DNA from: a virus
Taxonomy: Duplodnaviria; Caudoviricetes
DNA: 64,000 nucleotides
Strand: one strand, 5' to 3'
Virus record (IMG/VR): IMGVR_UViG_3300021387_000334
Location: 1-64,000 of that record
The notes under the pieces: generated by a model
What the model was told of the DNA's origin: nothing
The model's database searches: none
The model's input: only the letters and a program-made list of their open reading frames with translations
Shown: one piece after another, positions 1 to 64,000 of the stretch
How the letters are laid out: each line of letters opens with the position of its first letter
Numbering within the stretch: the stretch's first letter is position 1
Program-made: the position numbers and the translations under genes

Positions 1-252
1 GAAAAGGTTGAGCAATATATCAAAGAGCATACAAGGAATTGTAGCAACGAGATTATTATTCCTACACAAGATGGGTGCAGTTATACAAAAGGCTATACAT
101 CTTGGCTAACCCCAGACGATGCAAGAAAGATTGCAGAGATAGCAAGGGAAGAAACCATAAAAGAGGTGTGCGAGTGGTTGGATAACCACACAATGTTAAG
201 TGAAAAATGGTATATTGAGGACTTGAAGAAACATTTGGAGGGAAAAGTATGA
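1..252 (+). CDS. 3' part of a hypothetical early phage protein (runs in from the left edge)
   Basis: Frame 1 is open from base 1 to TGA at 250-252, and this stop overlaps the next ATG at 249 (ATGA). Confidence 0.6.
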   Translation, partial: EKVEQYIKEHTRNCSNEIIIPTQDGCSYTKGYTSWLTPDDARKIAEIAREETIKEVCEWLDNHTMLSEKWYIEDLKKHLEGKV

Positions 253-458
253 AGTCAATAAAGGAAAAAGCAAATGAGTATGCAAAGGACTACTTGTTTA
301 GCCCATTGCCGCAAAGAGCACCAAATGTTCATTTCTAGGCAGGCGCAAACTATGTGCTTGAGTGCATAGAAGAAGCCTTAAATAAATCTTTTGATGAGCT
401 ATCAATTAAAGATGGCTATTTGGAAGCAAGAAAATGTATAGAACAACTAAAGGAATAA
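249..458 (+). pseudogene. small phage ORF interrupted by an in-frame TAG at 336-338
   Basis: ATG249 MKSIKEKANEYAK...VHF*AGANYVLECIEEAL...EQLKE TAA458. The frame continues with a typical F-x-AGA motif across the TAG. Confidence 0.5.
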
Positions 459-463
459 GGTGT

Positions 464-718
464 ATGAAAAAGATTATTCTATTAGCACTTACCGCCTTGA
501 TGATGGTGGGGTGTAGATATAAAAGTACCGGTGCAAACATTAGGGAAGCCAGCAATGCTGTGATAATAGTTGATGAACATACTTTAGATAGTTGTGAATA
601 TTATCCTTCCTACGGACACAAAGGTAACTGCCGCTTCTGTAAGGAACGCAGGCAGAAGGAACTGAAAGAGTTGGTTGAGCAGGTCGTGAAAACACGGCAG
701 GCAAATCCAGAACATTAA
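464..718 (+). CDS. small putative lipoprotein
   Basis: MKKIILLALTALMMVGC: basic N-terminus, hydrophobic core and lipobox-like VGC. ATG464 fits better than 434. Confidence 0.55.
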   Translation: MKKIILLALTALMMVGCRYKSTGANIREASNAVIIVDEHTLDSCEYYPSYGHKGNCRFCKERRQKELKELVEQVVKTRQANPEH

Positions 719-727
719 TTAATTTTG
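686..727 (+). promoter_or_regulatory. phage late-type promoter (GTGAAAACACGG-N22-TAATTTTG) for the nozzle gene
   Basis: Motif 686-697, then 22 nt, then Bacteroidetes -7 box TAnnTTTG at 720-727. ATG at 747. Confidence 0.75.
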
Positions 728-746
728 CAAACAAACAATTCTGATT

Positions 747-3452
747 ATGGAAGAAGGAACAAAACAACAACAACTCACGTTTGAGAAGGGAATAACCAAT
801 GTCCCTTCTGATGCTCTCTGCTCCGACAATGCGCTGGCTGAATGTCTGGGCATGATCTATGAAAATGGGGAGCATCGGGTGATACAGAATCCGAAATATG
901 ACCGTCAGCCCGACGGAAAGCTTGTCTTCGTGCATAAGCTTTCCTCCGGCGATGATGTGTATATCACGGAGAACACGGAGAACAACGGTTTGCGGACCAT
1001 CCTAACCATCGGTAATAGTAGCTTCGAAGTAAGTGGAGACTACCTCATCAATGCCGTTGGCAATACTATCATCGTATCGGATTCTAGTGGGATGCACTAC
1101 TTTATCTGGAAGGGAGGAACATACAATGAATATGGCAATCTGCCCGAAATCAACTTTGTGCCTTATCTGCAATGCGTCCCTTCGATACCGACAGACCCGG
1201 AACTCAGCAATGAATACCTTGTGACAAACACCCATAGGGAGCAGGAAATATTGGCTGAGGATGAAGGCTATCTATATTTTGCTGACAAGTCTAACGAAAA
1301 GTCACAAGGCGAATACGATACCATCATCACGGGCCTATACGCCAAGAACAAGAAGGCCGTAGACGAGGCAAAGGGATTCTGTCTGCCGTTCTTTGTGAGG
1401 ACGGCTCTCCGCATGTACGATGATTCCCTGACGCATATCTCCCAGCCCATCCTTCTGCTGCCTACCCTTACGATGAACAGTCTGCTGAGGTTTGACCGTG
1501 AGTATGATAAGTTCTATCTCATGACCCAGTTCGCTCGGATGTTCTTCACTCAGAACGTAGACCTGTCAGGGTGGTCGGACATCATCAAGAACGTTGAGGT
1601 CTATATCAGCGATGGCGTAGAGATCTATGATACGAACGTGCATCAACAGATAGGCCATCTGATTCCTTCGTGGTACCCAATCCAGCCAACTCCTGACCAA
1701 CAATTCGAAAACTTGGGCACCGTGTTTAATGGTGTGTATAGGAATGATAGCGGCGACACTCTTCAAGAGGTGGATTATGAGATGAGAAATGACAGGGAGC
1801 TGCCCATTATAACGGGCTATAGCATAATTTACCCCGAACTGTTCGCCCTGTCAGCTCTAAAGAAGCGGCCTATAGCAGATATAGATGCCGACATCAAAGG
1901 CACATCGGTATTCTATAAGGTTGCGTCCATCGGTTTGAAGCCATACAACGACGCAGAACCCCTGGCAGCCCATATAAATACGCGCGTGCTGGAAAATCTG
2001 ACCACACAGGAGCAGCTGGAGTACGACGATTTCTATTCTCACACGTCTCTCTTCCCTAGCTTGATGCAGCCATTCAACATGCGCCTCAATCTGGCCGATG
2101 TCAGGAGAAGCTTTTTCAAAGGATTCTCTCTGTTCATGCCTTATTCAGAGACGGGGGATACAACTTATCGCGTGAATATCATGACCGACTCCGGCAAGAA
2201 AACGGTGACTGCAAATGGAAGCGATCAGAGGCCTTGGTATTATTTCTTCTACCCCGATCCACGGGCTGAAGCAGTAGAGATTTCAAAGGGAGTAGGCATA
2301 AGAGTCTATAAGCTGACCGAACATGAGGGACTGAATGGAGCCTACTATTTCGCGGGCTTGCAGGCCATCCTCAACCAGTCTGTTCCTGCGGGTGATTACT
2401 ATGATGGTAGTTTCGACGGCAACCAAAAACCGGAGGAACTTGCCAACTACGTCATAACCTCCGAGGTAGGCAATCCGTTCGTCTATCTCGCCAAGGGGTA
2501 TAACAAGGTGGGTATAGGCAGGATATTGGCCATATCCACTACTACGATGGCACTCTCGCAGGATCAGTTCGGACGTACCGATTTGCTTGTGTTCACGGAT
2601 AATGGCATCTGGGGTATGCAGGTAGACCCAACGGGCTTGTATCAGTCTATCCACCCGTTCAGCCGTGAGGTGTCGCTCAGTCCGGCTAATCTGATTCAGA
2701 CCGACGGGGCCGTGTTCTTCACGTCTGCCAAAGGATTGATGGTAGCCACGGATGCAGGGGTCAAGTGTGTGTCGGAGCAGTTGTCGGGCAGGGAAACGCC
2801 CTTCGACGGCGTGATAGACCTGGGTAACTTCATCGACTATCTGCGGGGAGCACGGGGAGCACGGGGAGCATTCATGGCTTACGACTATCGCGACTCGCTG
2901 ATATGGATTTTCAACTCAATGGGAGGGACCAACCCCTATTGTTACGTCTACTCCATCAAGTCGGGTACGTTCTCGAAGAAGAACCTCGGATATGTCGTAA
3001 AGACCGCCGTGAACAACTACCCCGACTATCTGCTGCAGGACACTAACAATAATGTGTACTCCCTGCTGAAGCGCCCCAACATCAATCAGGATGGTGAGAT
3101 GGTCGGCGGTCAGTATTCTCCCAATCTCTACGGGGCAAGGCTGATTACACGCCCGCTGAAACTGGAGAACGCGCTTGCGCTGAAGTCGATTGCCCAGATA
3201 CGGCACATCAGAGGCTTCTCCGATGGCGTAGAGGTGACGAGGGATAATGAGCGAGTCTTCGTTAAGCCTGCACTCGGAATCCGACTGTTCGCCTCGAACA
3301 ACCTCAACAAGTGGGTCGAGTTGCACTCCCTCCGTGGCATCCCCTGGAAGTACTATCGTCTGGAATATGATTTCAGCGGCCTCACGGCCACCGACCGCTT
3401 TGACGGCAGCGTTATAGTCACACAAGTAAGAAGAAACAATAAACTCAGATAA
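747..3452 (+). CDS. tail nozzle / stabilisation protein (P22 gp10 / T7 gp12-like), 901 aa
   Basis: Size, beta-rich composition, C-terminal SNNLNKW...GIPWKYYRL segment typical of Bacteroidales podovirus nozzle genes, and a late-type promoter. Confidence 0.6.
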   Translation: MEEGTKQQQLTFEKGITNVPSDALCSDNALAECLGMIYENGEHRVIQNPKYDRQPDGKLVFVHKLSSGDDVYITENTENNGLRTILTIGNSSFEVSGDYLINAVGNTIIVSDSSGMHYFIWKGGTYNEYGNLPEINFVPYLQCVPSIPTDPELSNEYLVTNTHREQEILAEDEGYLYFADKSNEKSQGEYDTIITGLYAKNKKAVDEAKGFCLPFFVRTALRMYDDSLTHISQPILLLPTLTMNSLLRFDREYDKFYLMTQFARMFFTQNVDLSGWSDIIKNVEVYISDGVEIYDTNVHQQIGHLIPSWYPIQPTPDQQFENLGTVFNGVYRNDSGDTLQEVDYEMRNDRELPIITGYSIIYPELFALSALKKRPIADIDADIKGTSVFYKVASIGLKPYNDAEPLAAHINTRVLENLTTQEQLEYDDFYSHTSLFPSLMQPFNMRLNLADVRRSFFKGFSLFMPYSETGDTTYRVNIMTDSGKKTVTANGSDQRPWYYFFYPDPRAEAVEISKGVGIRVYKLTEHEGLNGAYYFAGLQAILNQSVPAGDYYDGSFDGNQKPEELANYVITSEVGNPFVYLAKGYNKVGIGRILAISTTTMALSQDQFGRTDLLVFTDNGIWGMQVDPTGLYQSIHPFSREVSLSPANLIQTDGAVFFTSAKGLMVATDAGVKCVSEQLSGRETPFDGVIDLGNFIDYLRGARGARGAFMAYDYRDSLIWIFNSMGGTNPYCYVYSIKSGTFSKKNLGYVVKTAVNNYPDYLLQDTNNNVYSLLKRPNINQDGEMVGGQYSPNLYGARLITRPLKLENALALKSIAQIRHIRGFSDGVEVTRDNERVFVKPALGIRLFASNNLNKWVELHSLRGIPWKYYRLEYDFSGLTATDRFDGSVIVTQVRRNNKLR

Positions 3453-3454
3453 TC

Positions 3455-4231
3455 ATGGCAATTTTCAATCTCAATGATGCCCTCAACGGGGCACTGATAG
3501 GAATACCCGTCGCTTCGGAAGAAGAACTCTCGCGCAACTCCGGCCATCTGCGGTTAGAAGATAGCAAGCGCATAGTCTATATCGACGGGCATAAGATTTC
3601 GGTATCTACAGAAGGTGTCGTCAGGGCTTGCACTCCTGCTGACAACAGGTTTACGCCGGGGACGGTTCTTCAGATCATCGAAAAGACCATCTCTACCACC
3701 TACGGCAGCAAGCAGACTCAGACTCGAAGCCCGACACAGGGCTATGACCCGGAAGCAAATCTCTCCAACATGGAGCCTCGCGACTATTTCGCATTGGAGG
3801 CCATGAGGGTGATGATGCAGAACACGCCCCACCCCGACGCTGCTGACGATGCCACCATCCTGTTTGTAGCCCGTGCCGCATACCGATGGGCACAGGGCAT
3901 GATAATCGCTGCGGCAGACACCCGTCTCGGTACGGCTCAATCGTCAGGAACCACCCCAACGCAGGTTGACGTTACAGATGGCACGAACACGGAGAAGCTT
4001 CTCGACAATCTTGTGAAGGCAATCTCCACGCTTACTACCGCTATCCAGGGTACTCTGAAGGTCGAGACTCCAAGTGGCAGTAGCCTGAATGTTGAGGGCG
4101 AGGTTAATGTTCAGGGCGTTAATGATACATCAACAAGTAAGTCAATACCTCTGAGAGTACACGGCATCACCGACGATACGACAACAGGATTCGTATCAGA
4201 CCCGATAAAGACAAAAGCGGTCACTACATAA
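3455..4231 (+). CDS. hypothetical protein, probably structural (258 aa, Thr/Ser-rich C-terminus)
   Basis: Starts 2 nt after the nozzle stop, contains an RDYFALEAM motif and is followed by a terminator. Confidence 0.6.
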   Translation: MAIFNLNDALNGALIGIPVASEEELSRNSGHLRLEDSKRIVYIDGHKISVSTEGVVRACTPADNRFTPGTVLQIIEKTISTTYGSKQTQTRSPTQGYDPEANLSNMEPRDYFALEAMRVMMQNTPHPDAADDATILFVARAAYRWAQGMIIAAADTRLGTAQSSGTTPTQVDVTDGTNTEKLLDNLVKAISTLTTAIQGTLKVETPSGSSLNVEGEVNVQGVNDTSTSKSIPLRVHGITDDTTTGFVSDPIKTKAVTT

Positions 4232-4237
4232 TGAAAG

Positions 4238-4268
4238 GAGGAAGGTTGTTAGCCTTCCTCTTTTTTTT
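4238..4268. terminator. intrinsic terminator between convergent genes
   Basis: GAGGAAGG-N7-CCTTCCTC followed by a T8 run. Confidence 0.75.
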
Positions 4269-4662
4269 ATGCCTTTTCGTAAGTATAAATTGCAATCCAA
4301 TCCTTGCCACCACCTCCTTCTATTCTTTGGATAACAAGTCTGCTATTAGTCAATTGCTTGATTGTATAAGTGGCCGTAGAACTGCCATAACTAATGACGA
4401 GTTGATTTCCCGATATCTGGAACTTTCCTTTTGCGCCTGTATAATAGACGCAAGACCCATCTTCGAAGAATACAAGATTAAGTTGATGTTTTGATGTTTC
4501 GTAGATTTCTTCCGTCTCAACCCTGGCATGCTGTTCTGACACGCAATTCCAACTGCCATAAATACTGCTTGGTGTTATTTGATTACTCTCTGCTCCGTCA
4601 TCTTTGGAACACGAACACAAGAGAGCCATCAGGCATACACAAAATAATAATGTTTTCTTCAT
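4267..4662 (-). CDS. outer-membrane lipoprotein with lipocalin-like domain (moron)
   Basis: MKKTLLFCVCLMALLCSCSKDD lipoprotein signal, IYGSW lipocalin GxW motif, own promoter and terminator. Confidence 0.75.
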   Translation of the reverse strand: MKKTLLFCVCLMALLCSCSKDDGAESNQITPSSIYGSWNCVSEQHARVETEEIYETSKHQLNLVFFEDGSCVYYTGAKGKFQISGNQLVISYGSSTATYTIKQLTNSRLVIQRIEGGGGKDWIAIYTYEKA

Positions 4663-4692
4663 ACCGATATTGTTTATTAGTTATTGGTGTCG

Positions 4693-4700
4693 CAAAGATA
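4693..4700 (-). promoter_or_regulatory. -7 box (TATCTTTG) of the lipoprotein moron
   Basis: caaagata on the + strand, about 30 nt upstream of ATG4662, without the late motif. Confidence 0.6.
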
Positions 4701-4701
4701 C

Positions 4702-4735
4702 AAAAATCCCGCCAATCACAATCGTCTGGCGGGAT
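4702..4735 (-). terminator. terminator of the leftward head operon
   Basis: ATCCCGCCA (4706-4714) / TGGCGGGAT (4727-4735) with a U-run on the minus strand. Confidence 0.7.
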
Positions 4736-4759
4736 AATTTAACGAAGATTTGCACTAAC

Positions 4760-5374
4760 CTAAGCTGCCGCGTAAGAGCTTACGACGCAATCAAGAATAT
4801 TGTCGAAGTCTGTGTATACGCACCATTCTCCATCTTGTTTGATACCCAGAAGAATTTTATCTTCAGAGTCAGTAATGACAAGTTTCCACTCGGGATTTGT
4901 GGTGATTGTGGTTGCTCCCACTGCGCCGAGGGTTGATAGCGAAAGTATTGTAGAAAGCTTGGCCGTGTCGTCCTTTATGTAAACGCTGGCCTTGTCCGCT
5001 TTCGTGCTTATGTCTTGATGTTCCTGTAGGGCACTATCAGCCTTTCCAAGAGAAGTCTGAACGCTTTCTGACAGGTCTGACTTGGGGATGCCTGTGTTAG
5101 GCTTTGTGTATTTTGCACTGATTGCCGTTGTCAGCGAAGTTGTGAGTGAAGAAAGCAACTCTGCCAGTGTTTCCGTATCTGGCGTGTTGGCAAGAAAATT
5201 CTCTATCTCCTTAATTCCGTTAATCACGTTATCGGGAATATCTGTTTCCTGTTGTTCCTTCCACTCTTTCAGGGCGTCCACGTCCTGCTGAACAGGGTCT
5301 TCACTCTGCTTTTTGTGGTCTATCACACTAGTAGGATAGCGCACGATACCATCTGCATAGCCTTTACTCTCCAT
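4760..5374 (-). CDS. putative head/tail fibre-related protein sharing modules with the tail fibre N-terminus
   Basis: Contains NPEWKLVITDSEDKILLGIKQDG and KEIENFLANTPDTETLAELL, which match repeats in 19042-22488. Confidence 0.6.
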   Translation of the reverse strand: MESKGYADGIVRYPTSVIDHKKQSEDPVQQDVDALKEWKEQQETDIPDNVINGIKEIENFLANTPDTETLAELLSSLTTSLTTAISAKYTKPNTGIPKSDLSESVQTSLGKADSALQEHQDISTKADKASVYIKDDTAKLSTILSLSTLGAVGATTITTNPEWKLVITDSEDKILLGIKQDGEWCVYTDFDNILDCVVSSYAAA

Positions 5375-5662
5375 TTATATATTTGATATTTGTATCGTTA
5401 CTGGCGTTTCGGTAGTAATAATCTTGATGTAGCGGGCTTCGGTGGCTCCATAGAGCCGGATGCGGAAACTGGGGCCAGCCCACTTTGTAATGAGACTCTT
5501 CGGATATGGGCCGTCTATCTTCTCCGCTTTCTTGATAACGAGTCGCCCTTTCGCGGGCAGTTCCAATTCGAGCCATGCGTCACCCGTCAGGCAAAGCGTC
5601 TCACTTACCCAACCGTTGGCCTCATCGCTCCAGGCACCGTTGATGGTCGTTATCTCCTTCAT
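5375..5662 (-). CDS. hypothetical virion protein (95 aa)
   Basis: Abuts or overlaps its neighbours in the head operon. Confidence 0.65.
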   Translation of the reverse strand: MKEITTINGAWSDEANGWVSETLCLTGDAWLELELPAKGRLVIKKAEKIDGPYPKSLITKWAGPSFRIRLYGATEARYIKIITTETPVTIQISNI

Positions 5663-6372
5663 CCGTTACGTCCGATATTCATTTTGGCTATCTCCAGCAT
5701 CCTTGCACTACGGGCATCGTTATAGGCAGAGAGCAGAAGATAAGCCAGATAGTAGATAAACGCCGTCTTCACCTTGGGAGGCAGAGGGTAATGAACTTGT
5801 TTGTCATCATCCGTCCCCGTAGTAAAGGAGTTGTCGCCTACGTCTGCCACATAGGTATAGGTGGCGAGACCCGTAGGCCACACTTCCAGTTGCCGTTTGT
5901 TGCGGTTGATAATGACGGCCTGCGGACGGTCTGCGGTGGCCTCTGCTCCGTTTGGATCGTAAAGTTGCAGATATTCATCCGAGTCCTCAGAGATAGGATT
6001 GATGACGGCTCTGTGCCAGCTCCAGCACCTTACCCTCGCCAGCTTGATAAAGTCTGTAGGGAGGTTGATATAACCGCCACCTGTGGTAGCGATGGGAGTA
6101 GGATTTATGCCATCCACGTCAACAAGGATTCCCGTGTCTACAAGCTGGCCGTCGCGCGTTTCGTCACTGCCACTCAGGAGTTCGGCAGGGCCGTAGAGGC
6201 AAACCCAGCGGACGGCATCACCAATCTTCGACCTGATGATGTTGTTCATCAGTCCGTTGTCGGTGGTGGCGTCGCCGATGTCGTAAGCCGACGCATCAAG
6301 GAACTCGGCAGCATTAAGCGATTCCTCATCAATGCAGAAGCGGACGGCCTCTATGATTTGCTCTACGGTCAT
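5659..6372 (-). CDS. head-tail adaptor (T7 gp11 / P22 gp4-like)
   Basis: N-terminal helices, LPTDF motif, C-terminal IYYLAYLLL helix, and position after the capsid gene. Confidence 0.55.
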   Translation of the reverse strand: MTVEQIIEAVRFCIDEESLNAAEFLDASAYDIGDATTDNGLMNNIIRSKIGDAVRWVCLYGPAELLSGSDETRDGQLVDTGILVDVDGINPTPIATTGGGYINLPTDFIKLARVRCWSWHRAVINPISEDSDEYLQLYDPNGAEATADRPQAVIINRNKRQLEVWPTGLATYTYVADVGDNSFTTGTDDDKQVHYPLPPKVKTAFIYYLAYLLLSAYNDARSARMLEIAKMNIGRNG

Positions 6373-6380
6373 GGCCTTAG

Positions 6381-6788
6381 TTATTCAAGTGTCAGGTTGG
6401 GGAATGTGTAGCCCTGTTTCTCGGCGTAGGTCAGAGCGGCCTTCGGCTGTTTAAAGGGTTTCTCTAACTCGGTGGCTACCCACTCCAGCAGCTTCTCGGG
6501 AGAATCCACCTCTTCCACGAGGATTGGGTCTTTCTTTGGCTCCTGCGTCGGGGTCTCGCCGCCATTGTCAACACGCTCCAGCTTTACATAGCCGTCCTTG
6601 AAGGGTACGCTGTTCTCCAGCAGCTCTTGTGAATACTGCGTTTTGAGTACCAGCCGTGCAGGAACATTGTTCAGCACACTGCCACCCTCAAACACGTACC
6701 GCTGCTTGTTGCCGTCTTTGCCCTGTAGTACAAAACTGAAATTGTTGCAGGGCTTGGTGATTCTATATGTCTTTGTTGCCATAGTCAT
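6381..6788 (-). CDS. hypothetical virion-associated protein (135 aa)
   Basis: Directly downstream of the capsid gene in the same operon. Confidence 0.65.
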   Translation of the reverse strand: MTMATKTYRITKPCNNFSFVLQGKDGNKQRYVFEGGSVLNNVPARLVLKTQYSQELLENSVPFKDGYVKLERVDNGGETPTQEPKKDPILVEEVDSPEKLLEWVATELEKPFKQPKAALTYAEKQGYTFPNLTLE

Positions 6789-6798
6789 TGAAATTTAG

Positions 6799-6835
6799 AA
6801 AAAGGGGGTGACGATATGCATTGCACGCCACCCCC
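6799..6835 (-). terminator. intrinsic terminator after the major capsid gene
   Basis: GGGGGTG (6804-6810) / CACCCCC (6829-6835) with a U5 run on the minus strand. Confidence 0.7.
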
Positions 6836-6847
6836 GATGGTTATGGT

Positions 6848-8542
6848 TTAGGCTGCAAGGTCGGAGCCTGTATAGGTCTCCCATGCAGTGCCGTTATAGA
6901 TAAGCACGGATCCCCTCTCGTAAGTGACTGCCTGAGCGCCCTCGCCAACGGTCACGTCTGAGGTCAGCGCAATCTTCATATTCTTGGCAGGGGTCTTGGG
7001 CAGGTGGTTCGAGCTGACAATCCAGTTCACGATGCCCTGGGTCATGTCGCCAAACATCTTGTCCTCGGGACCTACGATGATGCTGTTGTAGCCCTTCAAG
7101 CCTACAGCATCGGCCATAATCTCGATGTGACGCTTGGCCAGGCGGATGTCGCCAGCACCCTTCGACATGTCGTTGGTCATGTTGCGCTTGCCCTCCTTGA
7201 TGTAGTGGATGGCATTGTCGAGGTCGAGTACAAACATGTAGTCCGACTTGCCCATGAAGTCAAGAGTCTGATCCCACACGAAGTTAATCTCACCAAAGGT
7301 GTCGGTGAAGCGACGGAAGGTGAGGTCGAAGTCCTTGGCCACGGAGAAATGAATCTCGCGGTTCTTACCCGGGTCAATGTTCTCCAGACGCTCGATAGCG
7401 TTCTTACCGCAGAAGGCAAACGAACGGTTCGAGGTGGCGAAGTCGGTGAACTGAAGCTTGGAGATAGCTACGAGGTCTGACAGCATGTACTCACTACCGA
7501 TAGCGTAGTAGTTGGGAATCTGAGGCAGAATTCCCTCACTGTAGAATACGTCCTCGATGGCACCGTCCTCAGTGACGCGCTTCTTCTTGGCCATCACACC
7601 CATCCAGTACGAGCGCTCAATGCGCACGTCGTTGAGGATGGAGGCATCGCGCAGAAGGTCTTTCACCTTGAACGGGTACTTCTTCTTCATCTTCTCAAAC
7701 TCTTCGGTGAACAGCACGTTCCAACCCTTCTTCTGAAGATAGACTTCCTTCTCGCGGGGCTGGAAGTTGTCGGGAGTGACAAGCAGCTGCGACTCCGACA
7801 TGGCATTGGCCATACCCAGCACGTAAGTGCCTGCTGCAATAGCGGGAACGGTACAATCCTCCATCTCGTTGTTCACCTGACCAGCGGTAGCAGCGGGGCC
7901 GTTGATGGCCATCAGTGTCAACTTGGTCTTGGTGCGCTCCACCACCTCCAATACTAGGCAGTTGCCGTCATGCTCCGTCTGCGAACCGGGTTTGTAGCCG
8001 CCCATAGAGGGGACAGCGATGGTGTCGAACTTACGGAATACGCCAAGATTGCCGGAGAAGTTGTTCTTCGTCAGCTCGATAGAGTCACCTGCAGCAATAG
8101 CAGCGGTGATAGTACCATCCAAGGTCTCACCACCCACGCGGGCATGCTTCACGGCGTAGTTCTGCACCTTACGCTCCTTGGCCACACGACCCAGCAGGCG
8201 CATGAACGGTACACGATAGGGCTTCAGTTGGGTAAGGGTCTCTTCGCGTTCCTCTTCCTCCAGACCGCCCTCGCGCATCTGGGTGGCACTGGCCTGCGTT
8301 CCCGTCAGGTTCTGACCGTCGTGCTCACCGCCAGGACTCTGACGGTCGCTCTTGTCTTCCTCAACTACTTCCTTATTATCAACGTCGGTATGAGTGGCTA
8401 CGTCGCCGCCCTCGTCACCGATTTGGGTAGCGGTCAAATCACCAGCTGCGGCCATACCGCCACCACCCGAAACAACAGCGAGCACGAAGAGCAACAGGCT
8501 CAACACGCTCCAAATCTTCTGATACTTTTTCATTGCTTTCAT
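6848..8542 (-). CDS. major capsid protein (HK97 fold inferred) with an N-terminal hydrophobic anchor, 564 aa
   Basis: Follows the scaffold-like gene, is followed by a strong terminator and lies next to the portal. VYLQK...RIERSYWMG segment is reminiscent of SU10/DUF5309-type capsids. Confidence 0.7.
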   Translation of the reverse strand: MKAMKKYQKIWSVLSLLLFVLAVVSGGGGMAAAGDLTATQIGDEGGDVATHTDVDNKEVVEEDKSDRQSPGGEHDGQNLTGTQASATQMREGGLEEEEREETLTQLKPYRVPFMRLLGRVAKERKVQNYAVKHARVGGETLDGTITAAIAAGDSIELTKNNFSGNLGVFRKFDTIAVPSMGGYKPGSQTEHDGNCLVLEVVERTKTKLTLMAINGPAATAGQVNNEMEDCTVPAIAAGTYVLGMANAMSESQLLVTPDNFQPREKEVYLQKKGWNVLFTEEFEKMKKKYPFKVKDLLRDASILNDVRIERSYWMGVMAKKKRVTEDGAIEDVFYSEGILPQIPNYYAIGSEYMLSDLVAISKLQFTDFATSNRSFAFCGKNAIERLENIDPGKNREIHFSVAKDFDLTFRRFTDTFGEINFVWDQTLDFMGKSDYMFVLDLDNAIHYIKEGKRNMTNDMSKGAGDIRLAKRHIEIMADAVGLKGYNSIIVGPEDKMFGDMTQGIVNWIVSSNHLPKTPAKNMKIALTSDVTVGEGAQAVTYERGSVLIYNGTAWETYTGSDLAA

Positions 8543-8563
8543 TGTTTATATATAAATAATGTG

Positions 8564-9355
8564 TTAATCTTCGTTCACCCAATCACGGAGCGATTCCTTC
8601 TTTTCACGTTTCGGCGCCGGACGGCTGCTGCCCTGCGAGAAAGATGGCGGGGGTGTCTGTCCGTCGTCAAAGGTCTTCAAGCGGTTAGCATGCTTCTCGT
8701 TGCGGGCCTGCATGGCGGCTTCCTCGCGTGCGTTCTGCATGTCGGTGTCGTAGTTCATGGCGTGCATCATGGCTACCCATGTGTCTTTCCCAACCTTGCC
8801 TTGGAAAGCGGGTGCGAAAATATCATCCCAGAAATGCTCCCACATACGGTCAATCTGCTCATCGCTCAGACCGAACTCCTGCTGAACGGAAGTAAGGGCG
8901 TTGAGTGATTCGTCTATGGCGGCATCCTTGGCCTTCTCTGCCTCTTCGCCGTCAATCTGAGCTTTCTGCCAGTTCTTGAATTTCTCGTCCACCTGTGCCA
9001 TTAGTTCGGGATCGTCGAGTGCGGCCTTGATGTCGATGCCGTTCTCTGTCAACCAAACCAGCGGATTTTTGTCAGGATTCTCTGCCAGGTCTTGGAACAT
9101 GGCTGCAATCCAGCGATTCTTATTCAGTGCTTCAGACAACTGACTGCCCGACTTCCTTAGTTTCCTGTAGTTGTCGCGCTCATCAGCCATGCGGCCGTAG
9201 CGTGCTTCTTTATCCTCAAAGTCCACGTCGGGATTATCCTCGCCGAACATGGCGGCATAGCGGTCTCTGTTTGGTCGGGCTGGCTGTTCGGCGGGCTGCT
9301 GCATTGCAGCGGCTTCCTGAGCCTGTTCTCCGTTTTTCTTCGTTATTTCTGCCAT
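8564..9355 (-). CDS. capsid scaffolding protein
   Basis: Acidic, alpha-helical protein with a basic/helical C-terminus, directly upstream of the capsid gene. ATG9355 preferred because the TTG at 9376 lies inside the promoter. Confidence 0.65.
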   Translation of the reverse strand: MAEITKKNGEQAQEAAAMQQPAEQPARPNRDRYAAMFGEDNPDVDFEDKEARYGRMADERDNYRKLRKSGSQLSEALNKNRWIAAMFQDLAENPDKNPLVWLTENGIDIKAALDDPELMAQVDEKFKNWQKAQIDGEEAEKAKDAAIDESLNALTSVQQEFGLSDEQIDRMWEHFWDDIFAPAFQGKVGKDTWVAMMHAMNYDTDMQNAREEAAMQARNEKHANRLKTFDDGQTPPPSFSQGSSRPAPKREKKESLRDWVNED

Positions 9356-9373
9356 AATGTAAGATTTATGGCG

Positions 9374-9415
9374 CAAATATCTGAATTATTCGTCCCGCCT
9401 CTTCCGTGTTTTCAC
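9374..9415 (-). promoter_or_regulatory. late-type promoter of the head operon (GTGAAAACACGG-N22-GATATTTG)
   Basis: Motif at 9404-9415 on the minus strand, 22-nt spacer, -7 variant at 9374-9381. Confidence 0.75.
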
Positions 9416-9462
9416 AATACCCCAATTTTCGAATGTTAATAAATACTAAATGGCACCTGCAT

Positions 9463-9504
9463 GTGAAAACACGGAAGATAAAGCACTCGCTTTATTTACT
9501 TTTG
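9463..9504 (+). promoter_or_regulatory. late-type promoter of the portal operon (GTGAAAACACGG-N22-TACTTTTG)
   Basis: Motif 9463-9474, -7 box 9497-9504. Confidence 0.8.
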
Positions 9505-9526
9505 CGCCCATAAAGTAAGAGTGAAT

Positions 9527-11497
9527 ATGGCAAAGATACGAACCCTATCACAGGCTACAGGCCGCATCCACGATTCCGTCAAGAGCCGGCATCGCCGCAT
9601 GTCTGTGGATATTCCCGTCCGCAGGCGCAGGAGGGTTGACTACGACCTCGTGCTGCGCTGTCAGCAGGCTTGGAACAACCTAGACGATGCCAGAAGAACT
9701 CGCGAACGGGTGAAGGAATATGTCTATGGCGACCAGTGGGGAGATATTATCCACTACCGTCACGGACAAATCACGGAGCGAGAGTATATCCAGCGCAAGG
9801 GTAATGTACCATTACAGAACAATATCATGATCTCCATCCTTGGCTCTGTCACAGGTCTCTACACCAAACAGGCTGGAGAGCCAAACTGCTTTGCCATGCG
9901 CAAGGATTCCCAGTGGCTCTCGGATATGATGTCGGCCACCATTCAGCAGAACTGGCAAAAGACAAAGCAGATGGATGCCCTGAAAGCAGCAATGGAGGAC
10001 TTCTGTATTGGCGGCATGGCTATTGCCCGTGAGACCTATGAGGAAAAGATGGGTCGCCGTGTGGCTTGGACGGACTTCCCGAATGTGAATCATGCTTTTT
10101 GGGAGGCTGGCACAGACCCGCGCATGTCAGACCTACGAATGGTTGGTCTGCTACACGATGCCACCAGAGGCGAACTTTACTCCAAGTTCTGCAACGAGAA
10201 ATACGGCTGGACGGTCGCTGAGATCAATGAGGTCTTCAATATCCCGGACCCTCAGGATTATCCGGGCTATCCATCCAGCTCCGGTTATCAGCAGAACGAG
10301 CGCGAAAGTCTCTCCGCACTCTCTTTCGACAAGGCATCAGACAACGGCCTCTACCGTCTGATTGAGGTGTGGACGCAGGAGACCAAGACACGGTATCAAT
10401 GCTATGACCCATTGGCCACCAAGGCCGACGATATAGAATTTCGCGTCGAGGTGAAGGACATATGGCGAATCCAGCAGAAGAACCAAGAGCGCATCCGTCA
10501 GTATCAGGAGATGGGAATCCCCGAAGAGGAATGGGCTCTGATAGAATACGAACTGATTGAGGATTTGTATTGGTACTTCACTTATCTGACTCCCGATGGC
10601 ACTGTGCTTGCCGAAGGTGAGACTCCATACGAATCGAAGACTCACCCCTTCTCCATCAAACTCTATCCTTACGTCAACTCGGAGATACACCCCTTCATGG
10701 GTAATATCATCGACCAGCAGCGCTACATCAACCGCCTGATTATCATGCACGACATGGCAGCACGCTCGGCTGCAAAGGGTATCATGATTTTCCCAATAGG
10801 CAATATCCCCGATGGAATGTCAAAGGAGGATATAGCCGAAGAGATTACCGAATACGACGGACTTCTATTCTTCGAGACGGATAAGATAAATCCTGCTCTC
10901 CGTCCAGAAATCATCACATCGGGAGCCGTGCAAATCGGTACGCAGGAACTCCTGCAGATGGAGCTTAACCTTGCACGCGACATCACCAACGTCAGCGGGG
11001 CACTCCAGGGCAAGACTCCCTCTGCCGGAACTTCTGCTGCCCGCTACGCACAAGAGACGCAGAACGCTACCACTTCTCTCGCATCCATCCTCCATGACTT
11101 CACTTCGTTCATGGAGTCGATTGCACAGAAGAAGTGCATGATGATCAAGCAGTACTACCGTCACTCAGACCTTGTAGTATCGCGCGACCATACTATCTTC
11201 TACGAGTACGACAATCTCTCTGCCCGTGACGTGGACTTTGAGGTGACTATCAAGGAGTCTGCCGCTACCGCTGCCTACCGTACCTACATCAACGACACCG
11301 CTCTCCAGCTCCTACAGATGCAGGCCATCAACGTCAAGCAATACCTGGAGGTGGTCAACCTCCCCTATGCCGACGAACTCCTGCAAATCATCCAGCGTGA
11401 CGAGGCACAGCAAATGGCCATGCAGCAGGAACTCATGGCGCAGGGGGTCAATCAGCAACAGGTTAATAACGCACAACAAATGTTACAGGCCGCATGA
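9527..11497 (+). CDS. portal protein (P22-like)
   Basis: About 656 aa, with IIDQQRYINR and GALQG-type portal motifs and a Q-rich C-terminal barrel helix. Divergent from the scaffold/capsid genes. Confidence 0.8.
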   Translation: MAKIRTLSQATGRIHDSVKSRHRRMSVDIPVRRRRRVDYDLVLRCQQAWNNLDDARRTRERVKEYVYGDQWGDIIHYRHGQITEREYIQRKGNVPLQNNIMISILGSVTGLYTKQAGEPNCFAMRKDSQWLSDMMSATIQQNWQKTKQMDALKAAMEDFCIGGMAIARETYEEKMGRRVAWTDFPNVNHAFWEAGTDPRMSDLRMVGLLHDATRGELYSKFCNEKYGWTVAEINEVFNIPDPQDYPGYPSSSGYQQNERESLSALSFDKASDNGLYRLIEVWTQETKTRYQCYDPLATKADDIEFRVEVKDIWRIQQKNQERIRQYQEMGIPEEEWALIEYELIEDLYWYFTYLTPDGTVLAEGETPYESKTHPFSIKLYPYVNSEIHPFMGNIIDQQRYINRLIIMHDMAARSAAKGIMIFPIGNIPDGMSKEDIAEEITEYDGLLFFETDKINPALRPEIITSGAVQIGTQELLQMELNLARDITNVSGALQGKTPSAGTSAARYAQETQNATTSLASILHDFTSFMESIAQKKCMMIKQYYRHSDLVVSRDHTIFYEYDNLSARDVDFEVTIKESAATAAYRTYINDTALQLLQMQAINVKQYLEVVNLPYADELLQIIQRDEAQQMAMQQELMAQGVNQQQVNNAQQMLQAA

Positions 11498-11958
11498 CAC
11501 TATCATTCTCTACTCTCAAACTGGCGGTAAAGCGTCACTTGTCAGTCATCGGCAAGCGAACCTATTCGAAGGACGGACAGAATCAGTTCTCGCAGATAAC
11601 CGTGTCTACCGCCGAAGACCCTATCTTCGAGCAGTACCTTGCCGCAGCTGCCCAGCAGGTAGAAGCATTGCTGAGACAGTTGGTTAGCACCTTCTCACTG
11701 ACAAGCACGGGTTTTACCCTGACTCTTCATAACACCAGAGGTGCAGCTGATTTCGAAGCCCGCTCAGAGGAATTGGTTACTACTTTCTGTGTTCTATACA
11801 CGGTTGGCGAATACCTGGCCATGACCCGTCCAGATATGGCACAGAAATATCAGTCGGATGCCACGGGAGCCATGCAGTCGCTTCTCAGCTATGCCTTCTA
11901 TAAGGAACCGCCAACATCGGTTGCCGATCCGTTTGCGGCCAGTACATCAGTATCTTAA
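11494..11958 (+). CDS. putative tail ring/connector protein, paralog 1
   Basis: ATGA-coupled to the portal. C-terminal pattern (strand, then helix with YxV..Y, then helix ending KEPP) resembles the next three ORFs. Confidence 0.5.
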   Translation: MTLSFSTLKLAVKRHLSVIGKRTYSKDGQNQFSQITVSTAEDPIFEQYLAAAAQQVEALLRQLVSTFSLTSTGFTLTLHNTRGAADFEARSEELVTTFCVLYTVGEYLAMTRPDMAQKYQSDATGAMQSLLSYAFYKEPPTSVADPFAASTSVS

Positions 11959-11970
11959 AATATCGAATAT

Positions 11971-12492
11971 ATGTCAAAGACTATCACTATTACCATCCCA
12001 AAGGCCGTTGTGGTTGAAGCCGTAAAGGGCGATACCACTATCACGGGAAATGTTGACCGTTCGGTTGATGCGGTCAAAAATGCGGGCGTGGCTTACAACG
12101 AACAGGCTGGCGATGATACTCATCATGAAAAGAAGATTGACCGCGCCATCCGTGCTGCCGTGTCGAAGTTTGAGGCAGAGATAGCGGAATTTGCTGATGG
12201 ATCGGCTGGAAGCATCACTGATTCTTTCTCTGACAACATCATCATCACGCTCGTTGTGTCAGACCGATACAATGGAGGGCTGGCAAACCCACTCTCAGGC
12301 CTGGCGCAGGAGTATATCATCAATATGGCCCTCTACACATGGTGGATTTCCATCAAGCCCGACTTTGCCAAAGGATTCGCAACACTGGCCAGCGACACGC
12401 TGCCCTATGTCCGCAAGTGCTTCTCTAAGGTGGCCCCGGCCTCTTCCGCTTCATCCTATAACGACGTGACAGGAACCGTAACAGACAATTAA
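11971..12492 (+). CDS. putative tail ring/connector protein, paralog 2
   Basis: MSKTITITI...NEQAGDD...LVVSDRYNGG...YII..ALYTWW...CFSKVAP aligns with 12494-13258. Confidence 0.6.
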   Translation: MSKTITITIPKAVVVEAVKGDTTITGNVDRSVDAVKNAGVAYNEQAGDDTHHEKKIDRAIRAAVSKFEAEIAEFADGSAGSITDSFSDNIIITLVVSDRYNGGLANPLSGLAQEYIINMALYTWWISIKPDFAKGFATLASDTLPYVRKCFSKVAPASSASSYNDVTGTVTDN

Positions 12493-12493
12493 T

Positions 12494-13258
12494 ATGAGCA
12501 AGACTATAACCCTTACACTCGTCAAAGCCCTGATTATTGAGTCGGTCAAGAATGAGACCTTCTTCCGGGGCAACGTCGATAAAGCCGTAGACCAGAAGGC
12601 CATTGCCTTAGCCTATCATGAGCAGGCTGGGGATGATACCTATCAGGAGAGGATGATGCAGAGAGGACTCTATACCGCTCTTGAAGAGCTGAAGACCCAC
12701 CTCTCCGACTATCTTTCCACTTCGGGTTTCTCAGCAGCCGACAACAGTATTGAATCGTCTGACGATGGAGATAATATCGTCGTTCATCTGATTGTGTCAG
12801 ACCGATTCAACAAAGGCTACACACAGAGCCTTGCGCGTCTTTCTGCCAAGTACATCGAAGAGTCTATCCTGATGGATTGGTGGAAACCCGTCAATGAGAA
12901 ACAATCCGCACTTTATGCTCAGTTCGTTGAGCGTGACCTAGCTTCTATCAGACGATGCTTCAACAAAACCGCACCCACAGTCCCTACCGTACCTTACACT
13001 ACCTATCTCCGTACCACCGGCTCTGCCTTCGAACTGGAGATTGGAGAAGAGGCTACCGTGACCTACGAAATATCGGATGGCGCTATCGACGATATTGAGT
13101 GCCGGGTGGAGGACAAGACACTGATCGACGTTGGCCGCTCAGAAGATGGCTTTACGGTTATAGGCAAGCATCGCGGCCACACATGGATTCAGCTCTACTC
13201 CCGCCACAACGAGGAACTGACCCGTACCCTCCACGTCTACATCACCGATCACAGTTAA
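12494..13258 (+). CDS. putative tail ring/connector protein, paralog 3, with a C-terminal Ig-like extension
   Basis: MSKTITLTL...HEQAGDD...LIVSDRFNKG...YIE..LMDWW...CFNKTAP, plus about 80 beta-rich residues. Confidence 0.6.
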   Translation: MSKTITLTLVKALIIESVKNETFFRGNVDKAVDQKAIALAYHEQAGDDTYQERMMQRGLYTALEELKTHLSDYLSTSGFSAADNSIESSDDGDNIVVHLIVSDRFNKGYTQSLARLSAKYIEESILMDWWKPVNEKQSALYAQFVERDLASIRRCFNKTAPTVPTVPYTTYLRTTGSAFELEIGEEATVTYEISDGAIDDIECRVEDKTLIDVGRSEDGFTVIGKHRGHTWIQLYSRHNEELTRTLHVYITDHS

Positions 13259-13282
13259 GTATACTGCGGTATCTCCGCAGTC
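13259..13282 (+). repeat. GTAYACTG-N11-CAGTC hairpin, copy 1
   Basis: GTAT ACTGCGGT ATC TCCGCAGT C, immediately after a stop codon. Confidence 0.7.
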
Positions 13283-13303
13283 CTTTAATATATAATAAGG
13301 TAT

Positions 13304-13933
13304 ATGGATATAAGACACAAAGAAAAAGGCTACCATCCCTTGCGCTTCGACCGCCCGGAGCCAGACGATAACTGGCCGTACCGCCATCAACCAAACAGTG
13401 GCGACGATAGGCAGTACGGCATCAAGTCCCCCAAGTTCGAACGGCATCTGTTCATCCGTCGAGACCAGATATTCTTTGATATAGATGCACAGCTTGGCAT
13501 GTTGGCCGATGCCCGCAAGACTCCCGATGGCACACAGGACGATACCCTGACGAATGCCACCACCAAGTATCAGCAGATGTTCTACCGCTGGATAGACTCG
13601 CACATCGGAGAGGCCAAGACCACAATGTCGGCTTTTGTTCTCGAAAAATTCCGTGAGTCGGCCATGAACTCCATCAAAGACCGTGATGAGATTGACATCA
13701 CGCTTCTGATGCCCGAATGGTACGACGACACCACATTCCCACAGCTTTGCGACAAGGTGCATGAATACGTGGTTGCTGCCACCCTGGCTGATTTCTGTAC
13801 CATGCGCCTCACCACGAAAGATCCTGTGACCATCGACAAGGTAAACCAGAAGATTGAGTCGCAGGCAGAAGTCAAGAAACTCGTCAATGCTGCAAAGCCC
13901 GGACGTATCTCAAAACCCTTCAAACCCTTTTAG
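13304..13933 (+). CDS. putative tail ring/connector protein, paralog 4
   Basis: ITLLMPEWY...LCDKVHEYVVAATLADF pattern parallels the upstream paralogs. Confidence 0.55.
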   Translation: MDIRHKEKGYHPLRFDRPEPDDNWPYRHQPNSGDDRQYGIKSPKFERHLFIRRDQIFFDIDAQLGMLADARKTPDGTQDDTLTNATTKYQQMFYRWIDSHIGEAKTTMSAFVLEKFRESAMNSIKDRDEIDITLLMPEWYDDTTFPQLCDKVHEYVVAATLADFCTMRLTTKDPVTIDKVNQKIESQAEVKKLVNAAKPGRISKPFKPF

Positions 13934-13937
13934 AATC

Positions 13938-14432
13938 ATGGGAGAAATCAAGACATATATCATTATGGTAGTGGGGGCCTTGTTCACGCTCCTTAGTCCG
14001 ATTCAGAATTTCATGTGGGCAATGGTCACTCTTTTCGGAGTCAACTTTCTCTTCGGTCTCGTAGCTGCCATTGTCAACAAGGAGGGATGGAGCACCAAGA
14101 AGGCTCTGATGTTCTTTGCCTATTGTTTCATCTTCTTCGTTACCGCTGCCTCTTTCTTCGTGATAGGCCATTTCATGGACGAAGAAGACCAGGCTGTCGC
14201 AGTCGTTAAAATCTTGTGTTATGTTGCCATTTATATCTTTGGCACCAACATCTGTCGCAACTGGCTCAATATCCTGAGCAAGGGCACGGCATGGTACAAG
14301 TTTGTTGATCTTCTATACTACGTCCTTTCCGTCAAGTTCATCGAGCGTTTCGACATCGTGAAGAAATGGCAGGACGAGCGCAACAACAAGCCCTCAGAAG
14401 GCCGCACTATCCTCGACAAAGACGATAACTAA
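13938..14432 (+). CDS. holin
   Basis: Several hydrophobic segments, charged C-terminus, directly upstream of the lysozyme. ATG13938 follows the upstream stop. Confidence 0.75.
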   Translation: MGEIKTYIIMVVGALFTLLSPIQNFMWAMVTLFGVNFLFGLVAAIVNKEGWSTKKALMFFAYCFIFFVTAASFFVIGHFMDEEDQAVAVVKILCYVAIYIFGTNICRNWLNILSKGTAWYKFVDLLYYVLSVKFIERFDIVKKWQDERNNKPSEGRTILDKDDN

Positions 14433-14438
14433 AGTCCA

Positions 14439-14462
14439 GTACACTGCGATATTATCGCAGTC
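14439..14462 (+). repeat. GTAYACTG-N11-CAGTC hairpin, copy 2
   Basis: GTAC ACTGCGAT ATT ATCGCAGT C, between holin and endolysin. Confidence 0.7.
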
Positions 14463-14476
14463 AAATTCCCAGAAGC

Positions 14477-14956
14477 ATGAAAAAAATGACCACCAGCAGG
14501 CTCGGCCTGCGCTTAATAAAGGACTTTGAAGGCTTGCGCCTTGGTGCATACCTCTGTCCCGCCGGAGTGCCTACCATCGGCTACGGCCATACGAAAGGAG
14601 TCAAGCTTGGCCAAGTAATCACCCACGAACAGGCAGATGATTATCTGATAGAGGACATTGCACCATTGGAGAGACATATTAACGCACTCGGCATCAATTT
14701 CCGTCAGGAACAGTTCGATGCCCTTGTGTCGTGGCTCTTCAACCTTGGCGTGGGCAATTTCAAGAAGTCCAACCTTTTGAAGCGCATCCAGGACGATTCC
14801 TCAGATCAGTCCATTGCCGCTGAGTTCATCAAGTGGATTTACGCAGGCAAGACCCCATTGGCAGGCCTGAAGAAGCGGAGAGTGGCCGAAGCCAATATGT
14901 TCGTAGGCTACGAACTCTACTGTCTCGACGACAAAAACAACATCAAGAAGAAATGA
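14477..14956 (+). CDS. endolysin, GH24 (T4/P21-type) lysozyme
   Basis: EGLRLGAYLCPAGVPTIGYGHT gives the E-x8-C-x5-T catalytic triad. QEQFDALVSWLFNLG and GLKKRRVAEA motifs are present. Confidence 0.92.
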   Translation: MKKMTTSRLGLRLIKDFEGLRLGAYLCPAGVPTIGYGHTKGVKLGQVITHEQADDYLIEDIAPLERHINALGINFRQEQFDALVSWLFNLGVGNFKKSNLLKRIQDDSSDQSIAAEFIKWIYAGKTPLAGLKKRRVAEANMFVGYELYCLDDKNNIKKK

Positions 14957-15306
14957 GAGACGCAGGAGTACCATCACGACGTGAGAAGGCCAAGCTGGCC
15001 AATGCGATGGCCAAGACCGTGCAGGACAAGATGATGAACTGGACGGAGGATAACTTCACCTACTTTGAGCAGACGATGGAGATGATACGCGAGGGCGCTC
15101 CCGTCCAATGGGTGAAGCTCTACATGGAGGCCGTCAAACTCGGTATCGTCAAGGAGTCCAACATCAATATCAACATCAACCGCCAGCAAGACCGTGAAAA
15201 CCTACAGGCCCTCGTGCGTACCCGCATCCCGCTACCCGATAACGGTACGTACACACCCTATGAGGAAATCAAGCAGCCCGAGAGAGTAGAGGTGAAGAGG
15301 GAATAA
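14953..15306 (+). CDS. hypothetical alpha-helical protein (117 aa)
   Basis: ATGA overlap with the endolysin stop. Confidence 0.65.
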   Translation: MRDAGVPSRREKAKLANAMAKTVQDKMMNWTEDNFTYFEQTMEMIREGAPVQWVKLYMEAVKLGIVKESNINININRQQDRENLQALVRTRIPLPDNGTYTPYEEIKQPERVEVKRE

Positions 15307-15472
15307 AAAAATCCCCCGACTTTCATTTATTAAGCAGTACCACCCACTTATATAAACGATACCCTACACAGGTGCGTCGGGGGAGTTATGTCCCGGACAC
15401 TTGTGTAGGGCTTAGTGCGTCTATGTGGGGTGGTACGGGTGCAAAGTTACAAACAAAACTCGAAACAACAAA
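15304..15472 (-). ncRNA. candidate structured sRNA with its own promoter and terminator
   Basis: TTTG (15469-72)-N19-TAACTTTG (15442-49) promoter, three complementary segment pairs, and a GTCGGGGGA-U7 end. Confidence 0.6.
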
Positions 15473-15482
15473 ATTTTGCATC

Positions 15483-15710
15483 ATGAAAGTGGTTGAATTG
15501 TTGAAAATCGGTGCCGAAATGTTAAAGTTGATGTCAAAGAATGACGTCTTGCGGGATGATTGGCGTTTTGTCCCAATGTATGAATCTTATAAGGAGATGC
15601 GCTCAAACGGGATCAAATATCGTGAGTGCATCCGCATGCTATCAGAAGAATATAACGTCAGCCGCGCCACCATCGAACGAGCCATAAGGAGGTTGGAAGG
15701 AGAGTGTTAA
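15483..15710 (+). CDS. small helix-turn-helix DNA-binding protein
   Basis: CIRMLSEEYNVSRATIERAIRRL C-terminal HTH. The family is common in Bacteroidales mobile DNA. Confidence 0.7.
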   Translation: MKVVELLKIGAEMLKLMSKNDVLRDDWRFVPMYESYKEMRSNGIKYRECIRMLSEEYNVSRATIERAIRRLEGEC

Positions 15711-15741
15711 TTGCCATCAGCTGGTGATGTCTGAATGTTAC

Positions 15742-15781
15742 GTATACTGACGTATCACGTCAGTCATTATCCCTATCTTTG
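15742..15781 (+). promoter_or_regulatory. cassette promoter: hairpin copy 3 (15742-15765) upstream of the -7 box TATCTTTG (15774-15781)
   Basis: Perfect ACTGACGT-ATC-ACGTCAGT palindrome 9 nt before the -7 box. Confidence 0.7.
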
Positions 15782-15846
15782 CCATGTCTTCGCGCAAGGA
15801 CAAAGAGATAGATATTATTAGTAACAACTCAAACACAAATTTCATT

Positions 15847-16854
15847 ATGGCAGAAATTTATCAATTAGATGATCACAACCGGGGGCTTGACACCAACGGC
15901 TTGATTGCTGCCGCAGCCCTCGCCAACGGCGGTGGCTTTGGTGGCGGTATGAACAATCCTCTTTGGATGATGTTCATGTATCCGTTCATTCTTCCTTTCC
16001 TTAGTATGTATGGAGGTGGATTTGGAGGCTTTGGTGGCTTTGGCGGTGGAGCAGGCAACCTTCTGGGTACTGGATTCATCAGCAATCAGCTGAACAACAA
16101 CAGCGACAAGGAGACCATTCTCAATGCCCTGCAGTACAACCGCGAGGCTATCAGTCAGCTGGCTAACCAGTTTGGCACCAGCATCAGTGACGTGCAGAAC
16201 AACATTGCCATTGCCAACTCTAAGCTGGCCGACATCGGCGCTCAGATGGGTATGACAGGTATGCATGTTATCAATGCCGTGCAGAACGGTGATGCTGCCA
16301 TTGCCAAGCAGCTTTGTGAGTGCTGCTGCAATATGCGCTACGACCTTGCCCAGCAGACCAACACTTTGCAGGCCCAGGCAGCTCAGAACGCCGCACAGGC
16401 ACAGCTGCAGCTGGCTAACCACGACTCGAACGTTCGCTTGCAACTGGCACAGAATGAAGCCGCAGACCAGCTGGCCGTCTGTCAGCAGACCAATGCACTC
16501 AGCACTCAGGCCGACCGCAACTATAACGGTACGCTTGGAGCCATTGCAGCCCTTCAGACCAACATCACGAAGGAGTTCTGTGACATTCGCGAGCGTGAGA
16601 TGCAGTCGAAGATTGACACACAGGCCGACATTATCACTCAGCTTCGTGGTCAGGTGAGCAACGACAAGCAGACGGAGGCCATCGACAAGCGCTTTAATGC
16701 ACTGGAGAACGCTCTGGCTACGTTTGCAGCCAAGCAGCCCAACACCGTACCCGTGGTATACCCGAACCTGACGGCAGTAAACCAAACTCCGTATGCAGGC
16801 GGCTATGGTTTCCCTTGGGGTAACGGCTTCGCTGGCGGTGGTGTAGTGTTCTAA
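15847..16854 (+). CDS. Gly-rich/hydrophobic N-terminus plus coiled-coil protein with ECCC motif (unknown function)
   Basis: NPLWMMFMYPFILPFL-GGFGGFGG segment, N/Q/A-rich heptads and QLCECCCNMRY. Confidence 0.8.
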   Translation: MAEIYQLDDHNRGLDTNGLIAAAALANGGGFGGGMNNPLWMMFMYPFILPFLSMYGGGFGGFGGFGGGAGNLLGTGFISNQLNNNSDKETILNALQYNREAISQLANQFGTSISDVQNNIAIANSKLADIGAQMGMTGMHVINAVQNGDAAIAKQLCECCCNMRYDLAQQTNTLQAQAAQNAAQAQLQLANHDSNVRLQLAQNEAADQLAVCQQTNALSTQADRNYNGTLGAIAALQTNITKEFCDIREREMQSKIDTQADIITQLRGQVSNDKQTEAIDKRFNALENALATFAAKQPNTVPVVYPNLTAVNQTPYAGGYGFPWGNGFAGGGVVF

Positions 16855-16880
16855 CAAAAACGGAATAAGGAGGTGAAAGT

Positions 16881-17216
16881 ATGAATTGCAATCCTATTTT
16901 AGCAACGAATGCAGGTGGTATTCCGTATATCGTTAGCACTAACACAACCGTTGGCACAGAGACAGTGAACATTGCCCTGGGTCTGCGCAGGATCCAGCCC
17001 GTAGGCTACCTGACGGTCATCATCAACGATGTAGTACCTACAGGGGCTACGGCAACCCTGCCCGTGACACTCTCGATGGGAGGCACGACAAGAGCCTTGA
17101 CATTTGCCAACGGTACTCCGGTGACAGCCGCTGAACTGATTGGCGTTAGCAACATTCAGGTGTTCAACGACAGGACAAGGGGGCTGTTGACTCTGATGTC
17201 ACGTACAATAGCGTAA
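16881..17216 (+). CDS. small beta-sandwich-like protein, ECCC cassette gene 2
   Basis: Alternating hydrophobic, Thr/Val-rich strands, in the same operon. Confidence 0.7.
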   Translation: MNCNPILATNAGGIPYIVSTNTTVGTETVNIALGLRRIQPVGYLTVIINDVVPTGATATLPVTLSMGGTTRALTFANGTPVTAAELIGVSNIQVFNDRTRGLLTLMSRTIA

Positions 17217-17244
17217 AGTAAAGAACTAAAAAAAAGTAATCATT

Positions 17245-17787
17245 ATGAATTTGGATTTTGGAAACTTAGGGAACGGAAGTACGTTCTATATCCTTACACA
17301 GTCAAAAGGCCAAAAGCCAACGCTGGAAGTGGGAACCGTGAAAGAGAAGGCACTTTTGCAGCCTCAGTATCAACTACAAGCAGTGCCAGGTGCCATGAAC
17401 GGCATCACGCAACAGCAGAACGTCAGGCTGATAGTCACCATCGACGGAAGCGACAGGCCAATACCCGATATTCCTGCCAATGTAGAGATAGCTCAAAAGG
17501 GCGACGTGTTCTACACGGGAAGCCAGCAGGCCATCATACAAGCCATCGACCAGATGATGCAGGTTTCGAAGGGTGAGATCGAGAGAGATGCCTATAACCA
17601 CATGGTGATTGATGCAGGAAAGGAAATGATGGGCGTGGTGAATCCGCAGTATGCTGCCAGCGTGCAGCAGGAGAAGATCATCCGCGACCTTCAAGACCGC
17701 CAGGACGAACAAGGGAAGATGCTGAAGGACATCCATTCGCTTTTACAGGAGATTGTCGGCTCTGCTCCCAAGTCTCCAAAATCTTAA
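17245..17787 (+). CDS. hypothetical protein with a C-terminal coiled coil, cassette gene 3
   Basis: SH3-like N-terminal strands and a Q-rich helical C-terminus. Confidence 0.7.
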   Translation: MNLDFGNLGNGSTFYILTQSKGQKPTLEVGTVKEKALLQPQYQLQAVPGAMNGITQQQNVRLIVTIDGSDRPIPDIPANVEIAQKGDVFYTGSQQAIIQAIDQMMQVSKGEIERDAYNHMVIDAGKEMMGVVNPQYAASVQQEKIIRDLQDRQDEQGKMLKDIHSLLQEIVGSAPKSPKS

Positions 17788-17807
17788 AATAAAGAAAGGT
17801 AAAGACT

Positions 17808-18074
17808 ATGGCAACTTATTTCGTAGACCGTGAGAACGAAGGGCAGAGTCCGTTGCGTTCTCAGATGCGCACACACATGCGCAACAACATGGGCGGCAGT
17901 CCGGGTGCAAACTCTTCCTCAGAATCCTATCGCCAAGGCTACAAGCATGGCTATAAGGAAGGCTGGGAAGACAAGGAAAAGGAGAAGATGCAGGAAATGA
18001 TGAAGGACGACAAACTCATGAAGGAGTTTGAAGAGTTCCGTCGCCAGCGCGCTGCAAACGGCCAGTTTATGTAG
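17808..18074 (+). CDS. small charged protein (YRQGYKHGYKEG repeat), cassette gene 4
   Basis: AxxxG-type repeat helix followed by a hairpin at about 18081-18108. Confidence 0.65.
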   Translation: MATYFVDRENEGQSPLRSQMRTHMRNNMGGSPGANSSSESYRQGYKHGYKEGWEDKEKEKMQEMMKDDKLMKEFEEFRRQRAANGQFM

Positions 18075-18138
18075 ATTTTAAGGGGAGATTGCTATGCGGT
18101 TTCCCCTTATTAGATAGAAGACTAAATATTAAGAAGAT

Positions 18139-18537
18139 ATGAAACAGCTTATTTCAGAAGACAGGGCCATTTATGAGGACATGTATCACGGCCAGTTCTC
18201 AAAGAAACTCGCTGAGTGGGCTATCTCGTGCATGAAGAAGAAGGACTTCAACACGGGAGAAATGAAGGCGATACAGAAGATTCCCTTGCAGGAGGTGGAG
18301 AAGAAACTAAAGGAGTATGGTGCTGAGTTGCCGGAGAAAAGCAAATACACGGCTTGGTATCTGTGGCACATGGCACTGGCTGACTACCCAAATGCGCTCC
18401 CTACGGACGAACGCCGTGCATATTTTGTGTACGAAACGATTTGTGACCCTGACGGATGCCCTGCTAACGTGCTTGACTGCTTTGTGACCAAGATGTGTAA
18501 CGCCGACGAACCCATCTTTTGGGAGGAAATGGTATGA
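18139..18537 (+). CDS. alpha-helical hypothetical protein, cassette gene 5
   Basis: GQFSKKLAEWAISCM...AWYLWHMALADY...DPDG motifs, ATGA-coupled to the next gene. Confidence 0.7.
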   Translation: MKQLISEDRAIYEDMYHGQFSKKLAEWAISCMKKKDFNTGEMKAIQKIPLQEVEKKLKEYGAELPEKSKYTAWYLWHMALADYPNALPTDERRAYFVYETICDPDGCPANVLDCFVTKMCNADEPIFWEEMV

Positions 18538-18926
18538 GGACGGAGTATTTCAACATCGGTGATGATGATTGGGGTATCGTACTCTGCTACGACTACGACC
18601 TCTTGGACTATGACCGTATATGGTCTATCATCCGTGCCACGGGAGTATCTGACGAAAAGGCGCAGTATGCCATGAGTGTACTGAGTCTGCCAGATACGGG
18701 CATGACGTTGACAAGCTTCTCGGATATGATGTCGTTCCTGTTCGTGAGTCGTTCAAGTTCCGATGAGCAATGGTTTGACACGCTGATCCACGAGCTGAAG
18801 CATGTGGTGGAGCATATCAGCGAATTCTATCGCGTAGACCCCAAAAGCGAACCAGCTGCATACCTTCAAGGAGAAATAGGCAGGCAACTGTTCCCACTGA
18901 TAATGCAGAAGATGTGCGATTGTTAA
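18534..18926 (+). CDS. putative zincin metallopeptidase (HExxH), cassette gene 6
   Basis: TLIHELKHVVEHI followed by SEPAAYLQG, where the downstream Glu could be the third metal ligand. Confidence 0.7.
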   Translation: MRTEYFNIGDDDWGIVLCYDYDLLDYDRIWSIIRATGVSDEKAQYAMSVLSLPDTGMTLTSFSDMMSFLFVSRSSSDEQWFDTLIHELKHVVEHISEFYRVDPKSEPAAYLQGEIGRQLFPLIMQKMCDC

Positions 18927-18927
18927 G

Positions 18928-18955
18928 AAGGAGGCGAGCGGCCTCCTTTTTATTT
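18928..18955 (+). terminator. terminator closing the ECCC cassette
   Basis: AAGGAGGC-GAGCG-GCCTCCTT followed by a T-run. Confidence 0.75.
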
Positions 18956-18981
18956 TATTAACCTTCCCCCAAATAGCACTT

Positions 18982-19023
18982 GTAAAAACACGGCGAACAC
19001 AAGCCTGATATACATTAGCTTTG
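18982..19023 (+). promoter_or_regulatory. late-type promoter of the tail fibre (GTAAAAACACGG-N22-TAGCTTTG)
   Basis: Motif 18982-18993, -7 box 19016-19023. Confidence 0.8.
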
Positions 19024-19041
19024 CGCCATAAAACGTGTATT

Positions 19042-22000
19042 ATGCCTACATATAGAGACGATGAACATCTAGGCCACAAAGTGCCACTTGTTGAAACAGA
19101 TGACATACTGAAAGGGGCCGTCACCACCGATAAGATTTCGGATGGTGCAGTAACTACCGAAAAGATTGCCGACGGAGCCGTTACCACGGACAAGATTAAG
19201 GACGGAGCCGTAACGGGTGACAAAATACAAGATCATGCCATCACTCCGCAGCAGCTACCCGAAGACTTTGAGGTGACGGAACGCATGATTGCAGATCAGG
19301 CCATCGGAACGGACAAGATTGCTGACAATGCCGTGACCACTCCGAAGATAGCCAACCAAGCAGTAACTACCGATAAGATAGCCGACCAGAACGTGACGGA
19401 GGAAAAACTGGCTCCCGGTGCTGTCACCACGGAGAAGTTGGCTGATGGCATGATAGAGCAGCTACAGACCATTACGGATGCAGAGCCGACACCTGATAGC
19501 GTGAAGCCCCTGCAAAGCGGAGGTGCCGCCAGTGTGTTAGGCCATTACATAGAGAACCCAGAATTTGTGCGTGCAGTCACAGACAATGAGGACAAGGTTC
19601 TCTATGGTGTTCAGGCAGATGGTAACTTTTACTTCGGTGCAGGCTGCCCCCAGCAGGTGAAGGACTATATTCAGAAGCAGATAGACACTATCATGGGAGT
19701 TGGTGATGTCACAGAGAAGATAGACACCATCAATGAGATGATAGCCTTTTTCGACCAGATAAGCCATGATGATAACATAAAGTCCTTACTTGATACACTC
19801 GATGTTAAAAAGGTTGATAAGGAGGAAGGAAAGAGCCTTATTGATGCAGAGTATGCAGAAGCTGTTCATTATATTGAGTCTCCAGAGTTTGCAGAAATTA
19901 AGCTTGATGTTGATGGTAAGATACTTGAAGCTATTTATAAAGATGGTACTAAGTTACTACCTGCTGGAGTTAAGGTGAATGGTGATGTTGAATATAATGG
20001 TGCTACAATTACAACTGTTGACAATCCTGAGTTTGTAGGAGCATGGATTGATACAGTAGGACATATTCTTATGGCCATTAAAGGTGATGGTGATATATAT
20101 TATGGTTGTGGTGTTTCCTCACAAATTAAGGCTTATATTGACGAAAAAATCAAGGAGGTATCTCCAGAGGGTGTGCAGGATATAATAAACTTTATCGGTG
20201 AATATCTTGGTAGCACTACTCTTCAGGAACTTCTTGACAAAAAAGTTAATGGGGAGTATATTGAGAATCCTGAATATATTGATGTAAAGCTTGATGCTGA
20301 TGGTAAGATACTTGAAGGTATTAACAAAAACGGAGAAAAAGTATTTGGAATATTACCCCCACAAATAAAGCAAGAAATAGAAAGCAATCCTTTACCTTAT
20401 ACTAATGCAATGAGTACTTATAAAGAGTCACAGCAGACAGTTTCTCTAAAAAGAGAAGTTGCTGCTTTAACACAAGAATTAAACTCATTGAAATCAATTA
20501 AAAATGGTAGCACTCAGGATACTGTTATTGTCAATCTGAGAAATACCAATAAAAAGAAATTAATACTGAATCTTCATAAAAGGACTGATACAGGAACTGC
20601 TCAAAGTAATGATGTCTTCTTACCTAATGCTAGAAATGACTTTAGTGATGTAAGAATATTCTGTAATGAAGAAATGCTTCCGTACAAAGTGATAGCAACA
20701 GGTAATTATGACATAATTCCTGCTTCTGAATTTGGTAATGATGTTACTGGTGAAGTATTGCAAAATTCACATGGTACTTTGTTTACCGTAAGCAGTATAT
20801 CTTCTTGGAAACCGAGTATATCAGATGATAATGGTAAGACATGGAATGCTCTTAGTGACATAGAATCAGGTCTTGTAAATGGCATTATAGTTTCTATTAC
20901 TCAGAATGACACGCTTCTTGTTTCTAAAGCAGGTGTCTTATATAGGTCTGAATACCCATATACGTCGAAAGAACAAGTACTCGATATTACTTCTGAAGAT
21001 GGTGTATCTTATACAGGTTGTTTTATTCTTAGACAGCATGTATGCCAGCATCCTGATGGTGAACTTTTCCTTGGCAGTTATCAGAACGAACATGCTGTAA
21101 GATTCTATAAATCTACAGATGACGGAAGGACATGGACTAAAATTTTTCATAATGCTAAATATCAGCATTGTCATAGGATAATGTGTGATACAAACCAGAC
21201 TCCTTCTGTTATTTATGCTGGTGCCGATGAAACTAATGGACTGTATTATTCTACTGATAAAGGAGAAACTTGGATTGATTTGAATGAAAACGGGAATCTG
21301 CCAGGAGCTATAGACCAAGGAATCATTTATGCTGGAAACGGATTTAGACTGCTTGGTGGTGAGACTACTGTTATTGGAGGTCATTCTATTATCAGGACAA
21401 CGGATGATATAAATTTCTATCCAGTACTCTCTGTTGGAGAAGGTAGTTATCAAGTAGGTAAACTGCCTCATTCTAACGTATTGTTTGCAAGTACAAGTAG
21501 TTGTCAAAGTTTTCTTACTACGCAAATATTGGTGTCTTATGATAATGGTATGTCTTGGAAGTCTACCTATAATACTATGAGAGTAAAAAGTGGTGGAACT
21601 TCTGATGGTTTTAGGTTTTTAAGTAATCTTGTCGATGTAGATACAAATAAGCCTTATTTACTATTTGGATGTCAAAATAACCCACAATTCAAACAAAAAA
21701 GCCTAAAGGTTATCTCTGATTCAGATACTTATTTTGCAGAAATAGTGGTTGATGTTCCTGATAATATCAGTTCAATTAGGGTTGAAAGCGGATATTTGGT
21801 CAGTGATAACAGGACTGTTTTTAATGATTCTGAACCAGAGCAGGGTAGTATATTGTTTAAACTTGAACCAATAAACAATAATTTACTTTGTAATAAGTCC
21901 AACCAATCTTTTTATAAGGGTAGCTTTAATCTTGCAGAACCTATAAAGAAGTTAGGTAATATCTATCCGCCTATAACTAGCGGAGGTTTTGCACTTTCTT

Positions 22001-22488
22001 TGGATTCTGACTTGCCTTTGACAGGTATTGATTTAGATATATCCCGTTATAATGCAATTACCATAAGTTTTTGGGCTTTATTTAAAGGAAATTGTGAGTT
22101 TAACATTGTTAATGGTATCAGATTTAAGCATTTAGCTGTTAAAAGAGCTGATGGTTCAATGGCTACTTCCGAATGTGCAGTATTCTATATTTTTGATGAT
22201 GTTGTTGGTTTTCATTCAGAAGGGCCAACTTTAGATGTTGCAAAAAAATTCGATATTGTCTTGGATTTTAACAATAATGAAATGACTGTATTTGTCAATG
22301 GAGGAGGTTATCCTGTAAAAAAGCCAGTTAATTTGAGTAATTACAGACATATTCAATCTTGGAAGATACTTGAACCGATACAATATGCTGATAATGTAAG
22401 AATATCGGAATTTATTATTAAAAATGGTATTAGTAGTATAGATGAGTTAGACTTTGAATATTCTAATTTAGATGACAATAATAATTAA
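19042..22488 (+). CDS. tail fibre / receptor-binding protein: 10-aa DGAVTTxKIx repeats, NPEF modules, Asp-box beta-propeller, LamG-like C-terminus
   Basis: About 10 DGAVTTEKIA-type repeats and four NPE(F/Y)/SPEF modules. Asp-boxes SDDNGKTW, STDDGRTW, STDKGETW, SYDNGMSW. Confidence 0.8.
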   Translation: MPTYRDDEHLGHKVPLVETDDILKGAVTTDKISDGAVTTEKIADGAVTTDKIKDGAVTGDKIQDHAITPQQLPEDFEVTERMIADQAIGTDKIADNAVTTPKIANQAVTTDKIADQNVTEEKLAPGAVTTEKLADGMIEQLQTITDAEPTPDSVKPLQSGGAASVLGHYIENPEFVRAVTDNEDKVLYGVQADGNFYFGAGCPQQVKDYIQKQIDTIMGVGDVTEKIDTINEMIAFFDQISHDDNIKSLLDTLDVKKVDKEEGKSLIDAEYAEAVHYIESPEFAEIKLDVDGKILEAIYKDGTKLLPAGVKVNGDVEYNGATITTVDNPEFVGAWIDTVGHILMAIKGDGDIYYGCGVSSQIKAYIDEKIKEVSPEGVQDIINFIGEYLGSTTLQELLDKKVNGEYIENPEYIDVKLDADGKILEGINKNGEKVFGILPPQIKQEIESNPLPYTNAMSTYKESQQTVSLKREVAALTQELNSLKSIKNGSTQDTVIVNLRNTNKKKLILNLHKRTDTGTAQSNDVFLPNARNDFSDVRIFCNEEMLPYKVIATGNYDIIPASEFGNDVTGEVLQNSHGTLFTVSSISSWKPSISDDNGKTWNALSDIESGLVNGIIVSITQNDTLLVSKAGVLYRSEYPYTSKEQVLDITSEDGVSYTGCFILRQHVCQHPDGELFLGSYQNEHAVRFYKSTDDGRTWTKIFHNAKYQHCHRIMCDTNQTPSVIYAGADETNGLYYSTDKGETWIDLNENGNLPGAIDQGIIYAGNGFRLLGGETTVIGGHSIIRTTDDINFYPVLSVGEGSYQVGKLPHSNVLFASTSSCQSFLTTQILVSYDNGMSWKSTYNTMRVKSGGTSDGFRFLSNLVDVDTNKPYLLFGCQNNPQFKQKSLKVISDSDTYFAEIVVDVPDNISSIRVESGYLVSDNRTVFNDSEPEQGSILFKLEPINNNLLCNKSNQSFYKGSFNLAEPIKKLGNIYPPITSGGFALSLDSDLPLTGIDLDISRYNAITISFWALFKGNCEFNIVNGIRFKHLAVKRADGSMATSECAVFYIFDDVVGFHSEGPTLDVAKKFDIVLDFNNNEMTVFVNGGGYPVKKPVNLSNYRHIQSWKILEPIQYADNVRISEFIIKNGISSIDELDFEYSNLDDNNN

Positions 22489-22515
22489 TAATTAATAATA
22501 TAAAATAATAAAAAT

Positions 22516-23370
22516 ATGAGTACAAATTGTTTAGTTACAAAGCTTAAGGGTATTGTTAATAACCCTTCTCTTGAGAAATTAGGAGTAATTAACGTTGAGT
22601 TTGTAGAAGGCGGTGCTGTTCTTTTCTCTGAAGAGCAAGAAGTAACTCTTCTAAATGGTACGTTTAAGAGTACTGGAAATAACAAAATAACCATTTCTGC
22701 AAATACCATGTTCTATTTCACTACAAACACTTGTATATTGAATACTGGTGAAACAATTTATAATGTTGAAGTTCCGAAATATCATTTATGTGGTGCAAGG
22801 GGAATTGCAAGCAATATAGTTGACTTAAATAAACTCTACAAATGGAGTGACGCACCTTATGTTGAATTGTATTTTCTTAGTGGAACACATACTATTAAAG
22901 GAATTAATGACTATACAGGAAAGTTTGGAGGACAGTTAGTCACTACTTCTGGTCAGTTTGTGCCAACTGAAAAATGGAATGTAAATAACCTCGGCATTAA
23001 TGGTAGATTGACAAGACTGTATATCAGTCATTTTGCAAATGGTTGGATGGAAGGTAATTTTGATAACTTAGGATGTAGTCCTTTGACAGAGATTGTATTC
23101 CCTGGCGGACTTGCAGAAAATTGCTCTTTTAACATTGAGAGTTTCGTAAGAAATAATGTTGCAAATGGAAGAGCTACATACAGTATTTCTAACTTTGCTC
23201 ATCCTGGTGCTGTAAATGCTATGTTTAAGGAAAATCTTTTGACTTCAGATGTTAATAAAAACTATAGTATATCTTGGACTCCAAGTGCGACAGCAGGAAG
23301 TACAGATATAGTCCTCACTGACAAGAGCACAGGCACTTCTCAAACAGAGACGATTACCAATGTCGGTTAA
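22516..23370 (+). CDS. tail-fibre-associated protein (possibly degenerate LRR)
   Basis: MSTNCLVTKLKGIVNNPSL N-terminus of a type I recall following Prevotella phage fibres. AT-rich like the fibre C-terminus. Confidence 0.6.
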   Translation: MSTNCLVTKLKGIVNNPSLEKLGVINVEFVEGGAVLFSEEQEVTLLNGTFKSTGNNKITISANTMFYFTTNTCILNTGETIYNVEVPKYHLCGARGIASNIVDLNKLYKWSDAPYVELYFLSGTHTIKGINDYTGKFGGQLVTTSGQFVPTEKWNVNNLGINGRLTRLYISHFANGWMEGNFDNLGCSPLTEIVFPGGLAENCSFNIESFVRNNVANGRATYSISNFAHPGAVNAMFKENLLTSDVNKNYSISWTPSATAGSTDIVLTDKSTGTSQTETITNVG

Positions 23371-23419
23371 GTATGGATCCATACAAAGGCACATAGTTAT
23401 TGTAATAACTCAATACAAA

Positions 23420-23485
23420 AGGCAGTCACTTCGGTGGCTGTCTTTTTGTATAAATAAAAAGGTAGAAGCCTTTTAACTTCTACCT
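23420..23485. terminator. back-to-back terminators for the convergent fibre and giant-protein operons
   Basis: AGGCAGTCAC-TTCG-GTGGCTGTCT-TTTT on +; AGGTAGAAG/CTTCTACCT with a U-run on the minus strand. Confidence 0.75.
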
Positions 23486-23670
23486 TCTCCTCTGCTTTCC
23501 GTCAAATATATTACTGACAAGGTTTGCAAGGACGTTCCTGTTAAAGTCATCCTCATTCTCCTGATGGTGCCTGCTGAGATAAGTATTGACTACCTGACAC
23601 AGCTGATGGAGCATGACATTGTTCTCATGCACCTCAGAGTTAACTCTACCAATTCATGTAGCTTGGCCTT

Positions 23671-26600
23671 TCAATCCTTCCCTACTCCATCAAGCAAGTC
23701 CACCACGGCCTTCACCTGCTCATTGTAGAGCCTCCGCAGTTCCTTGCGCTCCCTGCCTTCGGCCTTGTTTGCAGCCTTGTTAATCTTTGATAGTTGCTTG
23801 TCGGCCTCACGAACGATTTCCATCCTTACATAGTCTTCGCCCGTGACGATGTTCTCCAGTTTCATCAGAGCCATCGGGTCTTCGGCGGCGGCACCCTCAT
23901 AGCCTTTGACCGCATCGTGAAGCTTCTCAGCATCAGCCTTGTACTTGCGGTACTTGGCCTGCGTGCGGTAGTACTGAGTCCTGTCATCGCCCTGCTGCAC
24001 GAAGGCTTTCACGCCCTCAATCTTTCGGATATTGAAGTCGGGAGCCTCACCCTCTACGAGGAGGTCTTTCAGGTCTTTTCCTGCACCTACGAGCGTGTTG
24101 CCGAGGAACTTGCCGGGGCCACCGCTGTACTGCTCCCACAGATACTGCACGATGGCGGGGTTCACCTCCAGCTTGCCTCTCACGATGTCATCACCTCCAC
24201 CAAGCTCATGCAGGAGCTTTGAGGCATTCACCAGAGCGGGATTCGTACCAGAGTACACCATCTGATACTCAGGGGTGAACTGGTCGTTCTGGAACTTGTC
24301 TTCCCGGTAGATAGGCCTGCCCGTCCAGCCGAGGTTCTGCCCGACGGCCACCAATGGAGCCAGTACGGAGAAGGTGCGGCCTACCAACTCGTCAACGGGG
24401 TCTTCCATCAGTCCTCCCTTGGTTATCTTGGTGTCGATGTCTACAGGCGAGAAGGTGTTCATGATGCCCACCATCTCCTCGTCGATGCTGCGGTCTACGG
24501 GCTTCAGGTTCGGGGCGTAGGTAAGTCCGGCAAACATATCGCCAAGGGCGAGGAAGGCTGCAAGTTCCTGTCCGATAGGTATGGTAATGAAGTTGTTATT
24601 GCCGATATAGATACAGATATTCTTCCGTCGGGTCCACTCCGGCAGATTGGCGTATGGATCATCATCGTCGCCCCCAAAGGCTGCGGCCAATGCCTGATTG
24701 ATCATCGGCAGCGCAAGTCCGAAAGCAAACGGAGGCAGGGCATACCTGGCTGCCCACTTGGCGATATATCCCTTGTTCAAAGAGCCATCGGCCTTCTGGA
24801 AGTTCTTAAACGTGGTAGCGATAGCCTGCACGGTGGCATTGAAGAATATTCTGCCCTCACCGAGTATCTGCGAGGTCACACCGAATGCCTTGGCTGCATC
24901 CTCAACCACCTTGTTCTGGCTCTTGAATCCTGCTGTCTTACTGCCTGCACCCTTCTTGTTGAAGTTCACAGTTATCTCCTTGGCATCGTAGGCAGCGCGA
25001 GCCTTAGTCCGTCCGGCATAGTGTCTCGATGCACGGAAGGTGGCAAAGCGGGCATTGTTCTCGATACCCTCATTCAGCGCTTCGATGGCTCCCAGGGTGT
25101 ATTCCCATACCTTATTATTAAGTCTGACGGGCTTACCATCCTTCTGCTGCTTATACAGTTTCTCCATCTGCTTCTGAATATCGTCTATCTTCTGCATCTG
25201 TACGAAACCCGTGATACCGCCGTTATCCATGAAATCCTTGAAGTCGCGCTCCATTTCATTATCCATATTGAGCGTTCCCTCACGATATTTCCTGAACAGG
25301 CCAACCATCTTGAAGAGCGACTGACGGTAGTACTTGTTGGCACGCTTTGCATAGCCACGTCCCTCCCTCACGCCAAGCATCGTCCTGAAGTGAGTCCAGT
25401 CGCGGAACATATTCCTCAGAGCGAACGTAGGAGAGTAAGAGGTGAATACTGAGGCCATGAAGTTCTTGACGGCATTGTTCCACTTCGAGAACACATTCTT
25501 GCCACGCTCAAACCTCAGCTGACCATTCAGAGCCTGCGCCATTCTCGGGTTGCCGACAACTATCATCCGTTTCTGCTGGCCGTTGATCCTCACCTCAATC
25601 ACATGCTCCGACTTCTTTTTCTTATCCATCGGCACATAGTCGAACTTCTCCTTACCCCTTATCTTGATGGCCTTGTTCTCCTTGGCGAGTTCCTTCATCT
25701 CCTCTTCAAAGGCAACAACGGCCTGCCGGATCTCCTCTTCATCCATATCGTCGTTGATGTCGGGATAGGCTTCCTCAAACTCTCCAGTGGCCTCATTCAG
25801 TTTTGCCCAAGTGTCACTCAGCACCACCAAGTCGTTCGGATTGGTCTGGCACAGCCTGTAGAGCTTCTGATTCACAAGGTTCTGATTGCAGTCAGAGATA
25901 GCCTTATACGTCATGGCAAAGATAGTCGAGATAGGATAGTTTGCCTCAGAGCCACGTCCTTTGGCGTGCTTCAAGAGCCCTCCGATATAGGATTTCTCCT
26001 TGCCCTTGGCCGTGAAGTACTGATACATATCCTCTCCCGTGTCGTTCTTGAATCCCCGCATGGGCACGTACCAGTGGAACATTTGTTCTATCTTGTCTAT
26101 CTGCTCGTCGCTGCGCATGCCGCTCTCCCGATAACGCTCCAAACCATAACGGGTGCAGTTCTGTATCTGCTCCCATAAGGTATCCACATTCTCTGCCTCG
26201 ATAGCATCCTCAGTATCCATCAATTCTGCGATAATCTCGTCTTCGTCATATTTTCCGTCCTCGTCACCATACATAGCTCTGAATCCAGAATAGTCATTCT
26301 CTGAAGGATTATACGCTCCATCTATGTTGTCAAGAATGAAATTAGTCAGTCCGGCAAGATAGTCGGCAAAGTTAATATCTCCTGTTTGTAGGTCGAGATA
26401 ATTCTTCTGCTTCAAGGCAACCAATCGTTCTTCTATGCTGTCAATATACTCTTTGTGTGCCTCCTGCAAAGCTTTGGCAAGTTCCTTCTCCTTCTGTTCT
26501 TCGGTCTCAATATCGCCATCCTCAAACAGGGTCTCGATAACCTCTGCCTTGTGGTCGAAGATGTCCTGCTCTTCGGGGTTCAAGTCCTCATACTTACGGA

Positions 26601-29600
26601 TATTCTTGTTACGCTCCCGCTCTAACCAGTCTCTTACGAAGAACTCCCTGTTACGCTCCAAGCCGCTCTTGGTGTAGACGTATCTGTCAACGTCACCCCA
26701 ATTCATGCCAGTGCGGTTCATAATCTTGTTGATGGTGTCGATCAACGGGTCACGCAGCATGGAGTTGAACAAGTCCTGCTCATTCTTGTTCTTGCCGTGC
26801 ATCAGATTCTCAGCCATATAAGCATTCTGACTGTCTGGAATAGCCTTGTCATGCGCGATAGCGTTCTGTGCCGTCTTTAGCGCAATCATACTGTCCTGAT
26901 AAGCCTCAGTAAACACAGTCTCTACTCTGTTCAGACGCTCGTCATAGACTGCCTTCTCGCTATACTCCATCGGGTCATCAATATCCTCGCTATAACCTGC
27001 GTCCATATCTGAGCCTCGTTTTGTAGACCGCTGTAGTACAGCGGTTCTATTCTCCCGCTCCAACCGATGCAAGAAGGCAGCTCTCTTGATGGCACTCATA
27101 GGCTCACCCTCTCGCAGTTGATTCTCACTCAACCAGAACAGATAGCGAACATCAGTAATGGTCGGGTTAGTCCTATAGCCTATCTCCCTGAGTATGTCGC
27201 CTACCCATCCGGCAAGCTTCTGCCAAAGGGTGCGTCTCTCCTGTCGCTCTGCCACAACCTTCTCGGCTTCTCTTGCCAACCACTCGTCGATGGCTTTGTG
27301 CAGACTCCAGCCGTTGACCTGCATCCTGCGGGTTACCCAATCACCCATTTCTCCGTCCTTGTGCTGCATCCATAGACGGTTGAGCAACTTTCCGTAGTTA
27401 TCTGCTCCAAGCAGTTCTCGGAGTCCTACGTGGGCTACTGTCTCATGCCAGATGGTTTGCTCTGCCTTATAGATGGAGTCGATGTCGGGCAGATAGAGGT
27501 AGATACGACCGTTCTCAAACCATCCATACACCTTCTTGCCTTGCTTGTGCATATTCTCGATATGCTCACGGCGTGCCTTATTTCTTACTCCGTTGATGGA
27601 GGTGATGACTGTTGTGCGGTTACGTGTACCAAGCTTGTTCAGAAGGTTCTCCACATGCTTGCGGATATTCTCCTTGTGTCTGGTAGACTGAGGCTTTGCC
27701 TTTGCTTCTCCCTCCGAATAGCCGCTGTTCTTGGCTTTCTTGCCATAAACAGAGGAATAGGTCTTTCCCTTGTTGGGGCCATCAACTATCTTGCCTCGGT
27801 TGTCGGTTTCTACAAACTTCACACCTTCCTTCTCCAAGGCTTCACGCTGGGCAGGGGTAACGACATTGGTAGGCATTACCTCTACCTTGCAATTGATCTG
27901 CTTGGCTATGCTCTTGGCTACTTCCTCAGTAGGCACAATCCTTACTGGCTTATCCCATCTTGAAAGAATTACTTCGCGGGTTCCTGTCAACTGCCCCTGG
28001 ATGATACCTGCCTTCCACTCCAAACGGCCTACGGCATCCTTGGCTTTCTCTGCCTTATAGCCGCTGGTCAGTTCGCTTTCGGGTACTTCCACCTCTACAA
28101 CAACGAGGTTCGGACGGTTCTGCGCCTCGCTGAACTGGTCGTTGAGCATGGTGGTGGAGGTATGGATATAGGGGTTGTAGGCTGCAAACAGACTCTTGCC
28201 GTTGTCCTTGGTCAACTTGAATACCCACTTGCCGTTTCTCTTCACGGCTTTCTCTGGGTGCTCGTCTGACTTCTCCCACTTGCCTAACTCTATTGGCTCA
28301 CGCAACTGTCCGTCCTGCTTGGTGGCCATCGGGGGATAGAGCTTGCCGTCAATAAGACTCATGGCACGGTACACCTTTATCTTTGGCTCTCTCTCCAGTC
28401 GCTCAATGACTTCTTCATCGGTCTCTTCACTATATCCACCCTCTAAAGTGTTCAGTTCATCCTCTTCAATATCCTCCGAATAGCCGGAGTCAATATCGTT
28501 GTTGGTATCTTCTTTCTTCGACTGCACGGTAACGCCTAACTCGTCCAAACGCTTCAATACCTTATCAAGATTCTCTTCCTTGAAGTCGGCTTTCAATGCT
28601 GAACTACCCTCAAACTGTCCGTCCATCAAACTCAACAACACTTTGTCGTTAAAGTACTTCTCGCCCTTCTTCTTCGACTTCGGTACTTTCAGGGTATAGC
28701 TCATCCAGCTGCCATAACCATCAGCCTTGATGGTCACGTCACCGTCCGCAGAGGTGATCTTCCTGTCTTTACCCCAATCATCCAAGTCTGCCTTGGCAGA
28801 GGAAATAGGATTCTGACTGGTCAATGCACCTGGATCAAATCTTTCTCCCATCAGCACGCCTTGACGAATTTCACCCGTGTCGGTGGTATAAGAAATGAGT
28901 TTGCCACCTTGCCTCTGCTTCTGGAGTGAGGTTAATGCTTTAAGCAAATTGCCGGTAATGATATAGCCTTTCTTCCTCGTGGCGGTAGAGGTCAGCTTAT
29001 CCCAATTATCCACATTCTGCTCCAGCACCTTCATCATATTGGCAATATTACTGCCAAAGAATCCACTACGCGATTGTGCGCTCTGCTGAACAATGATGGG
29101 CTTGATGTCTCTCTTCTCACCATTGCTCTGCTTCACCATACCGCTGATAGGAATGGTTATCTTCCTGCGACCGTCCAAGGTGGCAAAGGAAATCGTACTG
29201 GCGGCAGTAGAGAAGTTGTCGCTTATCTTGATGTCTATCACTTTACCAAATGATGGTTCAAAACTCAACTCGCCTAAGTCGTAGATGTCGGTAGGCAGCG
29301 CATATACCCCATCGGTAGTGAAGGTCTCCAAGGCATCCACAAAGGCTTGTTTCTGCTTGTCAACGGCATCCAGAGCGGCCTGCAGTTTCTCCATTTCCTC
29401 CTTATAGAAATGGTCGTACTGATACTGACCGTTCTTCTCTATCTCAGCATCGGTCATTCCGTTCTTTTCCTGCGCTTTCTTGGCTCCCTTGATATACTTC
29501 TCTTTCTCGGCCTGCGCTTTCTTCTCGGCTCTGGCGGTAATGGTGTCGGTGGCATCCTTCTTCTTCTCTGCCTCCCACTTATCCAGCCTCTCCAGCACGC

Positions 29601-32600
29601 CCTGCTTGTATTCATCCCAGGTCTTGCCGCCAAGGAGTCTCGACTGGCTCTTCTTTAACTCTTCTGCCTTCATGGGCTTCTTCAAAATATCCATTTCCAC
29701 TTCCTCCACGTAGGAGTTATCGGCAAACGGATTCTTGCCACCCGGCTCAACACCCTCTTCCCATACTTTCTTACCAAGGGTCTTGGCTCTCAATGGCATT
29801 TCGGTAATTTCCAAGTCGTTCTCGCCCATTTCATTTAAGCGGTCTATCTCGGCTTGATACAGGTCGCCGATTTCGGCGAGCATCTTCTCCTGCTCGGCTA
29901 CCTTCAACAGGGCCATTCTTCCCAATACCTTGCTGGCAGTCTTGCCTGCCTCACCATCCTTTGTAGCATTGGCGATAAGCGTCTCAGCGGGCATCGTCTC
30001 AAAGCCTTCTCCCCATTTCAGCGGGTCAACCATCTTCGCGGCAAGGTCGGTATGTTCTGCCAAATACTGGATAACAATGTCATCACCATACTTGTTGATG
30101 ATGTCCTGCACCTGCATTTCGTTGAACTTCGACTTCTGCGAACTGGTGGTATTGGCATCCAGCGAACGGAGTTTTGCTTTCAGCATCATCAACAGACGCT
30201 GCTCACTCGGTATCTGAGAAACCACGTACTCATACATACCTCGCAACACCTGTCCCGTGCGGTCGATACGTCCACGTATCTGTACCTCATCGTTCACGTC
30301 ACCTTGTGCCTGGGCGACAATCATCACGCGCTGACGCTGGTCATCAAACTTGCTCGAAGCATGAAGCGAGATACCTGTGCCTGCGCTCTTGTTCAGTATC
30401 AGCACATCAAGCTTTCCATTGTTGAAGTCTGCGGCGGTACGTTTCTTGTCGCTATCTTGACGCTTCACACGCTTCACAGTGCCATCTTCATTGTAGACGA
30501 ACTCCTGCTTTCTACCTGTAAGCTCTCCAACTTTGTAGCCTGCTTTCTTTAACTCGTTCTTGATAACGTCAATCGGGCTGAGGCTCAATCCAGAAGAAGC
30601 ATTCTCAATGGCATCCATGATTTCACGATACCTTGCCTGCCCAGCCTCGCTCAACTCGTCGAAGGGTATCATTTCGTTGGTGCTGTTACCAAAGGCATCT
30701 TTCTTGGTGATACGGAGCGTGCCTTGCAGACCTTTCTTTAGGTTCACACTCAGGTCGGGCATTTCCATATCTTCACCTGTAGACACTTCATCGGCTGCTC
30801 CTTCATTGGTGTTTGCCAATGCAATAACGGGCTTATGACCTTGCTTCAAGTGCTCAATGGCTCGCTTGGCTGTCTCTTCGGCTTTCAGAGAGAGTAGTAC
30901 CTGCTGCACCATGTTATATGTACGTGAGGCGAATGGGGTGTTGTTGATGCCCATATCCCTTGTGCCTGGAGTGTGGTCAACCTCACCCTGCTCGTCTGCG
31001 GCTTCGTCATTCTTCTTATTGACGATGGGGTCTACATACCTGCGCTGGAAGTCGATGATGTCATTGAAGAGTCCTATAATGGTATCATACTGCTGACGCT
31101 GCTTCTCAATCACGGCTTCGTCCTCGATACCCTTCCAGTCGATAGTAACACCTGTCATGTCTCGCTCACGGCGTATCATCTGTCCTGCCTCGGTCAAGGC
31201 TTTTGACATAATCTCTTGGAACGTAGCACCGCCTTGTTTCACAGCATCAATCAACTCGCCTATCTTCACTCCTGCCTTGGCAATGGCGGTCTTTAGTGAA
31301 TAGATAGGCATATTGCCTGGACGCTTGGCAAAGGTGGCAGAAAGGAAGGTTACACCTTTGGCCTTTGTGGTGATATATTGCAGATAGCCACTCACGGCAC
31401 TTGTCTCACCTCCTGCATTGTGGCTTTCGTCCATAATCACATAACTATTCTCTGCAAGACGTTCAAGGGCATCGCGTTTAGCCTGCGAGTTATAGGCTCC
31501 CGTTGTCGGACTCTTCTTGCCGAAGTTACGTGCCTTCTTCTGCCCTTCCTCATAGACCATCGTACCCCCCTTGAAGCTATCGTAGGTAGTGACAATATAG
31601 TCGTACTCAGGGGGTAACTTCCCGTATTTATTGATGTAGTCAACTACTCGCTTCTGCTCCTTGTCGCTCGGCCGCTTATAGACTACATTGCCATTCTTAT
31701 CCGTCACATCGGCTGAATGTTCTTCATCGTCTGCACTCCAGATGAAGGGTCTTAATCCAGGACTACCGATGTCGCAAAGGTCGCGGTACATGTCGGAGAA
31801 CAGTCCCTTCTTCACGGTTATGAATACAGGGCAACCACCCTTCTTTACACCGTAGCGAATAAGAGCTGCTGCCTGTCTGCCTTTACCGATACCTGTCTGG
31901 TCGCCAATGATAAAGGCATTGCCTTCGTTCATCTGATGGATAGCCATTGCCACAGAGTCTATTTGCTCTGCTGCCAATCCTCCATGCTTTTCAGGTGATT
32001 GAGAGCCGTGATGCAAATCTTCAACAGAAGAATATCCAAGTTCTTTAACTAAGAACTCATCTACATCGCCTAATTCTTCAAGTGCTTTCTTTACAACCTC
32101 TGCCTGTTCTGCGGGCATCTGAGACTGCAAAGAATATGGATTCTTGCTTTGTTGTCTATATGGAACTTTCTCAGTACCTAATCGTCGTACTTCGACACTT
32201 GGCCGTGATCCCCCTCCGACGGATACGTCCACCCTTCCATCAGGTCGCTCAGTGTCGTTTCGTCTGTTAGGTACGTTTCCTCCTTGCTCTGCTGATGAAG
32301 GGGTGCTCCCACCTGGCTGCGAAGCCGTTGACCCGGTTCCGTGAACCACATCACCTCGTTCGCCCACGCTTGTATCTGTTCCTGTGTCGGCTCCCTTTGA
32401 GGTACTTCCGACACCTCCCGATACAGACTGTCCGCCTGAATCCAGTAGTTGACGTTGCTTGCTGCCTCCTTCGCTTCGTACATTTCGTACTCCCGTCTGA
32501 GTAGTGTTTCCAGCATGTCCGTTATCATGCTTTCCGTCACTCTCTCCGCTTTCTGTGTCGTGAACACTAGCGGGCTTGTTGCTGTCAGATAATATGTCAT

Positions 32601-35600
32601 CGTTTACTCGTTTATATAATTCGTCATAACTGTTAACTCTCTCCGCTCTTGCCTTCTGAATGGTAGGTGCAAAGCTTCTCGGATTGAACTCCTTGCGTCC
32701 GTTGATGAGTATCATCCGCACGGGGAATCCCGTTCCCTGACGTGAGTAGAGCGTCTTGCCGTCCATGTTGATCACGTCTACCACGTTGTAGTGGGCATAG
32801 AGGTAGTTGAAGAAGGCTCTGTCCTTACCCTTGATGCTGCCGTTCTGATTGTACTCGGTATTGCCTCCAATGATAATCGCGGCTCGCCCATCATCCTTCA
32901 TCGACTCCAGGGCGTTGATGGCCATCTGGTGCTCCAACCCCGAAATCTCATACAGACCGTCGTAGGTCTTTGCAGGTACGTTGCCAAATGGAGGATTAGT
33001 TACCACCACGTCGTACTTCTTCTCACCGAATGGCTGTGTTCCGTCTTGGCTCGTCACCTCCGCAAATCCCTGCTTGGCAAGATTCGACAGACGCATCTCG
33101 TCAATATCGTTGACGTGCATTGCCTCCTTTGGCAGGTTGAGTGTCAGCATACCGTTTCCGGCACTTGGCTCCAGTCCGCTCTTAACTTCCTTGCCCTCTT
33201 TGAGGAACTTACCCATGAGGAATGCCATAGGCGCAGGGGTCGAATACTGCTGCTTGTTGATGCGGTCATTGTCCCTTGCGTTGAGGCTGGGCTGACCCTC
33301 ATACAACTTCACTATCTTCAGGAACTTCTTCTCGTCCGTCAGACCTTCCTTGTTGGCTATCTCACGGGCAAGGTTCACAACCTCTGTTTCAATCAGCTCC
33401 TGCAGGTCGGTGTCCGAAAGGTTCTCTATCCCAAGTTCCTTCGCTATCTGCTTATAGGCACTCAGCGGCTTCGGTTGGTCGCCCCAGTTGACAATGCCTT
33501 GCAACTTTGCACGTATTTTCTTGGTCAGTTGTGTAAGTTTATGCTGCCTCTCGGCAAACTCCGCTGAGTCACCTTCCAACTTACTTGCTGGTTTCTGCTG
33601 CGAAGATACAACATTTTCCGGATCGTTGTTCTCGTCTTTGTGTTCGTTAACAGTCTGGTCGGTAGAATTACCATTCTTTAACCTCTCGGCATGCTCACTG
33701 AGCCTCATACGCTGTCCGTCAACGGTGTATTTCTGCTGCCATACCTCATCGACAAACTCACCGATAATGTCATCCTCCCAACCAAGCACTTCTTTGAGTT
33801 TCTGTCCAATGCTATCGGACATCTTCTTGCTCCACGTCTGCACATCATGCACACCGCTCTTGATATAGGCATAACCCACCTTTGAAGCCAGTCGTAACAG
33901 GTCTTTGAGGAACATTCTCTGCGCCTCGTTGGTAAGGGTAAAGGCATCAAGCAAACTGGCCTGTGCCTTATCGTTACCCTCCAGCCCCTTGCGCATGAAC
34001 TTGTCAAGGACGTTTGAGCCCTTGGCATTATCAAGGAAGTCGTTAAACTCCTTCAATGCATCGTCAATGTCCTTCTGGTCTTGTGACTTCTGCTCTTCAC
34101 GGAATGACTGTGCTGCCTGCTCAATAGCGGCCATTGGGTCATTTTCTGCTCCCTTTTCAGCCATATACCTTTCCATAATTCGGGTAGCCTTATGGTAGCC
34201 GATTTTAAACTTCCTCTGTAATGCAGAACTGTATGGTTTCTCCTGCTGGTCAAGCCAATCTTTTGCCACTGGGTAAAATTCTTCATCGGTAGCACTCTGC
34301 CAACTGTCTCTTTCTTCTTTCTTTTCTTTTGCTGGCTCGTTTCCTTCTTTTTTCTGCCGGTTTTCAGAAGAAGTTTTCTGTGCCCTCTCATAGATAGAGT
34401 CATAGTAGAAGCGGGAGATGGCACTATCATCCTCGCCACGAAGGAAGTCGATGGCGTTCAGCTTCTCGTCCTCAAGAGCCCCCATGTCAGCCATGATCTG
34501 CTCTTCCGTCAACGGATGGGATGCCAGATATTCCTCACGGCTCTGGGGCTGTCCAGTCACCGTACCTGTAGCGTCAGCTGCGGGTGTAAAACTAGTCTGC
34601 CGCCTTTCATTATCCAAGGCTCCACGAATACGGCTTTTCCGCTCTGCCTCTGATTGCAGTTGGTCAAGCTTCTTCTGAGCATCTTGCAATGCCTTGCGCT
34701 CTGCGGCGGTACGACGATTGACACCCTCTTTGGTTCTGTCAGTACCACCCATATCATCAAAGGAGAATAATTGCCCTGGCTCTTGGAATGCCTCATCGTC
34801 TGAAAACATATCCGTTGCCCGGTCACTCTCCTTGGCTTGTGCCTTCTGTAGGTCGCTTGCTGCCTTGTCACGTTCCTTGATGGCTGCATCAATCTCTTGC
34901 TGCAACTGCGCTATGACATCGGCGATAATCTGCTCCTCCTTCTCATTACGAGGCTGGAGGTATTCGTCTCGTTCAGTACCCTGCGGTACTTCCGCAGGTG
35001 TCTCGGTTACTACTGGCTCAGTACTTCCTTGGCTTTCTGTGCCTGCTGCTCCCGCTGCTGCTGGAGTCTCTGGTTTCTGCTCTTGTGGAGTTTTTGTCTC
35101 AGTTCGTTCCACGATAGTATCTCGCCCATCGTTCCGTCCTTCTTCTTGTAAGGTATTGGCATAATCTAATATTGTTTGAATTTTACTTTTTACATCTTCT
35201 GGTGTCTGACTATCAGAGAATACGAGAATTGTTCCATCATCATCACGAATAACGCCAGTTGTAAGGGCATAATCACGGACCTCGTTAACAGTCTCTTCAT
35301 CAACGAAATCGCCACCATACACCTGAGAAGTGAGGTCAATCCACTCGTCATCGCTCATGCGGTCGGTGTCTACCAACTTGATTTGTGGCATACCCTCCTG
35401 CTGCATCAACTCTTGAACGAGTTTCATCAGCTGGGTAATGGGCGAATCGGGAATATCCTCACCCTCAACAGGTGCTGCAAATGGCAGATTGGCTTCCATC
35501 TGAGCTATTTCCTCATCGGTAAGTGGTGCTACCTCTACCTCGGCTGGCTGCTGCGCTGCTGCCTCCTGCTCCATCTGTTGCTGGGCTTCAGGGGCTACAC

Positions 35601-38600
35601 GTGCTGCCTGCTCTCTGCTGTTGACGGCATAGTCCACAACATCACTCTTGCTCTGTGCCGACTTCAACAGGTCAAGCAATGCCTCCTTGATTTCCTCGGT
35701 AGTCCACCGCTTTTCCTCTCCGACGCTGTTCTCAGGACTCTCCCATACCATGTGAACAAACTCGTCAACTCCAATACCTTCGCCTTTCTTGGCCAGCAGG
35801 GTCTCGATATACTTGGTGTCGCCACCAATCATGCGGGTCCATCCCAATTCCTTCTGGAGTCCACGTTTGCCATTCACATCATCCCATGCAAGGTTACGCT
35901 TACGCCCTATCCACATCGAAACGAGTTCATAGACATCGTTGGCCTTGGTAAAGTCATCATCAAACAACTCGCCCAACTCCGCTTTCAGAGCCTTAATGCG
36001 CTCCTGCTTCTGCTCTTCAACGGTCTGTCCCGGTTGCGAAGGTACAACATTTTTTCCACTTTCATGCTGTCCGGTCTGATTATTTACGTTTTCTTCACCA
36101 TTGGCAGGTGCTTCTTCCGTTCCCTGCGATAGCATCGCAGCCCTTTCCTTCAAAGCCTGATAGTAGTCAATAACACCTTGTGCCTTCTTTCTATCTATCA
36201 AGTCCTTGCGGGTCTTGGTAGCTTTGCCGTTAATCTTGTCGATAGTCTGCTGTGCTTCTGCAATAGAGGCATCAGCCACCTCACCGACATCAAAACCGTC
36301 GTTCTGAATATCCGCAATGGCATCGTCTACACTTACACCATTCTCATACCGCTTGATACCGTCCTTATCTATCACGCTTTCAATGCTGACAGCAGGTGTG
36401 CCTGCGGTATTTCCTGATGTGTCCGCCACTGTTCCCGTTGCGTTAGCTGCAGGTGGGGTAGGAGTGGCAGGAGCGGTCGCCGACGGGGCGTTTCCTCCGG
36501 GCAAAGTCCCACTTTCCTCCGGGGAAAGTCCAGGTTTGCCCGGAGCAGACTGCGGCTGACTCAACGTCCCGTTGGGGTCGGACACCATTGTAACGCCCTG
36601 CCCCAGCCTTTCTACCTCCTGTGCTTCCCAGGCATCAAGTGTTACCCCGGAGGGGATGACACTATATCCCGACGCATCACTCAGCTGCACCATTTCGCCC
36701 GCTGCCTCATCAAAAGCAATGATAAGACCCGAATCTGAGCCTGTGATACGTCCGTCGTTGGAGGTCTGTACGTTTCCGCTGACAAGGACATAGGTATTCG
36801 TGCCGTCCGTGATATTGACAATATTGGAAGTGTCGGGGTTGCCGTTGATGGTTCCCTTGAACGTTCTGCGCTGCCTGCCCATATTGGCAGCTTCCGCTAT
36901 CTTTCTCTGAGCCTCAGCCATGTAGGCATTGAACTTGGCTTGCGCATTGTAGTAGTCGATGACGGTCTGGCGATCCTGCGGAGAGAAGCTATCGAGTGAA
37001 GAGACGATTTCCTGCGGGAAGAATCCCTGCTGCTCCATCCTCTCTACCTCCTGCATCAAGTCCTCGTTGCGGGAGAACAACTGCTGACGTGCGGCCTGCG
37101 CTGCTGCCCACCCTTCGGTTATCTCCTTGCCTGCATTGTTTTGTGGGTCAATGGCATCCTCAGTACTCGTCACCTGATTGACCACGCCTTCTGCTGCCTC
37201 CGCACCCTCTTGGGCTGACACCTCGGTATGCACTTCTGTATTGGGGTATGCAAGACCCTTCAGGAACTCGCGAGCCTGGTCGGCCATCTGCAACTCTTCT
37301 TGGGAAAGCTGCATGGGGTCGGCCTCAGAAAGTTCCCTTATTGTTCCGGCTTCCCAGCCGTTCTCCTCTTCGAAGGCTGCTATGGCCTCACGGGTGGCAC
37401 GCGCTTTCTCTATGACACGCTGGTTCTTGCGCTCCTGGAACTGACGGCCAATCTCCGTTTCGGGGTTCTGTATGTCGGCAAGCTGCTCCGGAGTGGGGTC
37501 TTCGCCAAGAAATTCAGCCACAAGATCGGAACTCTCCGGGTAAGACATGCCCACCGACAGTTGCAGATAGTCCTTCATGTCCTGCGACTGCTGACGCATC
37601 TTCAACTCTCCCTGATAAGCCTTGGCCTCGTCTTCCGTCTCGAACGACTGTTGCCCAATGACATTCCCGAAGGCATCAAGCGAGGCGACAGAGAAACTGC
37701 CATCATCATTCTTCTTGATTGAACTACTGTTCATCCTTGGCTGATACTCGGCCATTACCGCACCTTTCCTCTCCAACACCTTCCCAGCATAGTCGAGGAC
37801 AACCTTTCTCTCATCCTGCGACATATTGGCATTGTTGATGTAGGCTGTTATGGTGGAGTTAAGGGCAATAGGATCGTCTGCTACTGACTGAATGACGGTC
37901 TTCATATCATCCCAGTCGGCAAAGAACTTATTCCCTTTCTCGTCAATCTTACTCATGCGGTTGTTCCACTTGTCCCAGGCGTAGGCCTTTGTGTGGAGGG
38001 CTGATATAAAACCGCCCATCAGAGCCACGCCTGCGAAAGTGTCAATGTGCTGCTGGAGATTGAAGATACCCGTGTCCTCGGCATTATCAAAAGTCATATC
38101 GCCAACGGTAGCGGCATTGGCCAGATTTCCAAGTTCCTCTTCAATATACTCACTAAACACACCGTGCCACTGGGTCTTTTTCAGGAAGTTGTCAAGTCCC
38201 TGACTGATGGCACCAAGACCACGCTGACTTGTCACGTCGAAGATAAAACGCTGGGCCTTGTTAAGACTTACGTCACCAAGACGGCCTGTCAGATTAAGTG
38301 CTTCACGCCCAGCCTTTCCTATTACGGCCTTGCCAATAGCATTACGGAGAATACCCGTCACGGGGGCAAGATACTCACCCCACATCTCGGAAGAGTTCCC
38401 TATGCCGTTGGCTACCCATGCCTTGGTGAAGGCTTCCATAGGGCTGATTCGTTTCTCCTTATCCTTGAAGATGATGTTACCCTGCTGGTCAACATTCTCC
38501 ACCATGCCCTCGGAATATCTCTTGGCGGCATCGGCAGAGGTTCTTACCAAGCCTGTAGTCGCTGCCATTATCTGACCGCCAAGCACGTCACCCGCTACCC

Positions 38601-39861
38601 TTGTGGCAATCTTGCTGGCAAGCACTCCCTTGGCATGGTCTTTCACCCATTTCTTGCCATACTTCTGCATAGCATATTTCACCAGACCCTTCTGTGCTGA
38701 CTGCCCAAGGCCTGAAGCGGGGTTGATAGCCATTTCAAGCATGAAGGGGAGGGATTCGCCCGTCACCTGTCCTGCTTTTGCCCAACCGCTTAACTGTTTG
38801 CCATATTGTGAGGAGACGGCATTATTCAGAGCCCAGTCGCTCAGCAATTCTCTTTCATCCTCAGTAATCTGCTCGCCGTTATCCATGCGAATGATGGCCT
38901 CCATCAACTTTGTCTGCGTGTTGATGTCAGTGGCTCCGAAATCCCATGTGGACTTCTTGAAGGTAGAGTTGGCTACGTTTCTTGCTGCCTGTTTCAGACC
39001 GCCAAGGATGTCTACATCGCCCTCTCTATTCTCAATCTTCACCTCGTCGATGATACGCTTGCCCTCAGAAAGCAGATGCTGACGGGCCTCCAGCAGTTTG
39101 CGGTTCTCTGTCTCATTGTTGGCCATCATCATATTCACACCAGCATAAGGGCTTGCAGCCATATTGATAGCGTTGGCAAGAAAGAGCGATGGACTCTGGT
39201 CGTACATCTTGGCCAATTCTCTCAGCTCGCGCTCCTGCGACTTGGCCAGTTTCTTGTTCACCTCGTCGAGACGCTGCTGATTCTGCTGCTCCAAAGTCGG
39301 ACTATTCCTCGACTCTCTCAGATAGCGGTCATAAGCCACCTCCTGCGGCTCTATGGGGGTGATGACATTCTCCTTTACCACATTCCCATTCTCGTCAACA
39401 TATTGCTGAACACCGGGAGTGACCTTTGTATTATGTCGCGCCTCCTGAATATCCTCGCTAACTTTCCTGCGCTTGCCATTACCCACCTCATAAGAGGCTT
39501 CGAAGTCGGGCGTTCCGATAAATGCCTGGTGTGCGCCTTCGCCCGTCAGATAATGGGAAAGCGGCTTGCCAGTCAGCGGGTCTTTAGTAGGCTGCTTGGC
39601 GGCGGGATGTGGTGTCGGCTGTGGTACAACCTGTGGTTGTGCCGTAGGTTGCGGCTCTGTCACAGCGGTTGGCTGTTCAGGTCTTAGCTTTCCGAAAAAT
39701 TCATCCCTGCTGCCTAGCTTGTACCCGTCTGCGGTAAGGTTCTGATACAATTTGTCGGCTTTCGTACTGTCCGACATGTTCTTGGCGAACTGTTCCATCG
39801 AGCCGAGGTTATAGCCGTCGGCCTTCAAGTTCTGGTATAGTCTCTCTATGTTGTTCGGCAT
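23671..39861 (-). CDS. giant polyvalent ejection protein (DarB-like): N6-adenine MTase, strawberry-notch-type SF2 helicase, HExxxH zincin-like domain, LPD-type C-terminus; 5396 aa
   Basis: GLEPSAGNG and VVTNPPF (MTase); GDQTGIGKGRQ, DESHN, SATF and RGRIDRTGQ (helicase); WHETVAHVGL. Confidence 0.85.
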   Translation of the reverse strand: MPNNIERLYQNLKADGYNLGSMEQFAKNMSDSTKADKLYQNLTADGYKLGSRDEFFGKLRPEQPTAVTEPQPTAQPQVVPQPTPHPAAKQPTKDPLTGKPLSHYLTGEGAHQAFIGTPDFEASYEVGNGKRRKVSEDIQEARHNTKVTPGVQQYVDENGNVVKENVITPIEPQEVAYDRYLRESRNSPTLEQQNQQRLDEVNKKLAKSQERELRELAKMYDQSPSLFLANAINMAASPYAGVNMMMANNETENRKLLEARQHLLSEGKRIIDEVKIENREGDVDILGGLKQAARNVANSTFKKSTWDFGATDINTQTKLMEAIIRMDNGEQITEDERELLSDWALNNAVSSQYGKQLSGWAKAGQVTGESLPFMLEMAINPASGLGQSAQKGLVKYAMQKYGKKWVKDHAKGVLASKIATRVAGDVLGGQIMAATTGLVRTSADAAKRYSEGMVENVDQQGNIIFKDKEKRISPMEAFTKAWVANGIGNSSEMWGEYLAPVTGILRNAIGKAVIGKAGREALNLTGRLGDVSLNKAQRFIFDVTSQRGLGAISQGLDNFLKKTQWHGVFSEYIEEELGNLANAATVGDMTFDNAEDTGIFNLQQHIDTFAGVALMGGFISALHTKAYAWDKWNNRMSKIDEKGNKFFADWDDMKTVIQSVADDPIALNSTITAYINNANMSQDERKVVLDYAGKVLERKGAVMAEYQPRMNSSSIKKNDDGSFSVASLDAFGNVIGQQSFETEDEAKAYQGELKMRQQSQDMKDYLQLSVGMSYPESSDLVAEFLGEDPTPEQLADIQNPETEIGRQFQERKNQRVIEKARATREAIAAFEEENGWEAGTIRELSEADPMQLSQEELQMADQAREFLKGLAYPNTEVHTEVSAQEGAEAAEGVVNQVTSTEDAIDPQNNAGKEITEGWAAAQAARQQLFSRNEDLMQEVERMEQQGFFPQEIVSSLDSFSPQDRQTVIDYYNAQAKFNAYMAEAQRKIAEAANMGRQRRTFKGTINGNPDTSNIVNITDGTNTYVLVSGNVQTSNDGRITGSDSGLIIAFDEAAGEMVQLSDASGYSVIPSGVTLDAWEAQEVERLGQGVTMVSDPNGTLSQPQSAPGKPGLSPEESGTLPGGNAPSATAPATPTPPAANATGTVADTSGNTAGTPAVSIESVIDKDGIKRYENGVSVDDAIADIQNDGFDVGEVADASIAEAQQTIDKINGKATKTRKDLIDRKKAQGVIDYYQALKERAAMLSQGTEEAPANGEENVNNQTGQHESGKNVVPSQPGQTVEEQKQERIKALKAELGELFDDDFTKANDVYELVSMWIGRKRNLAWDDVNGKRGLQKELGWTRMIGGDTKYIETLLAKKGEGIGVDEFVHMVWESPENSVGEEKRWTTEEIKEALLDLLKSAQSKSDVVDYAVNSREQAARVAPEAQQQMEQEAAAQQPAEVEVAPLTDEEIAQMEANLPFAAPVEGEDIPDSPITQLMKLVQELMQQEGMPQIKLVDTDRMSDDEWIDLTSQVYGGDFVDEETVNEVRDYALTTGVIRDDDGTILVFSDSQTPEDVKSKIQTILDYANTLQEEGRNDGRDTIVERTETKTPQEQKPETPAAAGAAGTESQGSTEPVVTETPAEVPQGTERDEYLQPRNEKEEQIIADVIAQLQQEIDAAIKERDKAASDLQKAQAKESDRATDMFSDDEAFQEPGQLFSFDDMGGTDRTKEGVNRRTAAERKALQDAQKKLDQLQSEAERKSRIRGALDNERRQTSFTPAADATGTVTGQPQSREEYLASHPLTEEQIMADMGALEDEKLNAIDFLRGEDDSAISRFYYDSIYERAQKTSSENRQKKEGNEPAKEKKEERDSWQSATDEEFYPVAKDWLDQQEKPYSSALQRKFKIGYHKATRIMERYMAEKGAENDPMAAIEQAAQSFREEQKSQDQKDIDDALKEFNDFLDNAKGSNVLDKFMRKGLEGNDKAQASLLDAFTLTNEAQRMFLKDLLRLASKVGYAYIKSGVHDVQTWSKKMSDSIGQKLKEVLGWEDDIIGEFVDEVWQQKYTVDGQRMRLSEHAERLKNGNSTDQTVNEHKDENNDPENVVSSQQKPASKLEGDSAEFAERQHKLTQLTKKIRAKLQGIVNWGDQPKPLSAYKQIAKELGIENLSDTDLQELIETEVVNLAREIANKEGLTDEKKFLKIVKLYEGQPSLNARDNDRINKQQYSTPAPMAFLMGKFLKEGKEVKSGLEPSAGNGMLTLNLPKEAMHVNDIDEMRLSNLAKQGFAEVTSQDGTQPFGEKKYDVVVTNPPFGNVPAKTYDGLYEISGLEHQMAINALESMKDDGRAAIIIGGNTEYNQNGSIKGKDRAFFNYLYAHYNVVDVINMDGKTLYSRQGTGFPVRMILINGRKEFNPRSFAPTIQKARAERVNSYDELYKRVNDDILSDSNKPASVHDTESGESDGKHDNGHAGNTTQTGVRNVRSEGGSKQRQLLDSGGQSVSGGVGSTSKGADTGTDTSVGERGDVVHGTGSTASQPGGSTPSSAEQGGNVPNRRNDTERPDGRVDVSVGGGSRPSVEVRRLGTEKVPYRQQSKNPYSLQSQMPAEQAEVVKKALEELGDVDEFLVKELGYSSVEDLHHGSQSPEKHGGLAAEQIDSVAMAIHQMNEGNAFIIGDQTGIGKGRQAAALIRYGVKKGGCPVFITVKKGLFSDMYRDLCDIGSPGLRPFIWSADDEEHSADVTDKNGNVVYKRPSDKEQKRVVDYINKYGKLPPEYDYIVTTYDSFKGGTMVYEEGQKKARNFGKKSPTTGAYNSQAKRDALERLAENSYVIMDESHNAGGETSAVSGYLQYITTKAKGVTFLSATFAKRPGNMPIYSLKTAIAKAGVKIGELIDAVKQGGATFQEIMSKALTEAGQMIRRERDMTGVTIDWKGIEDEAVIEKQRQQYDTIIGLFNDIIDFQRRYVDPIVNKKNDEAADEQGEVDHTPGTRDMGINNTPFASRTYNMVQQVLLSLKAEETAKRAIEHLKQGHKPVIALANTNEGAADEVSTGEDMEMPDLSVNLKKGLQGTLRITKKDAFGNSTNEMIPFDELSEAGQARYREIMDAIENASSGLSLSPIDVIKNELKKAGYKVGELTGRKQEFVYNEDGTVKRVKRQDSDKKRTAADFNNGKLDVLILNKSAGTGISLHASSKFDDQRQRVMIVAQAQGDVNDEVQIRGRIDRTGQVLRGMYEYVVSQIPSEQRLLMMLKAKLRSLDANTTSSQKSKFNEMQVQDIINKYGDDIVIQYLAEHTDLAAKMVDPLKWGEGFETMPAETLIANATKDGEAGKTASKVLGRMALLKVAEQEKMLAEIGDLYQAEIDRLNEMGENDLEITEMPLRAKTLGKKVWEEGVEPGGKNPFADNSYVEEVEMDILKKPMKAEELKKSQSRLLGGKTWDEYKQGVLERLDKWEAEKKKDATDTITARAEKKAQAEKEKYIKGAKKAQEKNGMTDAEIEKNGQYQYDHFYKEEMEKLQAALDAVDKQKQAFVDALETFTTDGVYALPTDIYDLGELSFEPSFGKVIDIKISDNFSTAASTISFATLDGRRKITIPISGMVKQSNGEKRDIKPIIVQQSAQSRSGFFGSNIANMMKVLEQNVDNWDKLTSTATRKKGYIITGNLLKALTSLQKQRQGGKLISYTTDTGEIRQGVLMGERFDPGALTSQNPISSAKADLDDWGKDRKITSADGDVTIKADGYGSWMSYTLKVPKSKKKGEKYFNDKVLLSLMDGQFEGSSALKADFKEENLDKVLKRLDELGVTVQSKKEDTNNDIDSGYSEDIEEDELNTLEGGYSEETDEEVIERLEREPKIKVYRAMSLIDGKLYPPMATKQDGQLREPIELGKWEKSDEHPEKAVKRNGKWVFKLTKDNGKSLFAAYNPYIHTSTTMLNDQFSEAQNRPNLVVVEVEVPESELTSGYKAEKAKDAVGRLEWKAGIIQGQLTGTREVILSRWDKPVRIVPTEEVAKSIAKQINCKVEVMPTNVVTPAQREALEKEGVKFVETDNRGKIVDGPNKGKTYSSVYGKKAKNSGYSEGEAKAKPQSTRHKENIRKHVENLLNKLGTRNRTTVITSINGVRNKARREHIENMHKQGKKVYGWFENGRIYLYLPDIDSIYKAEQTIWHETVAHVGLRELLGADNYGKLLNRLWMQHKDGEMGDWVTRRMQVNGWSLHKAIDEWLAREAEKVVAERQERRTLWQKLAGWVGDILREIGYRTNPTITDVRYLFWLSENQLREGEPMSAIKRAAFLHRLERENRTAVLQRSTKRGSDMDAGYSEDIDDPMEYSEKAVYDERLNRVETVFTEAYQDSMIALKTAQNAIAHDKAIPDSQNAYMAENLMHGKNKNEQDLFNSMLRDPLIDTINKIMNRTGMNWGDVDRYVYTKSGLERNREFFVRDWLERERNKNIRKYEDLNPEEQDIFDHKAEVIETLFEDGDIETEEQKEKELAKALQEAHKEYIDSIEERLVALKQKNYLDLQTGDINFADYLAGLTNFILDNIDGAYNPSENDYSGFRAMYGDEDGKYDEDEIIAELMDTEDAIEAENVDTLWEQIQNCTRYGLERYRESGMRSDEQIDKIEQMFHWYVPMRGFKNDTGEDMYQYFTAKGKEKSYIGGLLKHAKGRGSEANYPISTIFAMTYKAISDCNQNLVNQKLYRLCQTNPNDLVVLSDTWAKLNEATGEFEEAYPDINDDMDEEEIRQAVVAFEEEMKELAKENKAIKIRGKEKFDYVPMDKKKKSEHVIEVRINGQQKRMIVVGNPRMAQALNGQLRFERGKNVFSKWNNAVKNFMASVFTSYSPTFALRNMFRDWTHFRTMLGVREGRGYAKRANKYYRQSLFKMVGLFRKYREGTLNMDNEMERDFKDFMDNGGITGFVQMQKIDDIQKQMEKLYKQQKDGKPVRLNNKVWEYTLGAIEALNEGIENNARFATFRASRHYAGRTKARAAYDAKEITVNFNKKGAGSKTAGFKSQNKVVEDAAKAFGVTSQILGEGRIFFNATVQAIATTFKNFQKADGSLNKGYIAKWAARYALPPFAFGLALPMINQALAAAFGGDDDDPYANLPEWTRRKNICIYIGNNNFITIPIGQELAAFLALGDMFAGLTYAPNLKPVDRSIDEEMVGIMNTFSPVDIDTKITKGGLMEDPVDELVGRTFSVLAPLVAVGQNLGWTGRPIYREDKFQNDQFTPEYQMVYSGTNPALVNASKLLHELGGGDDIVRGKLEVNPAIVQYLWEQYSGGPGKFLGNTLVGAGKDLKDLLVEGEAPDFNIRKIEGVKAFVQQGDDRTQYYRTQAKYRKYKADAEKLHDAVKGYEGAAAEDPMALMKLENIVTGEDYVRMEIVREADKQLSKINKAANKAEGRERKELRRLYNEQVKAVVDLLDGVGKD

Positions 39862-39867
39862 ATTCTT

Positions 39868-41118
39868 TTAGCTAAATGGATCGTCTTTGTGATTCGTCTT
39901 TGTCTGTGCGGGCTTATTTCGGTCGGCGAACGGATCGCCCTTTGTCTTGTCGTTAGGTATCTGTTCGTTCCATTGCCACCCATATTTTGAGTGCATACGG
40001 ACGGCTGCATCATCATGCTCCATTAGCATCTTGTCAACGGCTCTCTCTTTGATGTTCTGCGAGATTGCAGCTGAGCCTCCGATGCTATATCCTCCGTAGT
40101 TCATCTGTCCTTTGAGTTCGGCTTCGTCAATATAAGGTCGCCCTGTACGCGGGTCTTTCATTTTCTTGCCCCACTCATACATCTGGTGATAAGTGTTCTT
40201 TATCTCGCCTGCGGTTGCTCCTTTTTTCGTCAGATAGCCTCGGCGGGTGTCTCTCCGTTCCACCTTGCCGCTACCACCACCGCCACCATTCAGGCGATTG
40301 ATATAGGCTGCGGCCCTGCGTTCGTTGGTGCGGGCATTCCTGTCAGCGATACCAGCCATCGTGTTCTGATAACTCGTCTGTTGTTTCAGCCTGGCTTCCC
40401 CAAGGGCTTTTGCATCATCGGCTCTGCGATTACCGAGGTCAAGCTGGCCTTGCTGATAAGCTTTCTGCTGCGCCAGCCTGTCCTGCATATTCTTGATCTG
40501 CGCCTCTGTATAGCCAGCCTTCCTTGCAGCGTCGGCCACCTTCAATCCATAGTCTGCCTCCCACTGCCTCTGCTTGGCATCCTGCGCGGCCTTGGCCTGC
40601 TGGTAGGCACTATATTTCAGATTGGCGGCATCACGGAGAGCCTTGCCCCTCTCGTATCGCTGTTCCTCTTCCAGGACGGGAGAGTTGAACTGCTGAGGCG
40701 GGGCATAGTTCACGGTGTGGATAATGTTGCCGATATGTCTGGCGGCATCGGCAAATGCCAGGATGCGACGGTTGGCCATGCTTGCCCTCCTCATACGCTC
40801 CTCATCCTCGGGACTGGTGTACATCTGTGCCAGTGCGTTCATGCCCGAAGCGGGATTGCTCGGGTCGATGGGAGGCTGATAGGTGACGGGGGGCTGAACG
40901 GGGTTGTTCGTGTTCCTTGGCGGGACGGCCTGCGCCGTACTCTGTGGCGCTGGCTTCGGAGTTTGATAATTGCGGAACATGTTGGGGTTCTGCTTGCCTG
41001 CTGCGAACTGCTCCGGCGTCTCGCCCGCCACCTGTCCGGGCGTTCTCTGCTGCGCCATCTGCTGCCCTTGGGCTATCCCCGCAAGCTTCTGTTGCTGCAA
41101 TAATAGATTATCTGCCAT
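39868..41118 (-). CDS. DNA ejection/pilot protein (Q/A-rich coiled coil)
   Basis: Composition, position directly upstream of the giant ejection protein, and a late-type promoter. Confidence 0.6.
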   Translation of the reverse strand: MADNLLLQQQKLAGIAQGQQMAQQRTPGQVAGETPEQFAAGKQNPNMFRNYQTPKPAPQSTAQAVPPRNTNNPVQPPVTYQPPIDPSNPASGMNALAQMYTSPEDEERMRRASMANRRILAFADAARHIGNIIHTVNYAPPQQFNSPVLEEEQRYERGKALRDAANLKYSAYQQAKAAQDAKQRQWEADYGLKVADAARKAGYTEAQIKNMQDRLAQQKAYQQGQLDLGNRRADDAKALGEARLKQQTSYQNTMAGIADRNARTNERRAAAYINRLNGGGGGSGKVERRDTRRGYLTKKGATAGEIKNTYHQMYEWGKKMKDPRTGRPYIDEAELKGQMNYGGYSIGGSAAISQNIKERAVDKMLMEHDDAAVRMHSKYGWQWNEQIPNDKTKGDPFADRNKPAQTKTNHKDDPFS

Positions 41119-41141
41119 AAAAATAACGTTATTTCTGCGGG

Positions 41142-41183
41142 CAAAAATAGCGTGAATGCCGTTTCTGTCTCCCGTGTTTTTAC
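41142..41183 (-). promoter_or_regulatory. late-type promoter of the ejection operon (GTAAAAACACGG-N22-TATTTTTG)
   Basis: Motif at 41172-41183, -7 box at 41142-41149, both on the minus strand. Confidence 0.8.
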
Positions 41184-41293
41184 ATGTGGAATTGTTAGAA
41201 TTCCTTAATTTGATTTGCTATCATTTGCTATCATTTGTCGCCGATTCCATGAAATTTGCAAAACACGGAAAGATTCTCTATATTTGCAGCATT

Positions 41294-41797
41294 ATGAAGA
41301 ATGACTACGACATAGAAAAACAGAAGCAGGACGATCTGATAAATGCGTACAATCAGGTTGCTCCCCACTGCCTGATGCAGGATGATGCCTACAGGAAGGC
41401 GGTAAAACAGCCCGCACCAAGATATTACATATCGGCAAAGCAGGCTGCACAGGTTCTCTCCCCGATGGTCAGAGGCGACTTCACGAGGGTAGACATGATG
41501 ATACCCAACAGGAGGCGCATGTACTACTCTCTCTTCGAGAAGGTGCTGGAACTGTCAGAGAAGCGGGCGTTCGTAGGGAAGTCGCTCCTTTACATCACTC
41601 GGTTTGCGGTATTATCCCCTGCGCCGGAGTTCTTTATCGGTGGCGACTCTTTCAGAGTGCTACGCTCGTATCTGAAGAACGGGCACTATGACGATGACGG
41701 AAGGACGTGCGGACTCCCTGGCAGACAGAGGGCCTACGAGAAACTGAAGAGGAAACGGGAGAGAATCAAGGCGCTCAAATCCTCGCTTCGGTCATAG
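41294..41797 (+). CDS. hypothetical basic protein, possible transcriptional regulator
   Basis: QPAPRYYISAKQAAQVL motif. Has a canonical TTTG-N20-TATATTTG promoter at 41255-41286. Confidence 0.65.
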   Translation: MKNDYDIEKQKQDDLINAYNQVAPHCLMQDDAYRKAVKQPAPRYYISAKQAAQVLSPMVRGDFTRVDMMIPNRRRMYYSLFEKVLELSEKRAFVGKSLLYITRFAVLSPAPEFFIGGDSFRVLRSYLKNGHYDDDGRTCGLPGRQRAYEKLKRKRERIKALKSSLRS

Positions 41798-43934
41798 GCT
41801 CAAAGGTCTTCTCCTTCTTTTCCTCACGTCTCCATGAGGGCTTGTAGATGGATTCATGGAAGGCGATCCACAGTCCGATGGCCGTAGACATGAGTACGTC
41901 GTCATGCTTTCCGGATCCCGGCTCGTTACCCATCCTGTTCGTCTCAGGGTCGCGCTGATACCAGCCTAATTCCTGGTACATGTTCTCGTCGGGCTCTTCC
42001 CAGAGCTTGTCATCCACACACGCAATCAGATTATCAATGAGCCATATCTTCGTCTGCACATTGGTATGAAAACCATATATCGGCTTGATTCCCTCGGTAG
42101 TGCTCTCCGGCTCCTTCACTCTCTGATAGAGATTAGGATAATACCCCGCAATCTCGGTGATGATAGTACCGAAGTGGTCGCCCTCGGTATTGTTGTCCTT
42201 CTCGCGGTCTGCCGTGTTTTTCTCAATGACCAATAAAGCATCGTCATAGAAATGTGCCAAGGCCGCTGCCGTCCAAGCGAGTATATCATGTCTGATATGC
42301 CCCCTCCATCGGGCTACTACTCTCGGCCTGCCCTTCACCTCGGGAACCATACCCATCAAATCAAAGACTGTCATCACGGTATAGTCACTCGTCTGGCTCT
42401 TTCCTCCAATATCCACAGATACCAGATACCGATTCCTGACTTTCAGTATCTGATTATTGGGCATCGACCATATCTTCAGCTCTCCCGCCTTGTCATTCCG
42501 GATTTTTATATCCGCATTGAGGAACACCTTGCGGCTCTTCTGCTCGAACGGGGGAAGGTTGATGTTGGCATAGTAGAGTGGAGACTTTGGGGCCTGACAG
42601 TCCTCCTTCAGATCATCAATGGCATACGGGTCGAAGACTGCATTACCCGCATTACGGAATGCCTCAACGGGGTCGATAGGAGCCTCGGAGGCCATGTAGC
42701 CGTGCGCCTTGTGCTCATTACGTCTGTATCTGTACCAGTTGATAGCCTCAAAGCATGCACCCATCTTCCATAGCCTCCAGAAGAACTTACCGCTCTCACG
42801 GAATCCCGCAGGGCACTGCTCGTAGTCTTTATTCTCCCATAGCCAAGTGGCAAATTCCTCCTCTTCCTTCTCAGAAAAACCTTCCTTTCCCATCGGCTTC
42901 ATGTCATTCTCAATCAGGAAGAAGGCGATAAACAGGAAATGGTAGGCCGAAGTGGAATCTTCCTTCATGGCATCCTGACAGAGGTCATAGAAGAATCCGC
43001 TGTTCTTCTTACCCGTACTCTCAAAGACGGCCAGCTCGTCGGGCAGTCCAAGGAATCCACCCTGCAGGTTGGAGATAACCTCGTCGGGGTCGTGTTCGGG
43101 GGTCTTCTTCCACGATGCCACCTCGGAGTAGTGTACCATCTTGTAGTTGTCGCCACGGCACTTCTCAAATGAGTTGAAAGAGGCGATACTCAAAAGCGAG
43201 GTACGCGCCAAGAATTTACCGTCGGTAATCTGAAAGTCGGAGTCTGAACGCTCGTATGGGGTCATCTGCAGCTTACTGCCTGGCATCCCTATCGTCCATC
43301 CCGGCTGCTTCTCCACGGCCTTTCTGTACATGGCCTTGATCTTCTTGGAGGTAGAGTCTGCCTGAGTGATTACCGCTGCATTCCATCCGTGGGGGTGACG
43401 GAACTCCTGCATCCACTTGATGTACATCTGTGTCAATGTTGAACCTCCCCACTGGCGGGCTTTCAGCAAGACCACAAGGATAGGCTTGTTCGCCCTTCGC
43501 AGGTCTTCGAAGAGTCCAAGCAGCTTTCTCTGTGCATATCTCAGACGGAAGGGTATCATGCCGCCCGTCACCTTATCCACAATCTGGTCTACCAACACAA
43601 ATGCAAACTCGGGATCGTCATAGCACCTCGCCTGGAAAAGGGCTTCCTCCACGTCCTGATGATACCATTCATCATAAGTCCCGTTGACCTGCCCGCTCTC
43701 TTCTATAAACCTACGGATAGTGCCGTATTTCAAGACCTCATGCCATATCGTACTCTCCATGGTCTCTCTCGGAATCCACATTTCGGGGATGATGCAGTCG
43801 GGAATGACCACATGAACCCTCATTCCCTCCTTGAAACCATAGCACCCCAGCCCCGTCAGCTGGTCGTAAGGCCCGAATATCTCCTGCCTTCTGCTATGAT
43901 TCTCCGCTATCAGCTCCCTTATCTCTTCCTTCAT
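41775..43934 (-). CDS. terL: terminase large subunit
   Basis: LKARQWGGST (Walker A), HYSEVA (Walker B), SVDIGG...SDYT and HDDVL nuclease motifs. ATG43934 overlaps the upstream stop. Confidence 0.9.
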   Translation of the reverse strand: MKEEIRELIAENHSRRQEIFGPYDQLTGLGCYGFKEGMRVHVVIPDCIIPEMWIPRETMESTIWHEVLKYGTIRRFIEESGQVNGTYDEWYHQDVEEALFQARCYDDPEFAFVLVDQIVDKVTGGMIPFRLRYAQRKLLGLFEDLRRANKPILVVLLKARQWGGSTLTQMYIKWMQEFRHPHGWNAAVITQADSTSKKIKAMYRKAVEKQPGWTIGMPGSKLQMTPYERSDSDFQITDGKFLARTSLLSIASFNSFEKCRGDNYKMVHYSEVASWKKTPEHDPDEVISNLQGGFLGLPDELAVFESTGKKNSGFFYDLCQDAMKEDSTSAYHFLFIAFFLIENDMKPMGKEGFSEKEEEEFATWLWENKDYEQCPAGFRESGKFFWRLWKMGACFEAINWYRYRRNEHKAHGYMASEAPIDPVEAFRNAGNAVFDPYAIDDLKEDCQAPKSPLYYANINLPPFEQKSRKVFLNADIKIRNDKAGELKIWSMPNNQILKVRNRYLVSVDIGGKSQTSDYTVMTVFDLMGMVPEVKGRPRVVARWRGHIRHDILAWTAAALAHFYDDALLVIEKNTADREKDNNTEGDHFGTIITEIAGYYPNLYQRVKEPESTTEGIKPIYGFHTNVQTKIWLIDNLIACVDDKLWEEPDENMYQELGWYQRDPETNRMGNEPGSGKHDDVLMSTAIGLWIAFHESIYKPSWRREEKKEKTFEPMTEARI

Positions 43935-44425
43935 AGCCAGTCCCTCGTTCCGTGCGGTGCGATATTGTCGCGCCAGAAATAACCCACCAAATATCCCGCC
44001 ATCAGACAATAGATATGCAGCAAGGCGTTCACATGGGGAATGAACATCGGGATTATCAGAAACCACTTATTCCTCCAAAGCATATCCCTGAACCGCTTCA
44101 CACGACCCCAGCTCATGCCCACAATGGCAAAAAGTACACCGCTGAAACCGCAAGTAGCCTCACCAATAAAGCAAGGCAGGAAAGAGCAGAGCGCCGCTAT
44201 CAGATAGGAGACGGACAGATGCAGTCCGCATGGAATCATCCAAAGGCAAAGGATATTCGCCATCAGATGCCACACATTGGCATGACTCAGCGGATATAAC
44301 ACATGACCCGTCCAGTATGTTGCGGTATTTCCGCAACCCCCACCGAAAGCAAACTGCGGCATAGCAAAATACCACACCACCAATACAAGGCTCACTATGA
44401 TCTTAGCAAGGGAATACTTCATCAT
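43931..44425 (-). CDS. rhomboid-family intramembrane serine protease
   Basis: HANVWHLMAN (HxxxxHxxxN), GFSG (catalytic Ser) and LHIYCLMAG (TM6 His), with multiple TM segments. Confidence 0.8.
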   Translation of the reverse strand: MMKYSLAKIIVSLVLVVWYFAMPQFAFGGGCGNTATYWTGHVLYPLSHANVWHLMANILCLWMIPCGLHLSVSYLIAALCSFLPCFIGEATCGFSGVLFAIVGMSWGRVKRFRDMLWRNKWFLIIPMFIPHVNALLHIYCLMAGYLVGYFWRDNIAPHGTRDWL

Positions 44426-44904
44426 ATCAGGCAGAAGGAGAAGGTGTTGGAAAAGCACACCATCTCACCCCAGAAAATCATCGTCTCCCATTTCTTCCAG
44501 CCGATGATGAAACCCGCTATGACATACGGAATCCACAACAGCAGAAGAAGCGGACAGTTAAACACTAAGACCAGCTGGCTGCAGGAGGCACAGACGATGG
44601 CACCCCACTCATGAACCTTGAACTGCATGGCATCATCCCTGTACTTCACCAAAGGGGCGGCACCGACAAACGCCAACCCCGCTATGGCAAGGAAGGCAAG
44701 GAACTGGGTGTTCTCCGTAGTCCTCCCGATATACACGGGAATACAGAGATAGCAGACCGCCAGAATGACAAGCGACCAGACATACCTCAGCTTCTCGGGA
44801 ATCCAGAACACACTGGCAGAAAGAGAGGACGGGACACGGCCTATCTCACGGATCATGTAAAGCGTGTAGGCCAACAGAATAAGGATTGCTATTACGATAC
44901 TCAT
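44422..44904 (-). CDS. polytopic membrane protein (about 5 TM)
   Basis: Hydrophobic segments throughout. ATGA-coupled on both sides. Confidence 0.7.
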   Translation of the reverse strand: MSIVIAILILLAYTLYMIREIGRVPSSLSASVFWIPEKLRYVWSLVILAVCYLCIPVYIGRTTENTQFLAFLAIAGLAFVGAAPLVKYRDDAMQFKVHEWGAIVCASCSQLVLVFNCPLLLLLWIPYVIAGFIIGWKKWETMIFWGEMVCFSNTFSFCLI

Positions 44905-45467
44905 TTCACCTTGATATATTTGTTGTACTCAATCTTGCAGCGTGGATTATGACTCACCACATAGACATTATACCCCTTCGTCCCCCAACGGAACCAGAGA
45001 AACCTATGCTTATACTCCCTGGTGACATAGGTCGTTAAAGAGTCCCGGACTTCACAATCAAGGACTCTTGACTTTAATTCGTATGAAAAAGAAAACCACT
45101 TATCACTATAAGCGAGTATAGAGTCATTCAAAGGCTGAAGGACAACAGTGTCACGGGTAGAGAGAAGAGTCTGATTCTCCGACTCTATCTGACTTACCCT
45201 TAACCTCAAGTCCCTGATCAGTTCCTTGTCGGCCAAAAGCTTCTTATAGTCCGTCCTGTCAACCTCAACGACACGCTCCTTCCAAACAGGAATACTGTCG
45301 TGAATGTAAAAGGTGTCTGCTCTCTGCCGGCTCTGAGCCAGCTGAACCTGCAAATCGCGAATCTCAGACCTCAAAGAACGGTTGGCCCTGTTCTCACAAC
45401 AAGACCAACCAAGTAGTACAAAAACTAAAACTAAACTAACTACTAACCAAAAACTAAGCTTATTCAT
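44901..45467 (-). CDS. membrane-anchored coiled-coil protein, spanin-like
   Basis: N-terminal hydrophobic segment ending in GWSC, then a coiled coil and an RFLWFRWG C-terminus. Confidence 0.5.
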   Translation of the reverse strand: MNKLSFWLVVSLVLVFVLLGWSCCENRANRSLRSEIRDLQVQLAQSRQRADTFYIHDSIPVWKERVVEVDRTDYKKLLADKELIRDLRLRVSQIESENQTLLSTRDTVVLQPLNDSILAYSDKWFSFSYELKSRVLDCEVRDSLTTYVTREYKHRFLWFRWGTKGYNVYVVSHNPRCKIEYNKYIKVK

Positions 45468-45477
45468 ATAACTATAA

Positions 45478-45774
45478 CTAAAACTTCTTAACGTACCCAA
45501 TAACAAAGTCTATCGACTTCAAAATCTCTTCAACGTCCATATCACGATTATCCAGATTACGCAGACACCTCTGACACTTGCGCAACATCGCCAGATGGTG
45601 ACGATTCTCCTGCACTGACACAAACTTATCCGTTGTACACAAGTCCGAACAGTGCATTACACCGCTGGAATCACCTACGGCAGCACAAGAGCAATAACCC
45701 CAACCGTCAGTATCTTCAAACTTGAACCAGCAACAGGCACCACAGACCTTCTCTATGCTATCTCCTTGTTCCAT
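45478..45774 (-). CDS. small Cys-rich protein
   Basis: CGACCW...C and HC..C motifs. Start at MEQG overlaps the upstream ORF end. Confidence 0.5.
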   Translation of the reverse strand: MEQGDSIEKVCGACCWFKFEDTDGWGYCSCAAVGDSSGVMHCSDLCTTDKFVSVQENRHHLAMLRKCQRCLRNLDNRDMDVEEILKSIDFVIGYVKKF

Positions 45775-46145
45775 CTGCCACTCTCGTTGTTCTTGTAATT
45801 CCTCACATACCTCCCAGTGTAACTTCTCTGACACCAAGACTTTGACTTCTTCAATCCCAAAGACCTCGCCTTGTTGTGAACCAATGTATTGCTCACGCCA
45901 AGATGATCGGCAATGTCACAACCTGCCATCGTACCATAATTATCCATCAGGTACTTCAACTCAGCATCAGTCCACATATGACCGGAACGACGAGGAGTCT
46001 TTGACAAGCCCAAAGACCGTGCCTTGGCACTCACCGCTGGAGCGGAAATGCCAAAATGTCTCGCTATGTCATCATTCGAATCGGTACAGAAATGCTCACA
46101 CAAGTAACGAATGTCATCGTCACTCCAAACTAACTTACTATTCAT
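45753..46145 (-). CDS. protein with two tandem W-T/S-x-x-(E/D)...LGL-K HTH-like repeats
   Basis: WSDDDIRYL...IARHFG...KARSLGLSK and WTDAELKYL...IADHLG...KARSLGLKK. Confidence 0.7.
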   Translation of the reverse strand: MNSKLVWSDDDIRYLCEHFCTDSNDDIARHFGISAPAVSAKARSLGLSKTPRRSGHMWTDAELKYLMDNYGTMAGCDIADHLGVSNTLVHNKARSLGLKKSKSWCQRSYTGRYVRNYKNNESGRWNKEIA

Positions 46146-46314
46146 GCCCTTACGGCGCGTATCTCTTGTCATTTTCTAAATTTTATGGTGGTCAATGTTA
46201 CTGAAAAGGGTGGTCAGTACCCCGGGGGTCGGGAAAAATCGTCGATGTGTCTGTACCTTTCTCTGCTGTACCTTGCGCGGGTGGTCGAGGCCCCGCCCCC
46301 CTTGGGGTCGCACC

Positions 46315-47067
46315 TCACCCCCCAATCACACCCCTTGCACGCCTGCGTTCCTCTGCGGTAGCGGCTTCCGAAATCTTCCCCAATACACCATCACCGCCAA
46401 ATACATCGCTCGAAATGTTAGGCTTCACGCCCATGTCGGTGTCTATCTGCTCGGTTGTCTTCGGTATCTCCGTACCTTTATTATCTCCACCCGTGAGGGA
46501 GGTTGCTCCGTCAAGTGCGCTTCCTGCCTGCATGATGGCGTTAGATGCGTTCTGCGCTGCGGTTGTGATGTTCTGTGCCCTTTGCATCTCCCTATTCATA
46601 TCCATCTGTGCATATTGCTGCTGCGCCCTTTGGTGCATTATGTCGGCATTACTTTTCCGTGCTTGGTCTGTGGCGGCTATATTGGCTATGGTGTCACCGA
46701 CCATCTTATTTCCCGCATCCTTGGCCATCTGTGCGGCTGATGCAGTGCCACCGCTGACCGCCTGCGCACCAGCAGCCTTGCGCCATTGCTCCTTCGCATA
46801 GTCCTTGGCACGTCTGACAAGGTTCTGCCCTGCTGCGGTATCAACATAGTCTTCATTATACCTCTTATTATACCATGCATCGTCCCTCGCTTCCTGCTTC
46901 CTCTGTCTTCTCTCTGCTGCGTTCGCTGCGGCAGAAGCCTTTGCACCGCCAAAGAGAGACGAGGCAAGTGCGCCTGCCGCACTGATGGCAGAGATAATCC
47001 ATTGTTTGTGTGAAGGAGCAAAACTGATGCCCATTCCTAACGGCTGATTTAATGCTTTTATGTTCAT
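46315..47067 (-). CDS. DNA pilot / ejection protein (Ala/Gln-rich, N-terminal hydrophobic Gly/Ala segment)
   Basis: IISAISAAGALASSLFGG followed by a coiled coil, with a late-type promoter. Confidence 0.65.
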   Translation of the reverse strand: MNIKALNQPLGMGISFAPSHKQWIISAISAAGALASSLFGGAKASAAANAAERRQRKQEARDDAWYNKRYNEDYVDTAAGQNLVRRAKDYAKEQWRKAAGAQAVSGGTASAAQMAKDAGNKMVGDTIANIAATDQARKSNADIMHQRAQQQYAQMDMNREMQRAQNITTAAQNASNAIMQAGSALDGATSLTGGDNKGTEIPKTTEQIDTDMGVKPNISSDVFGGDGVLGKISEAATAEERRRARGVIGG

Positions 47068-47196
47068 AATGTTACCTATTTGTTACTTTTTCTGTTAGTA
47101 AATGACCGAAAACCCTTTGTGACAGGGCGTTTCAGCGCATTTTGACTAATCCCACAAGGATTCGAACCCATGACGCTGACGGCCTTTTCATGCGGG

Positions 47197-47238
47197 CAAA
47201 GATAGATGGTTTTTGAAAATGTTGCTCCGTGTCGTTAC
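47197..47238 (-). promoter_or_regulatory. late-type promoter (GTAACGACACGG-N22-TATCTTTG)
   Basis: Motif at 47227-47238, -7 box at 47197-47204, both on the minus strand. Confidence 0.75.
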
Positions 47239-47523
47239 ATAACACTTTTTAACTAAAATGTGTTATCGTAGCGGAATGGCGCTCCTTTATGCAATCGTTT
47301 GCACACTATACACTTTGTCTTATTCGCTTACTTTTGTCCGTTTTTCGGAACAAATTAATTTACAGAAAGTTAGTCTAAAACGTCCACTATGGTCTATACA
47401 AAATTTCTGTCATATTATTTTATTTTCCAACAATAAATGTTAATGAATGTTGATATAACGTTTTCAAATGCAAATTTAAATTAAATCTTTAATGATTTTG
47501 GTATAACGTATTCAATTAATATA

Positions 47524-47616
47524 TATCTTTGCAAACGAAAAGCAGGGTCGGCTGCTTGAACAACGAGAACGGGGAACACCCCACCCACCTCCCAAAATAA
47601 GAGGTATTCTTTGACA
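47524..47616 (+). promoter_or_regulatory. early rightward promoter (-7 TATCTTTG at 47524-47531) with a boxA-like TTCTTTGACA at 47607-47616
   Basis: Bacteroidetes -7 consensus and resemblance to rrn boxA. Confidence 0.55.
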
Positions 47617-47969
47617 GACTGACAAGAAAGGATGATGCAGGGGACACCCACCCGCAGACGGAAACGGGAGACAAGCCCTAAGAGAGTTGGGCAGGAATAC
47701 GGGAAACGTGAGAGACAAGGTTTGGGCATTAATGGAGATTGATACGGATTTCCGCATCTTAGTAAGGTTATAGCGAACGGGCAACGGATAGAGGATAATG
47801 CAGCGACAAGGGAGCAAGAGACATGGTGTTGAGCATTAAAAGTCCTGGGGTTTCCTCTTCCTCTGTTGTAATGCGGCCAACTTATATAATAATAGGTTGA
47901 GAGTTCAAAGCCGTCTATAAACGCAGATGACAACAAGGATTTTTTATTCACTTTTAAATATTTACCAAT

Positions 47970-48750
47970 ATGAAAGATGTTATTATCAGTTATCGCCACA
48001 CTCTGGGCGATGTTGTTCTTCCCTGCTATGGTTGGGAGGTTGGTGCTATCTTAAGGAATCTTCTTTGTATGGCTATGAATGGTCACAAGTTCAGTAACGT
48101 AACGATTTCGAGAGTATGAGCACGGAGATTTACAAGGGCGTTGAGATACGCAGATACGGCACAGAGCCGGGCGAGGGCGTTTATCCTTTATGCTTCACCG
48201 ATGATTTGAGCGGCAGGAAATCTGTTAATTGTCAGATTCACGATGATTTATTTTCTGCTATGGCCTATATAGATTCATTTAAGGGTTAAGGATATGAAGA
48301 ACGATTTGAAGAGACAAGTAGAGCGGGGAGAGGTTTCTCTCCGTTCTGCTGCATACAGACTGATGCGTGCAGGCAAATGCACTTTCCTGCCGAATGACAG
48401 AGAGGTTATAAGATTGTTACACATTGTTATATAATTATAGGAGATTAACAGATTATGAGTGACAGAAAATGGCTTATATTGGGATGGGCACTGATGATTA
48501 TCGGTGCAATCCTTTTTATTGTGGGTGTTATCGGGATGGTTCATCACTTTTCGGGTTCTCCATCCCTTGTTTATCAGTTTTTATCAAATAGGTTATGAGA
48601 CTGACAAAGAAAGAGAAAGAGCAGGTTTATGAGGCGGTTGCGTATTATGATGATTTGGCACAAGCCAACAAGACAGACCGCACACCCGATGAGATTGAAG
48701 TGATTCACCAGGCATTTCTTAAATTGCGAATGGAGGTGAAAGGATATTAG
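47970..48750 (+). other. cluster of very small early ORFs (e.g. 47970-48119, 48116 onward)
   Basis: Short, ATGA-coupled open frames below the 60-aa track cut-off. Confidence 0.5.
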
Positions 48751-48833
48751 GGCAAATCCGTTAAAGGCGGTCAAGGGAGGTTCGATGCTTCCCTGCCTGC
48801 AAATTTTAAGTTTAACTAATATTATTTTGAGTT

Positions 48834-49517
48834 ATGAAGAATTTACCTATTAGTTGTTGGGCGGCTGAAGATATTCCATCCAACAAGGCCGGAAATCTTG
48901 GCTACGATGCGTTAAGCAATGCGGAGTTACTTTCTATCATCATCGGTAGCGGCAATCGTGATTTGAACGCAGTTGAGTTGTCACGGCACATTCTTTCTTT
49001 GTGCGACAATAATCTCAACTCCCTTGCACGCATTAATCAGCGTGATTTGCTTTGCCTTTCGGGGATGGGTCAAGTCAAGGTGGCAAGGATTATGGCTGCT
49101 ATGGAATTGGGCAGGAGAAGAAAGGACGAGAAAGAGCAGGAGAAGCCAAGACTTAATAATGCTCTGTCGATTTATAATCATTTCTCGTTTTTGGGCGATG
49201 TTGATATAGAAGAGTTTCATATTAGTCTCTTAAATCAGAATTGCAATGTGATAAAGGACGTTAGAATATCATACGGGGGACTTACAGAGACCGCAGTTGA
49301 CGTGCGAATCATCATGAGGGAGTGTGTTGTCAATAACGCTACAACCTTGGTCTGTGTTCACAATCATCCGTCAGGATCTCTGTCACCATCAAAGGTCGAT
49401 TGCGATTTAACCAATGTTATCGGGAAAGCATGTGACATTATGCGCATCAGATTGCTTGACCATGTTATCATAGGTCACGGGAACTATTATTCATTTCACG
49501 AAAATGGCAGAATTTAA
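48834..49517 (+). CDS. radC: RadC-family JAB domain protein
   Basis: LSNAELLSIIIGSG (N-domain), EEF...N, HNHPSG...S..D and LLDHVII. Confidence 0.92.
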   Translation: MKNLPISCWAAEDIPSNKAGNLGYDALSNAELLSIIIGSGNRDLNAVELSRHILSLCDNNLNSLARINQRDLLCLSGMGQVKVARIMAAMELGRRRKDEKEQEKPRLNNALSIYNHFSFLGDVDIEEFHISLLNQNCNVIKDVRISYGGLTETAVDVRIIMRECVVNNATTLVCVHNHPSGSLSPSKVDCDLTNVIGKACDIMRIRLLDHVIIGHGNYYSFHENGRI

Positions 49518-49535
49518 ATTATAGGAGGTTTTATT

Positions 49536-49754
49536 ATGGCAATGACAAACAGAGAAATGTTAGAGAGTGCGTTGAAGAGAGTAAACGCAAAAGCAGGAAC
49601 TAACGGCAAATTGTATCACGACAACACTGGATGGTTTATCCGTAATCTTCCTTATAAGGAATCAAGATTATTTGATGAATCGTCCATGAGCGCAGGCGAG
49701 TTGCTTGCGTATCTGCATGGGATAGAGGATGCACTAAATTTCAAGGAGGTGTGA
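49536..49754 (+). CDS. hypothetical early protein
   Basis: Tightly packed early-operon ORF with GGAGG upstream. Confidence 0.6.
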   Translation: MAMTNREMLESALKRVNAKAGTNGKLYHDNTGWFIRNLPYKESRLFDESSMSAGELLAYLHGIEDALNFKEV

Positions 49755-50008
49755 TTATGATTACAAAGAATTTTATTCTAACAGACAAAGGTCGTAAGGC
49801 TGGGTATACTATTGATAATATCGTTCGTGAGGTTGACCATATAGTGTGTGCAACCGAGTATGACATTTACGGGCAAAGTTCGCTTTACGCAAATAGTTAT
49901 TTTAAAGATAACTGCCTTGTTGGTGTACGTATTTCTGCTGATGACGAAAGAGAAATTGATGCTTTTGTTAAGCATATGGTTAAACATGAATATTTAAAGG
50001 AGGATTGA
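49751..50008 (+). CDS. hypothetical early protein
   Basis: Overlap-coupled to its neighbours. Confidence 0.55.
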   Translation: MIMITKNFILTDKGRKAGYTIDNIVREVDHIVCATEYDIYGQSSLYANSYFKDNCLVGVRISADDEREIDAFVKHMVKHEYLKED

Positions 50009-50190
50009 TTATGGCACGTACATTCTACGGAGAACAGATAAAGGTCTTGACAAAGGCTGTGGAGTTATGCAAAGAAGGGGGCTGTGATGGAGCAGTTCCC
50101 TTTATCATCAATCGTATAAGATGGATGCAGCGTAACGATTGGGAAATGTCAGAACCGAGTAATAAACCATCAAATTATGTAAGATTATGA
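50005..50190 (+). CDS. hypothetical early protein
   Basis: Overlap-coupled to the upstream ORF. Confidence 0.5.
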   Translation: MIMARTFYGEQIKVLTKAVELCKEGGCDGAVPFIINRIRWMQRNDWEMSEPSNKPSNYVRL

Positions 50191-50323
50191 TTTACAGAGA
50201 TTTTAATGTCCGTATAGATAATTCGTTTTATCGTGATGGGCAACACGCAGTCAGTATCAGCAGAAGTGGCTGCAAACATTGGTTTGACACATTTACAATG
50301 GCAATTAAATTTATTAGAGCATT

Positions 50324-50740
50324 ATGAGCACAGAAGTATTAGAAAAGACCAACGCAGTTGACCTGCAACCATTGGCAGAGTTCATCAACGATGAGATTTT
50401 AGACATCGTTGACGAAGAGAGTATGACCGCAGAGAGATTTGCTCAAATAGTACAGATTATCGGGAACAGAGTTCGTTTCTGTTCCCGTAACAAGGTGACC
50501 GATTTCTCTTTTAAGATGGGCGGCAAGGAATATGCAGTCCGAGTTAATAACCATCACAAAGGCTTTGTTTCTGTCACCAACGAGGACGGAGACACGGGGT
50601 TGAGCGAAACGGAGTTCTATCCGTTCTTTGAGAACGAAGACGGATGGTTCGCAGGTCTCTGCAACCTTGCACAGATGATAAACGAAGCGTGGTATCTTTG
50701 TACGGATAAAGGCGACAATCTTGGAGGAAGAGTGATATGA
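50324..50740 (+). CDS. hypothetical early protein
   Basis: 138-aa ORF, coupled to the next ORF. Confidence 0.6.
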   Translation: MSTEVLEKTNAVDLQPLAEFINDEILDIVDEESMTAERFAQIVQIIGNRVRFCSRNKVTDFSFKMGGKEYAVRVNNHHKGFVSVTNEDGDTGLSETEFYPFFENEDGWFAGLCNLAQMINEAWYLCTDKGDNLGGRVI

Positions 50741-50985
50741 AAATAGAGATTAAGTATATCTTCGAGTGTAAGGATGGCTTTAAGTTCGTCCGTGACACAT
50801 TTGACGAGATTAGGCAGATTGTTGACGATAATTACAGAGCCTTGCAGGATATGGCGAGGAATGGTGATTCAGTTAACATGACGATGGACTATAACAACAA
50901 GTATTTTCCCAAGGCAAGTATTTCGGCTTGCATTGGGGGAACTTGGAAGTATTACGAACTCCGCACAGAAGTTACGGAGATTTAA
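50737..50985 (+). CDS. hypothetical early protein
   Basis: ATGA overlap with the upstream ORF. Confidence 0.55.
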   Translation: MKIEIKYIFECKDGFKFVRDTFDEIRQIVDDNYRALQDMARNGDSVNMTMDYNNKYFPKASISACIGGTWKYYELRTEVTEI

Positions 50986-50987
50986 TG

Positions 50988-51031
50988 ACCCTGCATGGTG
51001 CTTGCGTAGGTTCGACTCCTGCGCAGGGTAC
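50988..51031 (+). ncRNA. tRNA top-half mimic (acceptor stem plus T-arm)
   Basis: ACCCTGC/GCAGGGT 7 bp, GTAGG-TTCGACT-CCTGC T-arm, 11-nt linker. Confidence 0.6.
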
Positions 51032-51062
51032 GATTTATTGTTTAATTTTAAGTATATCAGTT

Positions 51063-51392
51063 ATGGACTACAATCAGTTTCAACCCGTAGAGGACATGAG
51101 CGAGGTAACTCATATCTTCAAGCAGATTTTCGATGGAAAGAAATCATTTGGCACAGACACCGCCAAGATGGGATTCTTCCATGAACAGATGATGGCGGCA
51201 AAGGTCGAGGGCAATCAGATTATCTTCGCCCTGCCGTTCAATGGCCCTATGCTCAAGTTACGTGAGATTCTTGAAAAGGCTCACTACAACAAGACCGACT
51301 CTATCATGGTCACTTGTGATGTCAATGACGACAACACGATTCTGACCGCTACGTTCTATTCCAAGGAGTACAAACTATTCATGGATTTTTAA
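51063..51392 (+). CDS. hypothetical early protein
   Basis: ATG51063 after an AT-rich spacer. Confidence 0.6.
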   Translation: MDYNQFQPVEDMSEVTHIFKQIFDGKKSFGTDTAKMGFFHEQMMAAKVEGNQIIFALPFNGPMLKLREILEKAHYNKTDSIMVTCDVNDDNTILTATFYSKEYKLFMDF

Positions 51393-51394
51393 TT

Positions 51395-51775
51395 ATGAGT
51401 TTCAAGGAGATTATCAAAGCCCATCTTGATAAGATGGCAGAGCAGGACGAGGCATTTGCAGCCCGCTATGCTCTTGAAAGTAAGAGTTTGGACGCTTGCG
51501 TCAAGTATATCTTTTCCGAGGCACAGAAGCAGAAGTCAGGCAATTGTGCCGCTATCGAGGATGTAGTCGTGTATGGCTGGGCAGTCCACTACTACCAAGA
51601 GGATAACTTGATGATAGATGATGTCAAGGCCAAGGTTAAACATTCGTCCGACACCAAGCCAAAGGCAGAGAAGAAGCCCAAGGAGGTTAAGGAGATTAAG
51701 CCCATCAAGGCTCTTGTCAAGGATAAGAAGCATGATGACAAGTGTGTTCAGTTGGATTTATTTGGAGAATTCTGA
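51395..51775 (+). CDS. PcfK-like family protein
   Basis: IKAHLDKMAEQD...KSLDACVKYI..EAQK...VVYGWAVHYYQED, ending QLDLF. Confidence 0.85.
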   Translation: MSFKEIIKAHLDKMAEQDEAFAARYALESKSLDACVKYIFSEAQKQKSGNCAAIEDVVVYGWAVHYYQEDNLMIDDVKAKVKHSSDTKPKAEKKPKEVKEIKPIKALVKDKKHDDKCVQLDLFGEF

Positions 51776-51777
51776 TT

Positions 51778-52962
51778 ATGAAAGCAAGAAACAAGTTTGA
51801 AAAGAGGGCTGCAGAGGTTAATGCCGTCCTCTCCGAGGATATTGCAGTCGCTGATTTGGAGTGGGCAAAGCATCTTGATTTGGATGGCTCTCCCTACGTC
51901 TACTTTACCATCTTCAGCAATATCTGTGAGTTTGAGGTTAATAGGGTCTATCGTCTGTATCGATACGATGATAAGTCCACCTCGCATTTCTTCTGCGTGG
52001 AGATTCTGCGAGAGTTCTCTGATGGCGAGAAGAAAGCCTATTTCAGCAAGAACCGCTTCGGAATGGGTGTCAGCTACTACGATTGCTTCTCGTTCGGCTC
52101 AGACATTGTTCTGAAAGACAATCGGAAGAACTATGCCGGCAATATGCTTTCCTATCTGATGGACTACTCCGTCGGCTCCCATGCTGAGAGTGACGGCAGT
52201 AGGGTGAAGTGCGAGCATAGAGACCCCAAGGAACTTGCACGCATCATCTGCAACAACCCCGTGGCCGAGACCATGTATAAGGAGAATAACCCGATGTTCC
52301 GCCATCTGATGCACCGCACATATCTGAAAGAGACCTGCCGAGCATACACCATAGCCAGGAGGCACGGCTTCGTGTTCGATGATTACTCCATCCCCCTTTG
52401 GCTCGATATGGTCTACGCCATCATCATCTGCAAGAAAGATTGGCACAATCCTGTCTACATAGCCCCCAAGGATTTGTTGGCTAACCATGACCGATTCATC
52501 CGCATGATGATACGCAAGGAGCAGGAGAACAAGCTGGCCAAGGAGTACCGTAGACTCGAAAATGAGCGCAAGCAGCATAAGGCTTTGGACGAGCTTTACG
52601 TGGAGAAGCGGAAGAAGTTCTTCGGCATGATTCTCGAAAGCGGAAGTCTGAGGATCCATGTTCTGCAAAGCGTTGACGAGTTCATGGATGAGGGCACACA
52701 GATGGAGCATTGCGTCTACAAGTGCCGCTATTGGGACATGAAGCAGCACCCTCATTCGCTGATTATGTCGGCCACCATCGGAGGCAACAGATGTGAGACA
52801 ATTGAGGTTGACTTGAAAACCTACACGATTGCCCAGTGCTACGGCAAGCATGACCTATTCACCAACTACCATCAGCAGATTGTTGATTTCGTCAACTCTC
52901 AGATGGACGTTATCAAGGCATATAACGAGAACAGAAAACGACAACTTAAAAAGGTAGCATGA
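51778..52962 (+). CDS. PcfJ-like family protein
   Basis: WLDMV...P.DL..NHD and DEGTQMEHCV...ETIEVDL...QCYGKH motifs, directly after the PcfK-like gene. Confidence 0.85.
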   Translation: MKARNKFEKRAAEVNAVLSEDIAVADLEWAKHLDLDGSPYVYFTIFSNICEFEVNRVYRLYRYDDKSTSHFFCVEILREFSDGEKKAYFSKNRFGMGVSYYDCFSFGSDIVLKDNRKNYAGNMLSYLMDYSVGSHAESDGSRVKCEHRDPKELARIICNNPVAETMYKENNPMFRHLMHRTYLKETCRAYTIARRHGFVFDDYSIPLWLDMVYAIIICKKDWHNPVYIAPKDLLANHDRFIRMMIRKEQENKLAKEYRRLENERKQHKALDELYVEKRKKFFGMILESGSLRIHVLQSVDEFMDEGTQMEHCVYKCRYWDMKQHPHSLIMSATIGGNRCETIEVDLKTYTIAQCYGKHDLFTNYHQQIVDFVNSQMDVIKAYNENRKRQLKKVA

Positions 52963-53131
52963 CTATGAAGCGACTCATTATGACCATCCTCATCATCCTC
53001 TTTTTCCTCATCGGACTATTGAGCTGAACTGATAGCGATAAATAGCGATTAATATACGGCTATTTATCGCTACCTATACAATAAATTGAAATCGTTATAC
53101 GTTATTTAAATGGTATGAAACAATTCTGAAT

Positions 53132-53530
53132 ATGGAAGAAAATAAAGTATTCTCCAAGTCCGTCCTCATGAAGGATGGCACGGAACAATCGATCGAAGCA
53201 ACCCGAAACGATATGGAAGCTTGGCTGAAAGAACACCGGAAGGCCAAGTACATCTGTCCTGACGATAAAGAACTATTTGAGCGTTATGCACACCTCTACG
53301 AAATGTACTACAACAAGACCCACCCCAAGCCAAAGGGTACAAGGGGTGGAGCGCGTGAGGGAGCAGGACGCAAGCCGAAAGGCGTTACAGAAAGACTACA
53401 CTACGGATGGCGCGTCAGCCGTGACGTTTGGGAAATCCTGCAAAGACAGGATAACAAGACAGACTTTATCGAGAGTGCCATAAGAGCCTACGACAGAGCC
53501 ATGCGTAACAGAAGAGGGGATGGTATCTAA
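53132..53530 (+). CDS. hypothetical DNA-binding protein (RGGAREGAGRKP, RHH-like C-terminus)
   Basis: GTRGGAREGAGRKPK...NKTDFIESAIR. Confidence 0.65.
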   Translation: MEENKVFSKSVLMKDGTEQSIEATRNDMEAWLKEHRKAKYICPDDKELFERYAHLYEMYYNKTHPKPKGTRGGAREGAGRKPKGVTERLHYGWRVSRDVWEILQRQDNKTDFIESAIRAYDRAMRNRRGDGI

Positions 53531-53545
53531 GCCATCCCCTTTTTT
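53514..53545 (+). terminator. intrinsic terminator
   Basis: AGGGGATGG-N9-CCATCCCCT-TTTTT. Confidence 0.7.
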
Positions 53546-53802
53546 GTGCCTATCATTTTCGTGACCTTACGAAAATGATTCAAATACTTTTAAAGAATCT
53601 TAAAAGATTGCACAGAATGATGTAACTTACTGATTTTCTGTGTATCTTTGCACCATCCTAATTTTATCGTAAATGAAACAGAACAATTTTTTAATCAACA
53701 TTGCACGGCTGGTGTGGGTATCGGAAACGACCCAATGCGCCACGATAACGCATAGGACACCTGTGCCGTGCATATTTTATTCATCCTTTAATTTATCGTA
53801 TT

Positions 53803-54105
53803 ATGTTAAGTTCAAAGTTAATCATCGCTCTTTGCGACACTGACGAAGAAGTCAACAAGTTCGTCCACATCAATCATCACGATTCCTTAGTCCCCTACAT
53901 GAGGGATTTCTGCCTTGGCTACGACCATCTGTGCGGAACACCTATTGCGGAAGGGAAGTATCTCATGACTGACGTTTCACTTGCAGGCATCACGCCCGAT
54001 GTCCTCTTCGAGCGCACCCGCAAGGCTCATGGCCGAACCTACACAGACCGCTATTACGGCTATCTAATGGAGGACATGCAGCCGAAGAACTTGTTTGAAA
54101 AGTAG
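53803..54105 (+). CDS. hypothetical protein behind a structured leader
   Basis: 100-aa ORF with its own -7 box at 53643-53650 and a terminator at 54152-54186. Confidence 0.55.
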   Translation: MLSSKLIIALCDTDEEVNKFVHINHHDSLVPYMRDFCLGYDHLCGTPIAEGKYLMTDVSLAGITPDVLFERTRKAHGRTYTDRYYGYLMEDMQPKNLFEK

Positions 54106-54267
54106 TACCACCCACTTGATTAAGACCCATTATGCAGAGTGCAGTCGGGATGGGGGGCTGAGAGAAATCTCCGTCCCCCTTTTTTGTGTCCCAATGCCAA
54201 AGTTTACGGAGCGATTCCAAGATTTTACGACTTCCGGCATCTCCGTAAACTTTTTCTTTACGATGAC

Positions 54268-55413
54268 CTATTTTGCCGTAAACTTTCCATAGCTGACCAT
54301 TGCCTCGACTATCGACTCGTCCATCAGCTTCGCATAGGTCTTCTCCGTTTCCCTAATCGATGCGTGCCCCAAGATGTGCTGAATGATGTGCATCGGCATC
54401 TTACCCTCGTTCAATAGCATCGTGGCTCCCGTGTGCCTTGCCCAGTGGGTCGTGACGGGCTTGTCTATCTTCGCATACATGACCGCTGCCTTCAGATAGG
54501 CATTGTATTTCACGTTGCTGATGATGGGAAGCTTGTACTTGTACCGCTTCAAGACGGCCAAGGCTGGCTCCATCAAGACAATCGTGAATTCCTGCCCGGT
54601 CTTCTGACGCTTGGACTTGTAGACAGTCTGACCTTTGACCTTTACACAATCCTTGTAGTCAAACTTGGCCAAGTCCGAATAGCTCATCATCGTGTAGGTC
54701 TGAAAGATGAACAAGTCCCTTACCCTGCGCAGGCTTTCGCTCGGAATGATGCACGACTCGAACTGATGGAACTCCTGCGGTGTGAGGAATCGCGTCAGTC
54801 CGTCCTCGTTGCCTTTCTTGATGTCGAGACGGGAATACGGGTTACGCTTGATGAGTCCGTCCTCCAAGGCTTGCAGGACAAAGGTCTTGACCAGCTTGTG
54901 GTAGTTCCACCTCGAACACTCCTTCAGACCTCTGCGCTCCAGTTCCTCATCCATCTTCATGATATTCTTCTCCGTCACATCTGAGAAATACACAATCCCC
55001 TTCCATTGCTCCAGGAACTTGAACATCTGTTCGTAGTGCTGACGTGTGCCATCCGTGATGTTCTTGTACCTGCGCCCTGCCAACTCCCTTGCATAGGATA
55101 TGAAGGTGTCGCTCTGCATTATCTCCCCTTTCAAGAGCCGTGGCACTGCGTTTAGATCCAAACAACCCTCGTCCATCATCCTGTTGATGATTTCAGAGCA
55201 CTTGCGCTTCAGTATCTGAAGCTGGTCGTTGACCTCCTTCCAATCCCTGCGGCCAATTACAGAGCCGTTAGACCACTCCTTGGGGAGCAGCTTCACACCC
55301 GTTGAGATGTACTTCCTTACATTGTCTGCCGTGATTCTCAACTCTACCACGCCAGCCTTGGTCTTCGTACTCTGACCCTTTCGGTCAAATACTAATGTTA
55401 AATTTACTTTCAT
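54268..55413 (-). CDS. int: tyrosine recombinase (phage integrase) with a Bacteroidetes-type arm-binding N-domain
   Basis: LVFDRK...VELRIT...RKYISTGV arm domain; KSKRQKT; HWARHTGAT; HILGH; KTYAK catalytic Tyr. Confidence 0.93.
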   Translation of the reverse strand: MKVNLTLVFDRKGQSTKTKAGVVELRITADNVRKYISTGVKLLPKEWSNGSVIGRRDWKEVNDQLQILKRKCSEIINRMMDEGCLDLNAVPRLLKGEIMQSDTFISYARELAGRRYKNITDGTRQHYEQMFKFLEQWKGIVYFSDVTEKNIMKMDEELERRGLKECSRWNYHKLVKTFVLQALEDGLIKRNPYSRLDIKKGNEDGLTRFLTPQEFHQFESCIIPSESLRRVRDLFIFQTYTMMSYSDLAKFDYKDCVKVKGQTVYKSKRQKTGQEFTIVLMEPALAVLKRYKYKLPIISNVKYNAYLKAAVMYAKIDKPVTTHWARHTGATMLLNEGKMPMHIIQHILGHASIRETEKTYAKLMDESIVEAMVSYGKFTAK

Positions 55414-55458
55414 ATCACTTAAAATTTGTTTAAAACTATCTCGTTAACATTTTTTTAT

Positions 55459-55810
55459 GTTACCATTTTACTCTCTGAAAAATTTTGGTAACGGATTGGT
55501 AACAGATTGGTAACAAAAGATAGCAGTTGATAGCAGATGATAACAACCGATAACAAATGATGCCAAATCCATCCAAAACCGCTGGATAGCCTTGGTAAAA
55601 TACTGAAAAACAAAAGTTTACGTGATAAGATACTCTTTTCCAAAGAATTAGAGAGGTTCGTTTCTCAACTAACCTCTCCACTCTCATTGTGATTCCGGCG
55701 GGATTCAGACCTTTGGGAATCATAGAGAGTGTAAGTCTTTGACTATCACTATGTTTCAGCTTTACCATGACTGGGTTCGATTTTACGTTGGTAACAGAAA
55801 AGTAACAGTC
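55459..55810. other. attP region: arm-type repeats flanking a tRNA 3' fragment core (55687-55706)
   Basis: TTGGTAAC x3 (11-bp period, 55485-55514), inverted copy at 55459-55465, another at 55788-55795. Core on the minus strand reads GAATCCCGCCGGAATCACAA. Confidence 0.7.
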
Positions 55811-55878
55811 CGTTTTCTTCTTAATTTACAATTTTCATTTTTCATTACTAATGCACGTTTTAATTAAACTTAATGAGT

Positions 55879-56030
55879 TTTGCAACCTCAAATATTATTC
55901 CCTAACTTTGCACCCGTCAAGTTCGGATTGACAAGTGAAATAGCACGTCGTTTCATACCGACATATTGCATCATTTCCACCGATGCATGGTCCCCAAAGG
56001 TTATCCGAACTATCCTGCGGGGACTTTTTG
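55879..56030 (+). ncRNA. candidate structured sRNA or attenuator with canonical promoter and terminator
   Basis: TTTG-N20-TAACTTTG promoter. AGTTCGGAT/ATCCGAACT pairing crosses the GTCCCC/GGGGAC-U5 terminator. Confidence 0.55.
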
Positions 56031-56345
56031 TTTTCACACCATTTCGCGGCAAGCAGTTAATCACCGTACTGCGTCGAACTTACCAATCGACAGATAAACA
56101 ACGGCAGTCTTTTTGAACACGGAGCACCAAATCCTGAAATGAGTCCACCCAATAGCAGGTCTGTAAGGTCGAAAGACAAACTCAAACTCCGATAAAAGCT
56201 GTTCAGAATCAGTGGTTCCTATAAGGCTTAGCAGGTAGAAGATAACTTAGCAATAAGAGGTAGACAATATTCTTCGACTGCTCCCCCTGTAACCCCCATC
56301 TTACAGAATTGGGTGGATCGTGTACATCATTAAACAAAGATAGTT

Positions 56346-56561
56346 ATGACTTACAAAGGACAAGAAATCGGTATTCCGACATTAGAACTCATCCAAGAGT
56401 GCATCACCCAATGGAAGCTTCGCGTATCAGCGCAGGAGGTCTACGACTATTGGACTTCAAGGAACTGGCTTACTAAGAAAGGTCAGCCAATCAAGACTAT
56501 AGAATCAGCCTGCAATGTAGCCAATAGTTTATTCGTTCAGCGTCAGCGGAAAGAGGTGTGA
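56346..56561 (+). CDS. hypothetical protein (71 aa)
   Basis: Clear ORF with EVYDYWTSRNW, similar in style to replication-protein C-terminal helices. Confidence 0.55.
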   Translation: MTYKGQEIGIPTLELIQECITQWKLRVSAQEVYDYWTSRNWLTKKGQPIKTIESACNVANSLFVQRQRKEV

Positions 56562-56586
56562 ACAACAATATTTCAAAGAGCGATAG

Positions 56587-56757
56587 TTAATCTATGAAGT
56601 CGGTAATAGGCTTAAATGTCTGAGTCCACGTGTCAAACATTGTACCTTGATCTCCAACACTTATATACCTGCATTCACAGAGATACAACCATCCGTAGAT
56701 GATAAGCACCGCCAAAACTATGACGGCATACCATTGTTTAAATGTCAGCTTCTTCAT
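56587..56757 (-). CDS. small single-pass membrane protein coupled to the repressor (56 aa)
   Basis: MKKLTFKQWYAVIVLAVLIIYGWLYL...; ATGA overlap with the repressor stop. Confidence 0.6.
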   Translation of the reverse strand: MKKLTFKQWYAVIVLAVLIIYGWLYLCECRYISVGDQGTMFDTWTQTFKPITDFID

Positions 56758-57404
56758 TGTCCCATTCTGATTAATCCGACAATCCTGTAGATACCGAAGA
56801 TGTCGTCTCCGGCAACTTCGAAATCGGGGTATTCGGGATTATAGGAAACGCATCTCACTCCATTCTCCTTAGGATATAGCCTTTTCAGTACGTTACCATC
56901 CCTTGTGGCGAGAACATAGGCCTTACCCCACTCAATAACATTCTCCACCTTCTTGCAGGCCACCTCGTCGCCTCCTTCAAACTTTGGCTCCATGCTATCC
57001 CCTTTGATTAACATGGTGAAGTCATAGTCTGGCATGGATCGCATCTTGGGGAGCATTTCGCATTCGTGTACCAGCACGCCGTCTATGTAGTCGGACAATA
57101 CTCCTGCAGCAGCGGTAATAGGGAGCCGAGGGCGTAGGTCTGATTTGGAATTATTATCCAGCAATTCCAAGTCTACCTCCATCTTACCTTCTCCTGCATA
57201 CAACCATTCTCTGTTAATCTCAGGGAATGCATCTGCCACTTTGTTCACAAGAGAACGCGGAACGCCCCGGTTACCTTTTAATATCTGACCGAGGTTCTGG
57301 GGGGCAAAACCGATTCTTTTGGCGAATTGGCTCTGATTTTCGCTAACATAGTCCATAATGCGCTTTATGCGCTCCAACATTCCTTTTTCCTCCATAACAG
57401 ACAA
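56754..57404 (-). CDS. cI: CI/LexA-like repressor (HTH plus S24 peptidase)
   Basis: NQSQFAKRIGF HTH, IKGDSMEP (Ser), VLKRL (Lys) and AAAG cleavage-site-like motif. Confidence 0.88.
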   Translation of the reverse strand: MSVMEEKGMLERIKRIMDYVSENQSQFAKRIGFAPQNLGQILKGNRGVPRSLVNKVADAFPEINREWLYAGEGKMEVDLELLDNNSKSDLRPRLPITAAAGVLSDYIDGVLVHECEMLPKMRSMPDYDFTMLIKGDSMEPKFEGGDEVACKKVENVIEWGKAYVLATRDGNVLKRLYPKENGVRCVSYNPEYPDFEVAGDDIFGIYRIVGLIRMGQ

Positions 57405-57458
57405 TCGTTTATAATCTTAATATAATCAAAAATAATCAAAAAAGCTATAAAAATTGAA

Positions 57459-57583
57459 TCAAAATATCTCATATTGAGAATATTTGATTATCTTTGCACT
57501 CGATTTTGATAGATAAATAAGTGCATTAAGCAGGCCGATGAATCGAAATCCGGGTCAGACCACACTTTTCTGTGGCAAAGATA
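57459..57583. promoter_or_regulatory. lysis/lysogeny switch: operator-like inverted repeat plus facing -7 boxes
   Basis: Imperfect inverted repeat at 57459-57487; rightward TATCTTTG at 57489-57496; leftward TATCTTTG at 57576-57583. Confidence 0.6.
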
Positions 57584-57648
57584 GGGAAAATATTTCAAAG
57601 GTGCAAATTAATGGCACAAGATTTAGGAATAATTAAATAAATAAAATA

Positions 57649-57852
57649 ATGAACGTAACAGTTAAAGACATTAAATCGATTAAGCCAGGAGAGACCAAGC
57701 CTTTCCTCTGTGAGAGTGAGAAGGCTTGTAGGAACGCGAGCGTCCTTGTGTCTGTCGTGCAGAGGACTGACAAGCCCGATGGTGTCAGCCATTACTCTCG
57801 TAAGATAGACTTCGACCAGAAGATTATCAATATCACAGCTCACAGATTATAA
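57649..57852 (+). CDS. small protein in the Cro position
   Basis: First gene divergent from the repressor. Confidence 0.55.
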   Translation: MNVTVKDIKSIKPGETKPFLCESEKACRNASVLVSVVQRTDKPDGVSHYSRKIDFDQKIINITAHRL

Positions 57853-57865
57853 AATTATATAAGGT

Positions 57866-58195
57866 ATGAACAACGAAGATTTATTATCAAGAGAGTTTCT
57901 TATCAGTGCTTTTGGGGCGCTAAAGAAAACCAAAAAGCAGTATAAAACCTATATTCTTTTGGATAACGCATCCAAACTATATAAAATAGGTAGGGCAACT
58001 GATGTCGAAAAACGGCTATCTTCTTTGACCGTGGCTAACCCAAGCCTCTCTATTATCCTTGTTATTGACGCAAACGTAGAGAACCGTCTTCATAAGGAAT
58101 ACGCGAGTAACCGAGTTAAGTCTGAGTGGTTTAAGTTATCAGAAGATGATATTAGAAGTATTAATGACAAATATAACAATGAGGTCTATGAATAA
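57866..58195 (+). CDS. GIY-YIG-like T5orf172/MUG113 domain protein
   Basis: TYIL...LYKIGR..DVEKRL..L..ANP...ENRLHKEY...EWF. Confidence 0.8.
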   Translation: MNNEDLLSREFLISAFGALKKTKKQYKTYILLDNASKLYKIGRATDVEKRLSSLTVANPSLSIILVIDANVENRLHKEYASNRVKSEWFKLSEDDIRSINDKYNNEVYE

Positions 58196-58988
58196 TGCTT
58201 TAGTTTTCCAAGGAAGCAACGGCCAACCGCTTACTAATAGCGTACTTGTTGCCAAAAAGTTCGGAAAGTCACACGACAATGTGCTCAAGTCTATTCGAGC
58301 CATCCTAAATGGGGGTGTCCTCAAAAATAACGAGACCCCGATGTTTGAGGAAGCGACCTATGTGAACGAACAAAACGGACAAACCTATCCAATGTTTATC
58401 ATGAACCGCGACGGCTTTACTCTTTTGGCTATGGGGTTCACTGGTAACAAGGCAATGGAGTTTAAGATTGACTACATCGGAGCCTTCAATAAGATGGAAG
58501 AGCAGATAAAGCACACCACCATGACCGCACTCCCCGACTTCACCAATCCTGCCGAAGCTGCCCGTGCGTGGGCTCACGAATACGAGCAGAAACAACTTGA
58601 AGCCCGTCGTGCTGATGCAGCAGAGCAGCAGGTCTATGCGCTCTCGCAGGAAATAGAGTCAATGCAGCCGAAGGTGTCCTACTACGACATGATTCTCAAT
58701 AATCACTCAACCGTCCTGACCACACAGATAGCTCTCGACTATGGATTGTCAGCCAAGACACTCAACAAGAAGCTTTATGAAATGAGGATCCAGCACAAGG
58801 TTGGCGACCAATGGATTCTTTATGCGCCATATCTCCCTATGGGTTACATGCACTCCAAGCCCGTTGAGATTACCCACAACAACGGCACTCGGTCTATCAA
58901 GTATAATTCAGAGTGGACTCAGAAGGGCCGTCTCTTCCTCTACGAAGAACTGAAGAAGCACAATATCCTCCCATTAATCGAACAATAG
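58188..58988 (+). CDS. rha: phage antirepressor: Rha N-domain plus ANT/KilAC C-domain
   Basis: TNSVLVAKKFGKSHDNVLKSI...MNRDGFTLLAMGFTG; QPKVSYYD...TQKGRLFLYE. Confidence 0.88.
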   Translation: MNNALVFQGSNGQPLTNSVLVAKKFGKSHDNVLKSIRAILNGGVLKNNETPMFEEATYVNEQNGQTYPMFIMNRDGFTLLAMGFTGNKAMEFKIDYIGAFNKMEEQIKHTTMTALPDFTNPAEAARAWAHEYEQKQLEARRADAAEQQVYALSQEIESMQPKVSYYDMILNNHSTVLTTQIALDYGLSAKTLNKKLYEMRIQHKVGDQWILYAPYLPMGYMHSKPVEITHNNGTRSIKYNSEWTQKGRLFLYEELKKHNILPLIEQ

Positions 58989-59010
58989 AATCTATAAAAA
59001 CAAATAAGGT

Positions 59011-60213
59011 ATGAGCAAACAGAAAACCATTAAAGCCTACAAAGGCTTCGACAAGGATTTGAAGTGCAGAGGTTTCCAGTATGAGGTTGGCAAGGAGTAT
59101 GAGCAGAAAGGCAAGATTATTGCTTGCGAGAACGGCTTTCATGCCTGCGAAAATCCATTCGATGTAACAGACTATTATAATGACATATTAAATGACCGAT
59201 ATTGTGAGGTCGAACAGTCTGGCGACATCGATGAAAGAGAAAACAAAAAAGCTTCGTCTCGCATTAGGATCAAGGCCGAGATTGGTTTTACAGGACTTTT
59301 CAAGGCGGGCATCGAGTGGCTGAAAGAGATTACGAACCCAGTAAAGGTCATTGAGGGCACGAAGGATGCGCTCGCATTGACTAATGATAACGGTTACTAT
59401 GCTAAGATTGGGTCAAGTGGTATCTATGCTAAGATTGGGTCAAGTGGTAGCTCTGCTCAGATTGGGTCAAGTGGTAGCTCTGCTCAGATTGGGTCAAGTG
59501 GTAGCTCTGCTCAGATTGGGTCAAGTGGTATCTCTGCTAAGATTGGGTCAAGTGGTATCTCTGCTAAGATTGGGTCAAGTGGTGACTATGCTCAGATTGG
59601 GTCAAGTGGTATCTCTGCTCAGATTGGGTCAAGTGGTTACTATGCTAAGATTGGGTCAAGTGGTAACTCTGCTCAGATTGGGTCAAGTGGTATCTATGCT
59701 AAGATTGGGTCAAGTGGTGACTATGCTCAGATTGGGTCAAGTGGTAGCTCTGCTCAGATTGGGTCAAGTGGTATCTATGCTAAGATTGGGTCAAGTGGTA
59801 GCTCTGCTCAGATTGGGTCAAGTGGTAACTATGCTCAGATTGGGTCAAGTGGTGACTATGCTAAGATTGGGTCAAGTGGTAGCTCTGCTCAGATTGGGTC
59901 AAGTGGTATCTATGCTAAGATTGGGTCAAGTGGTGACTATGCTAAGATTGGGTCAAGTGGTGACTATGCTAAGATAGATTCTACTGGCGAGGATTCCGTC
60001 ATCTGCTGCGCGGGACATAACTCGGCTGTTAAAGCAAAAAAAGGTTCCTGGATAACACTAGCCGAATGGATTTATTCAGACGAGAAAAACCGCTGGATTC
60101 CAAAGTGTGTCAAGACAGAGTATGTAGACGGCGAACGAATAAAGGCTGATACATGGTATAAACTTGTTGATGGGGAATTTAAAGAAAAGAAGTATGAAAG
60201 AACAATGGTATGA
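59011..60213 (+). CDS. phage protein with an AYKGFD...GFHAC N-domain and 9-aa xxA(K/Q)IGSSG beta-solenoid repeats
   Basis: Conserved N- and C-terminal blocks around 21 repeats. Confidence 0.8.
   Translation: MSKQKTIKAYKGFDKDLKCRGFQYEVGKEYEQKGKIIACENGFHACENPFDVTDYYNDILNDRYCEVEQSGDIDERENKKASSRIRIKAEIGFTGLFKAGIEWLKEITNPVKVIEGTKDALALTNDNGYYAKIGSSGIYAKIGSSGSSAQIGSSGSSAQIGSSGSSAQIGSSGISAKIGSSGISAKIGSSGDYAQIGSSGISAQIGSSGYYAKIGSSGNSAQIGSSGIYAKIGSSGDYAQIGSSGSSAQIGSSGIYAKIGSSGSSAQIGSSGNYAQIGSSGDYAKIGSSGSSAQIGSSGIYAKIGSSGDYAKIGSSGDYAKIDSTGEDSVICCAGHNSAVKAKKGSWITLAEWIYSDEKNRWIPKCVKTEYVDGERIKADTWYKLVDGEFKEKKYERTMV
59395..59961 (+). repeat. 21 x 27-bp tandem coding repeat
   Basis: Unit NNC T(A/C)T GCT (A/C)AG ATT GGG TCA AGT GGT. 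Confidence 0.95.
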
Positions 60214-60300
60214 AAACGACTGGTTCCTCTCGTTCATGGCGGCTCTGTCACTCTTCATGGCCGCAGTAGCCAACTACTACATTCACGGAGGACACATACA

Positions 60301-60483
60301 ATGGTGAAGGACGGCAATGGTGACGTGTGGCTCTCACCGCAGGAAGCAGCAGACACCCTCGGTATCAGCGTCAGCAGGATATACCACATCAAGAATCAGC
60401 TGACACACCGTAAGGGAAACACTTCTCGGGCGAGGGTGTTCTTTCTCGAAAGCACTCTCTTTGACGACTACATGAATATATGA
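60301..60483 (+). CDS. excisionase-like HTH protein
   Basis: WLSPQEAADTLGISVSRIYH winged-HTH pattern. Confidence 0.65.
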   Translation: MVKDGNGDVWLSPQEAADTLGISVSRIYHIKNQLTHRKGNTSRARVFFLESTLFDDYMNI

Positions 60484-60608
60484 CATAATTGCATTTAGGT
60501 TTTTAGTTATTGGTAAAATTCCCCAAGCGTGGGGTCTGTAACTCAAAGGTGAATGAGAAATTCTTTTCAGCCAGCCTGCCTCATGTGAATGCCGCAGGTT
60601 TTTCAAGA

Positions 60609-60713
60609 GGGAATGTAGCTCAGTGGCAAGAGCTTGGAGAAATAAGACTTTGGTGTAAGTCTCTCCGTAAAAGTACATCATCGAGAGCATGGGTTCGACC
60701 CCCGTCATTCCCA
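60609..60713 (+). tRNA. tRNA-like RNA or pseudo-tRNA with an expanded anticodon region
   Basis: GGGAATG/CATTCCC acceptor, GCTC/GAGC D-arm, ATGGG-TTCGACC-CCCGT T-arm. 55 nt between D- and T-arms with no canonical anticodon loop. Confidence 0.55.
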
Positions 60714-61006
60714 CTTCTTTTCAGCACTCCAAGTCCCAATAGTGCGAATGGGGATATATAGAAGGTGTAGTGGCTTACACCAGCTTGGACGAAAGTTGAT
60801 ACTGTTCTTTGACTTATTGGAAACATAGACGAACGTGGAAAAGGCCACGTATGGAGAACCCCCACCCCCACGAATAGGCAATGGTGCTGAAAAGGTGGAT
60901 AACAGGGTGGCAGGCTCCTACACTCGTATCTGTAAAGCTGCCGTAGTCCGAAGGTCAAGCCGGATTGAGAGAAGCTGAGGCCAGATACTAAAAAAAATCC
61001 ATCATC

Positions 61007-61219
61007 ATGATACAACTCCCGACCAAACAACGATTACGCACGCGAATAGACAGGGTTTACGACCACCTGCACCGCGATTGCAGTATTATGAGCGTCCATC
61101 AGTTCGAGGACGCTATGCGATACATTCACATCTTAACGCTTAAAATCAAATCTTATGGCTTTACTCCGCAGAAAAAAACCGTTGAAATCTTCGACACCGA
61201 TCAAGAAGTCGAAGTTTGA
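61007..61219 (+). CDS. hypothetical protein
   Basis: 70-aa ORF overlapping the ninG start. Confidence 0.45.
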   Translation: MIQLPTKQRLRTRIDRVYDHLHRDCSIMSVHQFEDAMRYIHILTLKIKSYGFTPQKKTVEIFDTDQEVEV

Positions 61220-61652
61220 AATCAGCGAAATTAAGACTCCGACACGGAAGGCCAGCCGCTCTACGCTGATGCGAAAGGCCGATGATGCCTTCTCCTTATA
61301 TATACGTACGCGCGATAGTCAGGAATACGAAGGCAGGGCTTTCCGATGTATCTCATGTGGCAGGGTCCTGCCGATAGAGCAGTGTGACAATGGCCACTAC
61401 GTTAACCGTAGCCACATGTCGCTACGCTTCTCCGAATTAAACTGCAACGCCCAGTGCAGGCTCTGCAACAGATTCCAGGAAGGGAATATACAAGACTACC
61501 GCAAGGGTCTCATCTTGAAGATAGGCGAGCAGAAAGTTCTCCTGCTCGAAGCTCAGAAGAATATTACCAACAAGATTTCAAACTTTGAACTGGAACTACT
61601 TGCCAAACACTACAAAGCAGAAACAAAGAAATTTAAATACCAAATCAAATGA
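61155..61652 (+). CDS. ninG: NinG/Rap-family recombination endonuclease
   Basis: ADDAFSLYIRTRD, CISCG, DNGHY, LRFSELNCNAQCRLCN. Confidence 0.88.
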   Translation: MALLRRKKPLKSSTPIKKSKFEISEIKTPTRKASRSTLMRKADDAFSLYIRTRDSQEYEGRAFRCISCGRVLPIEQCDNGHYVNRSHMSLRFSELNCNAQCRLCNRFQEGNIQDYRKGLILKIGEQKVLLLEAQKNITNKISNFELELLAKHYKAETKKFKYQIK

Positions 61653-61800
61653 AGAAGCTAGTAAATAATCTATGTAAGTTCCGCTCCGACAAAGAGACGG
61701 AGGTGTATGTCGGTTCTGCATTCTGCAAACGCTGCCGATACTTCAACGGAATGATTAACAAAAAGACGATCTCGTGTTTAATTCCTAAATATTAATCGTT

Positions 61801-62067
61801 ATGAATTTCAGAAATTTACTAAACCATGTCTGGCGCAAGCCGGAGTCGAAGCCCGTCAAGGGTAGTGAGAAGAAGAAGGAGGCCGTAGACCTCACAGTGC
61901 TGGAACACCGCTATGTGATGAACGTAGGAGCAGGCCGCAAGTGTGACTTCTGCAAGAAGGAAACGCTCAACTGCGCCAAGGTAGACATTGCAGGATGGCA
62001 GTTGTGTATCTGTCCGCTGGAGGACGCGTGTCCCTTTCGTCGAGCCAAGAAATCAACAAAGAAATAA
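61801..62067 (+). CDS. small Cys-containing protein
   Basis: CDFC...C...C.C...CPF. Confidence 0.5.
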   Translation: MNFRNLLNHVWRKPESKPVKGSEKKKEAVDLTVLEHRYVMNVGAGRKCDFCKKETLNCAKVDIAGWQLCICPLEDACPFRRAKKSTKK

Positions 62068-62086
62068 CCCTCAAAAGCATGTCGGT

Positions 62087-62938
62087 ATGAAAATCAATGA
62101 GATTGCAATCTTTAAGCGGTTCATGGTAGACAACACCGTGCGCGATATTTTCATCAGGAAGTATAACGGAGAGAGAAGTGAGACGAAGAATCCTACCTGG
62201 ATTGAAGACTATCTGAGCAACGTAGATCACACCGAGGTCATCAAGAAGGCTTTCGTCCGCTACAAGATGAACTCTGCATTCGGCTTCGACTTTTGGGATA
62301 GGTTGAATGAGGACTGGCTGGTCTATTACAATAAGAAGGTCAAAAACCACGACTATAGCGACACAGAGAAGCTTCTGACGCTTACTGGCTTCTTCAGTAT
62401 CCTTCGCGAGAATTGGAATAGCACCAAGCCTTGGGTATATGAATCCGTGGGTGATGCCCTCGCCCGATTGGCACTGACCCCACAGGCTTATACTCCAAAG
62501 GAGGCTGACAATATCGAACCAAAACCCGCTGATCCACCAACGGAGAAGCCAGAAGAAAAGGATGACCTCGATATTGACTTCATCGAAGTCGCTCCCTCCC
62601 GCAAGACTTACAAGCTGAAGAGCGGGATGATGTCTGTCAACATCAGGAAAAAATCCACCCGATGCCTCGTCAACCATATTGACTCCCAAAACCTCATAAA
62701 TAAGAACCTCGACTATGTAAGGATGGGAAAGACTAGCAACGATGTTGTGATTCAGTTCAACAATAAGCAGGGAATAAACTGCAATGTGACCTCCGATGCC
62801 TACGTTAGCATCGGAAATTCCGACTTCACACGACAACTGCACAATCTTCTTTCACTCTCAGGAGATCTCAACTATGTCCGCATAGAGAAGATTTCAGAAA
62901 ACCTAGATTCAGTAACATACAGAATTATCAAGCTATGA
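62087..62938 (+). CDS. hypothetical protein
   Basis: ATG62087, coupled to the ATPase gene. Confidence 0.65.
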   Translation: MKINEIAIFKRFMVDNTVRDIFIRKYNGERSETKNPTWIEDYLSNVDHTEVIKKAFVRYKMNSAFGFDFWDRLNEDWLVYYNKKVKNHDYSDTEKLLTLTGFFSILRENWNSTKPWVYESVGDALARLALTPQAYTPKEADNIEPKPADPPTEKPEEKDDLDIDFIEVAPSRKTYKLKSGMMSVNIRKKSTRCLVNHIDSQNLINKNLDYVRMGKTSNDVVIQFNNKQGINCNVTSDAYVSIGNSDFTRQLHNLLSLSGDLNYVRIEKISENLDSVTYRIIKL

Positions 62939-64000
62939 TTATCAAGATTAACAGTTTAGAAATTACCAACTTCAAGTGCTTCCGTCACAAGGAGTTTACA
63001 TTCGACTCCGATGTTACCACCATCCGGGGACGTAACGGTGCAGGAAAGACTACCATCGCCGATGCCATCCTTTTCTGTCTCTTCGGAAAGAACACCGCAG
63101 GACAGTCCGACCTCGAAATCTTCAAGACCATGGAGGACGGCAAGGTAATCCCCAATATCGACCACTCTGTGGAAATGGAGATAGAAGTAAAAGCAAGATT
63201 AGGAGAAGCTATCGGCGTTTCTAATGTTACCCTGAAACGCTCCATCAAGGAGGTGTGGGTAAAGAAGCGCGGCTCTGATGAATCCGTCTTCAAGAACAAT
63301 ACCTGCGAATACTTCGTCAACGGCGATTCTTACACCAAGGCCGACTTCGAGAAATATGTTGGCTCCCTTATCACCGAAGACACTTTCAAGGCTATCACCA
63401 ACCCTGTCTATTTCCCATCCATAAAATGGCAGACCCAGCGTCATTTCCTCGCACAGATGGTAGGCAGCATAGAGCCGGAGGCCATCGCCGACACGGACGA
63501 ACTGGCTGCTCTCGTCCGTCAACTTGACGATTCCAACGATGATATAGTCAGTTACCGCAAGCATCTCTCCTATCAGATCAAGCAGATTAAGGACAAACTC
63601 GATAAGATTCCCGTCCGATTGGAGGAACAGCACAAGGCCCTGCCCGAGAAGTTGGATTGGGATGCCCTGCAGGTCAAGTATACTGACGTATCACGTCAGT
63701 CAGAAGAGGTCAATGCCAAGATTATTGCCATCAAGTCCGGCAACGGCGGCGACGTGCTCCGAGAGGAAATCCGCAAGGAAATCAATACCATCCGCACCGA
63801 CATGGAGAAGATAGAGGTGGAACAAAGACAGCTTCTTCGCATCCGTCAGGACGAACACGACCGCGCCATCAATACCGCCCGTCAGCAGTTCAACCAGCTC
63901 GTCGCAACCCAGCGCGACCTCGAAACTTCTCTCCCCTCTTTCGACACCCTTATCTTCCGCTGCAGGGAGACACTTGCCAAGTGCGAGCAGGATGCCGAGA
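62935..64000 (+). CDS. SbcC/Rad50/SMC-like P-loop ATPase (5' part, runs off the window)
   Basis: MIIKINSLEITNFKCF...GRNGAGKTTIADAILFCLFG followed by a long coiled coil. No stop codon in the window. Confidence 0.85.
   Translation, partial: MIIKINSLEITNFKCFRHKEFTFDSDVTTIRGRNGAGKTTIADAILFCLFGKNTAGQSDLEIFKTMEDGKVIPNIDHSVEMEIEVKARLGEAIGVSNVTLKRSIKEVWVKKRGSDESVFKNNTCEYFVNGDSYTKADFEKYVGSLITEDTFKAITNPVYFPSIKWQTQRHFLAQMVGSIEPEAIADTDELAALVRQLDDSNDDIVSYRKHLSYQIKQIKDKLDKIPVRLEEQHKALPEKLDWDALQVKYTDVSRQSEEVNAKIIAIKSGNGGDVLREEIRKEINTIRTDMEKIEVEQRQLLRIRQDEHDRAINTARQQFNQLVATQRDLETSLPSFDTLIFRCRETLAKCEQDAE
63678..63702 (+). repeat. exact 25-bp copy of 15742-15766 (hairpin copy 4) inside the ATPase CDS
   Basis: GTATACTGACGTATCACGTCAGTCA at both positions. 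Confidence 0.9.

Follow-up and report, generated by a model that had tools for sequence, protein, structure and literature searches.

The capsid proteins of tailed phages are taken to be soluble and cytoplasmic, and their known maturation is carried out by soluble prohead proteases or by host proteases. The locus analysed here raises the question of why such a protein would begin with a segment that resembles a secretion signal, and which enzyme would remove it. The locus lies in a 64,000-nucleotide stretch of the genome of a gut Bacteroidales phage of the Caudoviricetes (the window), for which a first-pass annotation, made from the sequence alone, had described a membrane-anchor-like N-terminus on the major capsid protein and had offered as explanation either a tether removed by the phage rhomboid or a cleaved propeptide that nucleates assembly at the inner membrane. 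What is new here is that the capsid leader co-occurs with a phage-encoded, predicted minimal rhomboid protease, a pattern that points to a possible membrane step in the building of the head. In the literature we found no paper linking a phage rhomboid to a capsid protein or describing a membrane-anchored capsid protein of a tailed phage, and rhomboids go unmentioned in the paper that covers the cultured relatives.

The capsid protein and its leader

The 564-residue product of the minus-strand gene at 6848..8542 (P0001) is the major capsid protein, as judged from its modelled HK97 fold, of the SU10/DUF5309 type, and from its place in a head module. A profile of the capsid family searched against PDB sequences gave zero matches, and a search by fold was therefore required. 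The AlphaFold2 model (mean pLDDT 85.3) was matched by Foldseek to the phage VP1 capsid chain (9in6_M, E 3.7e-22) and to the capsid proteins of crAss001 (7qof_A, E 1.5e-14) and SU10 (7z48_F, E 7.5e-9). The capsid proteins of these phages (PDB 7z45-7z48, 7qof and 9in6) share with the window protein an HK97-fold body but only 6-14% of sequence identity, and the likeness rests on the fold of the body. The window protein itself gave no match to Pfam PF17236 (SU10_MCP) at E <= 1; a homologue of about 70% identity (P0014) matches this family at 32.4 bits (cut-off 24.1), and a precomputed match is present in many other homologues.

The gene is flanked by a scaffold-like and an adaptor gene, with the portal gene adjoining, and this order is also found in relatives. 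The scaffold-position gene (8564..9376, minus strand; phrog_22323, a family with no named function) lies 21 nt upstream of the capsid gene and keeps that place in all relatives examined, and the portal gene (9521..11497, plus strand; PF16510 P22_portal, E 3e-22; phrog_156) is divergent from the scaffold-capsid unit. Together with the head-tail adaptor (5659..6372, minus strand; PF24175 SU10_adaptor, 31 bits against a cut-off of 27), this P22-type portal is a further likeness to SU10-type phages. The doubt attached to the first-pass annotation, that the protein might not be the capsid, thus finds no support in either fold or gene context. A prohead protease and propeptide seem to be missing from the genome, as far as the S78 and ClpP-type families are concerned: neither PF04586 (Peptidase_S78) nor PF00574 (ClpP) gave a match at E <= 1 in the 73-kb record.

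Residues 1-33 of the capsid protein (8444-8542, minus strand) read MKAMKKYQK-IWSVLSLLLFVLAVVS-GGGG-MAAA. On the same strand, an n-region with four Lys (residues 1-9, MKAMKKYQK; 8516..8542) is followed by an h-region (residues 10-25, IWSVLSLLLFVLAVVS; 8468..8515) for which hydropathy and the model predict a helix, and then by a Gly run and an end motif of the form [small]-[M/L]-[small] (residues 26-32, GGGGMAA; 8447..8467), which is the predicted processing site. A linker (residues 34-105; 8228..8443), acidic in composition and disordered as judged by a pLDDT of 40-70, precedes the folded body. The Kyte-Doolittle profile has its highest 15-residue mean, 2.83, at residues 10-24. The AlphaFold2 model shows a helix at residues 6-24 and disorder from residue 26 to about 105, and its confident body begins at about residue 110; the linker holds 20 D/E against 5 K/R. 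The first-pass description of a basic n-region, a 16-residue hydrophobic core, a glycine hinge, an AAA site and a long acidic linker was confirmed. The basic n-region, the hydrophobic h-region and the small residues at -3 and -1 of a signal peptide are all present, with possible ends at G29-M30-A31 or A31-A32-A33. The linker contains no Bacteroides O-glycosylation sequons, which would have hinted at exposure to the periplasm. Among about 60 larger ORFs of the window, other N-terminal hydrophobic segments occur only in two lipoprotein-type ORFs, in lysis and membrane ORFs and in the rhomboid; a leader of the capsid type is unique to the capsid ORF, and the feature is far beyond chance expectation.

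Of 117 representatives of the capsid family, about 94 carry the leader, down to about 23% identity, and every full-length close homologue keeps it, contrary to the possibility that homologues would lack it. Across the family the end motif is [A/V/G]-[M/L]-[A/G/C/T/S]: M or L occupies its middle position in 75/75 leader-bearing cases and is followed by a small residue in 75/75, and position -3 is A/V/G/C/L/S/T in nearly all. The mean net charge of leader-bearing representatives is +2.5 in the n-region and -4.1 in the 30 residues past the motif. Some apparent absences come from gene calling: in P0166 the leader is encoded upstream of the called start, and in P0163 and P0217 the called starts fall inside the leader helix. 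For the A4 clade, P0140, P0220 and P0269, in contrast, such an artefact is ruled out by in-frame upstream stops.

Co-occurrence with a phage rhomboid

The candidate partner of the leader is a predicted minimal rhomboid protease of 164 residues with six predicted TM helices (43931..44425, minus strand), which is encoded 35 kb from the capsid gene in the window. It matches PF01694 at 24.7 bits (22.7 bits in a six-frame search; cut-off 22.6), and all 14 phage rhomboid homologues match this family, the best at E 1.5e-17. Although these 14 are only 18-60% identical, H48, N50, H53, N57, G93, S95 and H137 are invariant among them. Their profile matches GlpG structures (E 5e-7), with S95, H137, H53 and N57 aligned to GlpG Ser201, His254, His150 and Asn154. 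The putative protease retains the full catalytic residue set, that is, a Ser in GxSx in TM4, a His in TM6 and HxxxN in TM2. Lys and Arg cluster in L2, L4 and both termini, with hardly any in L1, L3 and L5, a pattern that fits the GlpG topology under the positive-inside rule. By such charge counts, the rhomboid active site and the Gly-rich end of the leader would lie on the same, periplasmic, side of the membrane.

The rhomboid stop is overlapped by 4 nt by the start of a candidate terminase large subunit gene (41775..43934, minus strand; weak phrog_5989 match, E 7e-4), and the gene at the same position in cultured relatives bears Terminase structure notes. Upstream of the rhomboid gene, also with a 4-nt overlap, lies a gene for a multi-TM protein without family match (44422..44904, minus strand), whose position is taken in other clades by a soluble protein of about 140 residues. 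An annotation of a phage YajC in the cultured relative BS-TP4 proved unsupported.

The rhomboid was found in all 26 leader-bearing viral records (5/5 and 21/21), in the metagenome contigs L178, L179, L180, L183 and L185, and in the cultured Bacteroides phages BF1-TP2 and BS-TP4. In the clades of these contigs and cultured phages it forms part of the terminase operon, at a distance of 1-2 kb from the capsid gene. In 20 complete leaderless genomes, on the other hand, no rhomboid was found by either a custom profile or PF01694 (0/20). Two independent sister pairs with the same gene order differ in both features: L183 and L185 have leader and rhomboid, whereas their sisters, L182 and L181 respectively, have neither, and in both losses the rhomboid is the sole gene gone from an otherwise conserved operon. 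Leader and rhomboid are, on these comparisons, inherited jointly and lost jointly. The independent contrasts with known rhomboid status number two only, the remaining co-occurrence being shared ancestry. Possible third and fourth leader losses (P0220 and P0269) are on contigs too short to cover the rhomboid locus. A leader-bearing prophage (L184/L186) has no rhomboid in the examined part of its contig, which ends within the prophage. In the P0130 clade, no rhomboid was found in the 21.7 kb examined of a 33-kb contig (L177), an absence that is uninformative because capsid and rhomboid genes are 35 kb apart in the window.

Possible routes of leader removal

With somewhat better than even confidence, we favour the explanation that the leader targets the capsid protein to the membrane and is removed in a rhomboid-dependent manner, leader and rhomboid together replacing a prohead protease and propeptide. 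The first 31-33 residues, with their basic n-region, helix, Gly-rich break and [small]-[M/L]-[small] end, would act as a Sec-type membrane-targeting leader that directs the capsid protein to the cytoplasmic membrane soon after synthesis. Cleavage of the leader at the motif or beside it, dependent on the phage rhomboid (43931-44425), would then follow, and the released protein would start within one or two residues of the start of leaderless relatives. In this way the pair would do the job of a prohead protease and its propeptide. The tether may serve the timing of assembly, assembly at the membrane, or the hiding of coat protein from cytoplasmic sensors.

The orientation of the leader is a difficulty. 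The charge bias (+2.5 versus -4.1) predicts an N-in orientation, and thus export of the capsid body to the periplasm, a compartment in which DNA cannot be packaged into heads. This predicted orientation is also opposite to the one that rhomboids prefer, since they favour substrates with a periplasmic N-terminus (PMC7232013). A close precedent for the proposed step is the Providencia stuartii rhomboid AarA, which trims a short N-terminal extension of TatA and so turns an inactive pre-protein into its working form (PMC2941825; PMC3712462). As proposed for the capsid protein, an N-terminal extension is removed by a rhomboid, and P1 is small. However, the N-terminus of TatA is outside and its TM helix is kept, whereas here the whole helix would go. 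In substrates of the TatA type P1 is small, P4 is large and hydrophobic, and P2' is hydrophobic (Strisovsky et al. 2009, PMC2941825). With a cut placed after [M/L]-[small], the capsid leaders share only the small P1 (75/75); P4 is mostly G/V/A/S and P2' mostly A/G/D rather than the hydrophobic residues of the TatA type, and no register satisfies all three positions. By charge prediction the leader also lacks the topology of TatA-type substrates (N outside, C cytoplasmic; type I/III). The first-pass proposal of a tether cut by the phage rhomboid therefore survives in part: the strict co-occurrence and the two joint losses speak for it, and the predicted N-in orientation, with a periplasmic capsid body, conflicts with it.

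The end motif agrees no less well with the host signal peptidase I rule than with the known rhomboid motif and, given that it obeys the -3/-1 rule, the host enzyme could make the cut. In that case the leader would be an ordinary signal peptide cut at an A-x-A-like site, and the part played by the rhomboid, though still linked to the leader, would be secondary, such as removing the very abundant leftover leader peptides from the membrane or freeing stalled precursors. We regard this as unlikely, although it would also explain the co-occurrence, and the capsid leader resembles Sec signals in its basic n-region, core of about 16 residues, c-region with a small -1 residue in 75/75 and a suitable -3 in nearly all, and acidic early mature region. 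In contrast to such signals, the leader is carried by the shell protein of a tailed phage and tracks the phage rhomboid rather than being host-generic. Its -2 position, moreover, is almost always Met or Leu, which signal peptidase I does not need and which suggests a dedicated recognition site. Cleavage by the host enzyme would also leave the capsid body having to cross, or begin to cross, the membrane.

It is improbable that rhomboid and leader are functionally unrelated, the former serving lysis, superinfection exclusion or host manipulation and their joint pattern reflecting descent and coincidence. A few large clades do supply most of the co-occurrence, with two independent joint losses only, and the window rhomboid lies downstream of the multi-TM protein and a DUF6549 membrane protein. 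However, in most clades the rhomboid belongs to the terminase operon, next to the genes for portal, scaffold and capsid, the holin-lysozyme pair of the window is located elsewhere (13.9-15 kb), the rhomboid alone is missing from the conserved operon in both losses, and no second ORF of the window has such a leader.

Prohead assembly of T4 is established to be membrane-attached, and the confidently predicted helix of the capsid leader might likewise be retained, either as an anchor (membrane or hydrophobic) that keeps procapsids membrane-bound in the way the T4 portal does, or packed inside the shell. This is more improbable still. The conserved small-residue motif resembles a cleavage site, and we know of no precedent in HK97-fold capsids for hundreds of hydrophobic helices per shell. 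Furthermore, both leaderless lineages take precisely the motif Met as their new start, stop codons lying a short way upstream, which suggests that the functional capsid protein begins there.

That this Met, Met30 in the window protein, is the true or main start, through a miscalled gene or a second start that leaves the hydrophobic segment untranslated or confined to a minor isoform, is very improbable: the equivalent Met is the start in leaderless relatives and is sometimes picked by gene callers (P0166), but internal and dual starts are rejected because the position reads as a Leu codon (CTC, CTT or CTG) in 19/60 related loci, including the 97%-identical L001, the 29 upstream codons stay signal-peptide-like across relatives to about 23% identity with synonymous variation, and the ATG at 8542 is only 21 AT-rich nt beyond the stop of the scaffold gene. 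The 22-codon leader block has a pN/pS of 0.42 with many synonymous changes. Judged from these substitution patterns, the leader is translated, conserved, coding and under purifying selection, and is not a start-codon artefact.

Relation to known systems and implications

The favoured explanation, rhomboid-dependent release of a membrane-targeted capsid protein, has a counterpart in coat maturation elsewhere. The delta domain of HK97 is removed by the prohead protease, and the capsid and scaffold leaders of the staphylococcal phage 80alpha are cut by the host protease Prp. As proposed here, an N-terminal segment of the coat precursor, with a conserved short motif at the cut, is gone from the mature shell; those propeptides and their proteases are soluble, whereas here a membrane helix is linked to an intramembrane protease.

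A second counterpart is a sorting system. In the GlyGly-CTERM/rhombosortase pair, a signal made of a Gly-Gly-type motif, a TM helix and a basic cluster is served by a dedicated small rhomboid-family protease (Haft & Varghese 2011, PMC3237569). Signal and protease were linked through their shared distribution, and where only one target exists the two genes are neighbours (PMC3237569). The capsid system has the same three signal parts, and leader and rhomboid likewise show co-distribution and, in most clades, closeness of their genes. Rhombosortase is the top NCBIfam match of the phage rhomboids, but the TIGR03902 scores (12.9 bits for the window rhomboid, up to 31.5 for relatives) are below the cut-off of 84, indicating that they are not rhombosortases. 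The predicted layout of GlyGly-CTERM has the basic cluster on the cytoplasmic side and the Gly motif where the helix meets the periplasm (PMC3237569). The capsid signal, in contrast, is N-terminal and in mirror order (basic, helix, Gly), so that the chain would cross the membrane in the opposite way, and its cargo is a capsid protein needed in the cytoplasm rather than a secreted enzyme. If our reading is true, this mirrored signal would define a new, inverted class of rhomboid substrate. The whole proposition, that a large family of gut Bacteroidales phages builds its head via a membrane-anchored coat precursor released by a virus-encoded rhomboid acting on an inverted substrate class, is a serious possibility to which we give somewhat less than even odds; such a release would be a route undescribed for any tailed phage.

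For annotation, the leader is sometimes clipped by gene callers, and secretion predictors would misfile leader-bearing capsid proteins as exported. The question is directly testable, since BF1-TP2, BS-TP4 and BKO1-TP3, all of them cultured phages, carry the pair. BS-TP4 was detected in 31% of 930 viromes (PMC12694917). If true, the proposed mechanism would provide a rare natural one-enzyme, one-substrate rhomboid pair with an unusual substrate orientation, and would bring a membrane step into the assembly of heads for a group of phages that is widespread in the human gut and the rumen.

The capsid protein and its leader

The product of the ORF at 6848-8542 (minus strand; 564 aa) is, judged from its predicted structure, an HK97-fold capsid protein. 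An AlphaFold2 model built from a 93-sequence alignment reached a mean pLDDT of 85.3, with a helix at residues 6-24, low confidence from residue 26 to ~105 and a confident body from ~110. Its top Foldseek matches in the PDB were HK97-fold capsid proteins only (E 3.7e-22 for Vibrio phage VP1, 1.5e-14 for crAss001, 7.5e-9 for SU10), bearing out the HK97 body presumed in the first-pass annotation. While the protein itself falls below the Pfam SU10_MCP model, ~70%-identical homologues reach it. A scaffold-position gene (270 aa, phrog_22323) precedes the capsid gene by 21 nt, a P22-type portal gene (PF16510) runs divergently from it, and an SU10-type adaptor gene (PF24175) follows two genes downstream.

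The first 33 residues (8444-8542, minus strand) comprise MKAMKKYQK, IWSVLSLLLFVLAVVS, GGGG and MAAA. This leader had been described as resembling a signal peptide or membrane anchor, and the description holds, with a basic n-region and a hydrophobic core of mean Kyte-Doolittle value 2.83 over 15 residues. So does that of an acidic linker ahead of the body: the 72 residues after the leader include 20 acidic and 5 basic ones. Of the 120 homologues nearest in sequence, which are 49-100% identical, every full-length one shares the design. When 1.84 billion cluster representatives were searched exhaustively, most full-length relatives, down to ~23% identity, had it too; in the family tree this amounts to ~94 of 117 rows, with both sides of the deepest split represented. 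Alignment of homologous N-termini was a check proposed at first pass. In 75 leader-bearing representatives aligned on the end motif, the position of Met30, the methionine of that motif, is M in 54 and L in 21. A small residue follows without exception (A 50, G 9, C 7, T 6, S 3), the preceding one is mostly A (40), and a further 3-4 residues on the N-terminal side are Gly, Ala or Asp. Mean charge in this set is +2.5 for the n-region and -4.1 for the 30 residues past the motif. The 22-codon leader block, in 29 distinct versions, gives a pN/pS of 0.42; changes at third positions are numerous and leave V-T-G-G-G intact. The leader is conserved and coding. Two lipoprotein-type ORFs of the window (434-718, plus strand; 4267-4662, minus strand) carry leaders that end in Cys.

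Leaderless relatives

One well-supported clade without the leader is nested among leader-bearing lineages in the family tree. At its 80 viral loci the capsid reading frame opens with M-A-E or a similar sequence and is preceded, within a few codons, by stops; P0140 represents a second, separate leaderless lineage with the same start pattern. Both lineages now begin at the Met of the former small-M-small motif, as a comparison of sisters shows: P0162 (...GGGVLMAEATVV) has the leader and P0174 (MAEVDV) lacks it, and likewise leader-bearing P0148 (...FAMAEAMG) stands against P0140 (MAVDNN). Because these lineages start at the motif Met, the part after the motif is a complete working capsid protein, and the end motif likely marks the mature capsid N-terminus. 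Some apparently leaderless entries, such as P0166, are clipped gene calls.

Just upstream of the leaderless capsid gene, several loci (L086:1950-2160, L091, L098, L117, L134) have a ~50-aa reading frame whose C-terminal peptide copies the capsid N-terminal arm motif KGSAGL.TQ.PG..TTV.N...ATGGI.PGN; the product could serve as a small decoy or as a helper.

A rhomboid gene inherited with the leader

The window encodes a rhomboid at 43931-44425 (minus strand; 164 aa, six helices; Pfam Rhomboid 24.7 bits against a cut-off of 22.6), and its stop overlaps the start of the candidate terminase large subunit gene (TerL). Residues H48, N50, H53, N57, G93, S95 and H137 are invariant in 14 phage homologues (18-60% identical), whose profile matches GlpG structures (E 5e-7) with HxxxN, GxSG and the catalytic His aligned. 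The distribution of Lys and Arg over the loops agrees with the topology of GlpG, in which case the active site would face the periplasm. At the level of sequence, the rhomboid is thus shown to be an intact protease.

All of 5, and then all of 21, viral records with a leader-bearing capsid protein contained the rhomboid. Among them are three fragments from a clade with only ~25% capsid protein identity, in which the rhomboid lies within ~1.5 kb of the capsid gene. Four more clades have metagenome contigs that carry it (L178, L179, L183, L185), and L180 shows it as an edge fragment. Among cultured Bacteroides phages, BF1-TP2 and BS-TP4 have it, so named in GenBank, together with leader-bearing capsid proteins; in a third cultured phage, BKO1-TP3, the capsid gene is homologous to that of BF1-TP2 over 99% of the protein, starting at residue 4. 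In contrast, neither our own profile nor the Pfam model, which found the rhomboid in 9 of 9 leader-bearing controls, detected one in any of the leaderless clade's 20 complete (98-100%) genomes. Leader-bearing L183 and L185 have the order portal / TerL, rhomboid, ~130-140-aa gene / scaffold, capsid, whereas their leaderless sisters L182 and L181 have TerL, ~134-142-aa gene / scaffold, capsid, the rhomboid alone missing. These orders indicate two independent joint losses, beyond which the co-occurrence is largely shared ancestry and not a set of independent events. Comparison of genomes shows leader and rhomboid to be jointly inherited.

Just upstream of the rhomboid, the window has a multi-TM protein gene (44422-44904, minus strand); other clades have there a soluble ~140-aa protein (L179:8496-8921, L182:8563-8991, L175:4351-4797) with conserved SRFWVS and APxFY motifs, possibly a small terminase subunit. 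The lysis pair at 13887-14956 (plus strand) lies apart from the rhomboid block; it consists of a four-TM holin-like ORF, which matches Phage_holin_4_1 weakly, and then a phage lysozyme (PF00959, E 2e-39). An integrase-like ORF (54268-55413, minus strand) suggests that the phage is temperate. A single 5396-aa ORF occupies 23671-39861 (minus strand); equivalent giant genes in L178, L179 and L182 have PolyVal ART/kinase, helicase and LPD38 Pfam matches, as in polyvalent injected proteins. The GenBank name 'tail spike protein' for BF1-TP2 gp60 (L175:1882-3909) and BS-TP4 gp7 (L176:1045-3141) is probably a misnomer, since both are in the TerL position and the notes in their entries refer to structure matches with Terminase. 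The label YajC, a Sec translocon subunit, looks unfounded for BS-TP4 gp5 (L176:468-689, 73 aa), which lacks a hydrophobic segment; the BS-TP4 record has no PF02699 match.

Proposed removal of the leader

We lean towards reading the leader as a membrane-targeting propeptide with removal coupled to the phage rhomboid: it would target new capsid protein to the membrane and would then be cleaved off in a rhomboid-coupled step. Three misfits argue for caution. First, of the TatA-type rhomboid motif (P1 small, P4 large hydrophobic, P2' hydrophobic; PMC2941825), the end motif has the P1 residue alone, and it obeys the -3/-1 rule of signal peptidase I completely. Second, rhomboids prefer substrates with a periplasmic N-terminus (PMC7232013), and the leader charges predict the opposite orientation. 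Third, this predicted orientation, although consistent with a Gly-rich end beside the rhomboid's predicted active-site side, implies that the chain after the leader is periplasmic. Phage DNA packaging is cytoplasmic, and the portal and scaffold proteins of the window have no leader, both of which contradict a periplasmic capsid chain.

The main rival, in which host signal peptidase cleaves and the rhomboid deals with leftover leader or stalled precursors, draws on the -3/-1 match; however, the M/L found almost without exception at -2 hints at an enzyme dedicated to this site, and we consider this rival unlikely. Hitch-hiking of leader and rhomboid, to be weighed with both the joint losses and the shared ancestry, is improbable, and an uncleaved anchor, set beside a motif that likely marks the mature N-terminus, still more so. 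A true start downstream of the leader, a possibility raised at first pass, can be dismissed almost entirely, as Met30 is replaced by Leu (CTC, CTT or CTG) in 19 of 60 related loci, the 97%-identical L001 among them, which rejects an internal start there as a general rule, and the pN/pS value speaks likewise.

Capsid propeptide removal is known from HK97 and, with host Prp, from 80alpha; there, both segments and proteases are soluble, unlike the predicted membrane leader and the rhomboid. The closest logic is that of GlyGly-CTERM and rhombosortase (PMC3237569), where a three-part signal goes with a rhomboid dedicated to it and the two are co-distributed and adjacent, but the phage signal is N-terminal and in mirror order. 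Rhombosortase is the best NCBIfam match of the phage rhomboids, but at 12.9-31.5 bits against a cut-off of 84. AarA/TatA is alike in activation by loss of an N-terminal piece and differs in topology and motif. Full-text literature searches found no paper linking a phage rhomboid to a capsid protein and none in which the capsid protein of a tailed phage is anchored in a membrane; rhomboid goes unmentioned in the paper on BS-TP4 and BKO1-TP3. Capsid propeptide processing and rhomboids with dedicated substrates are precedents, neither of them known to be described in the present context. The phage genome yielded neither an HK97-type (S78) nor a ClpP-type protease, so the pair of leader and rhomboid may replace the prohead protease.

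Follow-up and report, generated by a model that had tools for sequence, protein, structure and literature searches.

What would an intramembrane protease do among the head and packaging genes of a tailed phage? This question is raised by a rhomboid-like gene overlapping the terminase gene in the window, the stretch of 64,000 nucleotides analyzed here. The window belongs to the genome of a temperate Bacteroidales (Prevotella-like) podophage, whose full record is 73,027 bp and 100%-complete. The features around the gene, together with two others referred to below, are as follows.

41156..41797, plus strand: gp49-like protein (phrog_27246, E=5.6e-15)
41775..43934, minus strand: terminase large subunit (TerL), 719 aa (phrog_5989; tblastn matches to annotated terminases of CRP-7, douglas 12A4, and others)
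43931..44425, minus strand: predicted rhomboid intramembrane serine protease, 164 aa, six TM helices, start MMKYS (Pfam, AF2/Foldseek, and conserved catalytic set)
44422..44904, minus strand: protein with five hydrophobic segments (5-TM protein), family unassigned, coupled upstream of the rhomboid
44901..45467, minus strand: DUF6549 protein with an N-terminal membrane anchor (Pfam DUF6549, E=5.4e-24; weak match to Rz-like spanins, E=0.037)
46315-47067: small Gly-rich membrane protein
56754-57404: S24 repressor, the sole other peptidase domain in the 73,027-bp record besides the rhomboid

Profile and model evidence indicates that 43931-44425 encodes a true rhomboid protease in a compact, six-helix form. 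The ORF matched the Pfam family Rhomboid (PF01694) with 24.7 bits (E=3.1e-5; gathering cut-off, 22.6), and many of its homologues carry a precomputed PF01694 assignment. The rhomboid profile gave only weak matches to GlpG among PDB sequences (E=0.22), and its identity was settled by the fold search: with the AF2 model (pLDDT 78.8, pTM 0.78) as a Foldseek query against the PDB, ranks 1-34 were all GlpG (probability 1.0, TM 0.55-0.70), followed by iRhoms. The initial annotation had assigned the ORF to the rhomboids on the motifs HANVWHLMAN (H48, H53, and N57), GFSG (S95), and a TM6 His (H137); all of these are in the ORF, and both the family and the Ser-His dyad fold were upheld. The GxSG motif at the start of TM4 is G93-F-S95-G96, with GFSGVLF aligning with GLSGVVF of GlpG, and the TM2 HxxxxHxxxN aligns with HFSLMHILFN of GlpG. 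The catalytic residues were invariant or near-invariant in 26 aligned homologues, as well as in 123 unique phage homologues reaching down to ~28% identity (Ser95, H48, and N57 in 123/123; His137 and H53 in 122/123). This conservation argues for an active enzyme rather than an iRhom-like pseudoenzyme. The WR motif of the L1 loop, which is common in rhomboids although not universal, is not found in the phage protein; its L1 is short and carries a conserved GHxLYP instead. PHROGs held no family for the rhomboid. Against the rhombosortase model TIGR03902 (cut-off, 84), the window rhomboid scored 12.9 bits and its relatives at most 27.5, and the candidate signal described below is N-terminal, not C-terminal.

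The gene was described in the initial annotation as a link in a chain of ATGA overlaps, and all three overlaps are present, at 44904-44901 (DUF6549/5-TM), 44425-44422 (5-TM/rhomboid), and 43934-43931 (rhomboid/TerL). The spanin-like and 5-TM links of this chain are not kept in relatives, as the 5-TM and DUF6549 neighbours are missing from nearly all related loci that retain the rhomboid. The 5-TM protein had no match in Pfam, PHROG, or NCBIfam and no homologue in the other loci. The DUF6549 protein is probably spanin-like and lysis-related, and in one relative (L252) a DUF6549 gene lies directly 3' of an Amidase_3 endolysin gene. A reading of the overlap chain as a lysis cassette was rejected because 5-TM and DUF6549 are not conserved with the rhomboid. 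Coupling of the protease to packaging had also been proposed, with gene order as the sole basis; this did not hold generally, since the rhomboid lies away from TerL in 13 of 59 non-redundant rhomboid-bearing lineages, and in L252 it adjoins the scaffold and capsid genes instead. In every locus examined, the rhomboid gene is found among head/packaging genes. In relatives, a gp49-like gene usually lies directly upstream of the rhomboid, or of TerL where the rhomboid is absent. The earlier failure to recognize a prohead protease in the window extends to the complete 73,027-bp record, in which Peptidase_S78, S77, ClpP (S14), and S49 had no match at E<=1.

The candidate substrate is the phage's own capsid protein, which is encoded in the following head region.

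6848..8542, minus strand: predicted major capsid protein precursor, 564 aa, SU10_MCP/HK97 type (homologue profile, Pfam in homologues, adjoining a scaffold-like gene)
8444..8542, minus strand: signal-peptide-like leader, capsid codons 1-33 (read from the sequence)
8564..9376, minus strand: scaffold-like protein of 270 aa (longest ORF), encoded immediately 5' of the capsid gene (phrog_22323; the scaffold role is assigned solely from position and composition)
9521..11497, plus strand: portal protein, P22-like (Pfam P22_portal, E=3e-22)

A profile of the capsid homologues matched PDB 9in6, 'major capsid of VP1' (E=1.9e-16), and SU10_MCP (PF17236) matched 11 of 15 aligned homologues (best, 1.7e-35), with the window protein itself below Pfam detection. 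In every related locus, the scaffold-like gene adjoins the capsid gene. In the AF2 model of the capsid protein, a helix (residues 3-26) is followed by a disordered segment (27-108) and then by a folded core. The protein had been noted for a hydrophobic start followed by GGGG, and this is confirmed: it begins with MKAMKKYQK, then IWSVLSLLLFVLAVV, then SGGGG-MAAAG. The leader thus consists of a basic n-region (net +4), a hydrophobic core of ~15 residues, SGGGG, and MAAA, and it conforms to the Sec/SPase I layout of a positive n-region, a short h-region, and a c-region with small residues at -3 and -1.

The capsid homologues recovered numbered 1,169, and the leader is common to >180 distinct ones; of the best 150 cluster representatives, ~120 carry it. 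In rhomboid-bearing loci, 66 unique capsid ORFs had a homologous leader, all 66 with an n-region charge of +2 to +5, and its hydrophobic pattern is kept at 24-67% capsid identity. Among 185 leaders, the median uncharged stretch was 19 residues; 181 had a Gly somewhere from the hydrophobic core to the first acidic residue, and 91 had an Ala immediately before that acidic residue. Lipoprotein and Tat signals were rejected by eye, as no consistent lipobox Cys and no twin-arginine were seen across the leaders. Export of the mature capsid protein would be functionally paradoxical.

Related loci were gathered with a TerL alignment and sub-alignments. Five contigs (P0187, P0204, P0248, P0262, and P0267) were too short and were left out of the scoring of rhomboid presence or absence; P0267 as a query gave no matches in a scan of viral sequences. 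The initial annotation had suggested that phage rhomboids might co-occur with hydrophobic capsid N-termini in Bacteroidales phages, and the outcome was strongly positive, with losses of both together and a mosaic genome among the cases. The two features turn up again in hundreds of related contigs, well above a chance level. In ~90 loci that include both genes, the rhomboid and the leader were both present, as they were in all three of the bacterial-genome loci that include the capsid gene. One capsid clade of ~80 contigs, including a 100%-complete record of 72.9 kb, has neither the rhomboid nor the leader, and no rhomboid of this family was found with a leaderless capsid among the loci examined. 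The prediction also held on unseen lineages: P0227 and P0255, both with the leader, each carry a nearby rhomboid, which in P0227 adjoins the capsid module, not TerL.

Three relatives have been cultured on Bacteroides (BF1-TP2, BKO1-TP3, and BS-TP4). BKO1-TP3 is collinear with two leaderless phages, L197 and L201 (identities of 75% for the portal, 71-73% for TerL, 60% for gp49, and 72% for the scaffold), and the scaffold, gp49, and portal trees place it within the leaderless clade (support 1.0, 0.956, and 0.998, respectively); its TerL likewise groups within that clade. Homologues of its gp49 were found in 114 leader-type and 85 leaderless loci. The capsid of BKO1-TP3 is of the leader type and only 25% identical to those of L197/L201, and its rhomboid occupies the site of a 22-nt gap in L197/L201. 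These two genes are non-adjacent, with backbone-type scaffold and gp49 genes between them. The gp46 beside the capsid gene has also diverged to ~30%, and the small gp52 and gp53 differ; in the head/packaging block, the clear-cut differences between BKO1-TP3 and L197/L201 are the rhomboid and the capsid type.

A second loss is represented by the leaderless L250, which nests in a leader-bearing subgroup (support 0.986); in this 10.8-kb fragment no rhomboid was found at the usual site, where the gp49-like gene overlaps TerL. In the P0196-type phages (five records, 92-100% complete), neither Pfam nor the family profile detected a rhomboid, and the capsid keeps a degenerate hydrophobic N-terminus. 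Dependence is therefore one-way, and the phage rhomboid is not indispensable for a capsid of this kind. Much of the co-distribution is phylogenetically non-independent, and the clean coupled events number two to three. Within that scope, comparison of the loci showed that the rhomboid and the leader were gained and lost together in evolution.

These results suggest that the function of the rhomboid is tied to the N-terminal leader of the capsid protein, and we give even chances to the proposal that the rhomboid removes it. The further reading, in which the major capsid protein is a membrane-inserted precursor and the rhomboid its maturation protease, is put forward tentatively, at somewhat less than even chances. 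The whole case for the link comes from comparative sequence analysis. In the proposed scheme, the rhomboid would be synthesized late, alongside the head and packaging proteins. Its N-terminus, TM4-5 loop, and C-terminus together carry nine K/R residues, with none on L1, L3, or L5; this distribution would turn the active site toward the periplasm, where the GG...Ala end of the leader would also lie. The leader would hold new capsid protein at the inner membrane, with the basic N-terminus in the cytoplasm, a short hydrophobic helix, and the helix-breaking (S/T)GG and hydrophobic-x-x-Ala at the outer face. Cleavage by the rhomboid would fall in or close to the GG...Ala junction, after which the capsid protein, now leaderless, would join the scaffold and portal in the cytoplasm. 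We infer the membrane insertion of the leader, its cutting by the rhomboid and not by host SPase, the position of the cut, and its timing before assembly.

The release of whole procapsids from the membrane, as envisaged in the initial annotation, is unlikely. The N-termini of HK97-fold coat proteins usually face the shell interior, so cleavage of capsid monomers before assembly is favoured and appears more plausible than release of assembled procapsids.

Rhomboid substrates are characterized by helix-breaking residues near the site, a small P1 residue, and a hydrophobic P4 residue (PMC2941825). The leader endings LAMA, FAMA, ICLA, and MAVA agree with the P4 and P1 preferences, and the hydrophobic P2' preference of rhomboids is satisfied inconsistently. 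Two points of topology also weigh against the proposal. The predicted N-in/C-out orientation of the leader is the reverse of that of the type I/III substrates that defined rhomboid specificity. In addition, cleavage on the periplasmic side does not account for the retention of a 500-residue capsid body in the cytoplasm, or for its return there.

The proposed pair resembles several known systems in part. Escherichia coli GlpG and Providencia stuartii AarA are rhomboid proteases of MEROPS family S54, and AarA activates TatA by trimming a short extension from its N-terminus (PMC3712462, PMC2941825). The phage protein shares with these enzymes the six-helix fold, the Ser-His dyad, the TM2 His/Asn, and a predicted periplasm-facing active site, and, like AarA with TatA, it would trim the N-terminus of one dedicated partner beside a helix with Gly/Ser breakers. 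It differs in having only 164 aa, a short L1 without WR, a place in a head/packaging operon, and a protease activity that is putative; the proposed substrate helix also runs N-in/C-out, in contrast to TatA and the model substrates, and its cargo is a cytoplasmic capsid protein. In the rhombosortase/GlyGly-CTERM system, a dedicated rhomboid subfamily is paired with a signal in which a motif of small residues (often SGGS) precedes a single TM helix and a basic cluster, and the pairing was recognized because the two co-occur almost perfectly and their genes are often close together (Haft and Varghese 2011, PMC3237569). The phage pair was likewise found by co-distribution, and its GG motif would also be at the periplasmic end of the helix, but the signal mirrors this order from the N-terminal end (basic cluster, helix, SGG), and there is one target per genome. 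Moreover, GlyGly-CTERM proteins are truly exported, whereas the capsid protein should not be.

Prohead proteases (HK97 gp4/Peptidase_S78, T4 gp21/Peptidase_S77, and ClpP- and S49-like enzymes) are soluble and co-assembled inside the procapsid. The phage candidate would resemble them in removing an N-terminal capsid segment during head morphogenesis, and its gene lies among head genes. As an integral membrane protease, however, it cannot enter the shell, and it must therefore act on unassembled capsid protein. The head module resembles those of P22/SU10-type podophages, with a P22-like portal, an SU10 adaptor, an SU10_MCP-family coat, a separate scaffold gene, and no protease. We know of no hydrophobic leader or rhomboid for the coat proteins of the P22/SU10-type model phages.

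The pairing of phage rhomboid and capsid leader points to a putative, undescribed membrane step in the building of a virus shell. Literature searches on rhomboids and phage capsids, rhomboids and Bacteroides phages, the isolate name, and capsid signal peptides returned nothing relevant, and no paper describing such a system was found. If the proposal is correct, it would be the first head assembly pathway of a tailed phage to depend on an intramembrane protease, and the textbook account of cytoplasmic, soluble head assembly would not apply to a large, abundant group of Bacteroidales phages from the gut and rumen. The phages would also provide a naturally paired rhomboid and substrate, the latter a GlyGly-bearing helix that runs N-in/C-out and resembles a signal peptide, mirroring GlyGly-CTERM/rhombosortase. 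Dedicated enzyme-substrate pairs of bacterial-type rhomboids are rare, and this one would combine an unusual substrate orientation with a conserved GG...Ala. The cultured relatives and the natural leaderless, rhomboid-less counterparts make the question directly testable.

Alternatively, host SPase I may cut the leader, with the rhomboid acting downstream as a signal-peptide peptidase that rids the membrane of a very large load of freed leaders, or of stalled precursors, late in infection. With its basic n-region, h-region of 9-15 residues, turn at Gly, and small -3 and -1 residues (an AxA-like end), the leader has every feature of a typical Sec signal, which host SPase I could cut without the phage rhomboid, and freed signal peptides have the N-in/C-out orientation predicted for the leader. 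This explanation accounts for the co-distribution equally well, and also for the lineage that does without a rhomboid. However, the topological puzzle of an exported capsid protein stays, given a signal on a protein that ends in the cytoplasm, and bacteria already have their own enzymes for clearing signal peptides. In addition, unlike in ordinary Sec signals, the presence of the leader tracks a phage rhomboid, and its (S/T)GG and hydrophobic-x-x-Ala have been kept over very deep divergence, beyond the normal needs of SPase I, and have decayed in the one rhomboid-less lineage with a hydrophobic N-terminus. We consider this alternative unlikely, though a live rival.

It is also improbable, though with a real chance of being right, that the rhomboid is unrelated to the capsid and acts on another phage or host membrane protein, the link to the leader being due to shared ancestry and linkage. 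The substrate could then be a holin, an antiholin, or the spanin-like neighbour (lysis timing), the Gly-rich product of 46315-47067, or a host envelope protein (takeover or exclusion). The translational coupling of the window rhomboid to the 5-TM and membrane-anchored DUF6549 proteins, the position of DUF6549 beside the endolysin in L252, further phage proteins with Gly-rich hydrophobic stretches, and the leader-bearing P0196-type phages without a rhomboid are consistent with this view. Against it stand the absence of 5-TM and DUF6549 from nearly all rhomboid-keeping relatives, the consistent place of the rhomboid among head/packaging genes, the non-adjacency of the two genes that clearly set BKO1-TP3 apart from L197/L201, and the lack, among the loci examined, of any with this rhomboid and a leaderless capsid.

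Finally, it is very improbable that the hydrophobic capsid start is an ORF-calling artefact, with initiation at an internal Met-Ala and a rhomboid left without a capsid substrate: although leaderless relatives begin at exactly that position with MA/MD and the public gene call of P0161 also begins at the internal Met, the extension is open, ATG-initiated, and hydrophobic in 66/66 unique sequences at 24-67% identity, codon differences in its first 36 codons are mostly synonymous (synonymous:non-synonymous, 734:497), and the first ATG, not the internal one, stands after an AT-rich spacer, 20 nt past the scaffold stop. The internal Met cannot be a general start, since it is a CTT/CTG Leu in the L029/L034/L050/L054 group; it is missing in L149 and L152, and the P0196 type has no internal Met whatsoever. 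P0161 was rejected as a leaderless capsid, its start being a gene-call artefact. Gene callers sometimes place the capsid start past the leader, which hides the feature, and public records mislabel the terminase as 'tail spike' and one rhomboid as 'glycoside hydrolase'.

The ORF at 43931-44425 (-) encoded 164 residues starting with MMKYS and had been taken in the initial annotation for a rhomboid protease gene coupled to that of the terminase large subunit (TerL). All three ATGA overlaps of the chain (DUF6549, 5-TM protein, rhomboid, TerL) were read in the sequence, and the rhomboid assignment was confirmed by Pfam Rhomboid (24.7 bits vs. a gathering threshold of 22.6) and by an AF2 model (pLDDT 78.8, pTM 0.78), for which Foldseek ranks 1-34 were all GlpG (E. 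coli and H. influenzae; probability 1.0, TM 0.55-0.70), followed by iRhoms and then noise. Residues H48, N50, H53, N57, G93, S95, G96, and H137 were invariant in an alignment of 26 homologues. Since the catalytic Ser and His were kept in 123/123 and 122/123 unique phage homologues, respectively, the phage rhomboid looks active and appears to be neither decaying nor a pseudo-enzyme. Nine Lys/Arg residues were located on the N-terminus, TM4-TM5 loop, and C-terminus, with zero on the opposite side; therefore, the standard GlpG topology is predicted, with the active site facing the periplasm. Two differences from GlpG were noted: the size of the enzyme and its short L1 loop, which lacks the WR motif. 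A rhombosortase identity was rejected (NCBIfam score of 12.9 bits vs. a cut-off of 84). Within the rhomboid family, the phage enzyme is a new and minimal member; the homologue in the cultured Bacteroides phage BF1-TP2 is already labelled as a rhomboid protease in GenBank.

The ORF at 6848-8542 (-) encodes the major capsid protein. The gene comes directly after a scaffold-like gene, the homologue profile matches a solved phage major capsid protein (E=1.9e-16), and Pfam SU10_MCP was matched by 11 of the 15 aligned homologues. The N-terminus comprises a basic stretch, ~15 hydrophobic residues, SGGGG, and MAAA; an acidic, disordered segment of ~80 residues separates these from the folded core. This signal-peptide-like leader is real, and several observations point to its translation: 20 nt separate the scaffold stop from the first ATG, which is preceded by an AT-rich spacer, the first 36 codons show 734 synonymous vs. 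497 non-synonymous differences, and the same layout was found in every homologue from rhomboid-bearing loci (66 unique leaders, n-region charge +2 to +5). The conserved Met was rejected as a general internal start because one subgroup has a Leu codon (CTT/CTG) in its place. When 1.84 billion cluster representatives were searched with a profile, 1,169 capsid homologues were recovered, and a leader of this kind was present in ~120 of the best 150. In one representative (P0161, locus L251), the public gene call begins at an internal Met-Ala and thereby hides the leader.

The co-occurrence of rhomboid and hydrophobic capsid N-terminus, proposed as a test in the initial annotation, was found on a wide scale. 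Among 156 loci from rhomboid-based and TerL-based scans of IMG/VR (mostly metagenomic, with many near-duplicates from one sample; longest-ORF calls in all comparisons), both features were present in ~90 loci covering both genes, and neither in six. Four apparent exceptions were rejected as over-long ORFs, and locus L104 stops short of the site where its subgroup carries the rhomboid. Scanning with the capsid protein of the six loci added 80 loci, some on the same contigs; both features were absent from all 80, of which 76 include TerL, and no rhomboid was found anywhere in a 100%-complete 72.9-kb leaderless member. In leaderless genomes, the capsid protein begins exactly where the leader would end, and the gp49-like gene (phrog_27246 family) abuts TerL. 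Two previously unseen leader-bearing lineages, picked as a test, both carried the rhomboid, which in one adjoins the capsid module and not TerL.

The cultured phage BKO1-TP3, having both leader and rhomboid, is the strongest single piece of evidence for this pairing. In FastTree trees with midpoint rooting, the method used for all trees here, it nests in the leaderless clade beside loci L197 and L201 (support: TerL 0.96-0.99, scaffold 1.0, gp49 0.956, portal 0.998), and the genomes are collinear, with protein identities of 57-75%. The capsid protein departs from this pattern, sharing 25% identity with leaderless relatives and 60% with leader-type proteins. The rhomboid occurred in none of 88 leaderless sequences, and L197 has only a 22-nt gap at its site. 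Backbone-type scaffold and gp49 genes separate the BKO1-TP3 capsid and rhomboid genes; therefore, the difference is not one swapped block. A third differing gene, gp52 (L002/L245, record 40020-40349), lies downstream of TerL, and its product is small, basic, and soluble. One subgroup has it in 17 leader-type loci, and it was found in no leaderless locus; it is not universal in leader-bearing phages. In the GenBank entries of L001 and L002 (PQ571263, PQ571269), TerL is annotated as "tail spike protein" and the BKO1-TP3 rhomboid as "glycoside hydrolase".

Leaderless L250, a fragment, nests inside a leader-bearing subgroup (support 0.986) and has no rhomboid between the gp49-like gene and TerL. 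Likewise, no rhomboid was found near the leaderless capsid genes of mini-cassettes on Bacteroidetes chromosomal contigs. These SU10_MCP cassettes (capsid 421-431 aa) and a further phage type are as follows:

L246:9131-14854, leaderless cassette
L248:10001-13632, leaderless cassette
L247:146-3281, leaderless cassette
G006-G010 (L255, L259-L278), P0196-type phages, 54-59 kb, 92-100% complete

In the cassettes, the capsid gene is accompanied by a short gene resembling the P22 portal (416-452 aa) and by one for a protein of 170 aa, with an additional 592-aa TerL-like gene in L246; the cassettes are surrounded by housekeeping genes (RecQ, RecJ, SusC/D, YceG) and may represent a domesticated capsid and packaging module. 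The P0196-type capsid protein retains a hydrophobic, membrane-anchor-like N-terminal segment that has lost the GG...Ala ending, and the type is sister to two rhomboid-bearing lineages in the capsid tree (support 0.974). In its five records (92-100% complete), no rhomboid was detected by Pfam or the family profile, and no other candidate protease was recognised. Because these phages keep a hydrophobic N-terminus without a rhomboid, the dependence is one-way: the rhomboid was never seen without the leader, and the hydrophobic N-terminus can persist without a phage rhomboid, as expected if the leader is the rhomboid's reason for presence.

The initial annotation had recognised no prohead protease in the window, and the complete 73,027-bp record encodes no S78, S77, ClpP, or S49 protease. 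The rhomboid may cleave the leader directly, since the outer end of the leader would lie at its active site. Helix-breaking glycines are present in the leader, and its endings (LAMA, FAMA, and ICLA, among others) fit the published rhomboid preference for a small P1 and hydrophobic P4 residue (PMC2941825). However, host signal peptidase I is also a candidate, the leader being a near-perfect substrate for it as well, and the predicted N-in/C-out orientation is opposite to that of classical rhomboid substrates. Moreover, a periplasmic-face cut by itself leaves the cytoplasmic retention of the capsid body unexplained. Possibly, the translocon takes only the disordered acidic linker, which slips back after the cut; alternatively, the short helix-GGG-short stretch may be anchored in the inner leaflet as a re-entrant segment. 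In HK97-fold proteins, the N-terminus normally points into the shell. Cleavage of capsid monomers ahead of assembly therefore seems more probable than the release of finished procapsids proposed initially. A conserved 177-250-aa protein (window 46315-47067 (-); L255:5968-6501) has a Gly/Ala/Ser-rich, weakly hydrophobic N-terminal segment that leads into a basic stretch and then a Gln/Ala-rich coil; this protein is possibly membrane-inserting and hence another possible rhomboid substrate.

Among the nearest functional parallels is AarA, which trims TatA (PMC3712462). A conceptual parallel is provided by rhombosortase and its partner GlyGly-CTERM signal (SGGS, helix, basic tail; PMC3237569), of which the phage leader is a mirror image. 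Our literature search found no paper connecting a phage rhomboid with a capsid protein.

The source record (CheckV 100% complete), most of which is covered by the window, represents a temperate, podovirus-like phage with the following gene content:

Window, P22-like portal
Window, SU10-type adaptor
Window, phage lysozyme
Window, tyrosine integrase, S24 repressor, and Rha/Ant regulator
23671-39861 (-), DarB-like giant protein, single ORF of 5,396 aa with methyltransferase- and helicase-like regions

The giant ORF, with a 5,553-aa BKO1-TP3 counterpart annotated as DarB-like antirestriction, lies between the rhomboid/TerL and capsid blocks, which are ~36 kb apart. Bacterial assemblies with the closest rhomboid homologues were Prevotella, Prevotellaceae, Segatella, Bacteroidaceae, and Parabacteroides MAGs. 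The DUF6549 proteins (window 44901-45467 (-); L252:17090-18349) have an N-terminal membrane anchor, and the L252 gene directly follows an Amidase_3 endolysin gene, which suggests a spanin-like role in lysis. Downstream of the portal gene are three consecutive phrog_19255 paralogues (173, 254, and 209 aa; 11971-13933 (+)), and a 356-aa phrog_16490 protein (15784-16854 (+)) has long GGGFGG/GGFGGFGG Gly-Phe repeats around a hydrophobic stretch. Additionally, two small lipoprotein-like genes within the structural region (434-718 (+) and 4267-4662 (-)), with lipobox-type signals and, in one, a lipocalin-like domain, may be morons or exclusion factors.
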